From: Squalus acanthias
Lineage: Eukaryota
NCBI GenBank assembly: GCA_030390025.1
Contig: CM059432.1
Span: forward strand, 13,206,001 to 13,270,000
Direction: 5' to 3'
DNA: 64,000 nt
Shown here: positions 1 through 64,000 of the stretch, one piece after another
How positions within the stretch are numbered: position 1 is the first letter of the stretch
How the letters are laid out: every line of letters begins with the position of its first letter
The notes under the pieces: model-generated
What the model saw: the letters and a program-made list of their open reading frames with translations, nothing else
What the model was told of the DNA's origin: nothing
Databases searched by the model: none
Program-made: the position numbers and the translations under genes

Positions 1-679
1 GGGGCAATAATGGGGCACTAACAACTTACCGCCCGGGCGCAGCGAAATGAACGACTCCCGCTAACTTGGCCGGGAGGTTTGCAGCGGCGGTAAAACTTTG
101 CACCACAATCTCCTGCGCCCGGAGATCGTGATGTCAATTGCCATGCACATCACCTCAGTGGCGCCCCAGACCCGAACTTCAGTTCTGCCTCCTGCAGCAT
201 CGTCGGGCGAAAACACCGGCAGCTGCAGGAGGCGTTGTTCGGGAGGGCAGGCGCTTCAGGGGCGGATGTTAAAGGGGAGGTTGCCAAGGTAAGTAGCAAA
301 ATTTCTGAAATTTTTTTTTGCAATTTTTTTCAGTTCACCTGGGCCGTGATCGATCAGCCCGGCACTCTGCTGGAGTGCATGGGGCTGATCGTGCTGGATC
401 GTGGCTGCCGTCGGGGACAAGCTAACTGGTCCCAATGCAGAGCCTGCAGCGATGGCCCTTCCCTTTAAGGCAGGGAAGGAGCCTCAGATCGCGGCAGTGC
501 TGCACGGGACATTGTGCAGCGCTGCACCACGACCACCCCACCTGCTTGAAGCGCTCCACTTCTCTCCTGGAGCGCGAAACCCAATTTCGTGAAAGCTGGC
601 AATCATTAGCGCCTGGCGCTAAGTTTCCCAGCTTTCAAAAGTTACCACTCCCTAACGGGCGATACTGAATTTCTCCCCC
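1..679. mobile_element. Non-autonomous PIF/Harbinger element (MITE), left end cut by window edge
   Basis: Its first ~140 bp resemble the left subterminal region of the Harbinger at 16989 (shared ...tttgcagcggcg...atctcctgcgcccggagatcgtga). Its end, cgatactgaatttctccccc, matches that element's right TIR (cgataccgaatttctccccc). No coding remnant. Confidence 0.8.
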
Positions 680-2104
680 AAGACCATGGAGGGATTTGAA
701 TACGAGGATGAGAATTATAAAATCGAGATGTATGAGAAATAAAGACATTTTCCAACTCATAATAAATCAGGATTTTAGATTGCTGTGCTGAGCTTGTTAT
801 TCAAAAGGAAAGTGGAAAGAAATGACGCATGAACATAGAGATTATAAAGCTATTTGTCTAACATCTGCACTGAAGAAAATGCTCAAAGCCATGGCTTGTT
901 GTTATGACCTAAGTTAATCTGCCAAGACACTTAAATGGATTTGTAGTCAATCTCACTTTTTATTATAAATTTTACTTTTATTTTTCCCTGATGTTGACAG
1001 CTCCATATTATATATCATGCCAACTTGCTTTAAACTTTCTGTACTTTCTATTTTTAAGATCTGTAAAAGAATTGGAGGTATGCAGTGCAGTGTGTGTGTT
1101 AATGCAGATCTGTGATGTGTCGCTCATTTTTGGATTAAAAATGTCACCAACTATTTTGATGTACTTCCATCTTGAAAGTAATCACAGCTCCATAATTTGT
1201 CCCACTGTTGGGACCCTTCCAGTGGTTCACTGGATAAATGCATCACCTAAAAAAAAGAGCTTGCATTTATGTAGCCCCTTATCACGTCCTCGGGATGTCT
1301 CAAAGCACTTTACAACAAATGGATTACCTATGCAGATCATGTAGGTCCCAGGTTCAGTTCCTGACCTGTGTGAGTTAGCTGATTCTTGCCCAGGCAGTGG
1401 TGTTTGTACTACAATTTGTCTTAAAATATGAAATGGTCTCTATCTCAACCCATCCCTGTGGCAACACATTCCATGCTTACAAATCTCTTTGTATTTGAAT
1501 TTATTTTACTAACCTCTCTCCTTACTCTTATAGTGACTGTTTTAAATTGATGGCCCTCCATCATTGACTCCACAATTAAAGGAAATTGTCTTTCCCTATT
1601 CACTCTGTTAAAACCCATCATAATTTTAAAAAAAACTCTATTATATCTACTCTTAGCTTCTCTGCTCCAGTGGAAATAGTCCTAGTTCTGTGATAGATAG
1701 TAGATTGGCGGTTAGGATCAGATCAGCCATGATCTTATTGAATGGCGGAGCAGGCTCGAGGGGCCGATTGGCCTACTCCTGCTCCTATTTCTTATGTTCT
1801 TATGTTCTTAGTGTCTCAAGTCTCGCCTCACAACTATAGTTTCTCATCTATGGCATCGTCCTGGTCCATTTACATTGTAATCTCTCTTTGGCTGTCATGT
1901 CCTATCTAGAATGGGAGGTCCAAAACAACACAGTACTCTAACTGAGGTCTCGCCAATGTATCTTACAAATTTATCATAATTTCTTTTGTCTTGTACTCTG
2001 TGCTACTATTTATAAAACCCAAATTGCTCTTGACCTTTCTATGGCGTGAACTACCTGCACTCGCACTTTCAGGGAATTATGCATTTGAGCTTCTAGGTCT
2101 CTCT

Positions 2105-5100
2105 GTTCATCCACACCCTTCAGCTCCATTCCATTGAGTGTACCCTTCCTGTCTGACTACCCAACTTTCTTTCCTGGCCCCCATGTTGGCTGATATTATT
2201 AACGGTTCCCCCTCTGGTGCTGTCCCCCTACCCTTTAAATCTGCCATCATCACCCCTCTCCAAAAAAAAAACCCCACCCTTGACCCCCTCTGTCTTTGCA
2301 AACTATCAGCCCATCTCCAACCGTCCTTTCCTTTCCAAAGTCGTTGAACATGTTGTCACCGCTCAAATCCGTACCCATCTTTCCTGCAACTCCATCTTTG
2401 AACCCTCTAGTCAGGTTCCTGCACTGAAACTACATGCATGCTGCTTCCATTTTTTAGCATGCATGTAGTCCTGTGTTGCAGCTTCCCCAGGTTGGCACCT
2501 CATTTTTAGGTACGCCTGGTGCTGCTCCTGGCATGCTCTTCTACACTCCTTGTTGAACCAGGGTTGGTCCCCTGGCTTGGTGGTAATGGTAGAGTGAGGG
2601 ATATGTCGGGCCATGAGGTTACAGATTGTGGTGGAATACAATTCTGCTGCTGCTGATGGCCCACAGCGCCTCATGGATGCCCAGTTTTGAGCTACTAGAT
2701 TTGTTCTGAATCTATCCCATTTAGCACGGTGGTAGTACCATACAACACGATGGAGGGTGTCCTCAGTGTGAAGTCGGGACTTTGTTTCCACAATGACTGT
2801 GTGGTGGTCACTGCTACCAATGTTGTCATGGACAGATGCATCTGCGACAGGTAGATGAACAAATGAGCTGAATTCCAGAGGTGAGGTGAGAGTGACTGCC
2901 CTTGACATCAAGGCAGCATTTGACCGAGTATGGCATGAAGGAGCCCTAGTAAAACTGAAGTCAATGGGAATCGGGGGGAAAACTCTCCACTGGCTGGAGT
3001 CATACCTAGCACAAAGGAAGATGGTTGTGGTGGTCGAAGGTCAATCATCACAGCCCCAGGACATCACTGCAGGAGTTCCTCAGGGCAGTGTCCTAGGCCC
3101 AACCATCTTCAGCTGCTTCATCAATGACCTTCCCTCCAACATAAGGTCAGAAATGGGGATGTTCGCTGATGACTGCACAGTGTTCAGCACCATTCACAAC
3201 TCCTCAGATAATGAAGCAGTCCATGCCCGCATGCAACAAGACCTGGACGACGTTCAGACTTGGGCTAATAAGTGGCAGGTAACATTCACGCCACAGAAGT
3301 GCCAGGCAATGACTATCTCCAACAAGTGTGAGTCTAACCACCTCCCCTTGACATTCAATGGTATTACCATCACGGAATCCCCCACCATCAACATTCTGGG
3401 GGTCACCATTAACCAGAAACTTAACTGGACCAGCCACATAAATACTGTGGCAATAAGAGCAGGTCAGAGGCTAGGTATTCTGCAGCGAGTGTCTCACCTC
3501 CTGACTCCCCAATGCCTTTCCACCATCTACAAGGCACAAGTAAGGAGTGTGATGGAATACTCTCCACTTGCCTGGATGAGTGCAGCTCCAACAACACTCA
3601 AGAAGCTCGACACTATCCAGGACAAAGCAGCACGCTTGATTGGCACCCCATCCACCACCTCAAACATTCACTCCTTCCACCACCGGCGCACCGTGGCTGC
3701 AGTGTGTATCATCTACAAGATGCACTGCAGCAACTCGCCAAGGCTTCTTTGGCAGCACCTCCCAAACCCGCGACCTCTTCCACCTAAAAGGACAAGGGCA
3801 GCAGGTGCATGGGAATACCACCACCTCCAAGTTCCCCTCCAAGTCACACACCATCCTGACTTAGAAGTATATCGCCGATCCTTCATCGTCGCTGGGTCAA
3901 AATCCTGGAACTCCCTCCCTAACAACACTGCGGGAGTACCTTCACCACAAGGACTGCAGCAGCTCAAGAAGGCGGCTCACCACCACCTTCTCAAGGGCGA
4001 CTAGGGATGGGCAATAAATGCTGGCCTTGCCAGCGATGCCCACATCCCCTAAAAATACAATAAAAAAAAAAAAAATTAAATGGCCCTTCTCAAAGTCACA
4101 AATGACACCCTATGTGACTGCAACCATGGTAAACTATCCCTCCTCATCCTTTTCGATCTGTCTGCAGGCTTTGACACCATTGACCACACCATCCTCCACC
4201 AACGCCTCTCCTCTGTCGTCCAGCTGGGTGGGATTGTCCTCGCCTGGTTCTATTATCTTATTCCAGTCTTAGCCAGAGAATCACCTGCAATGGCTTTTCT
4301 TCTCACTCCCACACCGTTGCCTCTGGAGTCCTCGAAGGATCTGTCCTTGGCCCCCTCCTATTTTTCATCTATATGCTGCCCCTCGGTGACATATCCGAAA
4401 ACATGTCGATTTCCACATGTACGCTGATGACACCAAGCTCTACCTCACCATCACCTCTCCAGACCCCTCCGCTGCCTCTGATTTGTCAAGTTGCTTGTCT
4501 GACATCTAGTACTGGAGGAGCACAGATTTCCTCCAACTAATTATTGAGAAGACCAAAGCTATTGTCTTCGGTCCCCGCCACAAACTCCGTTCCCTCGTCA
4601 CCAACTCTATTCCCCTCAGTGGCCACTCTCTGAGGCTGAACCAGACTTTTGGCAACCTTGACCCTGAGATGAGCTTCCGACTACATATCCTCTCCATCGC
4701 CAAGACCGCCTATTTCCACCTCCGTAACATCGCCCATCTCCACCCTGCCTCAGCTCCTCTGCTGCTGAAACCCTCATCCATGCCTTTGATACCTCTAGAC
4801 TCGACTAAGCCAAAGCTCTCCTGGCCAGCCTCCCACCTTGCACCCTCCGTAAACTTGATCTCCTCCAAAACTCTGCTGCCCATATCCTATCTCGCGCCAA
4901 GACCCGTTCGCCCATCACCCCTGTGCTCGCTGACCTACCTTGGCTCCCCATCCTGCAATGCCTCATTTTTAAAATGCACACCCTTGTTTTAAAATCCCTC
5001 CATGGTCTCGCCCCACCGTATCTTTGTAACCTCCTCCAGCCCCAGAACCCTCTGCAATCTCCGCACTCCTCCAATTTTGGCCACTTGCGCATCCCCGATT

Positions 5101-5350
5101 TTAATCGCTCCACCATTGGCGGCCATGCCTTCGGCTGCCTAGGCCCTAAGCTCTGGAATTCCCTCCCTGAACCTCTCTTCCTCACTACCTCTCTCTCCTC
5201 CTTTAAGACACTCCTTAAAACCTACCTCTTTGACCAAGCTTTTGGTCCCCTGCTCTAATATCTCCTTATGTGGCTCGGTGTCAAATATTGAAGCGCCTTG
5301 GGATGTGTTGCTATGTTAAAGGTGCTATAGAAATGCAAGTTTCTTTGTTG
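2105..5350 (+). mobile_element. L2-clade LINE, 5'-truncated and decayed, interrupted by another LINE at ~2431-4080
   Basis: Frameshifted L2 RT fragments: NYQPISNRPFLSKVVEHVV, ALLKVTND...LILFDLSAGFDTIDH, YADD (tacgctgatgac), LPWLPI...LWNSLP...FKTLLKTYLF, followed by a typical L2 3' tail. Confidence 0.85.
2431..4080 (+). mobile_element. CR1-group non-LTR retrotransposon with 5' inversion (2431-~2856 inverted, ~2857-4080 forward, A-rich tail)
   Basis: ORF 2886-4004 encodes RT motifs (DIKAAFDRVWH, GVPQGSVLGP, FADD). Minus-strand ORF 2411-2911 encodes the upstream endonuclease-end/linker of the same ORF2 (SDHH, PWFN). Poly-A lies at ~4062-4075. Confidence 0.85.
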
Positions 5351-5438
5351 TCGTGGTTCAGATTCCCTGACCAATTTTTCACAAAAAGGATGTGAACATG
5401 AGTTGTGTTTTTAAATAGCAAAAGTTTATCGAAAAGAG

Positions 5439-5569
5439 AAAAAAAAAGCAAATACTGCGGATGTTGAGAATCTGAAATAAAAACAGAAAATGCTGAAAAG
5501 ATATCAACTCAGTTTCTCTGTCCACAGATGCTGCCTGTGAGTGTTTTCAGCATTTTCTGTTTTTATTTC
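5439..5569. mobile_element. Short fold-back Penelope pLTR-derived insertion
   Basis: Perfect 26-bp inverted repeat (5474-5499 / 5544-5569), sequence of the Penelope 3' end seen at 47769-47851, and a degenerate 13-bp TSD ttatcgaaaagag / ttgtctaaaagag. Confidence 0.65.
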
Positions 5570-5654
5570 TTGTCTAAAAGAGGTTACCTTCCAAATCAGT
5601 CAGCAAATAAATGATAGAGACCCAAACAACAGACAATTTGTTTGCCATTAGAAA

Positions 5655-6030
5655 GAAAAAAAAGAATAGCGCCTTTCACGACCACCGGATGTCTCAAAGC
5701 GCTTTACAGCCAATTTTGAAGTGTAGTCACTGTTGTAATGTGGGAAACGCAACAGCCAATTTGCGCACAGCAAGCTCCCACAAACAGCAATGTGATAATG
5801 ACCAGATAATCTGTTTTTGTTACGTTGATTGAGGGATAAATATTGGCCCCAGGACAACTCCCCTGCTCTTCTTCGAAATAGTGCCATGGGATCTTTTACG
5901 TCCACCTGAGAGAGCAGGCGGGGCCTCGGTTTAATGTCTCATCCAAAAGATGGCACTCCCCTGGGAGTGTCAGCCTAGCTTTAATGTGTATAAAGTCCCT
6001 GGAGTGGGACTTGAACCCACAAACCTTCTA

Positions 6031-6064
<34 letters not shown>

Positions 6065-6070
6065 AGCTGA
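5655..6070 (-). mobile_element. DeuSINE-type (SacSINE1-like) tRNA-derived SINE
   Basis: tRNA-like head on the minus strand (gggttcaagtccc box B) and the Deu-type body ggatcttttacgtccacctgagag. Near-identical copy at 36965-37318; decayed copies near 32330-32640 and 58880-59020. Confidence 0.75.
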
Positions 6071-6609
6071 CAACAGTAAAACAAAAGGAAAATAGTTAAG
6101 ATGTTGGAAATCTGAAATAAAAACAGAAAATGCTGGAAAACACTCAGCAGGTCAGGCGGCATCTGTGGAGAGAGAAACAGAGAGTTAACAGCCGAGATTT
6201 TCCGGGGGGTCAGCGGGTGTGATCGGCGGCGGGTCAGATGGGAAAGTGTTTTTTTTCCCCAGCGGGTCGGGACCCTGCTGTGAACCCGCTGCCACACGCC
6301 TATCCCCGATGTCGGGTCTGTCAACACTGAGCAGACCCAACACGCAGCGGCGGGGGACCCAATTCAGGTCATTATGACCTTGTTTAGAGATCATTAAGAA
6401 TACATTTGAGTTCACCTTTTGATTTTACGTGCTCGCCCTTTGAATTAAGTTTGACTAGTTTCAATTGTACTTTGACTGGTCTGAAAATCTCTGATTGAAA
6501 GTTAAAAAATAGCATTTCAGTTAAAATCATGAGATTTGATCACAGAGCCTATTCCTCTAAATTTTTCATGATGTTTGCCACTGGCAAAAAAAAATCCGAG
6601 ACTAAATTA

Positions 6610-7940
6610 AAACAACAACAACAACTTGCATTTATATAGCGTCTTTAGAAAAATGTCCCAAGATGCCAAGGAACCTTGATAGGGCTTGTTAATTCTCTAC
6701 CCCAGAGGGCTGTGGAGGCTCAGTTGTTGAGTATATTCAAGACAGAGATCGATAGATTTTTGGATATTAAGGGAATCAAGGGATATGGGGATAGTGCAGG
6801 AAAGTGGAGTTGAGGTAGAAGATCAGCCATGATCTTATTGAAAGGCGGAGCAGGCTCGAGGGGCCAAATGGTCAACTCCTGCTCCTATTTCTTATGTTCT
6901 TATGTTCTAAGAAGCACAATCAGACAAAACTGGATTCTGTGACCAAGAAGGAAATATAAGGAGGTGTGACAATAAGCTTGGTCAAAGGGCTATAAGGGGG
7001 GGTTATTAAAGGAAAACAGGGAGGTGGAGAGGCGGAGGGGATTCCAGAGTGTAGGGCCTAGACGGCTGAAGGCACAGCTACCAATGGTGGGGCGGAGGGA
7101 GACGGGAGTCACAAAAGGCCAGAGTCAGAGGAATGGAGAGTTGTGTGTGTGGCGGGGGGCATTGTGCGGCTAGTGACAGTCTTGGAGATAGGGATAGGCA
7201 AGGTCATGGAGGGGTTTAAACACAAGGTTGCGAACTTTAAACCTGAAGCATTGGGGGACTGGGATCCAATGTGGATAAGCAAAGACTGGGGGTGATGGGA
7301 CTTGGCGCGGAATAGGATATGGGCAGCAGAGTTTTGTATATGCTGAAGTTTATGGAGGGTGGAGAATGGGAGGTCAGCCAGGGGACCATTGGAATAGTCA
7401 AGTCTGGAGCTGACCAAAGCATGGATAAGGGTTTCAGCAGCAAATGGGCTGAGGCAGAGGTGGAGGCGGGTGATATTATGGAGGTAGAAGTAGGCGGTCT
7501 TTATGATGGAGAGGATATGGGATTGGAAACTCAGCTCAAGGTCTAATAGGATGCCGAGCTTGCAAGCAGTCTGATACAGTCTGGTGCAATGGCTGGGAAG
7601 GGGAATGGAATCAATTGTATGGGTATGCAGTTTGTGGTGGGCCGAAGACAATGGCTTCAGTCTTCCCAACTGTTTAACTGAAAGAAATTGTGGATCATCC
7701 ACAATGGATGTTGGACAAGCAGTCTGCCAACACAAAGACAGTGGAGAGGTCGACAGAGGTTGTGAGGTCAAATGAGGAGGTAGAGAGGCATGTCTGTGGA
7801 CATGTGGAAACTGACTCCATGTTTTTGGATGATGAGGAAGTGGGGTGGGGGGGTGCAAGGATCAATCCTCAGGGGACTCCAGAGGTAATGGTGCAGACTA
7901 GGAAAGTGGTCATTGCTGGAGATGTCCTGGCTACGATCAG
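6610..7940 (-). mobile_element. Decayed L2 LINE with a CR1 3' fragment (~6690-6908, +) inserted near its tail
   Basis: ORF 7109-7858 contains the L2 RT C-terminal motifs AETLIHALVSSRLDYSN and LQHIQNSAA. The CR1 tail is ctcctatttcttatgttcttatgttct. Confidence 0.75.
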
Positions 7941-8519
7941 ATAGGCAAAAGGGATCAATTTTATGAGACTATGTCCCACGCAACCAGGATGCCCGAGAAA
8001 CCTCCTACGCTATATTGTGTCAGGCAATTTTTCAGGTGTCTTGGCAGCTGACTAAAACACATCTTCGGCCCCTCACCTTCCATCCCTGGCTGCACCCCTC
8101 TCTACCTATCCTCCCATGTTCACCACCCAAAAAATGTCAACCCACCTCCAACCCCGCTCCGGCCACGAGCTGCATCTCAAAAATCATTGACAATCTAACG
8201 GCCTACACCATTGGCCAGATTCCTACCTGCCGGGTTGCCACAGCTACCACCAACAGCTGCCTTTCCCCACCACATGACTTGCCACCTCCCATCCTAGAAG
8301 ACTCCCTGATTCCCAATTATTCAACCCTCGTCAAGTGCCCTCCACAAAGAACAAGCCGTCCATCTCCCACAGTCCCACAGCACCGAGGCCATGTCCTTTG
8401 GAGTGTTTGATCATCTCAGTCAGACACATTGTCAAATATTCCGTTGAACACTGGTGCCAGTCCTAAGGGACCACGGAAAACAGCTCGTCAGGACTGAATA
8501 ATGTATGTTGGCAATATTA

Positions 8520-9540
8520 GATAATGAGGTTTTGTTCAGTAGGTCAGGGAGACATTTCACAGCCTTATGTTGTTGGAGATTTTTGATTGTGATCATTTAT
8601 CTATTTCAGGAGAGTGAATACATTATGGAGAGTCCAGCAGCAGGGTTTGAGCAGCAGCAGAATTAAGAGCAGGAGGGCAATGTAAGGAAATGTGGACTTG
8701 GAACAGCTCCCATTAAGGGCTGTATCGTGGGCCATATAATGAGTAGCCCTTCTTTAACCCATCAACTTAATAGGTCTAGATCTCATTATATATTACTTAC
8801 CTGTCACCTGACCATATTGCTTGATATGAACAACAAATGTTATTTTACAAGGAGTGTCCTTCTCGACGTCATTTATGAATAGTCTGAACAACAGGAGATT
8901 CAGAAAAGATCACTGTAGAACTTAATCACCCCACCAGAACTTTATCCGTTTATCCTCACTTTCTGCTATCTTTTACTGAGCCAGTTTTCAATGCAATTTG
9001 TCATTAATATAGCAATCTTCTTTATAAGTCTCATACGTGCAACTGCATCAGAAAATCCAGTTAATTGCCTCCTTAAGGGATTCTAGTAGATCTGAGAAGC
9101 GTGATCTGTTGCTTTTAAATCCCTGTTTACGTTGAGAGATAATTTTCCATTGAAGTATCTGCTGAGTGACATGTACAAAGATACCGTTTGACCAGTCTCA
9201 GTGTGGATCATCTAATGGATCTGTGCTGAAGTTAACGCCAAAGGAATATTCAAATGGTCTCATCTTTCTGGATATTACTTATTTGTACAATTTTAAAATA
9301 ATGTGCTGGACTTAAAAACACAGGCAGAAACTTTAACCCACCTTCCTGAATTACAATCCCCTACTCTCCAGCCATTTAGGAAAGTTTGCATCTGTGGATG
9401 TTACAAATTTGAATAGCGTCAAGAATATGCTCATCAGTGATTTCATGCAGATTTTGTTTAACATTTTGTTCTGCTTGTTAAATATTGTCTTCTTTGGAGG
9501 CTTGTTTGAATCTTAGAATGTTTCTTCCTTTTTCTCCTTT
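8520..9540 (-). mobile_element. Ancient CR1 RT remnant
   Basis: Minus-strand translation gives a degraded LDF..DAV..RLIKK / IENWLSKR*QKVRING / LLLFRLFINDVEKD, colinear with the CR1 RT core. Confidence 0.55.
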
Positions 9541-9564
9541 CTTGAGAGTGATGACTCACACTTG

Positions 9565-10379
9565 GGAGGTGATTTTGCCAATGGGGAGCTTTTGGAGGCG
9601 GGACTCCCATTTGTCGGGTTTCAGTCCCGCCTCCAACAACTTCTGGCCAACCCACGCTATTTTCCCTTGATTGACCTTTTTAAGCCCGCCCAGCGGGCTT
9701 AGCAGGCCAATTAAGGGGAAGCCGGTTGCAGACAACGTCAACGTATGACGTTTCATCTGTCAAAAATTTTTGACAGATGAATTGTCATCGTTTGACAGCT
9801 CTGTGAAGCTGTCAAACAGTGACATTCTCTGCAGTTTGATGAGGTCTTGAATACAAGACCCCATCAAACTTCGTTCTTTTACAGAAATGAGATGGTAGTT
9901 GCATCTGAGAATGCAACGGCCACCTGTCATTCCCAACGCGGAGGTCCGAGACTCTCCACATACACACCGACTAAAGCCTGCAGGAAGAAACAAATGTAAG
10001 TACACTTTTAATAACACTTTGCACTTACCTCAGATACTCACCTCTACACTCTTGCACCCATCACTTACCTTCACACCACACTTTTGCACCCCCCTGACCC
10101 CCGCAGACCCCCTACTCGCTGAGCTGGCGGGTTTCGGAGCTTCGGGAAGCCCGCACTTGTGAGGGCAAAAAGGGATAATCCTATTTTCTGCCTGTTAACA
10201 GGCAGTTAATAGGCTTTAATCCCTTCCCGCCTCCAAGGAGACGGGACCTGGCGCGGGACAGCTACCCGCCTCCTAGGAAGATGGCATGGAGGCGGGTTGG
10301 GCAACTGCCCCCAAATTCTGTCATCTTCCCAGCAGTCCCGCCTCCATACCCGCCTCCCAGGGCTGGCAAAATCGCCCCC
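9565..10379. mobile_element. Harbinger-type non-autonomous element
   Basis: TIRs ggaggtgattttgcca ... tggcaaaatcgccccc, with GC-rich subterminal inverted segments. Confidence 0.65.
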
Positions 10380-10479
10380 AAGGTGTTCCATTCCAAGGGT
10401 GGCAGCAGCCCGCACTACCTAACCAATGTGAACAGTTCTTATGCATGAACAGTAGAATATTTGACTGTTGGGAGAGGGA

Positions 10480-10900
10480 TTTTTTTTATTTGTTCATGGG
10501 ATGTGGGTCACTGGCAAGGCCAGCATTTATTGCCCACCCCTAATTGCCCTTGAGAAGGTGGTGGTGAGCCGCCTTCTCGAACAGCTGCAGTCCATCTTCT
10601 TTGTAGTGGTATGGTATAACCGAGTGGCTTGCTAGGCCATTTCAGAGGGCAGTTAAGAGTCAACCACATTGCTGTGGGTCTGGAGTCACATATAGGCCAG
10701 ACCAGGTAAGGATGGTACGTTAGTGAACCAGATTTTTTTTTTACGGCAATCCGGTAGTTTCATGGTTACCATTACTGATACTAGCTTTTTATTCCAAATT
10801 GAATTAATTAACTGTGGTGGGATTCTGAACACGTGTCTACCGGATCATTAGTCCGGGCCCCTGGATTACTAGTCCAGTAACATAACCACTATGCTACCGT
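10480..10900 (-). mobile_element. tRNA-derived SINE with LINE-derived 3' tail
   Basis: Head ggtagcatagtggttatgttactggactagtaatccag on the minus strand; tail shared with the LINE 3' end at 3950-4050. Same family at 30853-31250 and 15510-15850. Confidence 0.7.
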
Positions 10901-11459
10901 ATCTGATGGGCCAGCCCAATATAATCAGGCCCCAAAGTCCATGCAGATTCTTTTTCCAACAGGGGTCACTGGACCAGGGACACTGAGGCATATTGTAGCA
11001 TTCTTACTGCTACCCTAGCTTGGATCAGCCAACTCAATACAGACCAAGGACTGAACCTCGGATTTCCCTATACTGTGTGCTCAATTCCACACGACAGGTA
11101 CCCATTGAATCACTGGCTGAATTTAACATGTTTTTCTCATCATCAGTTCATAATGGAACAAAGTAATGGAAATGAGAAACAAAATATGCTTCCAGGAGGT
11201 TATTTGATTTTTTATTTGCTCTTTAAAAGGATCAATAGCTCATTTGATCAATTGAGTTTTTCAATTGAATCCTGGCACACACGAACCACAGAACAACATC
11301 TAGCCGTTTGTAATTGATTTTGACTTGTGACATGTTTAACAGTTCTATTAAGATTTTAGAAAATGTCAAAAGTGTGCCAACTTTACCTTTCTTTATTTTC
11401 CACTTCCTAAATATTTATCAGGATCTGTAATATGTCTCACTTGGTGCTCACTCAATCTC

Positions 11460-11990
11460 ACTTTAGACTCTAGACACAAAAGGCATCATCTAGACACAAA
11501 AGGCATCAAGGGGTATGGGGAGAGAGCAGGAATATGGTATTGAGATAGAAGCATAGAAGATAGGAGCAGGAGTAGGCCATTCGGCCCCTCGAGCCTGCTC
11601 CGCCATTTAATGAGATCATGGCTGATCATCCAAATTCAGTACCCTGTCCCTGCTTTCTCCCCATATCTCTTGCTCCCTTTAGCCTTAAGAAATATATCTA
11701 TCTCCTTCTTGAATATATTTAATGAATTGGCCTCAACTGCCTTGAGTGGTAGAGAATTCCACAGGTTCACCACTCTCTGGGTGAAGAAATTCCTCCTCAT
11801 CTCAGTCCTAAATGGCTTACCCCTTATCCTTAGACTGTGAGCCCTGGTTCTGGACTCCCCCGCCATCGGGAACATCCTTCCTGCATCTAGTCTGTCTAGA
11901 GGATCAGCCATGATCATATTGAATGGCAGAGCAGGCTCGAAGGGCCGAATGGCCTACTCCTGCTCCTATTTTTCTATGTTTCTATGTTTC
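11460..11990. mobile_element. Two nested CR1 3' fragments in opposite orientation (inner copy ~11552-11895, minus)
   Basis: The inner ORF reads RMFPMAGESRTRAHSL...RVVNLWNSLP. The outer + copy is split at ...gagataga(a)g | tagaggatcagccatg and ends in (tttctatg)n. Confidence 0.75.
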
Positions 11991-12249
11991 TACTTTCAGT
12001 GACACAGTGAGGTTTGCAGCTCTGAACCATTCAGACTGGAGCAGCAAAGTATTAAAAAGGGAAGACAAAGGGGAAATGATTGTTTCACAAAATCTAGCTG
12101 TTTAAAATTTATCAATATATATTTTTAAGGGGTTTGGTTAAACTATGTTGCGAAGCAAGCAAATACTGTACACGCCGACAGAGGTTTCTTTATGAATCTA
12201 CGAAATGAAAGTCTGATTTAAAAAAAGCTGAAACACAAAGAAATGTGAA

Positions 12250-12823
12250 CCTTGGTTAGACCACACTTAGAGTACTGCGTGCAGTTCTGGTCGCCATATT
12301 ATAAAAAGGATATAGAGGCACTGGAGAGGGTACAGGGAAGATTTACAAGGATGATACCAGAAATGCGAGGGTATACATATCAGGAAAGGATGAATAGGCT
12401 GGGTCTCTTTTCTCTTGAAAAAAGGCTGAGGGGTGACCTAATAGAGGTCTTTAAAATTATGAAAAATTTTGATAGAGTGGAAACAGAGAGAATGTTTCCA
12501 CTTGTGGGGAAGAGCATAATTAGAGGCCATCAATATAAGATAGTCACCAAGAAATCCAATAGGGAATTCAGAAGAAACTTCTTTACCCAAAGAGTGGTGA
12601 GAATGTGGAACTCGCTACCACAGGGAATGGTTGAAGCGAATAGTATAGATGTATTTAAGGGGAGGCTAGATAAGCATATGAGGGAAAAGGGAATAGAGGG
12701 TTATGCTGATAGATTTAGATGAGGAAAGACGGGAGGAGGCTCGAGGGGAGCATAAACGCCGGCATGGACTGGTTGGGCCGAATGGCCTGTTTCTGTGCCG
12801 TATATCCTATGTAATCCTATATG
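12250..12823 (+). mobile_element. CR1 LINE 3' fragment
   Basis: ORF VRPHLEYCVQFWSP...LRGDLIEVFKI...WNSLP, with 3' UTR ending in cctatgtaatcctat. Same subfamily at ~51390-51735. Confidence 0.9.
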
Positions 12824-15164
12824 ATACTTGCACTCCAAAAAAAAAATAACTGGATTATTTGCCTTCAAGTTAAAATGTGGGTTTATATAGTGTCCACACA
12901 CGTGTTTTTCTGACTGCCTCTCTACTAATTTAGTGGAGGTGTTAACCTGCTAAAATAGTGAAGAATCTCTGGTGAATGCGTTAAGCATATTTACACTGTT
13001 ACACCACCACATAATTTCTAGGGCAATTGACTAACCCAGGCAGGACTTTGATGCTTGAAAGCAGGAGGCATCTGTTTTTCTTTCATATTGATCGTTAGAA
13101 TTCGTCATGTGCATTGAGTATTGAAACAGAGAACTCAATTATCTTTACAAGAGCCAGGCTAATCTGCTTAGATGCATTTTCTGGCTTTCTAACAACACAA
13201 AGAGAAAGTATGACTACCTTTCAATTCTGCTGACAACAGCAACGTCTTTATTTTTCTTTATTTGTTCTTGGGATGTGGGCAACACTAGCAAAGCAGTACT
13301 TATAGTTCATCTCGAGGTCATTAAAAGTCAACATGGTGTGCGACTGGAGCCACACGTGGGCTAGACTAGGTAGGTCCTCTTCTCTGAAGGACTTTAGTGA
13401 ACTAGGTGGATTTTGACAATAACCCATCAGCTTTCATGGTCATTTTCTGGCAATACCATGTAGATTAATTAAATTCAGTTTCACAGATTGCCATGGTGAG
13501 ATTTGAATTCATAGGCTCCGATTTTTATTAATTTTTTTCTGTTTCCTTGTGGGCCAGGAGGAGCAGTCATGCTCCTCCAGCCCTCACAATGAAACCATGG
13601 CCCGTTACCGGCCCAGACTAATTTCTACCCCATACTCTGTGAAAAATTAGTAATATTACAATCCATCTCTTAAAAGGTAAATACTTTCCTTTTTGTCTTC
13701 TTTTATTATTAAAAGTGGAATGACATGTAACTGTCGGGTGAGGACAATCAGATATGAGGCTACAGTTATGATGATGAATAAAAATATGCCGAATTCCCTA
13801 GCAACCAGAGTTGATGGTTGTTGCACTTTAATCTAATGTCTGTATCCTGAAGTGTCGAGGGAAAAGGAGACAGATTTAAGGGATATGGGAAGCACAGTGG
13901 GTTTGGCATTGTGTCCTTTCGCCTCTGTTGCCTTGGTTTGAATCTAGCTCAGACTGATGGAATGAAAGTCTCGTCTCTGCCAGCTGTATCCGCCTTAAGC
14001 GAAATGCATTTAGGTAGTCTCAACATCACTCCGAGTGTGTTTGTGTCCACAGTACAGAGCTGTCTATAATTCGACAGCAACAGGTGCTAAATAAGCAGTC
14101 TCGTTTTCACAAAAGCGTCAAGAGAAGCTGATATGGAAAACAGTATAGTGTGGAGTACTCACTTTGCACAGAATGGGATTTATGCCTGAGGCTTTAATTT
14201 CCTTTGATAATACACGGGTTGTGTGCTTTTTTAACACTGTCACAAACCCATTAAAAATAAGCTAGTTCAAATATTAATCGAAGGAAAGCACTAACCAATG
14301 CACTGCGGAAGAAATTAAATCTTGTGACCAGGGACTGCTTGGCGAAGACAGTGGGTACCAAAGGGAGAAAATGTTCAAATCCCCATCAGTGACATGCAAG
14401 TACAAACGCACACGTGATCATTTGGCTATTTTTCCCCACGAACATCAGATTAGGTGGCAAAAATGATAGTTTGGACTCCTAGTCAAGAATAATTCAGGCC
14501 AAGGTTAAATGGTGCTGGTGCCTGCTAATGTATGTAGGGACACAGTAGACGAAACTAGAACAGTGAACTGTTTTTCTAATAGAAACTGAAATCAATTATG
14601 TTGTATTGCTGATACGTGATAATGTCTCTGACGGTGCCGAGTTGACTGAGTCTGAGTTGGAGCTTCATAACTCAATATTTTCATCGCTGTAAAAAAAATC
14701 AGAAGTACACCACAGCAAAATACATTTCTGTGCCTGGAAATATTTTCAAATGACAAAGTGCAAGTTTGAATTTCATGCAAGCTTTTGAAAAAGTTAATAT
14801 ACAAGCCTTTAATTTAACCTTCTTAAATTAGTTCTTGGGCTGTGGGCAATGCTGACAAGGCCGCATTTATTGCCTGTCTGCAGTTGCCAAGACGATGTTG
14901 GTGGGCCTTCTCCTTGAACTGATACAGTCCTGATACAGTGCTGACTGTGTTCCCACATGGTTTTAGGTAGGGAATTCCAGGATTTTCACCCAACAGTGAT
15001 GAAGGAACAGGCGCATATGTTGGTGTCAGGGTGGTGTTGACTTGAACAGGAACTTGAAGGCGCTGGTGTTCCGATGATCCTGACCTTCTTGTCCTTTTTG
15101 GTCGTGAGGAGGGCGGGTGCTGTCAACGTAACTTGAGCAAACTGTCGCAGCGCATCCTAGGAAT

Positions 15165-16550
15165 CAGTGTTTCTCAAACTGGGGTCCGCGGTCCCCCGGG
15201 GGAGGGGCGGGGAGGGTGGTCCATAGAGACTTTCCAGGGGAGTCTGCGAGAAAAAAAAACCCTATCAGTGACGGGGCGGGCGCCGAGCAGCCGGGCGCTG
15301 CTGAACGGGGCAGCCGCGGCTGTGCGCTGCAGGAAGTAGAGGATTCGGAGGGAGGGAAAAGGCCTGCGGGCCAGCAGCAGCCACAATGCCACCGCCAGCA
15401 ACAGGAGTCGGAGGCGGAAAAAGCGCAGGGCCTTTTGTCACGGCAAGACTGAATATACTTACTGATATAACTGGATTCTCTCACTTTTGAAACCTTTCTT
15501 GATCAAGGAAAGGTAGCGTAGTGGTAATGTCACTGGGCTAGTAATTCAGTTAGACCTGGACTATTGATCCGGTAGATGTGAGTTCAAAATCCCACCACGG
15601 CAGCTGGGGAATTAAAATTCAGTTCATTAAATAAATATGGAATGAAAAGCTAGTATCAGTAATGGTAATCATGAAACTATCGGATTGTCGTAAAAACAGC
15701 ACTGTGGGAGTACCTTTACCACACGGACGGACTGCAGCGGTTCAAGAAGGCGGCTCACCACCACCTTCTCAAGGGCAATTAGGGATGGGCAATAAATGCT
15801 GGCCTTGCCGGCGACGCCCACATCCCATAAAAACAAATTTTTAAAAAAAGGTTACAACTGCTCTCTCACATCATAATCCTCACTTACAAGCCACAAACAG
15901 TGCACGTCTGCCCCGTAAATTCAACCATTTGTGAATGTCTTGACTCACTTGGAGAAAGTAACACAAGGATTTAAAAATGTGAAGAAGCCCTTGGAGTCTT
16001 GAATGATCATCGCTTTCAGGTAATTTGACCACAGATATGCAGTGCTGCCAGCCAAGATCAAATTTACAAGATGTAGCTTTTTTTAATATAAAAACGATAA
16101 GGAGCGGGAGCAGGGCCCGCTGTTTGGAGAGGGACCGACTGTCTGTAAACAAAGATCCCGTCCCGACTACCAGCCGGCTGCAACAGCGCCGGGATGCAGC
16201 CAAAAGGAACAGGCCCCATAAGTCGGACATTAGATCTGTCTGCCCACAGTCACAGGCTGGCCAAGGAGCAAATCTGACATAATAATCTGGGCAGCACTCG
16301 AATACACTGAATAACCAATGCATTTGTAATTTTTTTTCAAACGAATGCTTTAAAATCACTGTCATTTTATACATACATACTTGAGGGATTCCCGTTTTGT
16401 AAATGTTGCATAGCTACATTGCAATTCATTATCAAAAGATCTTGGCACAGTATCAATACAAGGGGGCAATAATAATTTAGATGGGGGGTCCGTGATTATT
16501 AATCCATTTGAAAAAGGGGTCCTTCAATCCAAAAGCTTTGAGCACCACTG
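15165..16550. mobile_element. hAT (Charlie-like) non-autonomous DNA transposon containing a SINE (~15510-15850)
   Basis: TIRs cagtgtttctcaaa ... tttgagcaccactg and an 8-bp TSD ctaggaat/ctataaat (6/8). The two flanks rejoin into a continuous LINE 3' fragment. Confidence 0.75.
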
Positions 16551-16606
16551 CTATAAATCATAGATACTGCAGTCACAGTGCACCTGTCGTGGAAGAAGTA
16601 GCTGAT

Positions 16607-16988
16607 GGCCCAGATTTTGCTGCAGGAATAACAGAGATGCCATCAGCGCTCACCGTTATTAAGGAGTAAATTGGACAGCAACTTCCGGCGTCCGCACATG
16701 CGCAGTTAAATGCGGAAATCAGGAAGTTGCTGTCCTGCTCCTCCACAAGCTACACTACCTCGCCGAGAGATTCAGCATTCAAATACATGACGGGCGTGAA
16801 GTTGCGGTATTTACCCAGTAGATACCCACTAAACTCACCAGAAAAAGTTCGGGCTTGTTCATTCAAGTCCTATTGATAAGTCTTAACAACCTCTCTGGCA
16901 CTGAAATTTAACTTTTACAAGTGTGGAATCTCATTCCTTCAAATTGTAATTATTGTTGCCGAGATTTTAAAAAAAATGTTTACATATA
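16607..16988. mobile_element. Left half of a Harbinger-type MITE (family also at 25168-26254 and 34177-34898)
   Basis: Starts with ggcccagattttgc and shares blocks (gcggaaatc.ggaagttgctgtcc; tagatacccactaaact; ctctctggcactgaaa) with the other two copies. Interrupted by the autonomous Harbinger. Confidence 0.7.
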
Positions 16989-17454
16989 GGGGGAAAAATT
17001 CAGTTGATTTGAGGGCACTAACGGGGCGCAAAGCAACTAGCGCCCGAGCGCGGCGATGTTTGTGCCGCTCGCGAAATTGACCAGACATTTTGCAGCGGCG
17101 TTAAACACTACTGCCACGATCTCCTGCGCCCGGAGATCGTGACATCATTCGAGCGTGCAACGCCCCGGTAGCGCCCCGGACCAGATATTGAGTCGCACCC
17201 TTTGCCTTTCCGCCTGCCGCTAGCAACGACAGGTAGAGGGGAACGTTTTGCAGTCGGGAAGGGGCTGGGGGAGCGCTATTTAAAGGCGGCCGCTTCCTGC
17301 CTTTGTTTGTCGGCGACATTTTTGCACCACGCATTCTGAAAGAGAGAGAGACTTCTGGAGAGATTCAACGCTGTGTGAAGGAGTTTTGGGTACTGAGCAG
17401 CACTTTGCAGGTTCATTTTGATTTGACCTTCATTGCAGCGATTTAGAAGAGACT

Positions 17455-18477
17455 ATGGGGGCTGCAGTGATTCGGGGCGTCGTCCTGCACCTGCAGAATC
17501 GGAGGCAGCAGAGAGAGAATGGCAAACATGGCCAGAGGGAGCAGGGCCAACAGGCCTCTGCACAGGAGACCTTACCCTCCCAGGGTATTCCAGGAGTAAT
17601 TCTCCTACATTCATTTGTCTAAGGAGCAGTGTTTGCGCAGGCTGAGCTTCAGCAAGGAGGTGGTCACTGAGCTCTGCCACCTGCAGCAACAAGATCTGCA
17701 ACCTCAACTGAGGACCAGAACGTCTCTGTCGGTGGCAGTGAAGGTCACAGTGGCTCTGAACTTTTATGCCACTGGCTCCTTTCAAGCTTCTACTGGGGAC
17801 ACCGCCAATATCTCCCAGTTCGCTGTCCATTGTTGTATCCGGGAGGTGACAAATGCCCTGTATAAAAGGAGACGCCGTTCCCCATGACCCGGGCCAAACC
17901 GCATGAACGCGCATGTGGCTTTGCTCGGATAGCGGGCTTCCCCATGGTGCAGGGCGCCATTGACTGCACACATGTGGCATTGCGGGCACCGCATGAAAAT
18001 GCAGAGGTATTCCGAAACCACAAGGGCTACCACTCCTTAAATGTGCAGTTGGTCTGTGACCACCGACAGCTCATACTCGCCGTCAATGCCCACTATCCTG
18101 GCAGCAGCCACGATGCTTTCATCCTGTGCCAGACTGGTGTGCCAGACCTTTTCCAGGCACCGCATCACCCAAGTGGATGGCTCCTCGGGGACAAGGGTTA
18201 TCCACTCTGCACCTGGCTGATGATACCGCTCCGTAACCCCAACACCCCTGCCGAGCTGCGGTATAATGAGAGCCATATCGCCACCAGGAACATAATTGAG
18301 CAGACAATCGGTGTGCTGAAGCAACGGTTCCGCTGTCTGGACCACTCAGGAGGAGCCCTGCAGTACTCTCCTGAGCGAGTCTCCCTGTTCATAGTTGTGT
18401 GCTGCATGCTTCACAACCTGGCAATCCTGAAGACCCAGCCAATGCTACCAGGGATTGGTGCACCACCTGAGGAGGAG

Positions 18478-18509
<32 letters not shown>

Positions 18510-18603
18510 GAATGATCAGCAGCAGCACCAAGGTGGGAGGGAGGCCCACAATGTTGCCACTGCAAGGGCTGTCCGTGAATGGCTGATGAGAAGCCGCTTC
18601 TAG
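17455..18603 (+). pseudogene. Harbinger DDE transposase (HARBI1-like), disrupted
   Basis: Motifs GAIDCTHV, YHSLNVQLVCD, PGSSHDAFIL, LLGDKGYP, RNIIEQTIGVLKQRFRCL, CCMLHN and an acidic tail. The N-terminal part has a frameshift in an (AG)n run, an in-frame TAA near 17597 and a frameshift near 17880. Confidence 0.9.
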
Positions 18604-19874
18604 GCCCCTACTCAGAAGATGGCTTCTGGCATGGAGAACAACATCATGGAAAGCAACCCGCACCCCCTATTGCCGTTCAAAGCTGGAATGATTGCAAAGG
18701 CAAAAAATGTAAATATTGAATACAACAACTTTTTTCTTTAACAAACTCTGTGTGTGTCATTTATTCAGGACAAACAATTGGAAACAAACACAACAAATCA
18801 TGAACTAACAGAACTGGTTCTCTCACAAGATGGAGATAAGCGGCAAAACAGTAAACAAATGTAATCACATGAACCTCGACCTTTACTACAAACATTCCCA
18901 CTATTTATTTAGACCTCCTACTGTTTGCCCTTCGAGGGTAATCTCCTTCCCCTGCGCACTTCCCCCCTTCCCACCCTACTGCTCCTCCGTAATGGGGCCC
19001 CAGTGGCTGCAGCAAGGCTGGTGGAAGGCTGCTGAATGTCAGATGCTGAAACTACAGATGCCCTTGAAGGATGCCCTCGACCAGCTCTGGGCCTGGCGGC
19101 CTCGGCTGCAGACTGCACCAACTCTGCATGGGCGGCAGCAGTCTGGGCTGGCTGTGTTGCAGGCGGTGGCAAGTGCAATGGAGAAGTGCCAGTGATGGGA
19201 GCAGGAATGCTGTCATCCTGAGAGAGGACAGCACCTTCCTGCTCGACTGACACACTGGCACTCCCCCGGGGCAGTACCTCAGCATCCGAAGCAATCTGCT
19301 CGAGCACAGATTGCTGGCCTGCTGCGGCACCGTGACATCCCCGGGGCAATGTGGCCCAACCAGCGACAATGGCAGCAGTTAGTGCTTGCGTTACACCAAG
19401 CTGAGACTGCTTGAGAGCAGTCTGAGACTGGATGGCACCAGCCAATGACTGAATTGCAGCACTAAGCCATTGCGTTGCGTCGGCCTGTGCTGCAGCAGAC
19501 TGCTCCACACTCCTAGCCAGTCCATCAATGCTTTCGGACACCCTTGCCATTGCACCCATGAGCTCAGTGTGCATGCTCAAGGCCTGGCTATTCATTTCCA
19601 CAATGACGCGGTCCTCCTCTGAGTCCAGTGCAGCAGGACTTGCTTGCCTACTCGCCCTCCGGGGAGCTGGCCCCCCGAGCTTCCCTACCCCCATGGCGTT
19701 GCTGCAGCCCGCTGGGTCCCGGTGCTTCGTCCTCATCAGACGCTAACCCCCTGCTCCCCTCCAGGAAAGGCGTGGTCCCAGTGCGGGCATGGACTCCCTT
19801 CGGAGACGCAGGCGCTGAGGCTCCGGCTTCCTCTTCCTCCTTGCCTGGGGCGTCGCTCCCACTGGTTGGTTGAG

Positions 19875-20826
19875 TGTAAAGTTTCCAAAATTTGCAGATC
19901 CCCCAAAAAAATCTAAAGGGAAAAAAATAAGGACTTTGGAACTTTAAAGGAACATGTCTGGACATGTACAGCACGTGGATCTACCTCTGTGAATAGCAGG
20001 CTCGAGGATTGCATTGTCTGGGAATTCAAAGCCCAGCAAACATTAACATTTGGACAATAGGCCCTGGGGAAAAGCTGCCCCACCCAAAACACAGAGCCCA
20101 TAGGAATGCTAGGCCCAGCAAGGAACCCAAAACACGAGAACAATGCAAGCTTCCATAATACAATAGCTCAACAGGACGCAAGCCATTTGATTTGGTTTAG
20201 CATAGTTGAAGGCCCATCAAAATTTAACAAGACAATGAACAGGCCTCACCTGAAAACTCACTGCATTATGAAAGCAGTTTTCATGAGGAGTTTTGTGGGG
20301 TGGGGGGGGGGGGGGCGGGGAAAGGACTATAATTGCAGCAGGACCCAAGATTTCTTTCTCTTTTGACTCGCCGACCACGCTGGAACAACGCTCCCTCTCA
20401 GCTCTGCCCAGAAGCCACATGGAAAAGGAAGACATTTGATGACCAGAATCACCATCAACTTACCTGGCTGGATTTCGTACTGTTAATACCCCTGTTTGGT
20501 GAGCATTATCCCTGATCTCCTGAAACCGAAACCTAGCTGGAAAGTGGGATTTTTGGGAGGGATAAAGGTTTTTTTCTTGTATACTGTCATTTTCCCTCGC
20601 CTGTAACCGTGTGTTCTCCAAACCTGTTTAAGTGTGAAGTGTGTTTAAGTTTGTTACCTTTTAATTTTAATAAAAGTTATAGTTCTTTCATCGGAATCTG
20701 TTGTCTACTGCATCTTTATTCACAACCCCTAAATAAGTCCAAGTTTTGAACCTGGGGCGTGGGAGCGATTCGAACCGCTCACTGAGTCAGGGGAAAGGCT
20801 GACCCCTACCACAACCACCCCCTACA
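19875..20826 (+). mobile_element. Probable solo LTR (952 bp)
   Basis: TGTA...TACA termini, AATAAA near 20669, and GAG on both sides. It splits Myb exon 3, whose frame is restored when it is removed. Confidence 0.7.
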
Positions 20827-21214
20827 GAGGGAGAGGCTGGTCAGCTGGTGGTTCACTATCTGAAAGCAGGGAGGTACAACAGTGGCTTTAGCATCAGGAC
20901 AAGGGGGCAGTAAGGGAGCAAGGACTGGAGACATTTAGTAAGTTGGTTTGAAAGTGTAAAAGGCTGGTGTTGTGAGGGGCAAGTGGAATGAGAGAGGAGA
21001 GAAAGCTGATGAACATACCATTGCTGTCCCCAAGGGGGTCGACCTCTCCAGCGGCCATGGCACCTATGACCTGGCTGGCAACGATCCTGTGCACGCTCGC
21101 CTCCAAATCGCTGAGGGTGTGTAGGTCAGCCGGTCCTCCTCCCGTGCATTGCTGCTCTCGCCTGTTATGAGAGAGCTTGGCCTGCAAGAAAAAGGACGGC
21201 GTCTGAGTGAATGT

Positions 21215-21430
21215 GCAGCCATGTGCTTGCCTGATGTGCCTCCCATAGTTGAATAGCCCTTAATGTATGCAGCCATGTGCTTGCCTGATGCACCTCCCAT
21301 AGTTGAATAGCCCTTAATGTATGCAGCCATGTGCTTGCCTGATGTGCCTCCCATAGTTGAATAGCCCTTAATGTATGCAGCCATGTGCTTGCCTGATGTG
21401 CCTCCCATAGTTGAATAGCCCTTAATGTAT
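21215..21430. repeat. 54-bp tandem repeat x4
   Basis: Unit gcagccatgtgcttgcctgatgtgcctcccatagttgaatagcccttaatgtat, four nearly identical copies, in Myb intron 1. Confidence 0.95.
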
Positions 21431-22769
21431 GTAAGGTGTGGAATGTGCGTGTGTGTTTTATGGGATGGCCATAGGTCTTGGATGATTGTTGGGAATTGGG
21501 ATTTTTAAACCCTCTGGGCACAGAGTGAAGTTGAGATGGAGGGATGTAGAGGTATTGAAAAGCAGCCACTCACCCTGATCACCCGAGTGAGGTCGTTGAA
21601 CTTCTTCCGACATTGGGTGTGGGTCCTCTGCACCAGGCACCTCGAGGAGACGTGCTGAGCCACCTCCCTCCAGACTCTTCTGTATTCACGGGGCAATGGC
21701 CTCCTGCCACTCTGTGGGTAGAGCAGTGCCCATCGCCGCTCCACAGCGTCACCAAGGCCTGGTCGCTGAAGCGCTGAGCTCTTTCCCTGGGCCTATCCAT
21801 TGGTGGTTCCAGCACAATTGATGTACAGGTCTCTCCAGGCCGAGATTCAAGGCTGCAATGAGCAGGGTGTGGCTGGACAGTAACATCGACCCTCCCCTTT
21901 AAGAACTGGCCGGCGCCAGTCTGTCTGTGTTCCATTGCTAACTGACATCACCTGAGCTTCGCCAGCGCTCTGAGTTAGCGCCTCGCTCCTCGACGTTAAG
22001 ACAGGTGTGCAGCGCCTGATTTAGCGCTCAAATCACCTCCAGGGGCGATAGAGGCCAAGTTTGCAGTCGGAGGCAATAATTAGCTAAACTTTGCGCCCGG
22101 CCGATAATAACGCCCCAAACGGGACGATACCGAATTTCTCCCCCATACTTTTTTACCCATTGCTAGGCATCCCAACATTTTGTTTGCTTTTTTTTTAACA
22201 CCCTGGGAACATTGCACTGATTCAGTGGAACCCTAAGATTTCTCTCCTGTACTGTCCCATTTAGCACATAATCTACATCAATCTTCCCTCTGCCAAATTT
22301 CATAGCCGTACATTTCTCTGTGTTAAATTTCATCTGCCATTTCTCTGCCCACTTGTCAAGATCCTTTTGAATTTGTGAGCATTGACAAACAAGCATTTAT
22401 TAACAACGCTATTAGACAAATCACTAGTTGGAATGATCTCTGCAGCAGAACCCCTGTCCCTGAGATAGTTTTAAGTGCCATTTAATGTAAAAACTGCAGC
22501 TAACAGTCTCTCTTTATGTTTGACAGAGACATCTCATGCTGACTTGAGATTTCTGTCTTCATGTTATTCTATGTAATGTAATAAAGTGCTTAAAATTCAT
22601 TGACGTATTCAGGCATCCCAAGCAACCCTCCTGAATTTAAAATGCTGTCACGTTTATGTGGTGAGTAAAAACAATTCGCAAATATAAAGCATCATGATGA
22701 TTTTAGCCGTTCTGAAATTTTGAATGCTGTGCAGTGATCCATAGCTTTCTGCCCATGCAAGAATAAACT

Positions 22770-23000
22770 CCAAGTCACACACCATCCTGACTTGGAAGTA
22801 TATCGCCATTGTTTCATCGTCGCTGGGTCAAAATCCTGGAACTCCCTCCCTAACAGCACTGTGGGAGCACCTTCACCACACGGACTGCAGCGGTTCAAGG
22901 CGGCGGCTCACCACCACCTTCTCAAGGGCAACTAGGGATGGGCAATAAATGCTGGCCTTGCCAGCGACGCCCACATCCCAGGAACGAATGAAAAAAAAAC
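22770..23000 (+). mobile_element. 3' end of the CR1-group LINE family seen at 2857-4080
   Basis: ctccaagtcacacaccatcctgac...gggatgggcaataaatgctggcc followed by an A tail. Confidence 0.85.
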
Positions 23001-25167
23001 TGACCATCTGAGACAACACTCACTGCTCACACGTTGAACTGTTATGAAATGATGTTTATTAAATGTACATTGAAACTGCTTACCTTCAGATAAAGGTAGG
23101 GTTTCTTAAGCAAAACTGCTATGTTAATAGTAATACTATACAGTATTAGTGATGAGAATAACACAGACATTGTACCCATTTAATTGACATGTACTACATG
23201 GGACCAGCCCAATCTAAAAAAAACACATATTTTAATTGAAAATACGCTGAGCATTAAAATACGCTGAGTTACACTTGACTAACAAAATACCCAAATCGGT
23301 GCCAAAGAGTCTGGTCATGAAAAACTCTGTGATTATGATTGGTGTAGATTTATATAGAAACAAATCCTTCAGTCACAATTTATATATTGATCACCAAGGC
23401 AGGAGCATAAATTTCTTTGGAACTGTAGCCAGGTTTTCCCTTATTGGCTGCCAAGATCACATGAAAAACAAATTGATTATTTTGCAGCATCTCCATAGTT
23501 ATGATTAAATTGGAAACAAAATCTAGTCGGGATGTTTTTATGCAGCAAGTCACACCAGACCACCATAACGTGTGGTTATTCAGTAATCGCTGTTAAGTTC
23601 TGTATGATAAATGGTAGCAGGGCTATTAACCTGAAGCAATTAAAGAAATCAATGGCAGCAGAGGTTCAATAATTACGAAACAAAGCAGTTCAATAATCGT
23701 GGAAGGTATTGGTCCCTGTCAGTGATCAGCATTTCACAAACCTGTAAGCCGTTCTAATTCCCGCATCATAAAGATCACGGAATGCAGAGGCGTTGGAGCT
23801 GTCGTTATTGTGCCGCGTCATGGAGAGAGATGTAGGTTTGTGCCCACGTCTTCCTGCATGACCAGTTCCCGATGTGAGCCATCTTTCACAGGAAGGTGCT
23901 GAGCAGAAGCCAGGAGCTTCTCCACAGGGAGGAGAGGAGTGAAACTTAATGTAGAGCCACCCTGTGCACTTCCTAATGGCCAACAACAGAAACCTAGCAG
24001 CATGCCACTCGCCTACCTCTTGTGCGGGATGGTGCGTGGCACAGTGCACAGAAATAAATGAGAGCAGAGACCAAAAGCATAAATGTCATACATAATACGA
24101 CAAAGTCTTTCAATTTGTATTATGTGTTCATTTGAACACTTTGCATTGGGCCGAAAATCAATTTGCCATTCCATGCGTGGTGGCATCAAAAAAAATCAAT
24201 TCAGTGACGCATTGTGACATGAAGTTTTACAGTTGAAAACTGATTATCAATCATTCAGTTAAATTGATTTCTGGTACACTTTTCTGCAAAGACCCTGGAG
24301 CTAAATCTGTGCAACACGAAGCAAATAACCTCACACAGCACAGGAAGTTTAATATATTGCCATTGTACCCCTGCTCATACAATGGAGCCAAACTCAGAAA
24401 AAGGTGGAAACCATCTTTGCTATTGGCAACTTTCAATTATTCTGCATGTTTCCATTTGAAAATATTTGAAAGAAAATGATGATAGGACAGGCACCATTTT
24501 TATACTAGCACCAAATGGTGCTGTAGGCATTGAATGCTGCACCCTACAGATTGGGAATATGTCAGGGGGCTACAGTGATACAGTATCCAACCCCTCTGTA
24601 GCAATGTGCCAGAAACAATGAATACTGCCACAGCCGGAATGGGTTTGCAAAAAAAAAAATATGGAACCTGTAATAAATTCCAATCCATGATGCCTGTAAG
24701 TAAAATGTAGGAGCTAGGAATAGAAGAATGCTTTCTATACAACATGAACAAAAGAAGAAAGAAAACAAAATGAGAGCGAATCCCACTACAGAGCCCCAAT
24801 CACTGCTTCATTTATTCTGACTTATAGATGTAAAATCTTCACAACATTGAGAAAAGATCGCATTGTCATAACGAAGCGAGTACCATCAGCCACAAAAGGA
24901 AAACCGGTAGTGACGCAAATAGAAGTTGTTACTATGAAAAAGAGAATGGGCTGCTGGAAGTGGAACTCTATGCCAAACTGATGAAAAGTCCTTTCGAATA
25001 GAGGCTGGAAGAAATCCCCCCGCAATGGATATATGGGCAGACTCTCAGCAAAAGCAGTTGGTGCTGTGTTGGTTAACTCCGTCAAAGAAAGGGGGTTGGA
25101 TAATTAGTTAGGGGCAGCATTGAAGATTATCGGGATATGTACAGATATGAGGGTGATCAAACACACT

Positions 25168-26254
25168 GGACCAGAATTAACTGTAAAAATAGTAGTGAGG
25201 CTAACGGCGCTCATCATTATTTCTGCGCAAATTGGACCAAGCGCATATAACAACAACAACTTATATTTATATAGCACCTTTAACGTAGTAAAACATCCCA
25301 AAGCGCTTCACATGAGCGTTATCAAGCAAAATTTGACACCGAGCCACATTAGGAGGTATTAGGGCAGAAGAGGTAGGTTTTGAGGAGCGTCTTAAAGGAG
25401 GAAAGAGAGGTAGAGAGGTGAAGAGGTTTAGGGAGTGAATTCCAGAGCTTAGGGCCTAGGCAGCTGAATGCACAGCCACCAATGGTGGAGTGATTAAAAT
25501 CGGGGATGCTCAAGAGGCCAGAATTGGAGGAACACAGATATCTCAGAGGGTTGTAGGGCTGGAGGAGATTAGAGATAGGGAGCGGTGAAAATTGAGAAGT
25601 TGCTATCCGAGGTGCACCGATCCTCCGTAAGCTGCGCAAAAACGGCATCACGCCATCTGGCTCCCCATTCAGATTTATTGAACAGCATGAATTTCCGGTA
25701 CTTGCATTGTAGGGACAGATTAAACTCGCCACAGAAAGTTAGGGCTTGTCCATTTCAGTCTAAGTACCCTTTTTAACAGCATGATAAGTCTTAATTACTG
25801 CCAGTCAACCTCTCTGGCACTGAAAATTAACTTTTACAAGTGCGGAGTCTCATTCATTCCGCTTTTAATTGTTGTTGGAGATTAAAACAAAAATTAAATA
25901 ACATTTTTTTTCTTGTCTCTTTTATCTCTCTCTCTGAATCCAATCTTTCTTTCCCTCTCTTTATTTCGCTTTCTGCACATGATTTGACATTGAATTCCCA
26001 ATTCTAACTTACACTTCCTGCTTCAGACTCGGCCCTGTTCATTAACGATTCTTCAATGTGATTGGTTAAGGAAATACACAGTTGCTTGCCCCTGTTCACA
26101 CAGGTCCCAGATGCCCTGTAGAGGGCGCCGTGCTGTTTCAATCTCCCACTTGCAGCAACTTGCCATGCAAAAGCTCATGGAAAGTAAACAGGAAAGGGCA
26201 AGTCTAACGAACAGCGGGCGCTGTCCGTGCGTCGGTTACAGTAAATTCTGGCCC
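25168..26254. mobile_element. Harbinger-type MITE with an L2 3' fragment (~25250-25583, minus) inserted
   Basis: TIRs ggaccagaattaactgtaa ... ttacagtaaattctggccc. The L2 motif LWNSLP...FKTLLKTYLF lies on the minus strand. Confidence 0.75.
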
Positions 26255-27924
26255 TATATAGCACATAATGGTCTGAGAGCTGCTGGAACTGTGGAAATGT
26301 CCTGGTAATGAAAGCAAAGAATCAAAGTTGAATTATGTAGAATGCAAACTTAGGTAGATATTCCAGAGTTTAACTGATTTACCCTTGAGAAGCAGATTGT
26401 ACATGGTCAGTGGAAGGAACAGGTTTGACGGACTGAATGGCCCCTTCATGTTGCATGCTTTCTTATATTTAACTGTGCTAAAGGTCAAAAATGCAATGAG
26501 TATGCGGCAGTTTCAACCCCGGTCCAAGCACTCATGTCCACAACACATGCACTATTCATAACTCAGTACAAACTGGTATAAAATCAGCAGTCACGCTCCG
26601 TTAGTCCACAAGAATGATTCGCGAAGGAAATGGAAATGGCAAGTCTTCTTCTTAACAATTTGTTTGAAAGATAACCCAAACTTGAAGAAGCCTGGATTGG
26701 AAAAGAAGCACAAATACAGGTATTGTTTGAGCCAGCTCACACACCTAACAGGGGACGCAAATTAGAATTTTTTTTGGCTTTGTGATGGGTGCCAAGGGGA
26801 GGCTGGCTGAGGACAGCAACATATTGATGGAGCGCCTGGATATCCGGCATTATAAGCACATTTATGGGAAGCATGTCTTGATTTGTTGAATCTCTTACTC
26901 CTAAACTACTATAATTCTTTAGTTTGTATTCTTAACTAAGCCCTGGTAATTTTTGCCATTCATAGAAAGAACTATTTTCATCAATTTTCTCCCCTTCTTT
27001 CCTGACATCACTGACTCTTGTTGGGGCATCAAATGGCCATTCTTCATTTATGAGCTTAGCCAATGAGTATGGGTAAGCCATTCACCCTTGGCGATAGCGG
27101 AAAGGATCGCTGCTTTCCTCCACTCAGTCCTCACCCTACCTCCGCACATTCACACTTTCCAGCAGGACTCACTGGCTCGTGAGCAGAAATGAGAATCCTG
27201 ACTGATTTTCCCCTCCTGACTCCAAAGGCGATGATGTCAACCGCCACTCTAGTTAAAATCAATCCGGGGATCTTTCTGGTCTTCATAGCGCATTGCCACA
27301 CAAGGTAATTCATTTTCCCTGCAAGCTCACAGGATGACCATAGGGGTAATTTTAACCTTTATATGCCCATACACCTTTACACTTTATAAATACTGGGGCA
27401 TGAAAGGAACATTGAAGAGTTTGTAACCAGTGTTTGGCTTTTACTGTGTTTCATAGCCATTTAATAAGGTTTGGTTGTTTTTTTCTTCAATCAGCTAGGG
27501 ATAAATGAACAGACCATTTAGTAACTTGTAATTTGTGATTGGGGGCTAACATTACAGCTGAAGCGCTTACCCATGGGCTGTGCACATAAATTAGGATTAC
27601 ACTAAAGAAGATTTAATTTGCTTCTGGCTGCTTGAAACCAAGAGTGGGTACAGAAAGTAAATTGGACTTCAGTCACTGTGTTCAGAAGAGGAAGAGTAAA
27701 GGGCAAAAAAAAAGAGGAAGAAGGAAGCAGAACAACAAAAAAAGGATAACTGGCATTTCAATATTATCATTCATAGTGCACGTACTCTCCCTGGAACCTC
27801 TTACAGTAACTTCATGAAAGCAGGACAACAGTGTGCTAGAATGAAAGAGTCAGCAGCCTAACCACTGACAAATAACCTCGAGACTGCTAAATAATTCAAA
27901 CAATAACACAAAAAAAAAATGGTT

Positions 27925-27930
27925 TTTATT
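27925..27930 (-). promoter_or_regulatory. Candidate proximal polyadenylation signal of RAB31
   Basis: AATAAA on the minus strand ~90 nt after the stop codon, followed by U/GU-rich sequence. A further ATTAAA lies near 27460. The real 3' end cannot be fixed from sequence alone. Confidence 0.3.
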
Positions 27931-28017
27931 TTCCTTTTTTTTTCCCTGTCTGGCTGCTTGGTACGAGGATGATGATTCAACGTTGCTTGGGCTTGTTCTT
28001 CCAAGGCAGCTGGCTGC

Positions 28018-28115
28018 TCAGCAGCAGCGCTTGCTCGATTGTACCGTGTGTCTTCCAACTTTGAAAGCTCCATTGCTACTAATCTGAGAGGGATCCAAAG
28101 GTGGAATCTGTTGGC
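28018..28115 (-). CDS. RAB31: Ras-related protein Rab-31, last coding exon
   Basis: Acceptor ctgtgctttttcag; encodes (S)QQIPPLDPSQISSNGAFKVGRHTVQSSKRCC*. This matches the RAB31-type hypervariable tail (QIPPLDP...RCC) rather than RAB22A, ends in a CC geranylgeranylation motif, and its phase fits the exon at 60707-60816. Confidence 0.93.
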
Positions 28116-29137
28116 CTGAAAAAGCACAGTAGGAAACGTCACTGATCACTGGGGTTACTCACAGTACAAACCGTTTAAAAAATTCCTAGATTCTGGGTTT
28201 ACTGAAATGGCACATCAGTGATTCAGGTGCTCTGATGCATGGCGCACACCCAAAATGTCACAACCTGTCTTTTCTCTTTACAAATACTGCTGTGTGTTTC
28301 CATAATTTTCTTTTTTATTCAGATTTTCTTTTTAAATGAATCCAATGATTCATATCTTTATTATATCTTTTATAATGCTGTCAAATAATGATGCCAACCG
28401 GACTTATTTATTCCTAGTTACTATTAATATCAAACTTTTGATTAATAAGAATCACAAGATCACAGCGCAAATACAGATGGGGAAGGCTTGTCTTGTCTTA
28501 GTTTATCTCTCCAGAAAGACCCTTCAGTCCCCCAGCACGGCATCCAATTCTTGCAAAAATAACGTCAAGATTTTTGTCTCCACTACCCGACCCAGAAATC
28601 CATTCCGTGTATTGATTGCTCTTTGTGTGAAAAACGTTCTGACATCAATCCTTTCACTAGTTTGAACCTGTGTCCCCTTATCTAACTATCAGGGTTTAGT
28701 TTGACGTCATGCACCAGACCTAGCTTTTCTGTTCCATGATATATTATACATATTTCTTTCAAATCAATTCTCTTCTCAAGTTGTCTCTTCTCAAGGCTGA
28801 AACGCCCAGGTTTCTTCAGTTATTCCTCATACTTCAGTTCAGTTGAGATGCTCGGGGCAGTCTCATAGCTTTTTTTGAAATGCCTCTAGTGTTTGAATCA
28901 CTACCCCGTGACTAGACCTAGTTACAGTGCTCAAAGTGTGGTCTGACCCGAACACAGTGCAGTTCCGGTATGTCTCCCTCTAAATTGTACTTCTGTTGTT
29001 TTAGTCTATTGCTCAGCAATCCATTTGCTTTGTTGATTGCTACGCCACAGGAATTTTGAGTCTACTAAAATCCCCAGATTTATCTTTCAGCTTCATCCTT
29101 AGTTATTTCAATACCATTCATGGAGTACACATGTTGC

Positions 29138-29286
29138 CAATGATCCCCCGAAGGAGCCCGGCCACGCGGGTGCATGGCCACGCACCAATCGGGAGGTCCC
29201 GCGCACCAGCTACTGCTGCTGGAAAAGATACCGCGCAGCAAATTTAAAGGGACCGCGCACCAAAAACAAAATTACAGGGAACATTG
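29138..29286. mobile_element. Small hAT MITE
   Basis: TIRs caatgatccc ... gggaacattg and an 8-bp TSD catgttgc/gatgttgc. Confidence 0.7.
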
Positions 29287-29361
29287 GATGTTGCCTATTT
29301 TTCTTTCAAGTTACAACAATAATTTGTATTTATGTGGCACCTTTAACGTAACAATGTTACA

Positions 29362-30430
29362 AGGCACTCGGGGGGGAAAACTCTCCACTGGCTGGAGTCA
29401 TACCTAGCACAAAGGAAGATGGTTGTGGTGGTTGGAGGTCAATCATCACAGCCCCATGGCATCGTTGCAGGAGTTCCTCAAGGCAGTGTCTGAGGTCCAA
29501 CCATCTTCAGCTGCTTCATCAATGACCTTCCCTCCGACATAAGGTCAGAAATGGGGATGTTCGCTGATGACTGCAGTGTTCAGCGCCATTCACAACTCCT
29601 CAGATAATGAAGCAGTCCATGCCCGCATGCAACAAGACCTGGAAGACGTTAAGGCTTGGGCTGATAAGTGGCAGGTAACATTCGCACCACAGAAGTGCCA
29701 GGCAATGACTATCTCCAACAAGAGAGAGTCTAACCACCTCCCCTTGACATTCAACTGCATTACCATCGCTGAATCCCCCACCATCAACATCCTGGGGGTC
29801 ACCATTGACCAGAAACGTAACTGGACCAGCCACATAAATACTGTGGCAACAAGAGCAGGTCAGAGGCTAGGTATTCTGCGGCGAGTGTCTCACCTCCTGA
29901 CTCCCCAAAGCCTTTCTACCATCTACAAGGCACAAGTAAGGAGTGCAGCTCCAATAACACTCAAGAAGCTCGACACCATCCAGGACAAATCAGCCCGCTT
30001 GATTGGCACCCCATCTACCACCTTAAACATTCACTCCCTCCACCACCGGCGTACCGTGGCTGCAGTGTGTACCATCTACAAGATGCAGTGCAGCAACACA
30101 CCAAGGCTTCTTCGACAGCACCTCCCAAACCCGTGACCTCTTCCACTTAGAAGGACAAGGGCAGCAGGCGCATGGGAACACCACCACCTCCAAGTTCCCC
30201 TCCAAGTCACACACCATCCTGACTTGGAAGTATATCGTCGATCCTTCATTGTCACTGGGTCAAAATCCGGGAACTCCCTTCCTAACAGCACTGTGGGAGT
30301 ACCTTCACCGCACGGACTGCAGCAGTTCAAGAAGGTGGCTCACCACCACCTTCTCAAGGGCAATTAGGGATGTGCAATAAATGCTGGCCTTGCCAGTGAC
30401 GTCCACATCCCATAAAAAACGAATAAAAAA
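29362..30430 (+). mobile_element. CR1-group LINE, 5'-truncated copy
   Basis: Closely similar to 2970-4070; ORF 29567-30136 is the RT C-terminal part. Confidence 0.9.
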
Positions 30431-30852
30431 ACCAAAAAACTTCACAAATGGGAAAAGGTAGCGTATTGGGGCCCAAGCCAAAGAGGAAGAACTTAGAGTG
30501 TGGAGACAAAAGCCTGGCTGAAAAGATGGGTCTTGCAAAGGCATTTCAAGACGAAACGAGAAGTAGAGAGGTGGAGGGATTTAGAGAGGCAGTTCCAGAG
30601 TGTGGGGCCAAGTAGGTTGAAGACTGCCACAAATGGTGAGGCGAAGGGAAGACAGGATGCACAAATGGCCACAGTTAGTGGACCCAAGGGTACGGGGATA
30701 TATCAAGCTGGAGGAGGTTGCAGAAATATGGTGGGGGCTCAAAATGGGCAGTCGTGGATTGGCCACCTATATACACCCCACCCATGTGAACATTGGGCGG
30801 GGACAAGATTAAGCTTGGCTGTTGCACGCTCCATGATCATATAATAGCCAAG

Positions 30853-31250
30853 GGGTACGGTAGCATAGTGGTTAGGTTACTGGACTAGTAATTCAGAAAT
30901 GTGAGTTCAAATCACCACCACTGTAGCAGCTGGGGGAATTAAATTCAGTTAGTTATATAAATCTGGAATTAAAAATCTAGTATGAGTAATGTTGACCATG
31001 AAACTACTGGATTGTTGTAAAAACCCAACCGGTTCACTAATGTCCTTTAGGGAAGGAAATCTACCATCCTTACCCGGTCTGGCCTATATATGATTCCAGA
31101 CCCACAGCAATGTGGTTGACTCTTAACTGCCCAAAAACCATTATGAAAAAGTTACCACAAGGACTGCAGTGGATCACCACCACCTTCTCAAGGGCAATTA
31201 TGGATGGGCAATAAATGCTGGCCTTGCCCACATCCCAGGAATATTTTTTT
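30853..31250 (+). mobile_element. tRNA-derived SINE with LINE-derived tail
   Basis: Box A/B-like head (tagcatagtgg...gagttcaaatc), body ggttcactaatgtcctttagggaagg, tail caccaccttctcaagggcaatta.ggatgggcaataaatg. Confidence 0.75.
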
Positions 31251-34176
31251 TTAAATGATCGAATAGCTTGCTAGTACTCATTGCGTTGCTTGTCTGAGTG
31301 TGATAGTGGAAAGTAACTAGCACCATACCAGCAAGAATCAGTTTCAGGAAAGAAAGGAAATAAATTAGAAAAATAAAATCTAATTTTACAGACACTCCAT
31401 TGGAGCTCAATGCTATTTCTAACATATATACTGTACCCACTTATTGTAAAAACCCAACTGGTTGACTAATGTCCTTTAGGGAAGGAAACCTGCCATCCTT
31501 ACCCAGTCTGGCCACTTATTTAATGGTTCTAACAGGTGAATATTCTGGAGTTAGAAAGGTATCAAATATCCAAAAATAATAGTTATTTCGGAGATCTTTA
31601 ATTTGTCTGAAAAACTCACCGAACAGTTCAGGAGTTAAAATAATTTCATACCTGGTCTGATTCTTCTCCTTTGGCCCAGTGAACTTGTTGGAAATAACAA
31701 ACAATATTGAAAATCCCAATTTGGTTCAAGTGTTGATCCATTTAATGAGTTTAGTAAATATTAAGAGGGTAAAGTGTTCCAGCAGATGGTCACAAAGAAA
31801 GAAATTGCATTTATTTTAAACCTTTCATGTCATCAGGCTGTCCCAAAGCACTTCACAGCTAATGAATTATTTTTGAAATATAATCACTGATGCTATGTTT
31901 TTTTAATTCATCCTTTGGGTGTGGGCACCGCTGGTAAGGCCAACAATTATTACCCATCCCTAGTTGCCCTTGGGAAGGTGGTGGTGAGCAGGTTATTAGT
32001 GAGTAAGCGTCGCTTGATTGCACTGTTGACGACTCCATCCATCACTTTGCTGATGATTGGGATTTGCCGCTGATGGGGCAGTAATTGGTCGGGTTGGATT
32101 TGTCCTGCTTTTTGTGGACAGGACATACCTGTGCAATTTTCCACATTGTCGAGAAGGTGCCAATGTTGTAGCTGTACTAGTAAAGCTTGGCTAGAGGTAC
32201 GGTTAGTTCTGAAGCACAGATCTTCAGCATTACAGCGGAGATATTGTCGGGACCCGTAGCCTTTGCTGCGTCCAGTGTACTCAACCATTTCTTGATGTCG
32301 TGTGCAGTGAAACGAATTGGCTGAAGACTGGCAAGTGTGGCAGCCAACTTGTGCTCAGCAAGGTCCCAAAATCAGAAAAGAGATAAACGACCATTTGAAT
32401 TGTTTTGGTGGAGAGAGGAACATTTGCCAGGACATTGGGAGCATTCCCTGCTTTCCTTCAGATAACTTCATGGAGTCTTTCACTTCCAACTGAACAAGTA
32501 GACTGGGCCTTAGTTTAACATCCGAAAGACAGCACTCCTTGAATGCGCTGAAATGTCAGCCTCCGTGGTCAAGTCTTATAAGTAGGTCGTGAACTCACAA
32601 CTTTCTGATTCAAGGCAAGAGTTCTACCACTGAGCCAAACTAACGCTTAAGCATAAATTCAGTTTTTGAGTTAGCTAATCTCATTTGGGTCAGCAGTAAG
32701 GGCACGACACCTGCCCTCAGTGTTCCGAGCCATGGTTCCCTCCCCTCATCACCATCCAGTGACCCTGCTAAAGAAAACTGCTCGCATATTGACGTTGGCT
32801 CAGGATAGAATTGGGCTTGGCTGTGACACCATCCCGGAGCAAACAGCTTACTGAAAATTACACAATTCCTCATGAGCCCTGTGTTGTTTGCTGAAGTAGA
32901 GAGTGGAGAGGAAGTTGGCCAAGAGGATCTGCTCATAGCACAATGCAGCACCGTGGCATTTTAGAGTTTAATCATCTCTTTAGAGAAACGGATTTCAGGA
33001 CTGGTTGTTTTTTTTAATTCACCACTATGTGTAAGTTAATACCCTATGGAGTTAAAAAACCATCTGGCCTGCAGTTCAGTAAAGTCTACAGTGTGTTATA
33101 CTGCCAGGTGATTCCCTTGGTCTGCACACTTCCCACTTCCCAATTCGGCTAACAGTTATTGCAGAACTCCATGCATGAAAGAGATTTAAACCATAAAGTT
33201 AAAAACTAGACTGAAAAACATTTCGCTGAGATGGAATGGTACCTTGCCCTGAAGTAAAACAAATCTTTCACATCTGAATGTTCAAAGATATTTTACAAGT
33301 AAGACAAAGGGGTTTAATTTCATTGCTCCCCTTATTACTGAAATTACGAGATTCAAAAAGGCTGAAAATTGATCCCATTTAAATGAAACTCCAGATGGTG
33401 ATTTTGATGCTATGTATAATAGATGGTGTGTACTTGTTCTGTCTTGTTTCTACATCTGTATTTATTTTTGATGCACAAGCAAAAAAACTTTGATTAAACT
33501 CTTGAGTCATCAACAGACTTCAACAATCATGGGCCATTCCTTAAGACATATTCCCGTATCTTTTTTTATATAAAGCTTCCAAACAAATGTGCATGATTTT
33601 CCAGTTAAACCTCAGAATAAACAATCAGATATAAATATTGAGAAAGAGCCAGTCAGCCAAATCTTGCATCTGATTACAACACTATTGTATTGTGAATGAA
33701 GACTGGCTTACCCTGCCCCTATCACATCCCTCAAATGCTTACAGAATAATCAGTATCTGACAGGCTTCTCCACGGACCACCATTTCATCCAAAATTGAAA
33801 TAAGGTGGACCTCTCCCACTGACATCAAAAGAACATAAGAAATAGGAGCAGGAGTAGGCCATTCGGCCCCTCGAGCCTGCTCCGCCATTCAATAAGATCA
33901 TGGCTGTTCTTGTACCTCATCTCCACCTTCCTGCACTATCCCCATATCTCTTGATTCCCTTAATATCCAAAAATCTATCAATCTCAGGCAAACGGTCTCT
34001 TGAGAGACTGGGTCCATTGTCTGACAGTACTAATGCCAACTAATAGATGCGAGGGACATAAATACTTCACATCGACAGTACTTTCACCTCGCCTTCTATA
34101 ATCATTGTAGTGTGTGTATTTAACTATATTTTTTCTTCTTTTTGCCAATTTTCTGCCCTTCTCCCCTCTAGATATT

Positions 34177-34898
34177 CTGCCAGATTTTGCTGTAGAAATA
34201 ACCGCACCTGTGCAGTTAAACACGGAAATCCGGAAGTTGCTGTCCCAAATGCCCTGCTCTGCTAGAAGCTGCACGAGAATGGTATCTCGCCGACAGACTC
34301 GCCATTGAAATACATGGAACGGCGTGAAGTTGCGGTACTTACCCACTAGATACCCACTAAACTTGCAGAAAAAGTTAGGGCTTGTCCATTCCAGTGTGAG
34401 TACATTTTTAACGGGGTGATAAGTCTTAATTACTGCCCAACAACCTCCTGGCACGGAAAATTAACTTTTACAAGTGTGGCCTCTCATTCCTTCAGATTTT
34501 AATTATTGTTGGAGATTGTAAAAAATTTAAATAATGTAATTTGTTTTTACTTTTTCTTTCTATCTCTTTTATCTATCTCTCTCTTTTAATCCAATTTTTC
34601 TTTCCCTCTCTTTATTTCACTTTCTGTACCTGATTTGACATTGCATTAAACTTACACTTCCTGGTTCAGACTCTGCACTGCTCATTAACGACTCTACAAT
34701 CTGATTGGTTAAGGAGATACACCATTGCTTGCCCTGTTTACACAGGTCCCAGATCCCCTTTCACAGGGCGCTTCTCCGTTTTGGCTCTCTAATTTACAGT
34801 AAGTTCCAGTGCAAAATCCCACAGAAAGTCTGTTGGCAAGTGCAAGTGTAAGGAGTGGCTAGCACTGCTCATTCACCGCTGTGCGCAAAATCTGGCCG
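34177..34898. mobile_element. Harbinger-type MITE
   Basis: TIRs gccagattttgc ... gcaaaatctggc; colinear with 25168-26254. Confidence 0.75.
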
Positions 34899-35984
34899 AT
34901 AAACAGCTTGCTGGCGTACAAGTCCACTGACACTGGGCACCCTCCAGGACACCCCCTCCAGTACCTTTTATAAACAGCATTATTCGTGTGTAAACTTTAA
35001 CTCTAAGCGCTGGCGGGCTACTCGACTGTGGAGGCAGCACAGCAGAGCTCAATCCTGTTCTCACCCAATTTTCTCATACAAGCACTTTCAGCGGGAGTTG
35101 CTGGATTGTGATCAGGACTGGGAACCCTAACTGATTTTTCCCTCTGCAATTCAGGTACGGTGAGGCCAACTGTAACATCCTTTTTTGCTGCCTAGTTGGG
35201 ATTAGCTACCTCAGCGCACACTGTAATATATAATGTATATGCAAAGGCCTCTCGGTCTACTTTAATGTGCGGATAATGGGGCCAAATCCTTCAGCTCTCC
35301 TCAGCAGTCCAATCTTAAAAGCGCAATCTGATCGTACCAACAATCTCGAGTAAGTATACGATGTTTGGAGCATCGTGGACTAGCCATAGGAACAGGAGGA
35401 GGCCATTTAGCCCCTCGAGCCTGTTCCGCCATTCAATGAGATCATGGCTGATCTGTGTCGAGGCCATTTTCATGGTGACAGTGTTTAAATTATTTCGGCC
35501 ATGTCATGCCTGCACCTCCGACAACCCAACATAATGACATGGTCTTCAGTGATATCATATGGTTATCTTTTTCATAGTTCCGAGTAAATCTGTTTTCATG
35601 CTTGCAACTAAATAAAGACAGACAACATGGAGTAGAGTTCACAGCGGCAGTGGCAAGCAACTCAGTCCACTGCCAGCACATATGCCAGGACAGTTGCAGG
35701 CAGCGCACCAACAACTTTCTGATAAGCGTTGCGTGGGTAAGATTGCTTGCTGTCAGCAAAGTTCAGCCATATGTCAACTGGCAAGTGGTCTTGCAAGAAA
35801 ACTTCACCTAGTTGATAACACAAAGGCAAATTCAACAACACAACTGGTGAAACAATGATATCACCACATGAATTAAAATATACTAAATAATATTTGAAAT
35901 GGCAATTCAAAATGACAGTGCAAAGAGTTCTCTTACAGGCAACATGTTGGACAATGATACAGTTTTCAATCCTATCTTTTTTTA

Positions 35985-36295
35985 TTATTCGTTCATGGGA
36001 TGTGGGCGTCGCTGGCAAAGCCAGCATTTATTGCCCATTCCCTAGTTGCCCTTGAGAAGGTGGTGGTGAGCCGCCTTCTTGAACCGCTGCAGTCCTGTGT
36101 GGTGAAGGTACTCCCACAGTGCTGTTAGGGAGGGAGTTTCAGGATTTTGATCCAGTGACGATGAAGGATCGGCGATTATATTTCCAAGTCAGGATGGTGT
36201 GTGACTTGGAGGGGAACTTGGAGGTGCTGGTGTTCCCATGCGCCTGCTGTCCTTGTCCTTCTAAGTGGCAGAGGTCGCGGGTTTGGGAAGTGCTG
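35985..36295 (-). mobile_element. 3' end of CR1-group LINE
   Basis: Reverse-complement match to 3760-4060. Confidence 0.85.
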
Positions 36296-36758
36296 TGACT
36301 TTCCCAAGTGATTTCTCCCTTTAAGGTCATTTCCCATTAGCCTATGATTCACCAGCTTGCTGAATCAAAACAGAGTTACATTGACTTATTGTGGTTACTG
36401 GTGCTGGCTGGGCTTCCAGTTACTTTGTCTGGTTCAATATCATTTCCATATGCCCCCTCCCAGCTACGCTATGTCATAGGCAGTCGGTAATAGCCAGAGT
36501 TGTAAAATGTGTGTGGGATAGCAGGCTGAACTAAAATCATATCTAACCACAAAAAACAAACTCTGACAAATTCAAACAAACAGGACCTTCATTAACCCAT
36601 GACCAAAAATGGCGCGGTGCTTTGGCAGTATATGTTGCTGAGGCATTATTTGCAATACTTCACTGACAGAATAATTTAAGACACATTGGACTGACTTCTG
36701 ACCTTGACAACGATACAAGAACCACCAAAAATCCCATTATTTTTTCTACACGGCACAA

Positions 36759-36928
36759 CCACTCTAATCTATCCCACTCTAATCTATCCCACTCTAATCT
36801 ATCCCACTCTAATCTATCCCACTCTAATCTATCCCACTCTAATCTATCCCACTCTAATCTATCCCACTCTAATCTATCCCACTCTAATCTATTCCACTCT
36901 AATCTATCCCACTCTAATCTATCCCACT
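36759..36928. repeat. 15-bp minisatellite (ccactctaatctatc) x ~11
   Basis: Read directly from the sequence; one variant unit. Confidence 0.95.
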
Positions 36929-36964
36929 GAACTACTGGCAGCATAGATCCAAATGAACGGCGCA

Positions 36965-37318
36965 ATGAAAGAAAGAAAGAAAGAAAGACTTGCATTTCTA
37001 TAGCGCCTTTCACGGCCACCGAACATCTCAAAGCACTTTACAGACAATGAAGTACCTTTGAAGTGTAGTCACTGTTGTAATGTAGGAAACGCGGCAGCCA
37101 ATTTGCGCACAGCAAGGTCCCACAAACAGCAATGTGATAATGAGCAGATAATCTGTTTTTGTTATGTTGATCGAGGGATAAATATTGGCCAGGACACCGA
37201 GGATAACGCCCCTGCTCTTCTTTGAAATAGTGCCATGGGATCTTTTACGTCCACCTGAGAGAGCAGATGAGACCTCGGTTTAACGTCTCATCCGAAAGAC
37301 GGCACCTCCGACAGTACA
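36965..37318 (-). mobile_element. DeuSINE-type SINE, 5'-truncated, with (gaaa)n tail
   Basis: Near-identical to 5668-5955. Confidence 0.8.
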
Positions 37319-37683
37319 ACACAATGTCACAAAAATTCTTCCCATTCAAAAGTAAATCTTCCATTTTCCACATTCGGAACAGAACACTCCTTGCGATTGT
37401 TATGCTCACCGACCGCAAAGATCAGTCAGTGCCTGGGTATGAGTTGCTGTTTTACAATCCTCAACAGCTTGTGTTTATGTGTAAACACCTGTCCTGTCAA
37501 GAAAGTTACTTTTTAGATATTTGAGGCTCTATTCCAATGACGCAGAAGTACAAGTTCATGCTTAGTTGAGTGCAGATTCAAACTCTCTGTCCTGCTTCCT
37601 TCAAGTTCCAATGACAAGTTCCAATGATCACAGTGCATTGCTGCAGAAATTGCAACCTTCACACCTAGTTACCTCTAATTATA

Positions 37684-37815
37684 CAATAGCAAAATACTGC
37701 GGATGCTGGAAATCCGAAATAACAACAGAAAACGCTGGAAAAACTCAGCAGGCCAGGCAGCATCCGTGGAGAGAGAAAGAGAGTTGACGTTTCAGGTCGA
37801 TGACCTTTCATCAGA
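37684..37815 (-). mobile_element. 132-bp Penelope pLTR-derived insertion starting at a hammerhead motif
   Basis: 13-bp TSD acctctaattata (37671-37683, 37816-37828). The minus strand reads CTGATGA-aaggtcatcgacct-GAAA-cGTC-aact. Confidence 0.85.
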
Positions 37816-40749
37816 ACCTCTAATTATATATGTCACACACTGAAGACAAGCCTGCCGTGGTCTAATCTTGTTTCCTAAAGCTGTTGTGACTAGCATTTGG
37901 AAGGTGATGAAACTGGAGGGCAATTCTTGTCTTGATTCTGGTCAGATTTTGAGAAGATTTACGCCAATCATATATTCTGATGGCCTCCAATTTTCCCAGT
38001 TCGCACTTACACAGAAATTATGGCAAAATTCTGCCCCAATTTCTGCCTCAATTTTGCCGATTGGAACTTACGTCCAAATTTCCTGCGGAGCTCACTTGCC
38101 TACGCCAGAACGTAAAAACCAGCATCAAACAAGTGCAAATCCAATGGTATTCTCTTGTATTCTAATTTCTATATTCTAAATGGTTGGACAGAGGCTTAAA
38201 TTACTAGTTCTTTTAGTCATTTCCTAACACAGATTATCTGCCCATTAATCTCAATGTTGTTTGTGGGACCTTGCTGTGTGAAAATTAGTTGCTACATTTT
38301 CCTACATTGCAACAGTGATTATACTTCAATAAAGCATTTAATTGGCTGTGAAGCTCTTTGGGACAAAGTGAAGGCGCTATATAAATGCAAGGTTTTTACT
38401 TTCTTTCTTTCTCCCTTCGTCCGCTGTCGGTGAGTCCAATTGTAAAGCCCTGCTGCCACCTCATCTAATTCAGCATAGACCTGGGGTCGAACACGAGACC
38501 CTCACCTGGTCAGTTCTACGCCAGGCAGCGCACTTGGTAAATGAACCATTAAGGGAGCAGCTCACCGACATTTTATGAATCTTAAAACAAATGATTAAAC
38601 AGTACCTGTTGTTCACTCATGAAGTATTTTTGGCACAGAAAAAGTCACATGCTTGGGTGCAGGCAAACACCTGGCTGGTTCTCAATCCTGATCAGCCAAT
38701 GCTTCATGCAAATTGCTGCCTATGGTCAGTGGGGCATTTGCCTCCAGCCTCATTCGACGTGCATAATTATTTTCATTAAAGAAAGGACAGGTAGCTGCTC
38801 TAATGGCCGGGGAGTAGGGGGAGATTAACGCAGGGGCCTATGGGGTCTGTGCTGAGGGGCCTCAGCTAAATATGGGGCCCCAAGCAAAACTCACCATAAT
38901 GCAGAAAAACTGAAGACAACCACTGGCTCAAAATATTCTAGCATTTAAAGATACTGTTAGATGGGGCAATGGCACAGCACCAGATTTGTTACAGTTCACA
39001 AGTTACAGAACACTTATTTGTTCAATTATGAGGAACCTGAGAAGCAAAGGTAATAAAATAATCTTTAATACGCAAAAATGCTCTCCATGGAAATGAAACT
39101 CCATAAATATTCTACGGCCTATTTCTCATAGAATCTTGCAGCACAGAAGGAGGCAATTCGGCCCATCGTGCCTGTGCCGGCTCTTTGAAAGAGCTATCCA
39201 ATTAGTCCCACTCCCATGTTCTTTCCCCATAGCCCTGCAAAAATAAAATCTTTGTGCATTCTACTGCTCAATTGTGTTTTCTTGGATCGGGGAGGGGAGT
39301 GGAGTTGCGCTGGGGTGGGGTGGAGTGGCCTCAAATGTTCTTTGTGCCCAAGAATTCTTAATCCGGATCTGCCAATGGTTGAGTGATCAAATGCAACACC
39401 AGGTGTGATACTGAGCCACAAAGATCAGACAGATCCCAGGTTTGATCACTGGACTGTGCTGTTAGCTGCTTGCAGCCAGAGTGACAGCAGACATGCTACA
39501 GGCTTCAGTCTCCTGTTCCTGATTATTAGGGACCCTTGACAGAAAGGGTAAATGTGGGGGAGAACATCGCTGAATTCTCCGTCTGGGCTGGCACATGAAG
39601 AATGGTCGCTGAGATCAAATCAGGTGCCCAAGAAACTGCACCCTAACCACGGGTCAGGGTCTTCAGGAGAGATGGGGAGAATGCTGGACAAGATTCAGGG
39701 GGTCGTAAATAAATCTAAACATAGGCCAGTTTAGAAACTCCAGGTTTAACAGTTCTCTGTTCCTGCCATTTGATATCAGCTTCCTTCGAGCTGTTTCTAG
39801 CTTATTAAAAAAAAACCTGATAAAACACTGCGGCTGGCTGAGGATCCTGATTTGTATTTACACTTGGCTGATGGTAACGCACGTTAGCAGTTCGGCATTC
39901 ACTACTGATTTGGCCCATCTCGCTTGTGGAAACAAAAACAATGAAAGACTGGCAGTCTCAGAGCACCCTCGATTTTTATTCCAACTGTTTCCGAGAGCTA
40001 TCCAAATTGGCTGCCAACTTGGCTGGTTTCCCCGGATCAGCTTGCAGCTGTGACTGGACTGAACACTGCTCCATTGCTCTGCCCCATCCCCAATCCTTTG
40101 TTCACAAACCCACCATCTTTCCAGTCAATCACCATCTCCATTCTTTCAATGGGATTTTTTTTTTCAGGCATTTTCACCTATTGAAACTAATACAGTCTTT
40201 CTCTCATTGTGCTGTAGTTCTAGCTGCAACCACCTGCTATGTTCACACTCTTCAATAGGAAGTAGACGGTTGGTCAGTTTATCCACCCAGCAAATGCAGT
40301 CCAACTGTCCCAAATGCCCACGGTGATGAATACCACACGCACTAGATCTGCATCAGTACTTTTGTCAAATTTGCCTCTCATCTTAGCAATATGGGCAGTG
40401 CCCACAATCCATCATAGGAACTATCACGAAACTCAACACCCATTAACCAGACTTCATCCAAATTAGTGCAGGAATTGATACACCAAAAACCTAAAAATAA
40501 AATTAACCTTAGGCTCCTGAATGAGTTTGCTGTTAATTTGAATCAGACTGGAATAAAACAGTGTCTGGTCACAATGCTCCGGCCATTGTGGTGCGGGCCA
40601 GGCTTGATGGAGCAGCTGGTCTTTTCTTGCCCGTCGATCTCGTATATTCGTGCGTTTGTAAGTCTAGCAGCCGATGAAAAGGGCATCAGGCTGTTCCTCT
40701 ATGGCATTTTTACCATATTATTAATAAGATCTTTTGTAATTACTAACTA

Positions 40750-40918
40750 TGGGGTAGAATTTCTGTGGGGTCCCCCAATCTCCTGCCGTAACTTCAGGCA
40801 GAGATCAGCGGAAACCTCAGAGAATTGGCATTCACGCCGTTTCTCCAGGGTTTCTGCCAATCCGCCGCCAAAGTTACAACGGGAGATCGGAAGAACCTCC
40901 ATGGAACTTACAGGCATA
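40750..40918. mobile_element. Short palindromic MITE
   Basis: Begins ggggtagaattt; imperfect fold-back (atctcctgccgtaactt ... aagttacaacgggagat). Confidence 0.55.
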
Positions 40919-43900
40919 TATGATTTAAATGGTATATAAATGTAATACCTAGTTGTCTGTACATTATTAAAATTTTGCATAGAACACACACTTTCTGTCC
41001 ATAAACATTACTTCCTGTTGTCATGAATTTTGGTTGCACTTTTGCATCTGCATTTACCATTATAAATTGCTACGTCAATATTTCCCATTCAATTTTGCTT
41101 TGTCATCCGTCATGATGTAGTTGCAGACTCTGCCACTAGGTGTCTCCATGTAGAGAGCTTCTGAAATCTCTAAACAATGTATATATATAAAAAAAGTATA
41201 TTCATCAACTAACTGGGTAATGCCATAGGCTATTTACTAGTAAATGATTATGCTTTTCCAACATTTGATGGCCACTATTTCTGTTTGATAAAATAGCTCC
41301 ACAGTTGCAGTGCTTCCAAACCCATGGCTGTTTTTAGCTTTTTATCGTAAATGGGAAAATGCTTAATGCTGCTTGGGGCAAAAGATCAATCAGGATCTGT
41401 TAAGATTGTTGAATATAAAATACAATCAACAAAGAACGTTTTCCCCTTTAAAAGTGAGGACAAGCTTGTTTGCTCTTAAAAGCTAAGCAATTCCATCTCC
41501 CAAACCCGCGACCTCTTCCACTGAGAAGGACAAGGGCAGCAGGCACATGGGAACACCACCACCTCTAAGTTCTCCTCCAAGTCACACACCATCCTGACTT
41601 GGAAATATATCGCCGTTCCTTCACCGTCGCTGGGTCAAAATCCTGGAACTCCCTCCCTAACAGCACTGTGGGAGTACCTTCACCACACGGACTGCAGCGG
41701 TTCAAGGCGGCGGCTCACCACCACCTTCTCGAGGGCAATTAGGGATGGGCAATAACATTTGTTTATTCATTTATGGGATGTGGGCGTCACTGGCAAGGCC
41801 AGCATTTATTGCCCATCCCTAATCGCCTTCTTGAACCGCTGCGCTCCTGACTTGTGCCTTGTAGATGGTGGAAAGGCTTTGGGGAGTCAGGTGAGATACT
41901 CGCCGCAGAATACCCAGCATCTGACCTGCTCCCGTTGCCACAGTATTTACGCTGTCCTTGCCAGTGACGCCCTCATCCCAGGAACGAATAAAACAAAAGC
42001 TCTGCCAGCAGTGGTGAGCCTTTCAGGCAGCGGGTGGAGGGGTGGTGGAAAATTGGGTCTGTGGCTACACTCACCTGATGCGTGCTGTGCTACTGATATA
42101 TGTGAGCCTTGAATTGCATACAGGTTATTTAAACAGCATAATTATTTGAACATGGTCCCTTGTGGAAAGTGGCGGTGTTTGGTTGTGTAGTGCTTATATC
42201 AGCTAGATAGGACAGCATATTTTTCAATGGACGGAGGCTTCCCTCAAATACAAGGTGTCACAGATAACAACCCATGTGGGCATCGGTGTATCAACCTCAG
42301 TGCCGATACGTAAATAAAGAGTCCGCACTTAACTAATGGTACCTGGCCACAGAAATATTATGCATGTCCATGGCCTTTTTCCAGGAGGTACCCATCATGC
42401 CATCGGTAAAGGGCAGTCCACGGTGGCTGCATTTTTGTAAGAAGAAGACTGGGTGGGAGGAATGACTCTTTGGAGACCCTTGCTACCCTCTGCATCCATG
42501 GTTGTTGCCCCACTGAGAAAACCCTAACAGTAAAGGATTATATTGGCTGGAAACTTGAGCATCCGCCACCTCTGTCTGCCGAGAACTGTACCATCCAGCT
42601 TTGGCAAAATGAGTATGTTCTTCAGGGAAGGAGACATCCTTACTCAGTCTGGCCTGTACGTGACTCTAGCCCCACATTAACGTGGTTGACTTTTAACTGC
42701 CCACTGAAGTGCCCTAGCAAGTAACTCAGTTTTTTTGAACCACTACAATGAATAACAAGGGTAAACCCGGTTGGGCCACTTGGCTGCGACTTAGGTTCAG
42801 GACATAACGTAAGGAGACCGTCCATCATGTTGTGTGGCACTACCACTGTGCTAAGTGGGATAGATTACAAACACATCCACCGGTCCTGCCTTTTCGTGGG
42901 ATATGTGGAACACTATTTGTTCCAGTCCTACTCAGGGTCCCCTCCCTCACCTCTTTTTCCGGTACATTGATAACTGTATCGATGTCGTTTCCTGCTCTCG
43001 CCCTGAACTAGAAAATTTCATTCACTTTGCTTCCAATTTCCACCCTTCCCTCACCTTCACATGGTCCATCTCCGACTCTTCCCTTCCCTTCCTCGACTTC
43101 TCTGTATCTATCTCTGGGGATAGGCTATTGACAAACATTCACTACAAGCCCACTGACTCCCACAGCTACCTGGACTACACTTCCTCCCACCCCGCTTCCT
43201 GTAAGGACTCCATTCCATTCTCCCAGTTTTTCTGTCTCTGCCGCATCTGCTCTGATGATGCCACCTTCCATACTACTGCTTCCGACATGTCTTCTTTTTT
43301 CCTCAACCGAGGATTCCCCTTTACCGTGGTTGACACGGCCCTTGACCGTGTCCGTTCTATTTCCCGCACTTCTGCTCTCACCCCTTCCCCTCCCTCCCGG
43401 AACCACAATAGGGTTCCCCTTGTCCTCACCTTTCACCCCACCAGCCTCCACATTCAACGGATCATCCTCCGCCATTTCCGCCACCTCCAGCGTGATCCCA
43501 CCACCAAACACATCTTCCCCTCACCTCCCCTTTCAGCATTCCGAAGGGACCGCTACCTCCGCGACACCCTGGTCCACTCCTCTACCACCCCCAACACCCC
43601 TTCCCCTTCGCCCGGCACCTTCCCGTGCAAGCGCAGGAGATGCAACACCTGCCCTTTTACCTCCTCCCTTCCCACTGTCCAGGGCCCCAAACACTCCTTC
43701 CAGGTGAAACAGCGATTTACTTGTGCTTCTTGCAATTTAGTATACTGTATTCGCTGCTCACGATGCGGTATCCTCTACATTGGGGAGACCAAACGCAGAT
43801 TGGGTGACCGCTTTGTGGAACACCTCTGTTCAGTCCGTAAGGGGGACCCCGAGCTTCCAGTCGCCTGTCACTTTAATTCTCCGCTCCACTCCCACTCTGA

Positions 43901-43987
43901 CCTCTCCATCCTCGGCCTCTTACACTGTTCCAATGAAAATGAGAAGTCGCACAACACCAGGTTATAGTCCAACAGATTTATTTAATT

Positions 43988-44025
43988 TTACAAGCTTTCG
44001 GAGCTATCGCTCCTTCGTCAGGTAA
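43988..44025 (-). ncRNA. Minimal type I hammerhead ribozyme (Penelope B, left arm)
   Basis: uuac-CUGACGA-a-ggagc-gaua-gcucc-GAAA-gc-UU-guaa: 4-bp stem I, 5-bp stem II, loopless palindromic stem III (AAGCUU). Confidence 0.8.
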
Positions 44026-44257
44026 GTTAGCAATGAGAGAATCTCCCAGAATTCACAATTTAAACCCAGACAAAATCTATTCACATTATTCGCTACAACA
44101 AAGAGCACAGCCAAGACAATGAGATGTGTCCCAGGGGGTCCAGCGTGTCAAACCACCTGCTGGCTGCATATCCTGTCAATTTGTGTTCTTGTGTTTTTTA
44201 AAAAACAAAAAAAAAAACAAAAAAAAAACACCTGAGAAGACCGGCCATGATGTCAAG

Positions 44258-45516
44258 TCACGTTCTGTATCGTGACATGAACCCGATATCGCGATTGAGG
44301 CCATCCTCATGAGTGCGGAACTTGGCTATCAGTTTCTGCTCTATGATTTTGCGCTGTCGTGTATCTCGAAGGCCGCCTTGGAGAACGCTTACCCGCAGAT
44401 CCGAGGCTGAATGCCCCTGGCTGCTGAAGTGTTCCCCGACTGGGAGGCAACCCTCCTGCCTGGCGATTGTTGCGCGGTGTCCGTTCATACGTTGTCTCAG
44501 TGTCTGCATGGTCTCGCCGATGTACCATGCTCTGGAGCATCCTTTACTGCAACGTATCAGGTAGACAACGTTGGCCGAGTCACATGAGTATGTACCGTGT
44601 ACCTGGTGGGTAGTGTCCTCACGTGTAATGATGGTATCTGTGTCCATGATTTGGCATGTCTTGCAGAGGTTGCCGTGGCAGGGTTGTGTGGTGTCTTGGT
44701 TGCTGTTCTCCTGAAAGATGGGTAATCTGCTGCGAACGATGGTACTTTTGAGGTTAGGCGGCTGCTTGAAGGCGAGTAGTGGAGGCGTGGGGATGGCCTT
44801 AGCAAGGTGTTCGTCGTCATCGATGACATGTTGAAGGCTGCGAAGAACATGGCGTAGTTTTTCCGCTCCGGGGAAGTACTGGACGACGTAGGGTACTCTG
44901 TTGGTTGTGTCCCGTGTTCGTCTTCTGAGGAGGTCTATGAGGTTTTTCGCTGTGGCCCGTCGGAACTGTCGATCGACGAGTCGAGCGTCATATCCCGTTC
45001 TTACGAGAGCGTCTTTCAGTGTCCGTAGGTGTCCATCGCGTTCCTCCTCGTCTGAGCAGATCCTGTGTATTCGCAGGGCTTGTCCATAGGGGATGGCTTC
45101 TTTAACGTGGTTAGGGTGGAAGCTGGAGAAGTGGAGCATCGTGAGGTTGTCCGTGGGCTTGCGGTAGAGTGAAGTGCTGAGGCGTCCGTCTTTGATGGAG
45201 ATTCGTGTGTCCAAGAATGAAACCGATTCTGAGGAGTAGTCCATGGTGAGTTTGATGGTGGGATGGAACCTGTTGATGCTATCGTGTAGTCCTTTCAGTG
45301 ATCCTTCGCCGTGGGTCCAAAGGAAGAAGATGTCGTCGATGTATCTGGTGTACAGCGTTGGTTGGAGGTCCTGTGCAGCGAAGAAGTCTTGCTCGAACTT
45401 GTGCATGAAGATGTTGGCGTATTGGGGTGCGAATTTGGTCCCCATGGCTGTTCCGTGTGTTTGGGTGAAAAAATGGTTGTCGAAGGTGAAGACATTGTGG
45501 TCAAGGATGAAGCGGA
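44258..45516 (-). CDS. Penelope RT (C-terminal part), Zn-finger linker and GIY-YIG endonuclease; uninterrupted but 5'-truncated
   Basis: GTAMGTKFAPQYANIFM, RYIDD, FLD, LYRKPTD, PCHGNLCKTC, VYLIRC...WYIGET...R...H, GLN; no stops or frameshifts. Confidence 0.9.
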
Positions 45517-45877
45517 TCCAAGGCGGCCTTCGAGATACACGACAGCGCAAAATCATAGAGCAGAAACTGATAGCCAAGTTCCGCACTCATGAGGATGGCC
45601 TCAATCGCGATATCGGGTTCATGTCACGATACAGAACGTGACTTGACATCATGGCCGGTCTTCTCAGGTGTTTTTTTTTTGTTTTTTTTTTTGTTTTTTT
45701 TTTTAAAAACACAAGAACACAAATTGACAGGATATGCAGCCAGCAGGTGGTTTGACACGCTGGACCCCCTGGGACACATCTCATTGTCTTGGCTGTGCTC
45801 TTTGTTGTAGCGAATAATGTGAATAGATTTTGTCTGGGTTTAAATTGTGAATTCTGGGAGATTCTCTCATTGCTAAC

Positions 45878-45915
45878 TTACCTGACGAAGGAGCGATAGC
45901 TCCGAAAGCTTGTAA
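45878..45915 (+). ncRNA. Minimal type I hammerhead ribozyme (Penelope B, right arm)
   Basis: ttacCTGACGAaggagcgatagctccGAAAgcttgtaa, identical to the left-arm copy. Confidence 0.8.
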
Positions 45916-46373
45916 AATTAAATAAATCTGTTGGACTATAACCTGGTGTTGTGCGACTTCTCATTTTTGTCCACCCCAGTCCAACGCCGGCATCTCCACA
46001 TCATGTTCCAATGAAGCTCAACGTAAGCTCGAGGAACAGCACCTCATCTTTCAATTAGGCACTTTACAGCCTTCTGGACTCAACATCGAGTTCAACAATT
46101 TCAGACCATAACCTCTACCCCTATCATTTTTTTTCTCTTTTTCACATGGCAGCTGTTGATCATTCTGCCATTGCCATTTACACTTCATCTAGAGTCATCT
46201 TTTGTTTCTTAAGTTGTCCCATTACCATCTCCTTTTGCCTTGCGCCATCATCCCTTTTGTCTCTTAATCTCTCCTGCCTTCCATCCTATCACAGACCTTC
46301 CCTTTTGTTCTTTCCTCCCCTCCCCCCTTTCCCTACACTTGCTTAAAAACCTGTTCGATCTCCAGCTTTTTCC

Positions 46374-46410
46374 AGTTCTGACGAAGGGTCATCGACCTGA
46401 AACGTTAACT
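46374..46410 (+). ncRNA. Minimal type I hammerhead ribozyme (Penelope A)
   Basis: agtt-CTGACGA-agggtc-atc-gacct-GAAA-cg-TT-aact: stem I agtt/aact, palindromic stem III AACGUU. Confidence 0.8.
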
Positions 46411-46421
46411 CTGTTTCTCTC

Positions 46422-47768
46422 ATATAGATACATAGATACATAGAAAATAGGAGCAGAGTAGGCCATTCGGCCCCTCGAGCCTGCTCCGCCATTCGATGAG
46501 ATCATGGCTGATCATCCAAACTCAGTACCCTGTACCTGCCTTCTCCCCATATCCCTTGATACCTTTAGCTTTAAGAAATATATCTAACTCATTCTTGAAT
46601 ATATTTAATGGCCCAGAAATTGATCTCGCTCTGTTCCCGCGGGGGTAAGGAGCAGGCGCGATCTCTCACTCCGCGTTGGCTTTTTCAGATCCAGCTCGCA
46701 CGAACTTGATGTTCCAGACATCAGCTGGGCAGTGCTTGCGTATCCCACTGGCGTAGTAAATTCGTGCGAGCTGTGGGATCACGTGACTCAGTTAGAGCCA
46801 ATGGCAGCACACCATCTTCCATTCATAAGTTTCACATACGTGCTGTGAAAGCTATGAATCTTACACCCCCCCAAAATAACAGCTAAACCTCAATTAAATT
46901 TAAAAAAAAACCATCACATTAATAAAATAAGTATAGTTAAATAAATTAACCATTTTAAATAAAAAATTAAATTTTTGAAAAAATTTAAAATCTTTTAAAA
47001 AGTTATAAAAATAAACTTACCTGTCTTTAAAGTCTCTAAAAAAGATATACCTGTTAAAAAAAATTCAAAAAAATACTTAATTCACTACTTACCTTGTTAA
47101 AAGTGGGTCTTACTCCTCCTTTTTCCATTTCTAAAATCTTCCGTCCTTACCTGCGCGTCCAAAGCACTAAGTGCACAGCGTGCGCGCAGCCTGTAGCGCG
47201 CACGCGATGCACCGAGGAACCGCCCCCTTTTCCAAAGACCAAGTGCCGGTTTTCAGCGCATGCGCAGGGCATGCAGAAAACCGGCAATTGGAGAGAGAAT
47301 ACGCGAGAGTACGCAGTGCGTACTCTCGCGCAGCGGGATCAATTTTTGGCCCAATGACTTGGCCTCAACTACCTTCTGTGGTAGAGAATTCCACAGGTTC
47401 ACCACTCTCTGGGTGAAGAAAGTCTTCCTCATTTCTGTCCTAAATGGCTTACCCCTTATCCTTAGATTATGACCCCTGGTTCTGGACTCTCCAACCATCG
47501 GGAACATTCTTCCTGCATCTAGTTTGTCCAGACCTGTCAGAATTTTATATGTTTCGATGAGATCATCTCTCATTCTTCTATACTCCAGCGAGTATAAGCC
47601 CAATCGACCCAATCTCTCCTCATATGTCATTCCTGCCATCCCAGGTATCAGCCTTGTGAATCTTCGCTGAACTCCTTCCATGGCAAGAACATCCTTCCTC
47701 AGATAAGGCGACCAAAACTGCACACAGTACTCAAGGTGTGGTCTCACCAAGGCCCTGTACAACTGCAG
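46422..47768 (-). mobile_element. CR1 LINE 3' fragment inserted in the Penelope A pLTR, itself split by a MITE
   Basis: ORF 47253-47762 LVRPHLEYCVQFWSP...WNSLP, with a (tatgtatc)n tail at ~46422-46445. Confidence 0.9.
46610..47352. mobile_element. Harbinger-type MITE
   Basis: 20-bp TIRs ggcccagaaattgatctcgc ... gcgggatcaatttttggccc, 3-bp TSD AAT and an AT-rich core. The flanks rejoin into CR1 sequence as at 11711-11740. Confidence 0.85.
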
Positions 47769-48224
47769 CAGATGCTGCCTGACCTGCTGAGTATTTCCAG
47801 CATTTTCTGTTTTTATTTCAGATTTCCAGCATCCACAGTATTTTGCTTTTGTACAAACAGATCTAGCAGCTCAAAACTGGGCATCCATGAGGCACTACAG
47901 GCTATCAGAAGAATTGTATACCACCATAATCTATAACCTCATGGCCCGGCATATCTCTCACTCCTCCATCACCATCAAGCCAGATGACTGATCCTAGTTC
48001 GATGACATATGTAGAAGAGTATGCCAGGAGCACTACCAGGTGTACCTGAAAATGAGATGTCAACCTGGTGAAGTTACAATACAGGACTACATTCATGCTA
48101 AACAGCAAAAGCAGCATGCTATAGACAAGCTAGGCGATCCCACAACCAATGGACCAGGTCAAATCTCTGCAGCCCCACTATATCCAGTTGTGAACGGTGC
48201 TGCACAATTACACAACTAACGAGA

Positions 48225-48630
48225 GAACATAAGACATAGGAGCAGGATTAGGCCATTTGGCCCCTCGAGCCTGCTCCACCATTCAATAAGATCATGGCTG
48301 ATCTGATCTTGGCCTCAACTCCACTTTCCCACCCGATCCCCATAACCCTTGACTCCCCTGTAATTCAAAAATCTGTCACTCTCAACCTTGAATATATCCA
48401 ATGACCCAGCCTCCACAGCTCTCTGAGGAAGAGAATTCTAAAGATTCACGACCCTCAGAGAAGAAATTTCTCCTCATCTCCATCTTAAATGGACGACCCC
48501 TTATTCTGAAACTATGTCCCCTCATTCACGAGGGTAAACATCCTCTCAGCATCTACCCTGTCAATCCCCCTCAGAATCTTATGCGTTTCAATGAGATCAC
48601 CTCTCATTCTTCTAAACTCCAATGAGAGGA
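48225..48630 (-). mobile_element. CR1 3' fragment
   Basis: Typical CR1 3' UTR (ggagcaggattaggccatttggcccctcgagcc) and RT end. Confidence 0.8.
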
Positions 48631-49234
48631 GATGCTCCATCATCAACCTCCTCCTCAATGATGTCAGAGATGGCGGGCCATTTAATCTTCCGCGCCTGCG
48701 TAGTTATTTTCGTTGTGAAGCCCGCTCACTGCTGCGCGTGACCTCGAGACACTGCGCGGCCGCACGGCTTGAAGGTAACGTTGGTCATGACATGTCTCTA
48801 CTGTGCCAGTGATCAAAACTCAATTTTTCTGTGCTGCCCAAAACCTCCTCTTTAATGGCTCGCTGCAGCCCTTTAAGTGCTGCTACCTCGCTGGATTTTA
48901 CCAATCTTCAGCCAAGTTTGCAATTATGCCAAGCTCCCTGGTGAAAGCTTTTCCTGCATCCGTAGCCTATTCAAATTAGGGTGAGAGAATCCGAAAAATG
49001 GCCTTTAGTGCCGCACGCACTGACTGACAAGCCTTCACATTAGGCCAGCTCACTCCCATTTTCAGAAAATTGAGGCCAGTGAGTCAATGTATGCATTGCT
49101 GGAGGTCGATTCAAAAGCAACACAGGCAGATTGGCTTGATCCTTTAATCTGGCAACAATTCATGTTAATGATTGGGGTATAGAATCCTGAAGAAGAGTGA
49201 ACAAAATGAAGGAGGAGGAAAATGTTTAAAAAAA

Positions 49235-49860
49235 CCAACAATAACAACTTGTATTTATGTTGCACCTTTAATGTAGTAAAACGTCCCGCGGCGCTTCACG
49301 CCTTTTGTTATCAAACAAAATTTGACACCGAGCCACAGAAGGAGATATTAGAGCAGGTGACCAAAAGCTTGGTCAAAGAGGTAGGTTTTAAGGAGCGTCT
49401 TAAAGGAGGAAAGAGAGGTAGAGAGGCGGAGAGGTTTAGGGAGGGAATTCCAGAGCTTAGGGCCTCGGTAGCTGAAGGCGCGGCCGCCAATGGTGGAGCG
49501 GTTAAAATCAGGGATGCTCAAGAGGCCAGAATTGGAGGAGCACAGAGATCCCGGTGGGCTGTGGGGCTGGAGGAGATTACAGAGATAGGGAGGGGCGAGG
49601 GCCATGGAGGGATATGAAAACAAGGATGAGAATTTTAAAAGCGAGGCGTTGCTTAACTGGGAGCCAATGCAGGTCAGCGAGCACAGGGGCGATGGGTGAA
49701 CAGGACATGGTGCGAGTGAGGACATGGGCAGCCGAGTTTTGGATGAGCTCAACTTTATGAAGGGTAGAACGTGGGAGTCCGGCCAGGAGTGCGTGAGAAT
49801 AGTCAAGGCTGGTGGTAACAAAGGCATGGATGAGCAGATGAGCTGAGACAGGGGCGCTAA
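49235..49860 (-). mobile_element. L2 LINE 3' fragment
   Basis: LIHAFVTTSLDY, LIQNSAA, LHWLPV, LWNSLP...KTYLFDQAF. Confidence 0.85.
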
Positions 49861-50322
49861 AGGAGAATGAAGCTTTTCTTTGATCTCTTCTAGAGTGTAA
49901 GGCAAAACTGGATGTGCATTTATTCACTGCAAATATGCATTACATTTCATATGGCTTTGAAAAGAGTGTTTGGTATAGCATGACACCCACACATATCATT
50001 GGCAAGTTCAAAATACACATCCCATTTCAGACTGTGAGACCTCACATAACCAATAGATGGCAGTGTAGCATAGTTTTTGTCTCTCATACACGCACAGCGG
50101 CAGGGATTCTTGTTTTAGAGATAAACTTGAAACAAATTCAAAACAAGAATATTTCTATAATCCCAGAATATCAGACGATGGGATACGCTATCGCCCCTTT
50201 TGCGCTCTCGCCCAAGACTAATTTCACCCCCTGTGTTTCATCTCAATACTCCTTACAGAACTGTCCACTCCCGATGGGGACACTCAGCAGCCCATTTTAC
50301 ACCCTGCCTGATTTTACTTTCT

Positions 50323-50551
50323 CGATAGCAAAATACTGCGGATGCTGGAAATCCGAAATAACAACAGAAAACGCTGGAAAAACTCAGCAGGCCAGGCAGC
50401 ATCCGTGGAGAGAGAAACAGAGTTAACGTTTCAGGTCGAAGACCTTTCGTCAGAACTGGAAAAAAAAGCAGGAAACCGACCTGAAACGTTAACTCTGTTT
50501 CTCTCTCCACGGATGCTGCCTGGCCTGCTGAGTTTTTCCAGCGTTTTCTGT
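50323..50551. mobile_element. Fold-back Penelope pLTR insertion with hammerhead (50421-50457, minus) inside a palindromic MITE (~50275-50665)
   Basis: Perfect 76-bp inverted repeat (50363-50438 / 50477-50552) and an 11-bp TSD ttttactttct. Confidence 0.85.
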
Positions 50552-50841
50552 TTTTACTTTCTATTGATTTCAATGGAATATAAAATCGTGGGCAGCGTGT
50601 AAAATGGGCGGCTGATCTGATCCCGTCAGTTTTGAGTTGGGATGATTAGGTTAAAATTACCCCCCCCCTGTGACTTTGTTGTCTGATCTCTTCTTTGATA
50701 ATTAGCAAGAACGGGTTAATTAATTCACTCAGTAAGTACCTTACTGCGCAGATCCTGTTGGGAGATTGGCAGTGCAAATGCTAATATAATTCAAACTGCA
50801 TGATGTAAGACATTTGGGTAAGCCAGATTTAGGCATCATTA

Positions 50842-50940
50842 GTTCTGATGAAGGGTCATCGACCTGAAACGTTAACTCTGTTTCTCTCTCCACAGATGCT
50901 GCCTGACCTGCTGAGTGTTTCCAGCATTCTCTGTTTTTAT
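50842..50940 (+). mobile_element. 99-bp Penelope pLTR-derived insertion starting at a hammerhead motif
   Basis: 14-bp TSD tttaggcatcatta (50828-50841, 50941-50954); begins gttCTGATGAagggtcatcgacctGAAAcgttaact. Confidence 0.85.
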
Positions 50941-50954
50941 TTTAGGCATCATTA

Positions 50955-51850
50955 ACTCGCCTCCCACATTCTACCCTCTGTAAACTTCAGGTCATCCAAA
51001 ACTCGGCTGCTCGTGTCCTAACTCGCACCAAGTCCCGTTCACCCCTCACCCCTGTGCTCGCTGACCTACATTGGCTCCCGGTTAAGCAACGCCTCGATTT
51101 CAAAATTCTCATCCTTGTTTTCAAATTCCTCCATGGCCTCGCCCCTCCCTATCTCTGTAATCTCCTCCAGCCCTACAATCCTCCGCGATAGCTGCGCTCC
51201 TCCAATTCTGGCCTCTTGAGCATCCCTGATTATAATTGCCTCACCATTGGCAGCTATGCCTTCAGCTGTCAAGGCTCTAAGCTCTGGAATTCCCTCCCTA
51301 AACCTCTCTGCCTCTCTACCTCTCTCTCCTTTAAGACGCTCCTTAAAGCCTACCTCTTTGACCAAGCTTTTGGTCACCTGCCCTAATCGTAGACACAAAG
51401 AGAATATTTCCACATATGGGGAAGAGCAAAACTGGAGGCCATCAATATAAGATAGTCACCAAGAAATCAAATAGGGAATTCAAAAGAAACTTCATTACCT
51501 AAAGAGTGGTGCGAATGTGGAACTCGTTACCACAGGGAGTGGTTGAAGCGAATAGTATAGATACATTTACGGGGAGGCTAGACAAGCATATGAGGGAAAA
51601 GGGAATAGAGGGTTATGCTGATAGAGTTAGATGAGGAAAGACGGGAGGAGGCTCAAGTGGAGCATAAACGCCAGCATGGACTGGTTGGGCCGAATGGCCT
51701 GTTTCTGTGCTGTATATCCTATGTAATCCTATGTATTATCTTCTTATGTGGCTCGGTGTCAAATTTTGTTTGATAACGCCCCTGTGATGCACCTAGGGAC
51801 GTTTTACGACGTTAAAGGCGCTATATAAACACACGTTGTTGTTGTTGTTG
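50955..51850 (+). mobile_element. L2 3' fragment with a CR1 3' fragment (~51390-51735) inserted in its tail
   Basis: The L2 tail ...ttttggtcacctgccctaat resumes as atcttcttatgtggctcggtgtcaaa; the insert matches 12485-12820. Confidence 0.85.
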
Positions 51851-52399
51851 AGTAATAGACGGGGTAGTAAACCCCAGGCGGTTCCTTAACGAGGAGTTAG
51901 ATGAAGAGGTTAAGAATTTTTCTGGTGTCCTTGATGAATATTCATGCCGGGAATATTAATCCCAGTGTTCTTACAATAATGCATCCTGTGCAAATATGTC
52001 CACATAGGATACTTCACATTTCAGCATATTCATGCTCCAAAATTCAGAGGAGCCCAGAGTGGCCACCACACACGTCCAATGTAATCCTGTCAGTGCAATG
52101 GAGACATATAAAAAAGAACGGAATCCCCAGGAGTAGAAACTGTCACTTTGATTGAAGCATACTTTTTGTTCAAGGATTTTAGGAAAACATTCCATCAACA
52201 AAATGGAATAGTTTTCATACCATTTTCTGTGTGAATTTTGTACTTATTGAAGTGAGGGATGTTTGTGCTGGGGAATGGAACACTTTCCACTTCAGGTCAT
52301 AAGTATCTACATCAATCATTCGCAAGTCAGGTCAGGCAAGAGGGTTAAAGCTCCCTCTACTCTAACCCAACAATATGTCTCAGCCCCAATCTCAGAAGG

Positions 52400-53205
52400 A
52401 AAGAAAGAAATAGAAGCAGGAGTAGTGCATACGGCCCCTCGAGCCTGCTCCACCATTCAATAAGATCGTGGCTGATCATCTACCTCAACTCCACTTTCCT
52501 GCACTATCCCCGTATCCCTTGATTCCCCTAGAGTCCAAAAATCTATTGATCTCTGTCTTGAATATACTCAACGACTGAGCATCCACAGCCCTCTGGGGTA
52601 GAGAATTCCAAAGATTCACAACCCTCTGAGTGAAGAAATTTCTCCTCATCTCAGTCCTAAATGGCTGACCCCTTATTCTGATACAGGTTGAGTGTCCCGA
52701 ATCCAGCAACCTCGGGACCGAGGCCGAGCCGGTTTTCGGGTTTTTCCCGGACTTCGGAACGTGTTTCTGATGTCCGAAGTCCAGAAACGCCCGAGCCCAG
52801 GTTGCGATATTTCCGGACTTCGGACATCAGAAACACGTTCCGAGTCCGGAAATGCCTGGGCCCAGGTTGCGATATTTCCAGTTTTTGGTAAGCCTCCCTC
52901 AGGGTGTCCGGATTCCGGAACATTTTACGGATTCCGGACGACCCTGCCACCAATCGTCCCGGAGTCCGGAACATTCCGGAACTCCGGATTTTGGACGCTC
53001 AATCTGTACTATGACCCCTGGTTCTAGACTCCCCAGCCAGGGGAAGTATCCTCCCAGCATTAACCCTGTCAAGCCCCTTAAGAATTTTGTATATTTCAAT
53101 GAGATCACCTCTCATTCTTCTAAACTCTAGGGAATGTAGACCGAGTGCTAATCTACTCAATCTCTCCTTATAGGGCAATCCCCTCATCCCAGAAATCAGT
53201 CTAGT
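52400..53205 (-). mobile_element. CR1 3' fragment split by a Tc1/pogo MITE
   Basis: ORFs 52999-53214 and 52485-52709 are consecutive parts of the CR1 RT C-terminus. Confidence 0.85.
52684..53006. mobile_element. Tc1/mariner-pogo (Tigger-like) MITE
   Basis: TA TSD; TIRs caggttgagtgtcccgaatcc ... ggattttggacgctcaatctg; many tccgga motifs and an internal ~40-bp hairpin. Confidence 0.85.
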
Positions 53206-53207
53206 GA

Positions 53208-53340
53208 AAAGCAAAATACTGCGGATGCTGGAAATCTGAAATAAAAACTGAAAATGCTGGAAACACTCAGCAGGTCAGGCAGCATCTGTGAAGAGAGAAA
53301 CAGAGTTAACGTTGCAGGTCGATGACCTTTCATCAGAACT
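53208..53340 (-). mobile_element. Penelope pLTR-derived short element starting at a hammerhead (GAAA mutated to GCAA)
   Basis: The minus strand begins agttCTGATGAaaggtcatcgacctGCAAcgttaact and ends gcagtattttgctttt. Confidence 0.8.
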
Positions 53341-54544
53341 CCTCTCCTGAAGGAACCTGCTCACAGCTAGGGTACAGTTTCACAGGTATCACTTGCCATC
53401 CAGGACCGCTTGTATCTCACCCAAGTGTCCAATCTTTATGCGCAAGCCTTGACAGTTAGTATTGGCAGGCCATTTAACTGTGGGGTATATCACAGCTACG
53501 CCTGACCCTTGCCCTCACTCGATTACCACACATGCTTATAGCAACCAGGACAAGGGACCCTGATCCCTTTTCCCCTTCCTAACCCATGGATTCCAGAACC
53601 AAGTGGTAGTGCCCGTACTTCTACCTCAGCAGAGAACAGTTAATTCAGCACAGGATCGATCCTGTATGTTCGTTTTAAAGGAATATTCTTGAAAAAGGGC
53701 AACTCCTTTTAAGCATGTGTCAGGAATATGCAAGCCCATAGTTTTTTCTCGAAAGAAATGGGAGCCTGAGGAGATCTACCCCAGAAAGTGTCTGCTGTTA
53801 CATGTTGTCTGTAATACGTATCTCTTTCAGTGCCTGCGTCTTTCTATATGTCTCTATGCACTTATTTGCTCATTAGGATGAGGGCTTTCATTGTTGCAGA
53901 ATTAACCACTTGATTTTTTATTCCCCTTCACACCCAATGACCATACCAAGCACTGCCAGGTCAGGAGGCAGGTTGGATGCAACCATGGGCCTAAACTCCA
54001 ACCCCTAGAGCACACTCCTACAGAACGTGTGACTTTTCCATTTCCTGCACCATCTGGTTTATTGAGTGGACCGAAGGTTAATCATTTTCAGCCCCACTGG
54101 GATTCTGCAGTGAGGAAGTACTGAATTCGAAAAATCAACCCGACCAAATTCCACAGCACGCCACAGTTGCAACTTAAATGGAAAATTCGCTGAAAACAGT
54201 GATTCATTGAACACTTTGCGTTGCTATTGTTGAAAATGCGAAGTGAGTTCTCTGTTCCTGTGTAGCTTTTTTTTTGACAAATGCTTCCACCAACTGACTG
54301 CAGTAATGTACCAAGCTGCATTTGACCGACAGTGGCCAGGAATGTAAAAACGCAGAGAGAGAAAAGCTCCTCTCCTTCAGACACATTGTTCAACAATTCA
54401 CATCACCGTGGGCTCTCCCTAACTTTAATTTATAATTTGTGGTGAATTTCTGTGCTCAAAGTGAGGCAAATGAATGCTAAGAACAGATCCTTTGCCTACC
54501 TCCTGTATCCTATTGTCACCTGGTATCAGCATCAAGTGCGTCCC

Positions 54545-55062
54545 GTCTACCCAGCCTCTGACCTGCTCTTGTTGCCAAAGTATTTATGTGGCTGGTCCAG
54601 TTAAGTTTCTGGTCAATGGTAACCCCCAGGATGTTGATGGTGGGGGATTCGGCGATGGTAATGCCGTTGAATGTCAAGGGGCGGTGGTTAGGCTCTCGCT
54701 TGTTGGAGATAGCCATTGCCCGACACTTCTGTGGCGCGAATGTTACCTGCCACTTATCAGCCCAAGCCTGAACGTCGCCCAGGTCTTGCTGCATGCGGGC
54801 ATGGACTGCTTCATTATCAGAGGAGTTGTGAATGGCACTGAACACTGTGCAGTCATCAGGGAACATCCCCATTTCTGACCTTATGTTGGAGGGAGGGTCA
54901 TTGATGAAGCAGCTGAAGATGGTTGGGCCTAGGACACTGCCCTGAGGAACTCTTGCAGCGATGTCCTGGGCTGTGATGATTGACCTTCAACCACCACAAC
55001 CATCTTCCTTTGTGCTAGGTATGACTCCAGCCAGTGGAGAGTTTGCCCCCCGATTCCCATTG
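54545..55062 (-). mobile_element. CR1-group LINE internal RT fragment
   Basis: Reverse-complement match to 2965-3475 (ORF 54516-54872). Confidence 0.85.
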
Positions 55063-56008
55063 GCTCTTGGTCATTCTTCTTCTCTCCTCATCTAAAGGCA
55101 CTGCCTCATGCTGCGAAGTATTCCATGGTCTCTGGTTCCATGCTTACTTGACCAATCTTCATAAATGAATCAAGACAATGGGGGTCATTTTAACGTAGGG
55201 CGACTGTGTAAAACAGGCAATATCGAATCGGCCGCTAGTTATACATTTCTCCCGATTCTCATTTCCGATGTTTAAAGGGCAGTTGATTCGATATTGTCCA
55301 CTTTGCACTTTCACCCAAAGTTAGAATTACCCCCACTGTGTGTTGGAGGCTATTCAGCTAAGAGATTCAACTATCAGAGTTGAGTCCAATTCTGTCCTCT
55401 ACCCTTTCTAAGGGGAATTATTAGATAGTGATGAGAAGCATGGCTGATATTTCCATTTCCTCGGCCGGGAGTGCTCAGGCCAATTGTACTGCCCCAGTTG
55501 ATGTCCCGGCAGAAATCGAGGCCTCGATCCTAACTCTGGGCGGGTGGGTAACGCAGCGAGTTGGGAACTCACCCGCTGCTCCGGAAATGAAGCTTGGGCT
55601 ACTTTAACTCTTGGGCCTCGCTTCAAACCCACCGGCCGACTTCCCGCCCAGAGCGGGTGGAAAGCTGGCCGGAAGCAGCGGTCCAGAGGCCGCCCGCCAA
55701 CGTGAGGTAGCTGCCGGAGCTCTCTCACGGGAATCTCGTGTTCAGGAAGGGGTGGGGGGGCGGGGACGGGTGGGTGGGCGTTCGAGGCAGGGAAGGCATA
55801 AGCTTTCCTCATGGGTCCCAGAGGTGGCGCTCCCGCTCCTCCCGGCCCCAGAAAGGAGAGGGAAAAAAAAGCATACCTTTTTCCAAACTCTGCTTCTCCC
55901 TGGCAGGTTACGACTGGCTTCCACCTGACGGGAAAGCTGGGGCGGCTGCACCACTCAAGCCTCGGTTACAATTGACCTCACCGGGATCCGGTATGCACTT
56001 GTAAAGAA

Positions 56009-56327
56009 GGGCAACACGGTGGCGTAGTGGTTAGCACTGTTGCCTCACAGCGCCAGGGACCCGGGTTCGAATCCGGCCCCGGGTGACTGTCTGTGTGGAG
56101 TTTGCACATTCTCCCTGTGTCTGCGTGGGTTTCCTCCGGGTGCTCCGGTTTCCTCCCACAGTCCAAAGATGTGCAGGTTAGGTTGATTTGGCTATGATAA
56201 ATTGACCCTTAGTGTTAGGGGGGATTAAATACGTGGGGTTACGGGGAGAGGGTGGGATATGTGTCGGTGCAGGCTCGATGGGCCGAAATGGCCTCTATCT
56301 GCACTGTGGGGATTCTGTGATTCTGTG
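56009..56327 (+). mobile_element. HE1-type V-SINE (tRNA-derived)
   Basis: Box A ggtggcgtagtggt, box B ggttcgaatcc, V-domain ctgtgtggagtttgcacattctcc...gggtttcctccgggtgctccggtttcctccc, and a CR1-like tail (gattctgt)n. It sits inside a GC-rich MITE-like sequence (~55440-56492). Confidence 0.88.
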
Positions 56328-57009
56328 ACCCCACCTGCTTTGGGTGGTCATCCTTTGCCGCCTGCTCAGTCGAGCAGATTAAAATGACGAACGGTGGGAT
56401 TCTGGCGGTTTTACCAGCGGGTAAGTAACCCGGGCGACTTTAAATGTCCACGCGCTCAGTTTTGGCCGGACGGGTAGGGTTAAAATAGCGCCCTCCTCCT
56501 CCACCCCCCCCCCCCCCACCCTGTGGTGTTTTAAGCTGCAGAGAGCCACTGCCGTTCATCAAATGACAACTCTCAGTGGCTGGCAGTTGAAGCGGGTCAG
56601 TGGTAGGAGCTAAGAAACTCAATCTTGGGAGGATTACGTATTGACACAGCTCCTTTCCTTTGTTTTGCTAATTCAATATTGATGTGTATGACATGTGTAA
56701 TGTCTGTGCAAGAAAGTGGATACATGGGTTGCAGAAACGTGATCTATGGAGTTGGTCAGAATGCTGAATGAAAGAGAGGATCCTTTCAGCTGCCCGCTCT
56801 CTGGTTTAAACCAGACGGTTCTGGTTTTGAGTGGAGTGTCCGGAAATTTCCAGAATATAAACTGGATATCAGAAACCTGATTTTTAACCTTGAAATCTAT
56901 TTTTTCCAACCTAGTCTAGTGTCTTATAATCATGTGAAGGTATTAGTTATGAATGCTACTAAGTTATTCAATTAATTTTCAGCAGCATCAAACCAAACAT
57001 CAGAACTCA

Positions 57010-57428
57010 AGCCCCGACCCCACCCACTGCCCTGCCCCGATCACACCCACTGCCCCGACCCCACCCACTGCCCTGCCCCGATCCCACCCACTGCCCTGCC
57101 CCGATCACACCCACTGCCCCGATCACACCCACTGCCCCGATCACACCCACTGCCCTGCCCCGATCCCACCCACTGCCCTGCCCCGACCCCACCCACTGCC
57201 CTGCCCCGATCCCACCCACTGCCCTGCCCTGCCCCGATCCCACCCACTGCCCCGCCCCGATCCCACCCACTGCCCTGCCCCGATCCCACCCACTGCCCTG
57301 CCCCGATCCCACCCACTGCCCTGCCCCGATCCCACCCACTGCCCTGCCCAGATCACACCCACTGCCCTGCCCAGATCACACCCACTGCCCTGCCCCGATC
57401 CCACCCACTGCCCTGCCCCGATCCCACC
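57010..57428. repeat. C-rich ~23-bp minisatellite (cccacccactgccctgccccgat)n with shorter variants
   Basis: Read directly from the sequence; about 18-19 units. Confidence 0.95.
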
Positions 57429-57534
57429 ACTCTTTAGTTTTGGTAATAACACATACCTGGTGATGCTGCACAGGTTCACAAACAACCTGATGGCTGGGGA
57501 GGTGTCCTGCCAAGGTTCATTTGTTAGTAGTGGA

Positions 57535-58420
57535 TCAGTGTTCCATTCGCAACTCCTCAGATAATGAAGCAGTCCATGCTCGCATGCAGCAAGACCTGGA
57601 TGACATTCAGGCTTGGGCTGATAAGTGGCAGGTAACATTCTTACCACACAAGTGCCAGGCAATGACTATCTCCAACAAGAGAGAGTCTAACCACCGCCCC
57701 TTGACATTCAACGGCATTACCATCATCGAATCCCCCACCATCAACATCCTGGGGGTCACCATTGACCAGAAATGCAACTGGACCAGCCACATAAATACTG
57801 TGGCCACAAGAGCAGGTCAGAGGCTAGGTATTCTGCGGCGAGTGTCTCACCTCCTGACTCCCCAAAGCCTTTCCACCATCTACAAGGCACAAGTAAGGAG
57901 TGTGATAGACTACTCTCCACTTGCCTGGATGAGTGCAGCTCCAACAACACTCAAGAAGCTCGACACCATCCAGGACAAAGCAGCCTGCTTGATTGGCACC
58001 CCTTCCACCACCTTAAACATTCATTCCCTCCACCACCGGCGCACCGTGGCTGCAGTGTTTACCATCTACAAGATGCACTGCAGCAACTCGCCAAGGCTTC
58101 TTCAACAGCACCTCCCAAACCCGCGACCTCTTCCACCTAGAAGGACAAGGGCAGCAGACGCATGGGAACACCACCAGCTGCAAGTTCCCCTCCAAGTCAC
58201 AAATCATCCTGACTTGGAAGTATATCGCCGTTCCTTCATCGTTGCTGGGTCAAAATCCTGGAACTCCCTACCTAACAGCACTGTGGGAGTACCTTCACCA
58301 CACGGACTGCAGCGGTTCAAGAAGGCGGCTCACCACCACCTTCTCAAGGGCAATTAGGGATGGGCAATAAATGCTGGCCTTGTCAGCGATGCAACATCCC
58401 ATGAACGAATAAAAATAAAG
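57535..58420 (+). mobile_element. CR1-group LINE, 5'-truncated copy
   Basis: ORF 57521-58357 is nearly identical to the C-terminal part of 2886-4004. Confidence 0.9.
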
Positions 58421-58719
58421 TCGTTGATTCAACTTGAACATGTAAGCGGCAATTGTATAAATTCATGATCCAGAGCACCATTATGGATGGAAATCCTGCA
58501 GGACCTCTGACCTCCATGTGCTAATCCCGGCTATGTGCTCCCAGCCTGCGAATCTGTGTCAGTAATGTGAATTTGTAAAATCTAACCCTAATTTTCTTTG
58601 CTCAGTAAATGTGCCCCATTTTATTATTTTGTATTGTCACTTTATTTTGTATTGACCTCATTTTAAAGTTAAAACTAAGCTGTTTAAAAGCAAACCCAGG
58701 ATTTTTTTCAATTATTTGT

Positions 58720-60000
58720 TCACAGAATGTGGCCAACACTGGCAAGGTTGCATTTAGTGCCCATCCCTAGTTGCCCTGGGATGCTGGTGGTTGGCCACCT
58801 TCTGGAACTGCAGCCCATGTGATGATGGTGCTCCAACATGGTGTTAGGCAGGGAATTCCAGTATTTGACCCAGCCAACATCGTATCTGTAAGATGGCACT
58901 TCCAACAGTACTGCACCGAAGTGGCAGCCTAGATTATGTGCCCAAGCCTCTGGACTGAGGCTTGAGCCCATACCCTTCTGACTCAGAGGTGAGTGTGCTA
59001 CAACTGAGTCAAGGCTGACACCTAATTATTGGTGACATATGAAGGCACTATTGATAACTCCTTCCATCACTTTACTGATAATTGGCAGACGACTGATAGG
59101 GCAGTAATTGGGCAGTTATAAAAATACCTCTTTTTTGTGAATTCTCCACATTATCTGATAGATGCCAGTATCATAGCTACGCTGGAATAGCTGGCTAGGT
59201 GGGTAGCTAGTTATGGTGTGCAGGACTGGATGCGGTAGGGCTACAGAACTTTGCTCTGATCCATTCATTATGGGACCATTTAGCCCTGCAGTTTTTGTCA
59301 TTTAAATGCAGATCGCCCTGTGTTGTAGCTTCACTAGATTGATACCTCATTCTAAGATATGCCTGGTGCTGCTTCTGGCTACACTCCACATTGAAGCAGG
59401 GTTAGTTTACTGGCTTGATAGTGATAATGAGGGGTGCCATGCCGTCAAGTTACAGGTGGTGTTATACAATTCTGCTGCTGCTGTCAACATCCCCTCATAG
59501 ATGCCCAGTTTTGGGTTGCTAGATCTAACCTTAGTTTGTCCCACTTGGCACACCAGTACTGTCACACTATACAATGTAGGATGTCCCCAGTGTGCAGAAG
59601 AAACTTTGTCCTCACAAGCACTATGCAGTGGTCACTCCTATCAATCCTATTGTGCCTGTGACAGGTAGGTCAGTGAGGACAAGGTCAAGTAGGTTACTCC
59701 TCGCGTTGGTTCTCTCACCACTTGACGCAAGCCCAGTCTGGTAGCTATGTCCTTCAGGAAGGAACTAGCTTGGTCATTGGTGGTACTACCAAGCCACCCA
59801 CCCAGAGTATATTCTATGCCCTTAGCTTGCTCCAGGTGGTGTTCAATATAGAGGAGAACTGATTTGTCAGTTGAGGGGTCAGTGAACTGTAGCTGGTGAT
59901 ACTGATCAGCAGAAAATTTCCCTGACCTGAGCCATGAAATGTCTCCACTTTTGGTGGGTCTATCCTGCAGGTGGATAGGATATGCCAAAGTTGCACACCA
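58720..60000 (-). mobile_element. Older, rearranged fragments of the same LINE family (endonuclease/linker and 3' end) plus a SINE head
   Basis: ORF remnants LGLRQVVREPTRG and QKQHQAYLRMR, similar to 2431-2856. Confidence 0.65.
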
Positions 60001-60706
60001 GTCCCCAGATGTTAATAAGGAGGACTGTGCACAGCCAACTGGGCTGAGATTGCCTTATTCTTGTCCTGTTGCCTATTTTCTTCTTATTTGAATTTCGTTG
60101 CTGGATGTCTTTCTTGGTCATTTTAGAGGGCATTAAGAGGTATACGTAGGCCAGATCCAGCAGTACTTAGTGAATCAGCTGAGATTTTATTCAAAAAATG
60201 GCAAGTTAATGGCCATTTCTTTCTGATGCCAGGTTTATTGAATTCTACCATCTCTCTCACACTCTGAAGGTTGCACAAGAGAATGCTTGTTGCCTGATAG
60301 GTGATCTCTCAAATCGTCTCTATATTGCAATTGTTCTCTATTGATACTATGAACTTTCCTACATTCTTCCTTCTTATCTCCAAAGATGTTATTCTCTGCC
60401 TTCTCCCTACTGCATTGAAATTAAAAGTCGTGACTCAAATTCCTTCCTTCCTCGGATCTCAAAGCTGTGCAACTCCTTATCTCCTTCAATGTTCCCTTCC
60501 TCCTTCATTCCTGAAGCTATTAAAACTTGAGGTTGGCATCACCTAGTCACTATTTCATGATCTACCTTATCTTTTATTCTTTTTAACCTTGGTAGTGTCC
60601 TCTTGGATTCTCAATTTTTTTTTTAAAAGCTTTGTGATCGGACAGCATTTCACACAATAACTTCATTAACTGGTGATATAATTTCAGGTGAACGAGTATT
60701 ACTTAC

Positions 60707-60816
60707 TGATTCTTTCAAAGAGCTCTCCAACATTAATGGCATTTTTTGCACTTGTTTCAACAAAAATCGCATTTATGAACTTAACGTATTCAAGGGCATC
60801 CTTCACTGTAACCTCT
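60707..60816 (-). CDS. RAB31: Ras-related protein Rab-31, penultimate coding exon (110 bp)
   Basis: Acceptor ctttgctgttccag and donor gtaagt. Encodes (R)EVTVKDALEYVKFINAIFVETSAKNAINVGELFERI(S) with the G5 ETSAK motif, and splices in frame (A|GC = Ser) to 28115. Confidence 0.95.
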
Positions 60817-62284
60817 CTGGAACAGCAAAGAAAGGTCCATTAGTCAAACGCGGATCAATCAGGGATGGGGGAGATTATAAACAATCTTCAGTTGTTTGAG
60901 CTTTGTGTATGTACAAGTGGTTCATCCAATTAGCAACTGCACACCATCAAACTAGAATTTTTTGTTATGAGCTATTATTCATTCACATGCACTGGTCATT
61001 TTGTTTAAATTGTGAGCCTTTGATGATGTTGTTTCATCTACATTACATTAAATAGTGGACTGTTACAGTGAACCTTGTTTACATGAGCCAAGCTTATTAC
61101 TTCTCTGCATTAATCACATCAATCGTCTGCTATCAATTTGCAAACCAGATGAAGATACTTGGCAGTGTAATCCAGATGTGAGGAAAGTACAGATGCAATA
61201 TTTAGTTATTAAAAGGGCAGAAATAATCTACACTGCCACTTCAGTTCAAACCAACCTGGATTATGTTGTGCATATACCAACCTCATGTCAGGAAGGTCAC
61301 ATTTGTTTCCAGCAATTGCCACCACAATATTTTCAGGCCCGTGCTCTTTCAATTCCTTCACCCATTTCTTCAAAGTGTAGAATGATTCCTGAGTGAAAAC
61401 ACAGAATGAACATGATCAGAGCTCTAAATAAAACAGACATTATTTTCTCACAGTCCATAAATTTGGCTTTAGTAATAAAAATAATAAGACATGTTATTTT
61501 TTTTTTTAATCTTGCCTTATTTGGTTATTTTATCTCCTCTTTTAGTTTTCCTTTACCATGTACCATTTCCCAGTGAGAGAGTGGTGTTGATATTTCCAGA
61601 AATGAATGCTTACTACGTAACCTTTCGTCCTTCAGATCAACAAACTACCATTTTTTTTTAAATCCTGGAATTTCTAAAAGTGATGCAATTGCTAAACTTC
61701 CCATGGCGACATTGGCTCTTTCAGTCAAGGGAATTCTGAGTTGTCGTCGGTGTTCCGCTATGATTGACTAACGAGAGGTTTTCTTGTAGCAGAGAGTGAA
61801 TCACCTACTTAATTTCTGTCTTTTCCTCAGAGCTGAAACCTCTCGCCAAAGTGGGCTCCCGATCCGGTGCAGACACATTCCCAAACAGCGACAGACAGCC
61901 TTTTCATGTCAGCTTGGCCCTGGGATTGGAAGAGATGCGATGACATGTTTGGGTGCCTGGGACTGTACGTCTGGACCATCTCAACCTCAGGAATGTTGCA
62001 TGTGAGCAGTTATGCAAAAAAGTATTTTCTCTGACCCGTGGAAAGTGCAGTCAGAAATGGAAACTGCTCAGTCAGGAAAGATTGCTCTTCGACATTTTGG
62101 GTTAGGCATTAGCTTGGTCCTGCAACTATTATCCTGGGATGCTGAGTCATAGTTTTTCATCAAGCATGCCTGAGAATTATCTGGGGACTTGTTTTTTTAA
62201 TCAGGTTTTCCTATATATATATATATATATTTTATTTTTTCTTATCCACACTTTTGTTTGGCCCTTTTTTCTTCCCTCCCAGAA

Positions 62285-62620
62285 GCTGGCAGCTGTCCTT
62301 CATTCTGCCAGCGCAATTCACACTTCATCTAGAGCTATCCTTTGTCTCTTAACCTGTCCCATTACCATCTCCTCTTGCCTTGAATATCTCTTAATGTCTC
62401 TTAATCTCTCCTGCTTTCTGTCCTATCACTGACCTTCCCTTTTGTTCTTTCATCCCCTCCCCCTTTTCCCAGCCCTAAACTTGCTTTAAAATTATATTTC
62501 ATTTCCTGCTTTTTTCCAGTTCTGACAAAAGGTCTTCGACCTGAAACGTTAACTCTGTTTCTCTCTCCACGGATGCTGCCTGGCCTGCTGAGTTTTTCCA
62601 GCGTTTTCTGTTGTTATTTC
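62285..62620 (+). mobile_element. Penelope A-family 3' UTR/pLTR fragment with a degenerate hammerhead (CTGACAA)
   Basis: Colinear with 46147-46420 and 47769-47820. Confidence 0.8.
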
Positions 62621-62691
62621 TTATTTGATTCTAGTTCCATTAGCTGTATACAAGAAAGAAATACATGCCAAAACCCTCACTAAAACCCTTC

Positions 62692-63331
62692 AGGCTGAAT
62701 CTTGACAGGGGCGTGCTGTGTAGGCAGAGGAGTGGGGGGGGGGGAATGGAGTTTCTGTCGGGAAGCCCGTAAGTTCGAGTTTTGACTCCACAGCGTGTCA
62801 TTTTGCTTTGACAGGTTCCCTGCCCAGAGGTCAGTCTGATTGACAGACTTGGCTTCCAGTTGGGCGGGGAGCCCTCCAGAGGAGGCCGCAACCGCAGGTA
62901 AGTCACTTGCTGCTGCTATTGGGAGCATGGAGAGGGGGGCGGGGGGGGGGGGAGGGCGATTCCTGACCCGGGGCTGGGGGGATATGGGGGGGTCTGATGG
63001 TGGGGAGCTTGGGGGGGCCGGTGGCGGGGAGGAGCTTACCTTCTTCCCCGAAGCTGTCCTCACCTCCCTTCAGCTACCGGATTTCCAGGGACCTGGGAAA
63101 CCCGGCCGGCCAGAGTTAATCCTGCAAAGCAGGTTAAATCAGAGGCTGCCAGCCTCATTAAAATATTTAACTGGCCAACCTGCCTCCTGGGGGCGGGTTG
63201 GCTGCCTGCCCCTTGTCCCGCCTCCGTTAAACACGGAAGTGGGCGGATTGGGATCGGGTTTGAGATTTTTAAAGTTTGGTCATCTCACCCGACCCCCAAC
63301 CCACCCATTTCTGGTGTTTAAGATTCAACCC
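62692..63331. mobile_element. Harbinger-type MITE
   Basis: TIRs aggctgaatctt ... aagattcaaccc, 3-bp TSD TTC and a G-rich interior. Confidence 0.7.
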
Positions 63332-64000
63332 TTCTTTTCCACCATACCTTCAAGCCACTAGCCCTCTCCATTTTCCCTTCTTCCCTCCTGCTCAGTGCCC
63401 GCTGTTTCTCCTCCTTACTGTACAGTGCTTTGTCATAGAATCAGAGTATCATGCAGCACAGGAGGCCATTCGACCCATCGTGCCTCTGTCAGCTCTCTGA
63501 AAGTGCTACCAATTAGCCCCACTTCCCTTTTGAGGAGATCTGTAGCAATACATATATATCGAAAATATATTAATAGTTTGGCATTTAGAGCACACTTCCT
63601 GTAAGTGTTCCAATTGCATCATGTAACAACTTCCCTGTCAAACTTACCCCACCCAACTCACTGTGAGCAATGCCACCAGGGATTGACTAGTATATAAAAT
63701 ATAATTGGACACAGAGTAATTATGCTATGCAGGTTGAGAGAGATAAAAGTAAGAGAGTGTGACTGATAGTGAGACTTGCATATAAAACTAGAATGCTACT
63801 CCCCCACATTTTCCTCCCCTCATTTTTAATCCCTTATTCCCTCTTCTCCTGAAAATGATGATTCACGCTGAGGTCAGTTGCACGGCTCCAGGGAGTCTCC
63901 AGTAACTCGCCCAAAAGACCATTCTTTGTGTGCAGGAGGTGGGGGGGAGGCACAGACAGAGAGTATTTAGTCGTGTATTCAATCACAGGCTGCATTACAG

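What the first reader, a model, noticed from the sequence alone, without database searches (positions are those of the whole stretch)
37684..53340. Family of ~100-135 bp hammerhead-headed mini-retroelements with long TSDs
Seen: three independent insertions (37684-37815 minus, 13-bp TSD; 50842-50940 plus, 14-bp TSD; 53208-53340 minus) start within 3 nt of each other, at the 5' strand of hammerhead stem I ((a)gttCTGATGA). They then run through the short 3' terminal sequence of Penelope family A. Further pieces lie at ~5440, ~6100, 46374/47769, 50323 and 62515, giving about ten in 64 kb. Established: Penelope pLTRs carry minimal hammerheads, and non-autonomous hammerhead retroelements (retrozymes) exist in animals. 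Inference: random 5' truncation should not give a shared boundary. Either this is a discrete ribozyme-headed SINE-like unit mobilised by the Penelope RT/GIY-YIG protein, or the hammerhead fold is a strong stop or template-switch point for the RT.
Basis: partly seen in the sequence, partly recalled or inferred. Interest (0 to 1): 0.72.

Follow-up and report, generated by a model that had tools for sequence, protein, structure and literature searches.

The report
Penelope stubs mark likely RNA start
These 100-135-base pieces are the terminal stubs of a Penelope-type jumping gene, not a separate SINE family, and many begin at the first bases of its hammerhead motif, about 30 bases below a TATA-like box, likely because the copying enzyme starts inside the RNA and runs off its 5' end, so the genome would record where the element's transcript begins.

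Summary
The copies are real. The window holds 9 loci (11 arms) of the terminal repeat of a Neptune-type Penelope element. Three arms start at unit +1 to +4; 2 of these 3 have TSDs (13 and 14 bp).

In the window alone the clustering is weak (post hoc P 0.03-0.32). In one public DNA run, 189 contigs leave the element at +2 into unrelated flanks, against 228 at the listed 3' end. Neighbouring positions were not shown, and a second species did not list +2.

A separate SINE or retrozyme is not supported. The short copies fall into both subfamilies beside long copies (monophyly rejected, p-AU 0.003). They lack Pol III boxes and tandems, and begin 30-33 nt upstream of the cleavage site. A hammerhead fold cannot stop RT at +1.

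Best reading: +1/+2 is likely the transcript start (Inr match, TATA-like box at -31 to -33; the same pair occurs in a second family). RT primed at the two internal 'tail' sites would run off that end. No RNA 5' end was seen. I found this in no paper, but the scan reported the same reading before, in this and other genomes.

The parts
37684..37817 (-). c1: short copy, unit +2..+4 to +135 (with tail), subfamily A2, intact minimal hammerhead core; 13-bp TSD at 37671-37683 and 37816-37828
50842..50940 (+). c2: short copy, unit +1/+2 to +100 (no tail), subfamily A1, intact core; 14-bp TSD at 50828-50841 and 50941-50954
53208..53340 (-). c3: short copy, unit +1 to +133, subfamily A1, core broken (GCAA); no TSD; base before +1 is G where the element has C
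50325..50556 (.). c4: head-to-head inverted pair; minus arm -19 to +133 (tail), plus arm +20 to about +99 (no tail); 11-bp TSD; subfamily A2
62287..62622 (+). c5: longer copy, -232 to about +105, subfamily A2, core broken; TATA-like 62485-62492, Inr match 62515-62520; reference for the read lay
42874..43935 (+). c6 part 1: RT-to-GIY-YIG reading frame of family A (P0002), Neptune-type CxxxxCxxC linker; an 8-bp TSD candidate brackets 42874-47851
46006..46421 (+). c6 part 2: ORF end, 265-nt 3' UTR, then unit +1 (46374) to +48
46342..46349 (+). TATA-like CTTAAAAA at -32 (6 of 8 to TATAWAWR)
   Evidence: motif consensus recalled
46371..46376 (+). Inr match (BBCABW) with A at +1; also reads as a 3' splice site (TTTTTCCAG then T)
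   Evidence: motif consensus recalled
46374..46410 (+). minimal type I hammerhead: stem I +1..4/+34..37, core CUGANGA, 5-bp stem II, GAAA, palindromic ACGU; predicted cut after +33 (46406)
   Evidence: architecture from PMC4209133
47769..47851 (+). c6 part 3: rest of the unit with tail, after a 1.35-kb insertion (46422-47768)
6081..6189 (-). c7: older short copy starting at +31, near but not at the predicted cut; no TSD
5439..5571 (.). c8: older inverted pair, plus arm from +32 (no tail), minus arm from about +77 (tail)
28287..28326 (+). c9: weak, decayed remnant of the unit's 3' part

Best explanation
The short copies are terminal-repeat stubs of a Neptune-type Penelope-like element whose shared 5' edge is likely the start of the element's RNA: the element's RT/GIY-YIG protein would prime on nicked DNA, begin copying at one of two internal sites about 100 and 133 nt into that RNA, and run off its 5' end. 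Shown: the unit is the 3' terminal sequence of copies carrying the RT-EN frame; two 3' end classes; TSDs; a +2 hotspot in one run; short copies in both subfamilies; TATA-like and Inr motifs. From papers on other PLEs: the promoter lies in the pLTR, RT initiates internally at the two tail ends, and uncut RNA is the main template. Inferred: a transcript made from the upstream repeat of a partial tandem starts at +1/+2 and carries the same initiation signal near its 5' end, so priming there gives a fixed-length product much like retroviral strong-stop DNA. Priming in the downstream repeat gives the long, variably truncated copies. The stubs lose the TATA-like box and would be dead on arrival, so they are by-products and not a self-propagating family.
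For: run X1: 189 contigs have loose ends before +2 with unrelated flanks (agreement 0.34). It is the only one of X1's four listed 5'-side rows with low agreement; the 3' end row at +103 has 228. No row at the cut site (+34, place 62551) appears among the 19 rows shown. Summed depth at +33..+47 is 4.1, 5.8 and 13.3 times that at -88..-59 in X1, X3 and X15 (confounded by reference divergence).

Inr match with A at +1 in 2 of 2 copies that reach upstream; TATA-like at -32 (c6) and -33/-31 (c5). Family B has the same pair (TATA-like at -30 from an Inr 13 nt before its core). Only 244 of 2177 Inr matches in the window have such a box at -29..-33. CTTAAAA at about -31 is in the loose-end consensus of X1, X3 and X15.

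the short copies are not a clade. Both inverted pairs have one arm with and one without the tail.

Papers: PMC11167929 (two internal RT starts; ribozyme cleavage not needed; no reads at the cut); PMC2377424 (transcript starts in the upstream pLTR); PMC3846280 (TATA plus Inr in a rotifer pLTR).
Against: No RNA 5' end was observed; contigs cannot show one. The neighbours of +2 are hidden (1030 rows), so the sharpness of the peak is unmeasured. Run X3 (another organism) and X15 did not list +2 among their 6 rows. X1 may be the window's own sample. The listed peak is +2 (G), one base inside the Inr A, and the majority base before it is T, not a cap-derived G. The TATA-like boxes are only 6 of 8 and such matches are common (2, 6 and 12 in the three regions scanned). 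No partial tandem was seen, and the frame that opens in the core found no PLE protein continuing from it, so it is not shown that the unit lies at the head of the mRNA. In D. virilis the start is about 120 nt upstream of the hammerhead, with an intron between. All 3 short copies have T at +9 and all 3 upstream-reaching copies have C, a possible subfamily trait. Window clustering alone is not significant post hoc.
Confidence: 0.62

Rival explanations
1. The boundary is a splice acceptor. The RNA starts upstream, an intron ends at AG|T (+2/+3), and stubs are copies of spliced RNA with a tiny or foreign first exon.
For: TTTTTCCAG before +3 is the only 9-of-9 acceptor match in c6's 313 nt. A branch-like CTCTAAC precedes it in the loose-end consensus of X1, X3 and X15. 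The D. virilis Penelope intron ends at the 5' end of helix I (PMC4209133). An exon-terminal G would explain a peak at +2.
Against: c1 and c2 abut their TSDs with no exon-1 sequence. Flanks at +2 share no sequence (agreement 0.34). No GT..AG joint to +3 appears among the 15 joints shown (39 hidden). No GTRAG donor lies in either 3' UTR. The branch motif is absent from c5 and c6 while the A-tract at -31 is kept.
Confidence: 0.12
2. RT pauses or the 5' junction resolves preferentially at +1..+4 on a longer RNA, through the U-tract just upstream, a bound protein, or microhomology. The hammerhead fold itself is one version of this.
For: c1 and c2 show 1-2 nt of overlap between TSD and element. A U5-8 tract lies at -3..-7. 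c4's inversion breakpoint is nearby (-19/+20).
Against: Annealing at the U-tract would give junctions at -3..-7, not +2. A fold-caused stop would lie at +25 or +37 (inference). The head folds no better than shuffles. It does not explain the promoter-like motif pair in two families.
Confidence: 0.1
3. A discrete SINE-like or retrozyme-monomer family with its own master copies, mobilised in trans.
For: Fixed-looking ends and TSDs. T at +9 in 3 of 3 short copies versus C in 3 of 3 longer ones. PLE-derived retrozyme monomers are described in vertebrates (bioRxiv 10.64898/2026.07.22.740005).
Against: One clade rejected (p-AU 0.0026, 8 rows). No tRNA head; A-box best 5-6 of 8 at +64..+108 and B-box 5 of 7. 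No tandem of the unit. It starts 30-33 nt before the cut, so it is not a cleavage-to-cleavage monomer. The C/T site is a CpG. The 3' ends are the ordinary PLE tail ends.
Confidence: 0.07
4. Ordinary smooth 5' truncation biased to short products; three ends coincide by chance and the +2 row is merely the top of a broad distribution.
For: Post hoc P is 0.03-0.32. 8 of 11 arms start elsewhere. X3 does not list +2. PLEs are known to be heavily 5'-truncated (PMC8557442).
Against: 189 unrelated-flank contigs at one base approach the 228 at the listed 3' end. A smooth decay would put its top position nearer the 3' end, not at the Inr. P is 0.0003-0.005 for the named window.
Confidence: 0.09

Closest known systems
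5'-truncated, inverted and solo-pLTR insertions of EN+ Penelope-like elements, Neptune clade (PMC8557442 passages; PMC3846280 passages and Discussion)
   Same: RT plus C-terminal GIY-YIG with a CX4CXXC linker, hammerhead in the terminal repeat, optional ~33-nt tail, inverted pairs, TSDs of 8-14 bp.
   Different: In the parts I read, 5' truncation is described as variable and solo pLTRs without TSD are put down to recombination or deletion. Here many copies share one 5' base and carry TSDs.
Poseidon PAc of Anolis carolinensis (Frangieh et al. 2024, PMC11167929; parts 1-2 of 4 read, supplements searched by term)
   Same: Two 3' ends about 33 nt apart, roughly 100-135 nt downstream of a hammerhead; an ATG inside the core; uncut RNA as template.
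   Different: The parts read map RT starts, not the RNA 5' end or run-off products. Here the ATG frame is not linked to the ORF.
Minimal hammerheads of metazoan PLEs (Cervera and de la Pena 2014, PMC4209133; parts 1-2 of 4 read)
   Same: 4-bp stem I, extra base before stem II, palindromic ACGU in place of stem III, dispersed single copies 'probably related to truncated PLEs'.
   Different: That paper proposes cleavage and circularisation as the template source. Here copies begin before the cut, not at it. The pair closing stem II is A-U or G-U, not G-C.
Metazoan non-LTR retrozymes (PMC7229834 passages; bioRxiv 10.64898/2026.07.22.740005 parts 1-3 of 5)
   Same: Short, non-coding, type I hammerhead, PLE-derived, with long TSDs when present.
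   Different: Retrozymes are tandem repeats of about 200-350-nt monomers in the animals tested, processed by two ribozymes into circles. These are single stubs with one minimal motif and PLE tail ends.
D. virilis Penelope promoter (PMC2377424; parts 1-3 of 4 read)
   Same: Transcription starts inside the upstream pseudo-LTR; an Inr is annotated.
   Different: TATA-less; start at 371 with an intron at 416-491 before the hammerhead. Here the proposed start is the hammerhead's first base.

Membership tests
EN+ Penelope-like element (Neptune type) | linked to an ORF with PLE-type RT and C-terminal GIY-YIG | tested here: met
   c6 joins the unit to P0002 and the ORF end. 34 relatives up to E 5e-102, several carrying PF01541. 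P0002 itself had no Pfam hit at 0.001.
EN+ Penelope-like element (Neptune type) | CX2-5CxxC linker between RT and EN | tested here: met
   CKRRRCNTC in P0002; clade trait from PMC8557442. No RT tree was built.
EN+ Penelope-like element (Neptune type) | optional 30-40-nt tail; inverted pairs | tested here: met
   3' ends at about +99..105 and +133..135; c4 and c8 each have one arm of each kind.
EN+ Penelope-like element (Neptune type) | partial tandem forming a 5' pLTR before the ORF | tested here: inconclusive
   c6 is 5'-truncated inside RT; no tandem junction in the window; searches found no ORF continuing from the unit.
Minimal type I hammerhead | core CUGANGA, GAAA, stems I and II, NUH site | tested here: met
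   intact in 4 of 6 family A copies that cover it (c1, c2, c4, c6), broken in c3 and c5; no Rfam hit.
Minimal type I hammerhead | self-cleavage (as a dimer) | not testable with these tools
   The cofold MFE of two c2 heads was not the active dimer; no assay.
Non-LTR retrozyme | tandem repeats with a hammerhead in each unit | tested here: not met
   No tandem of the unit among 17 TRF rows; the copies are single or head-to-head.
Non-LTR retrozyme | linear or circular monomer RNA cut from ribozyme to ribozyme | not testable with these tools
   Only contigs of runs guessed to be RNA were laid; the DNA stubs start 30-33 nt before the cut.
SINE | Pol III (tRNA/7SL/5S) head with internal A and B boxes | tested here: not met
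   0 tRNA genes, 0 Rfam hits, poor and misplaced box matches (consensus recalled).
SINE | own lineage separate from the autonomous partner | tested here: not met
   3 short versus 5 other rows, p-AU 0.0026; window copies only; c6a, c8p and c8m were left out of the tree.

The most novel reading that the evidence does not exclude
Vertebrate Penelope mRNA begins at the first base of its hammerhead under a TATA/Inr promoter in the terminal repeat. Its RT routinely makes a fixed 100/133-nt 'strong-stop' DNA from that 5' leader. When integrated alone it gives these stubs. When it jumps to the RNA's other end it would rebuild the partial tandem that restores the promoter, the unexplained step of the PLE cycle.
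Probability: 0.3. Interest if true: 0.7.

Novelty: new variant of a known kind. Interest (0 to 1): 0.45.

Why it matters
[quoted passage not shown] If the stubs' shared edge is the RNA start, genomes alone map PLE promoters and show that integration uses uncut RNA. That gives a direct test with CAGE and in vitro TPRT. It also warns repeat annotators that such fixed-length pieces need not be SINEs or retrozymes. The parts themselves (minimal hammerhead, tail, truncated PLE ends) are known.

Tried and rejected
No assembly is held, so the genome-wide BLAST histogram could not be run.

Pattern scans: metagenome (0 hits with 29 nt; 6 with 20 nt), viral (0) and prokaryote genomes (5). All 11 loci match only 17-26 nt around the pattern and are chance.

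Rfam gathering scan: 0 hits. The loose core pattern alone is not enriched (10 matches versus 5.7 +/- 2.4 expected).

Raw-read run X21 gave only 12 reads and no information on ends. X15 contigs that begin at -7/-6 were not used, since contigs cannot show RNA starts.

The 42-codon frame from the ATG in the core found nothing among longer proteins, and 11 hits in the representative library. The 10 retrieved are short unrelated ORFs or a repeat protein; none is a PLE protein. P0037 was not retrieved.

A start at the ribozyme cut was considered for c7 and c8, but they begin at +31 and +32 and no +34 row was listed, so it is undecided. A displaced TSD for c3 was sought and not found. The sigma-70 scan is irrelevant to a eukaryote.

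Literature searches for the TSS or run-off reading. None showed it in titles or abstract starts, and one search returned 0 papers. The library lacks most subscription papers and Repbase/Dfam entries. The bioRxiv preprint's supplements were not seen and may list this shark-type repeat as a retrozyme monomer. The term search in PMC11167929's three text supplements found nothing; its figures are not held.
Full report
Coordinates. Unit +1 is the A of AGTTCTGA (46374 in the long copy). No assembly is held for this window. The nearest named relative of the family's protein is from the shark Chiloscyllium (65% identity over 59% of the query), so the DNA is shark-like.

Observation. BLAST of the three named copies finds 9 loci with 11 arms. 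c1 (37684-37817, minus) has a 13-bp TSD overlapping the element by 2 nt. c2 (50842-50940) has a 14-bp TSD. c3 (53208-53340, minus) has none, even 3.2 kb out, and its core is broken. They start at +2..+4, +1/+2 and +1. The other eight arms start at about -1500, -232, -19, +20, +31, +32, about +68 and about +77. Three of 11 within 4 nt is not significant post hoc (P 0.03-0.32 under seven nulls), but would be for a window named in advance (0.0003-0.005).

What the family is. The pieces at 46374 and 47769 belong to one long copy from about 42874 to 47851. It carries an RT-to-GIY-YIG frame with a CKRRRCNTC linker, the ORF end and a 265-nt 3' UTR. It is interrupted by a second Penelope family and by a 1.35-kb repeat. 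Full-length relatives run about 890-930 aa. The unit is thus the 3' terminus of a Neptune-type PLE. Its two 3' end classes (about +99..105 and +133..135) are the known optional tail, and both inverted pairs have one arm of each kind. The hammerhead is the minimal type of PMC4209133 (parts 1-2 read), intact in 4 of 6 copies, with the predicted cut after +33. Rfam does not detect it.

Is the boundary real beyond the window? Twenty of 24 listed runs hold the upstream stretch or part of it. Four runs were laid on c5 at 80% likeness. In X1 (35,767 records laid), 189 contigs have loose ends before place 62519 (+2), with median length 255 and agreement 0.34, meaning unrelated flanks. The listed 3' end row (+103) has 228 and mixes tails with flanks. 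X1's other three 5'-side rows (149, 124, 20) have agreement of 0.6 or more; the two larger ones continue into the family's own upstream sequence where c5 diverges. No row at the cut (+34) is among the 19 shown.

Limits of that lay. 1030 rows were hidden, so +1, +3 and the other neighbours are unknown. X3 (72,158 records, another organism) and X15 did not list +2 among their six rows. X21 gave 12 reads. X1 may be the window's own sample, and c5 is a diverged reference. Summed depth at +33..+47 is 4.1, 5.8 and 13.3 times that at -88..-59. That fits many short copies but is confounded by divergence; X3 also falls 6.2-fold along the UTR. A finer lay on a near-consensus copy was not obtained, so the peak's sharpness remains open.

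Not a separate family. Diagnostic sites split the copies into A1 (c2, c3, c6, c7) and A2 (c1, c4, c5), with support 98/97. Holding the three short copies together is rejected (p-AU 0.0026; 8 of 11 rows used, the three shortest left out). One site cuts the other way: +9 is T in all three short copies and C in c4, c5 and c6, at a CpG. There is no tRNA head, no convincing Pol III box and no tandem. Retrozymes are tandem, cut-to-cut monomers (PMC7229834 passages; bioRxiv 10.64898/2026.07.22.740005 parts 1-3). These stubs start 30-33 nt before the cut.

Not a fold-caused stop. RT reaches the 3' strand of stem I (+34..37) and stem II before +1, so the fold is unwound by then (inference). The head is no more stable than shuffles (z -0.07 and -0.83) and its MFE is not the hammerhead.

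Likely mechanism. +1 is the A of a full Inr match in c5 and c6. A TATA-like tract (6 of 8) lies at -32 in c6 and at -33/-31 in c5. The same tract appears at about -31 in the loose-end consensus of three runs. Family B has a TATA-like box 30 nt above an Inr that lies 13 nt before its core (consensus motifs recalled). The pairing occurs for 244 of 2177 Inr matches in the window, so each case alone is weak. Papers supply the frame. Penelope is transcribed from within the upstream pLTR (PMC2377424, parts 1-3). A rotifer pLTR has TATA plus Inr (PMC3846280 passages and Discussion). The anole protein starts RT at two internal sites that match the tail ends, uses uncut RNA, and no reads begin at the cut (PMC11167929, parts 1-2). 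An mRNA starting at +1/+2 would carry those start sites 100 and 133 nt from its 5' end, and priming there would yield exactly these stubs by run-off.

What is not shown or cuts against. Unshown: the RNA start, the tandem junction, and a link from the unit to the ORF (searches found none). Against: the listed peak is at +2 rather than the Inr A, with T rather than G before it. The same bases read as a splice acceptor, as in D. virilis; that rival needs an exon 1, which c1, c2 and the X1 flanks lack. PMC3846280 also raises an antisense template for PLEs, under which an RNA 5' end would not set this boundary.

Earlier scan notes. I noted the start-or-splice run-off idea before seeing them. Searches then showed eight notes, two from this genome, reaching the transcript-start reading. 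One gave me the TATA lead, which I tested on window copies. They are unreviewed and are not counted as evidence. I did not reproduce their extra-G claim.

Verdict. Best explanation: run-off copies of the 5' leader of Penelope RNA (0.62). I found it in none of seven targeted searches (listings only), in a library that lacks most subscription papers. New variant of a known kind; interest 0.45.

Noticed in passing
window 43936-45967: A young second Penelope family (B) inserted in family A's ORF: 12-bp TSD, inverted arms 98.9% identical over 451 nt, an open 442-aa RT-EN frame (44258-45586, minus), and its own hammerhead at 45882 and 44021.
   Followed up: partly
window 45839-45907: Family B has a TATA-like box 30 nt above an Inr match at 45869, with the hammerhead core at +14; its head folds better than shuffles (z -3.1).
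   Followed up: partly
window 46422-47768: A 1.35-kb repeat splits the family A unit at +48, just after the hammerhead, with a few bases lost and no TSD seen. It shares sequence with pieces at 11545, 33830, 48221 and 52405; it looks CR1-like (recalled, not tested).
   Followed up: partly
window 53208-53333 (minus), also c1 and c2: The ATG inside CUGAUGA opens a stop-free frame through the whole unit, as the anole PAc ORF starts in its hammerhead. Copies with CUGACGA lack the ATG. No PLE protein continuing it was found.
   Followed up: yes
window 6189 and 5504: Two older arms start at +31 and +32, 2-3 nt before the predicted cut; a minor class near the cleavage site is possible.
   Followed up: partly
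joints on window 62250-62680: Contigs show strand switches and back-jumps inside the unit (for example 62538/62572 in X1 and X3, and 62564 or 62568 back to about 62537 in X1), consistent with inversions and mini-tandems in the hammerhead region.
   Followed up: no
window 21214-21431, 36759-36928, 57011-57428: Minisatellites of 54, 15 and 23 nt period.
   Followed up: no
window 2959-4083, 29371-30451, 54548-55065, 57535-58419 and others: An abundant young repeat family (about 90-94% identical, at least 10 pieces), class not determined.
   Followed up: no
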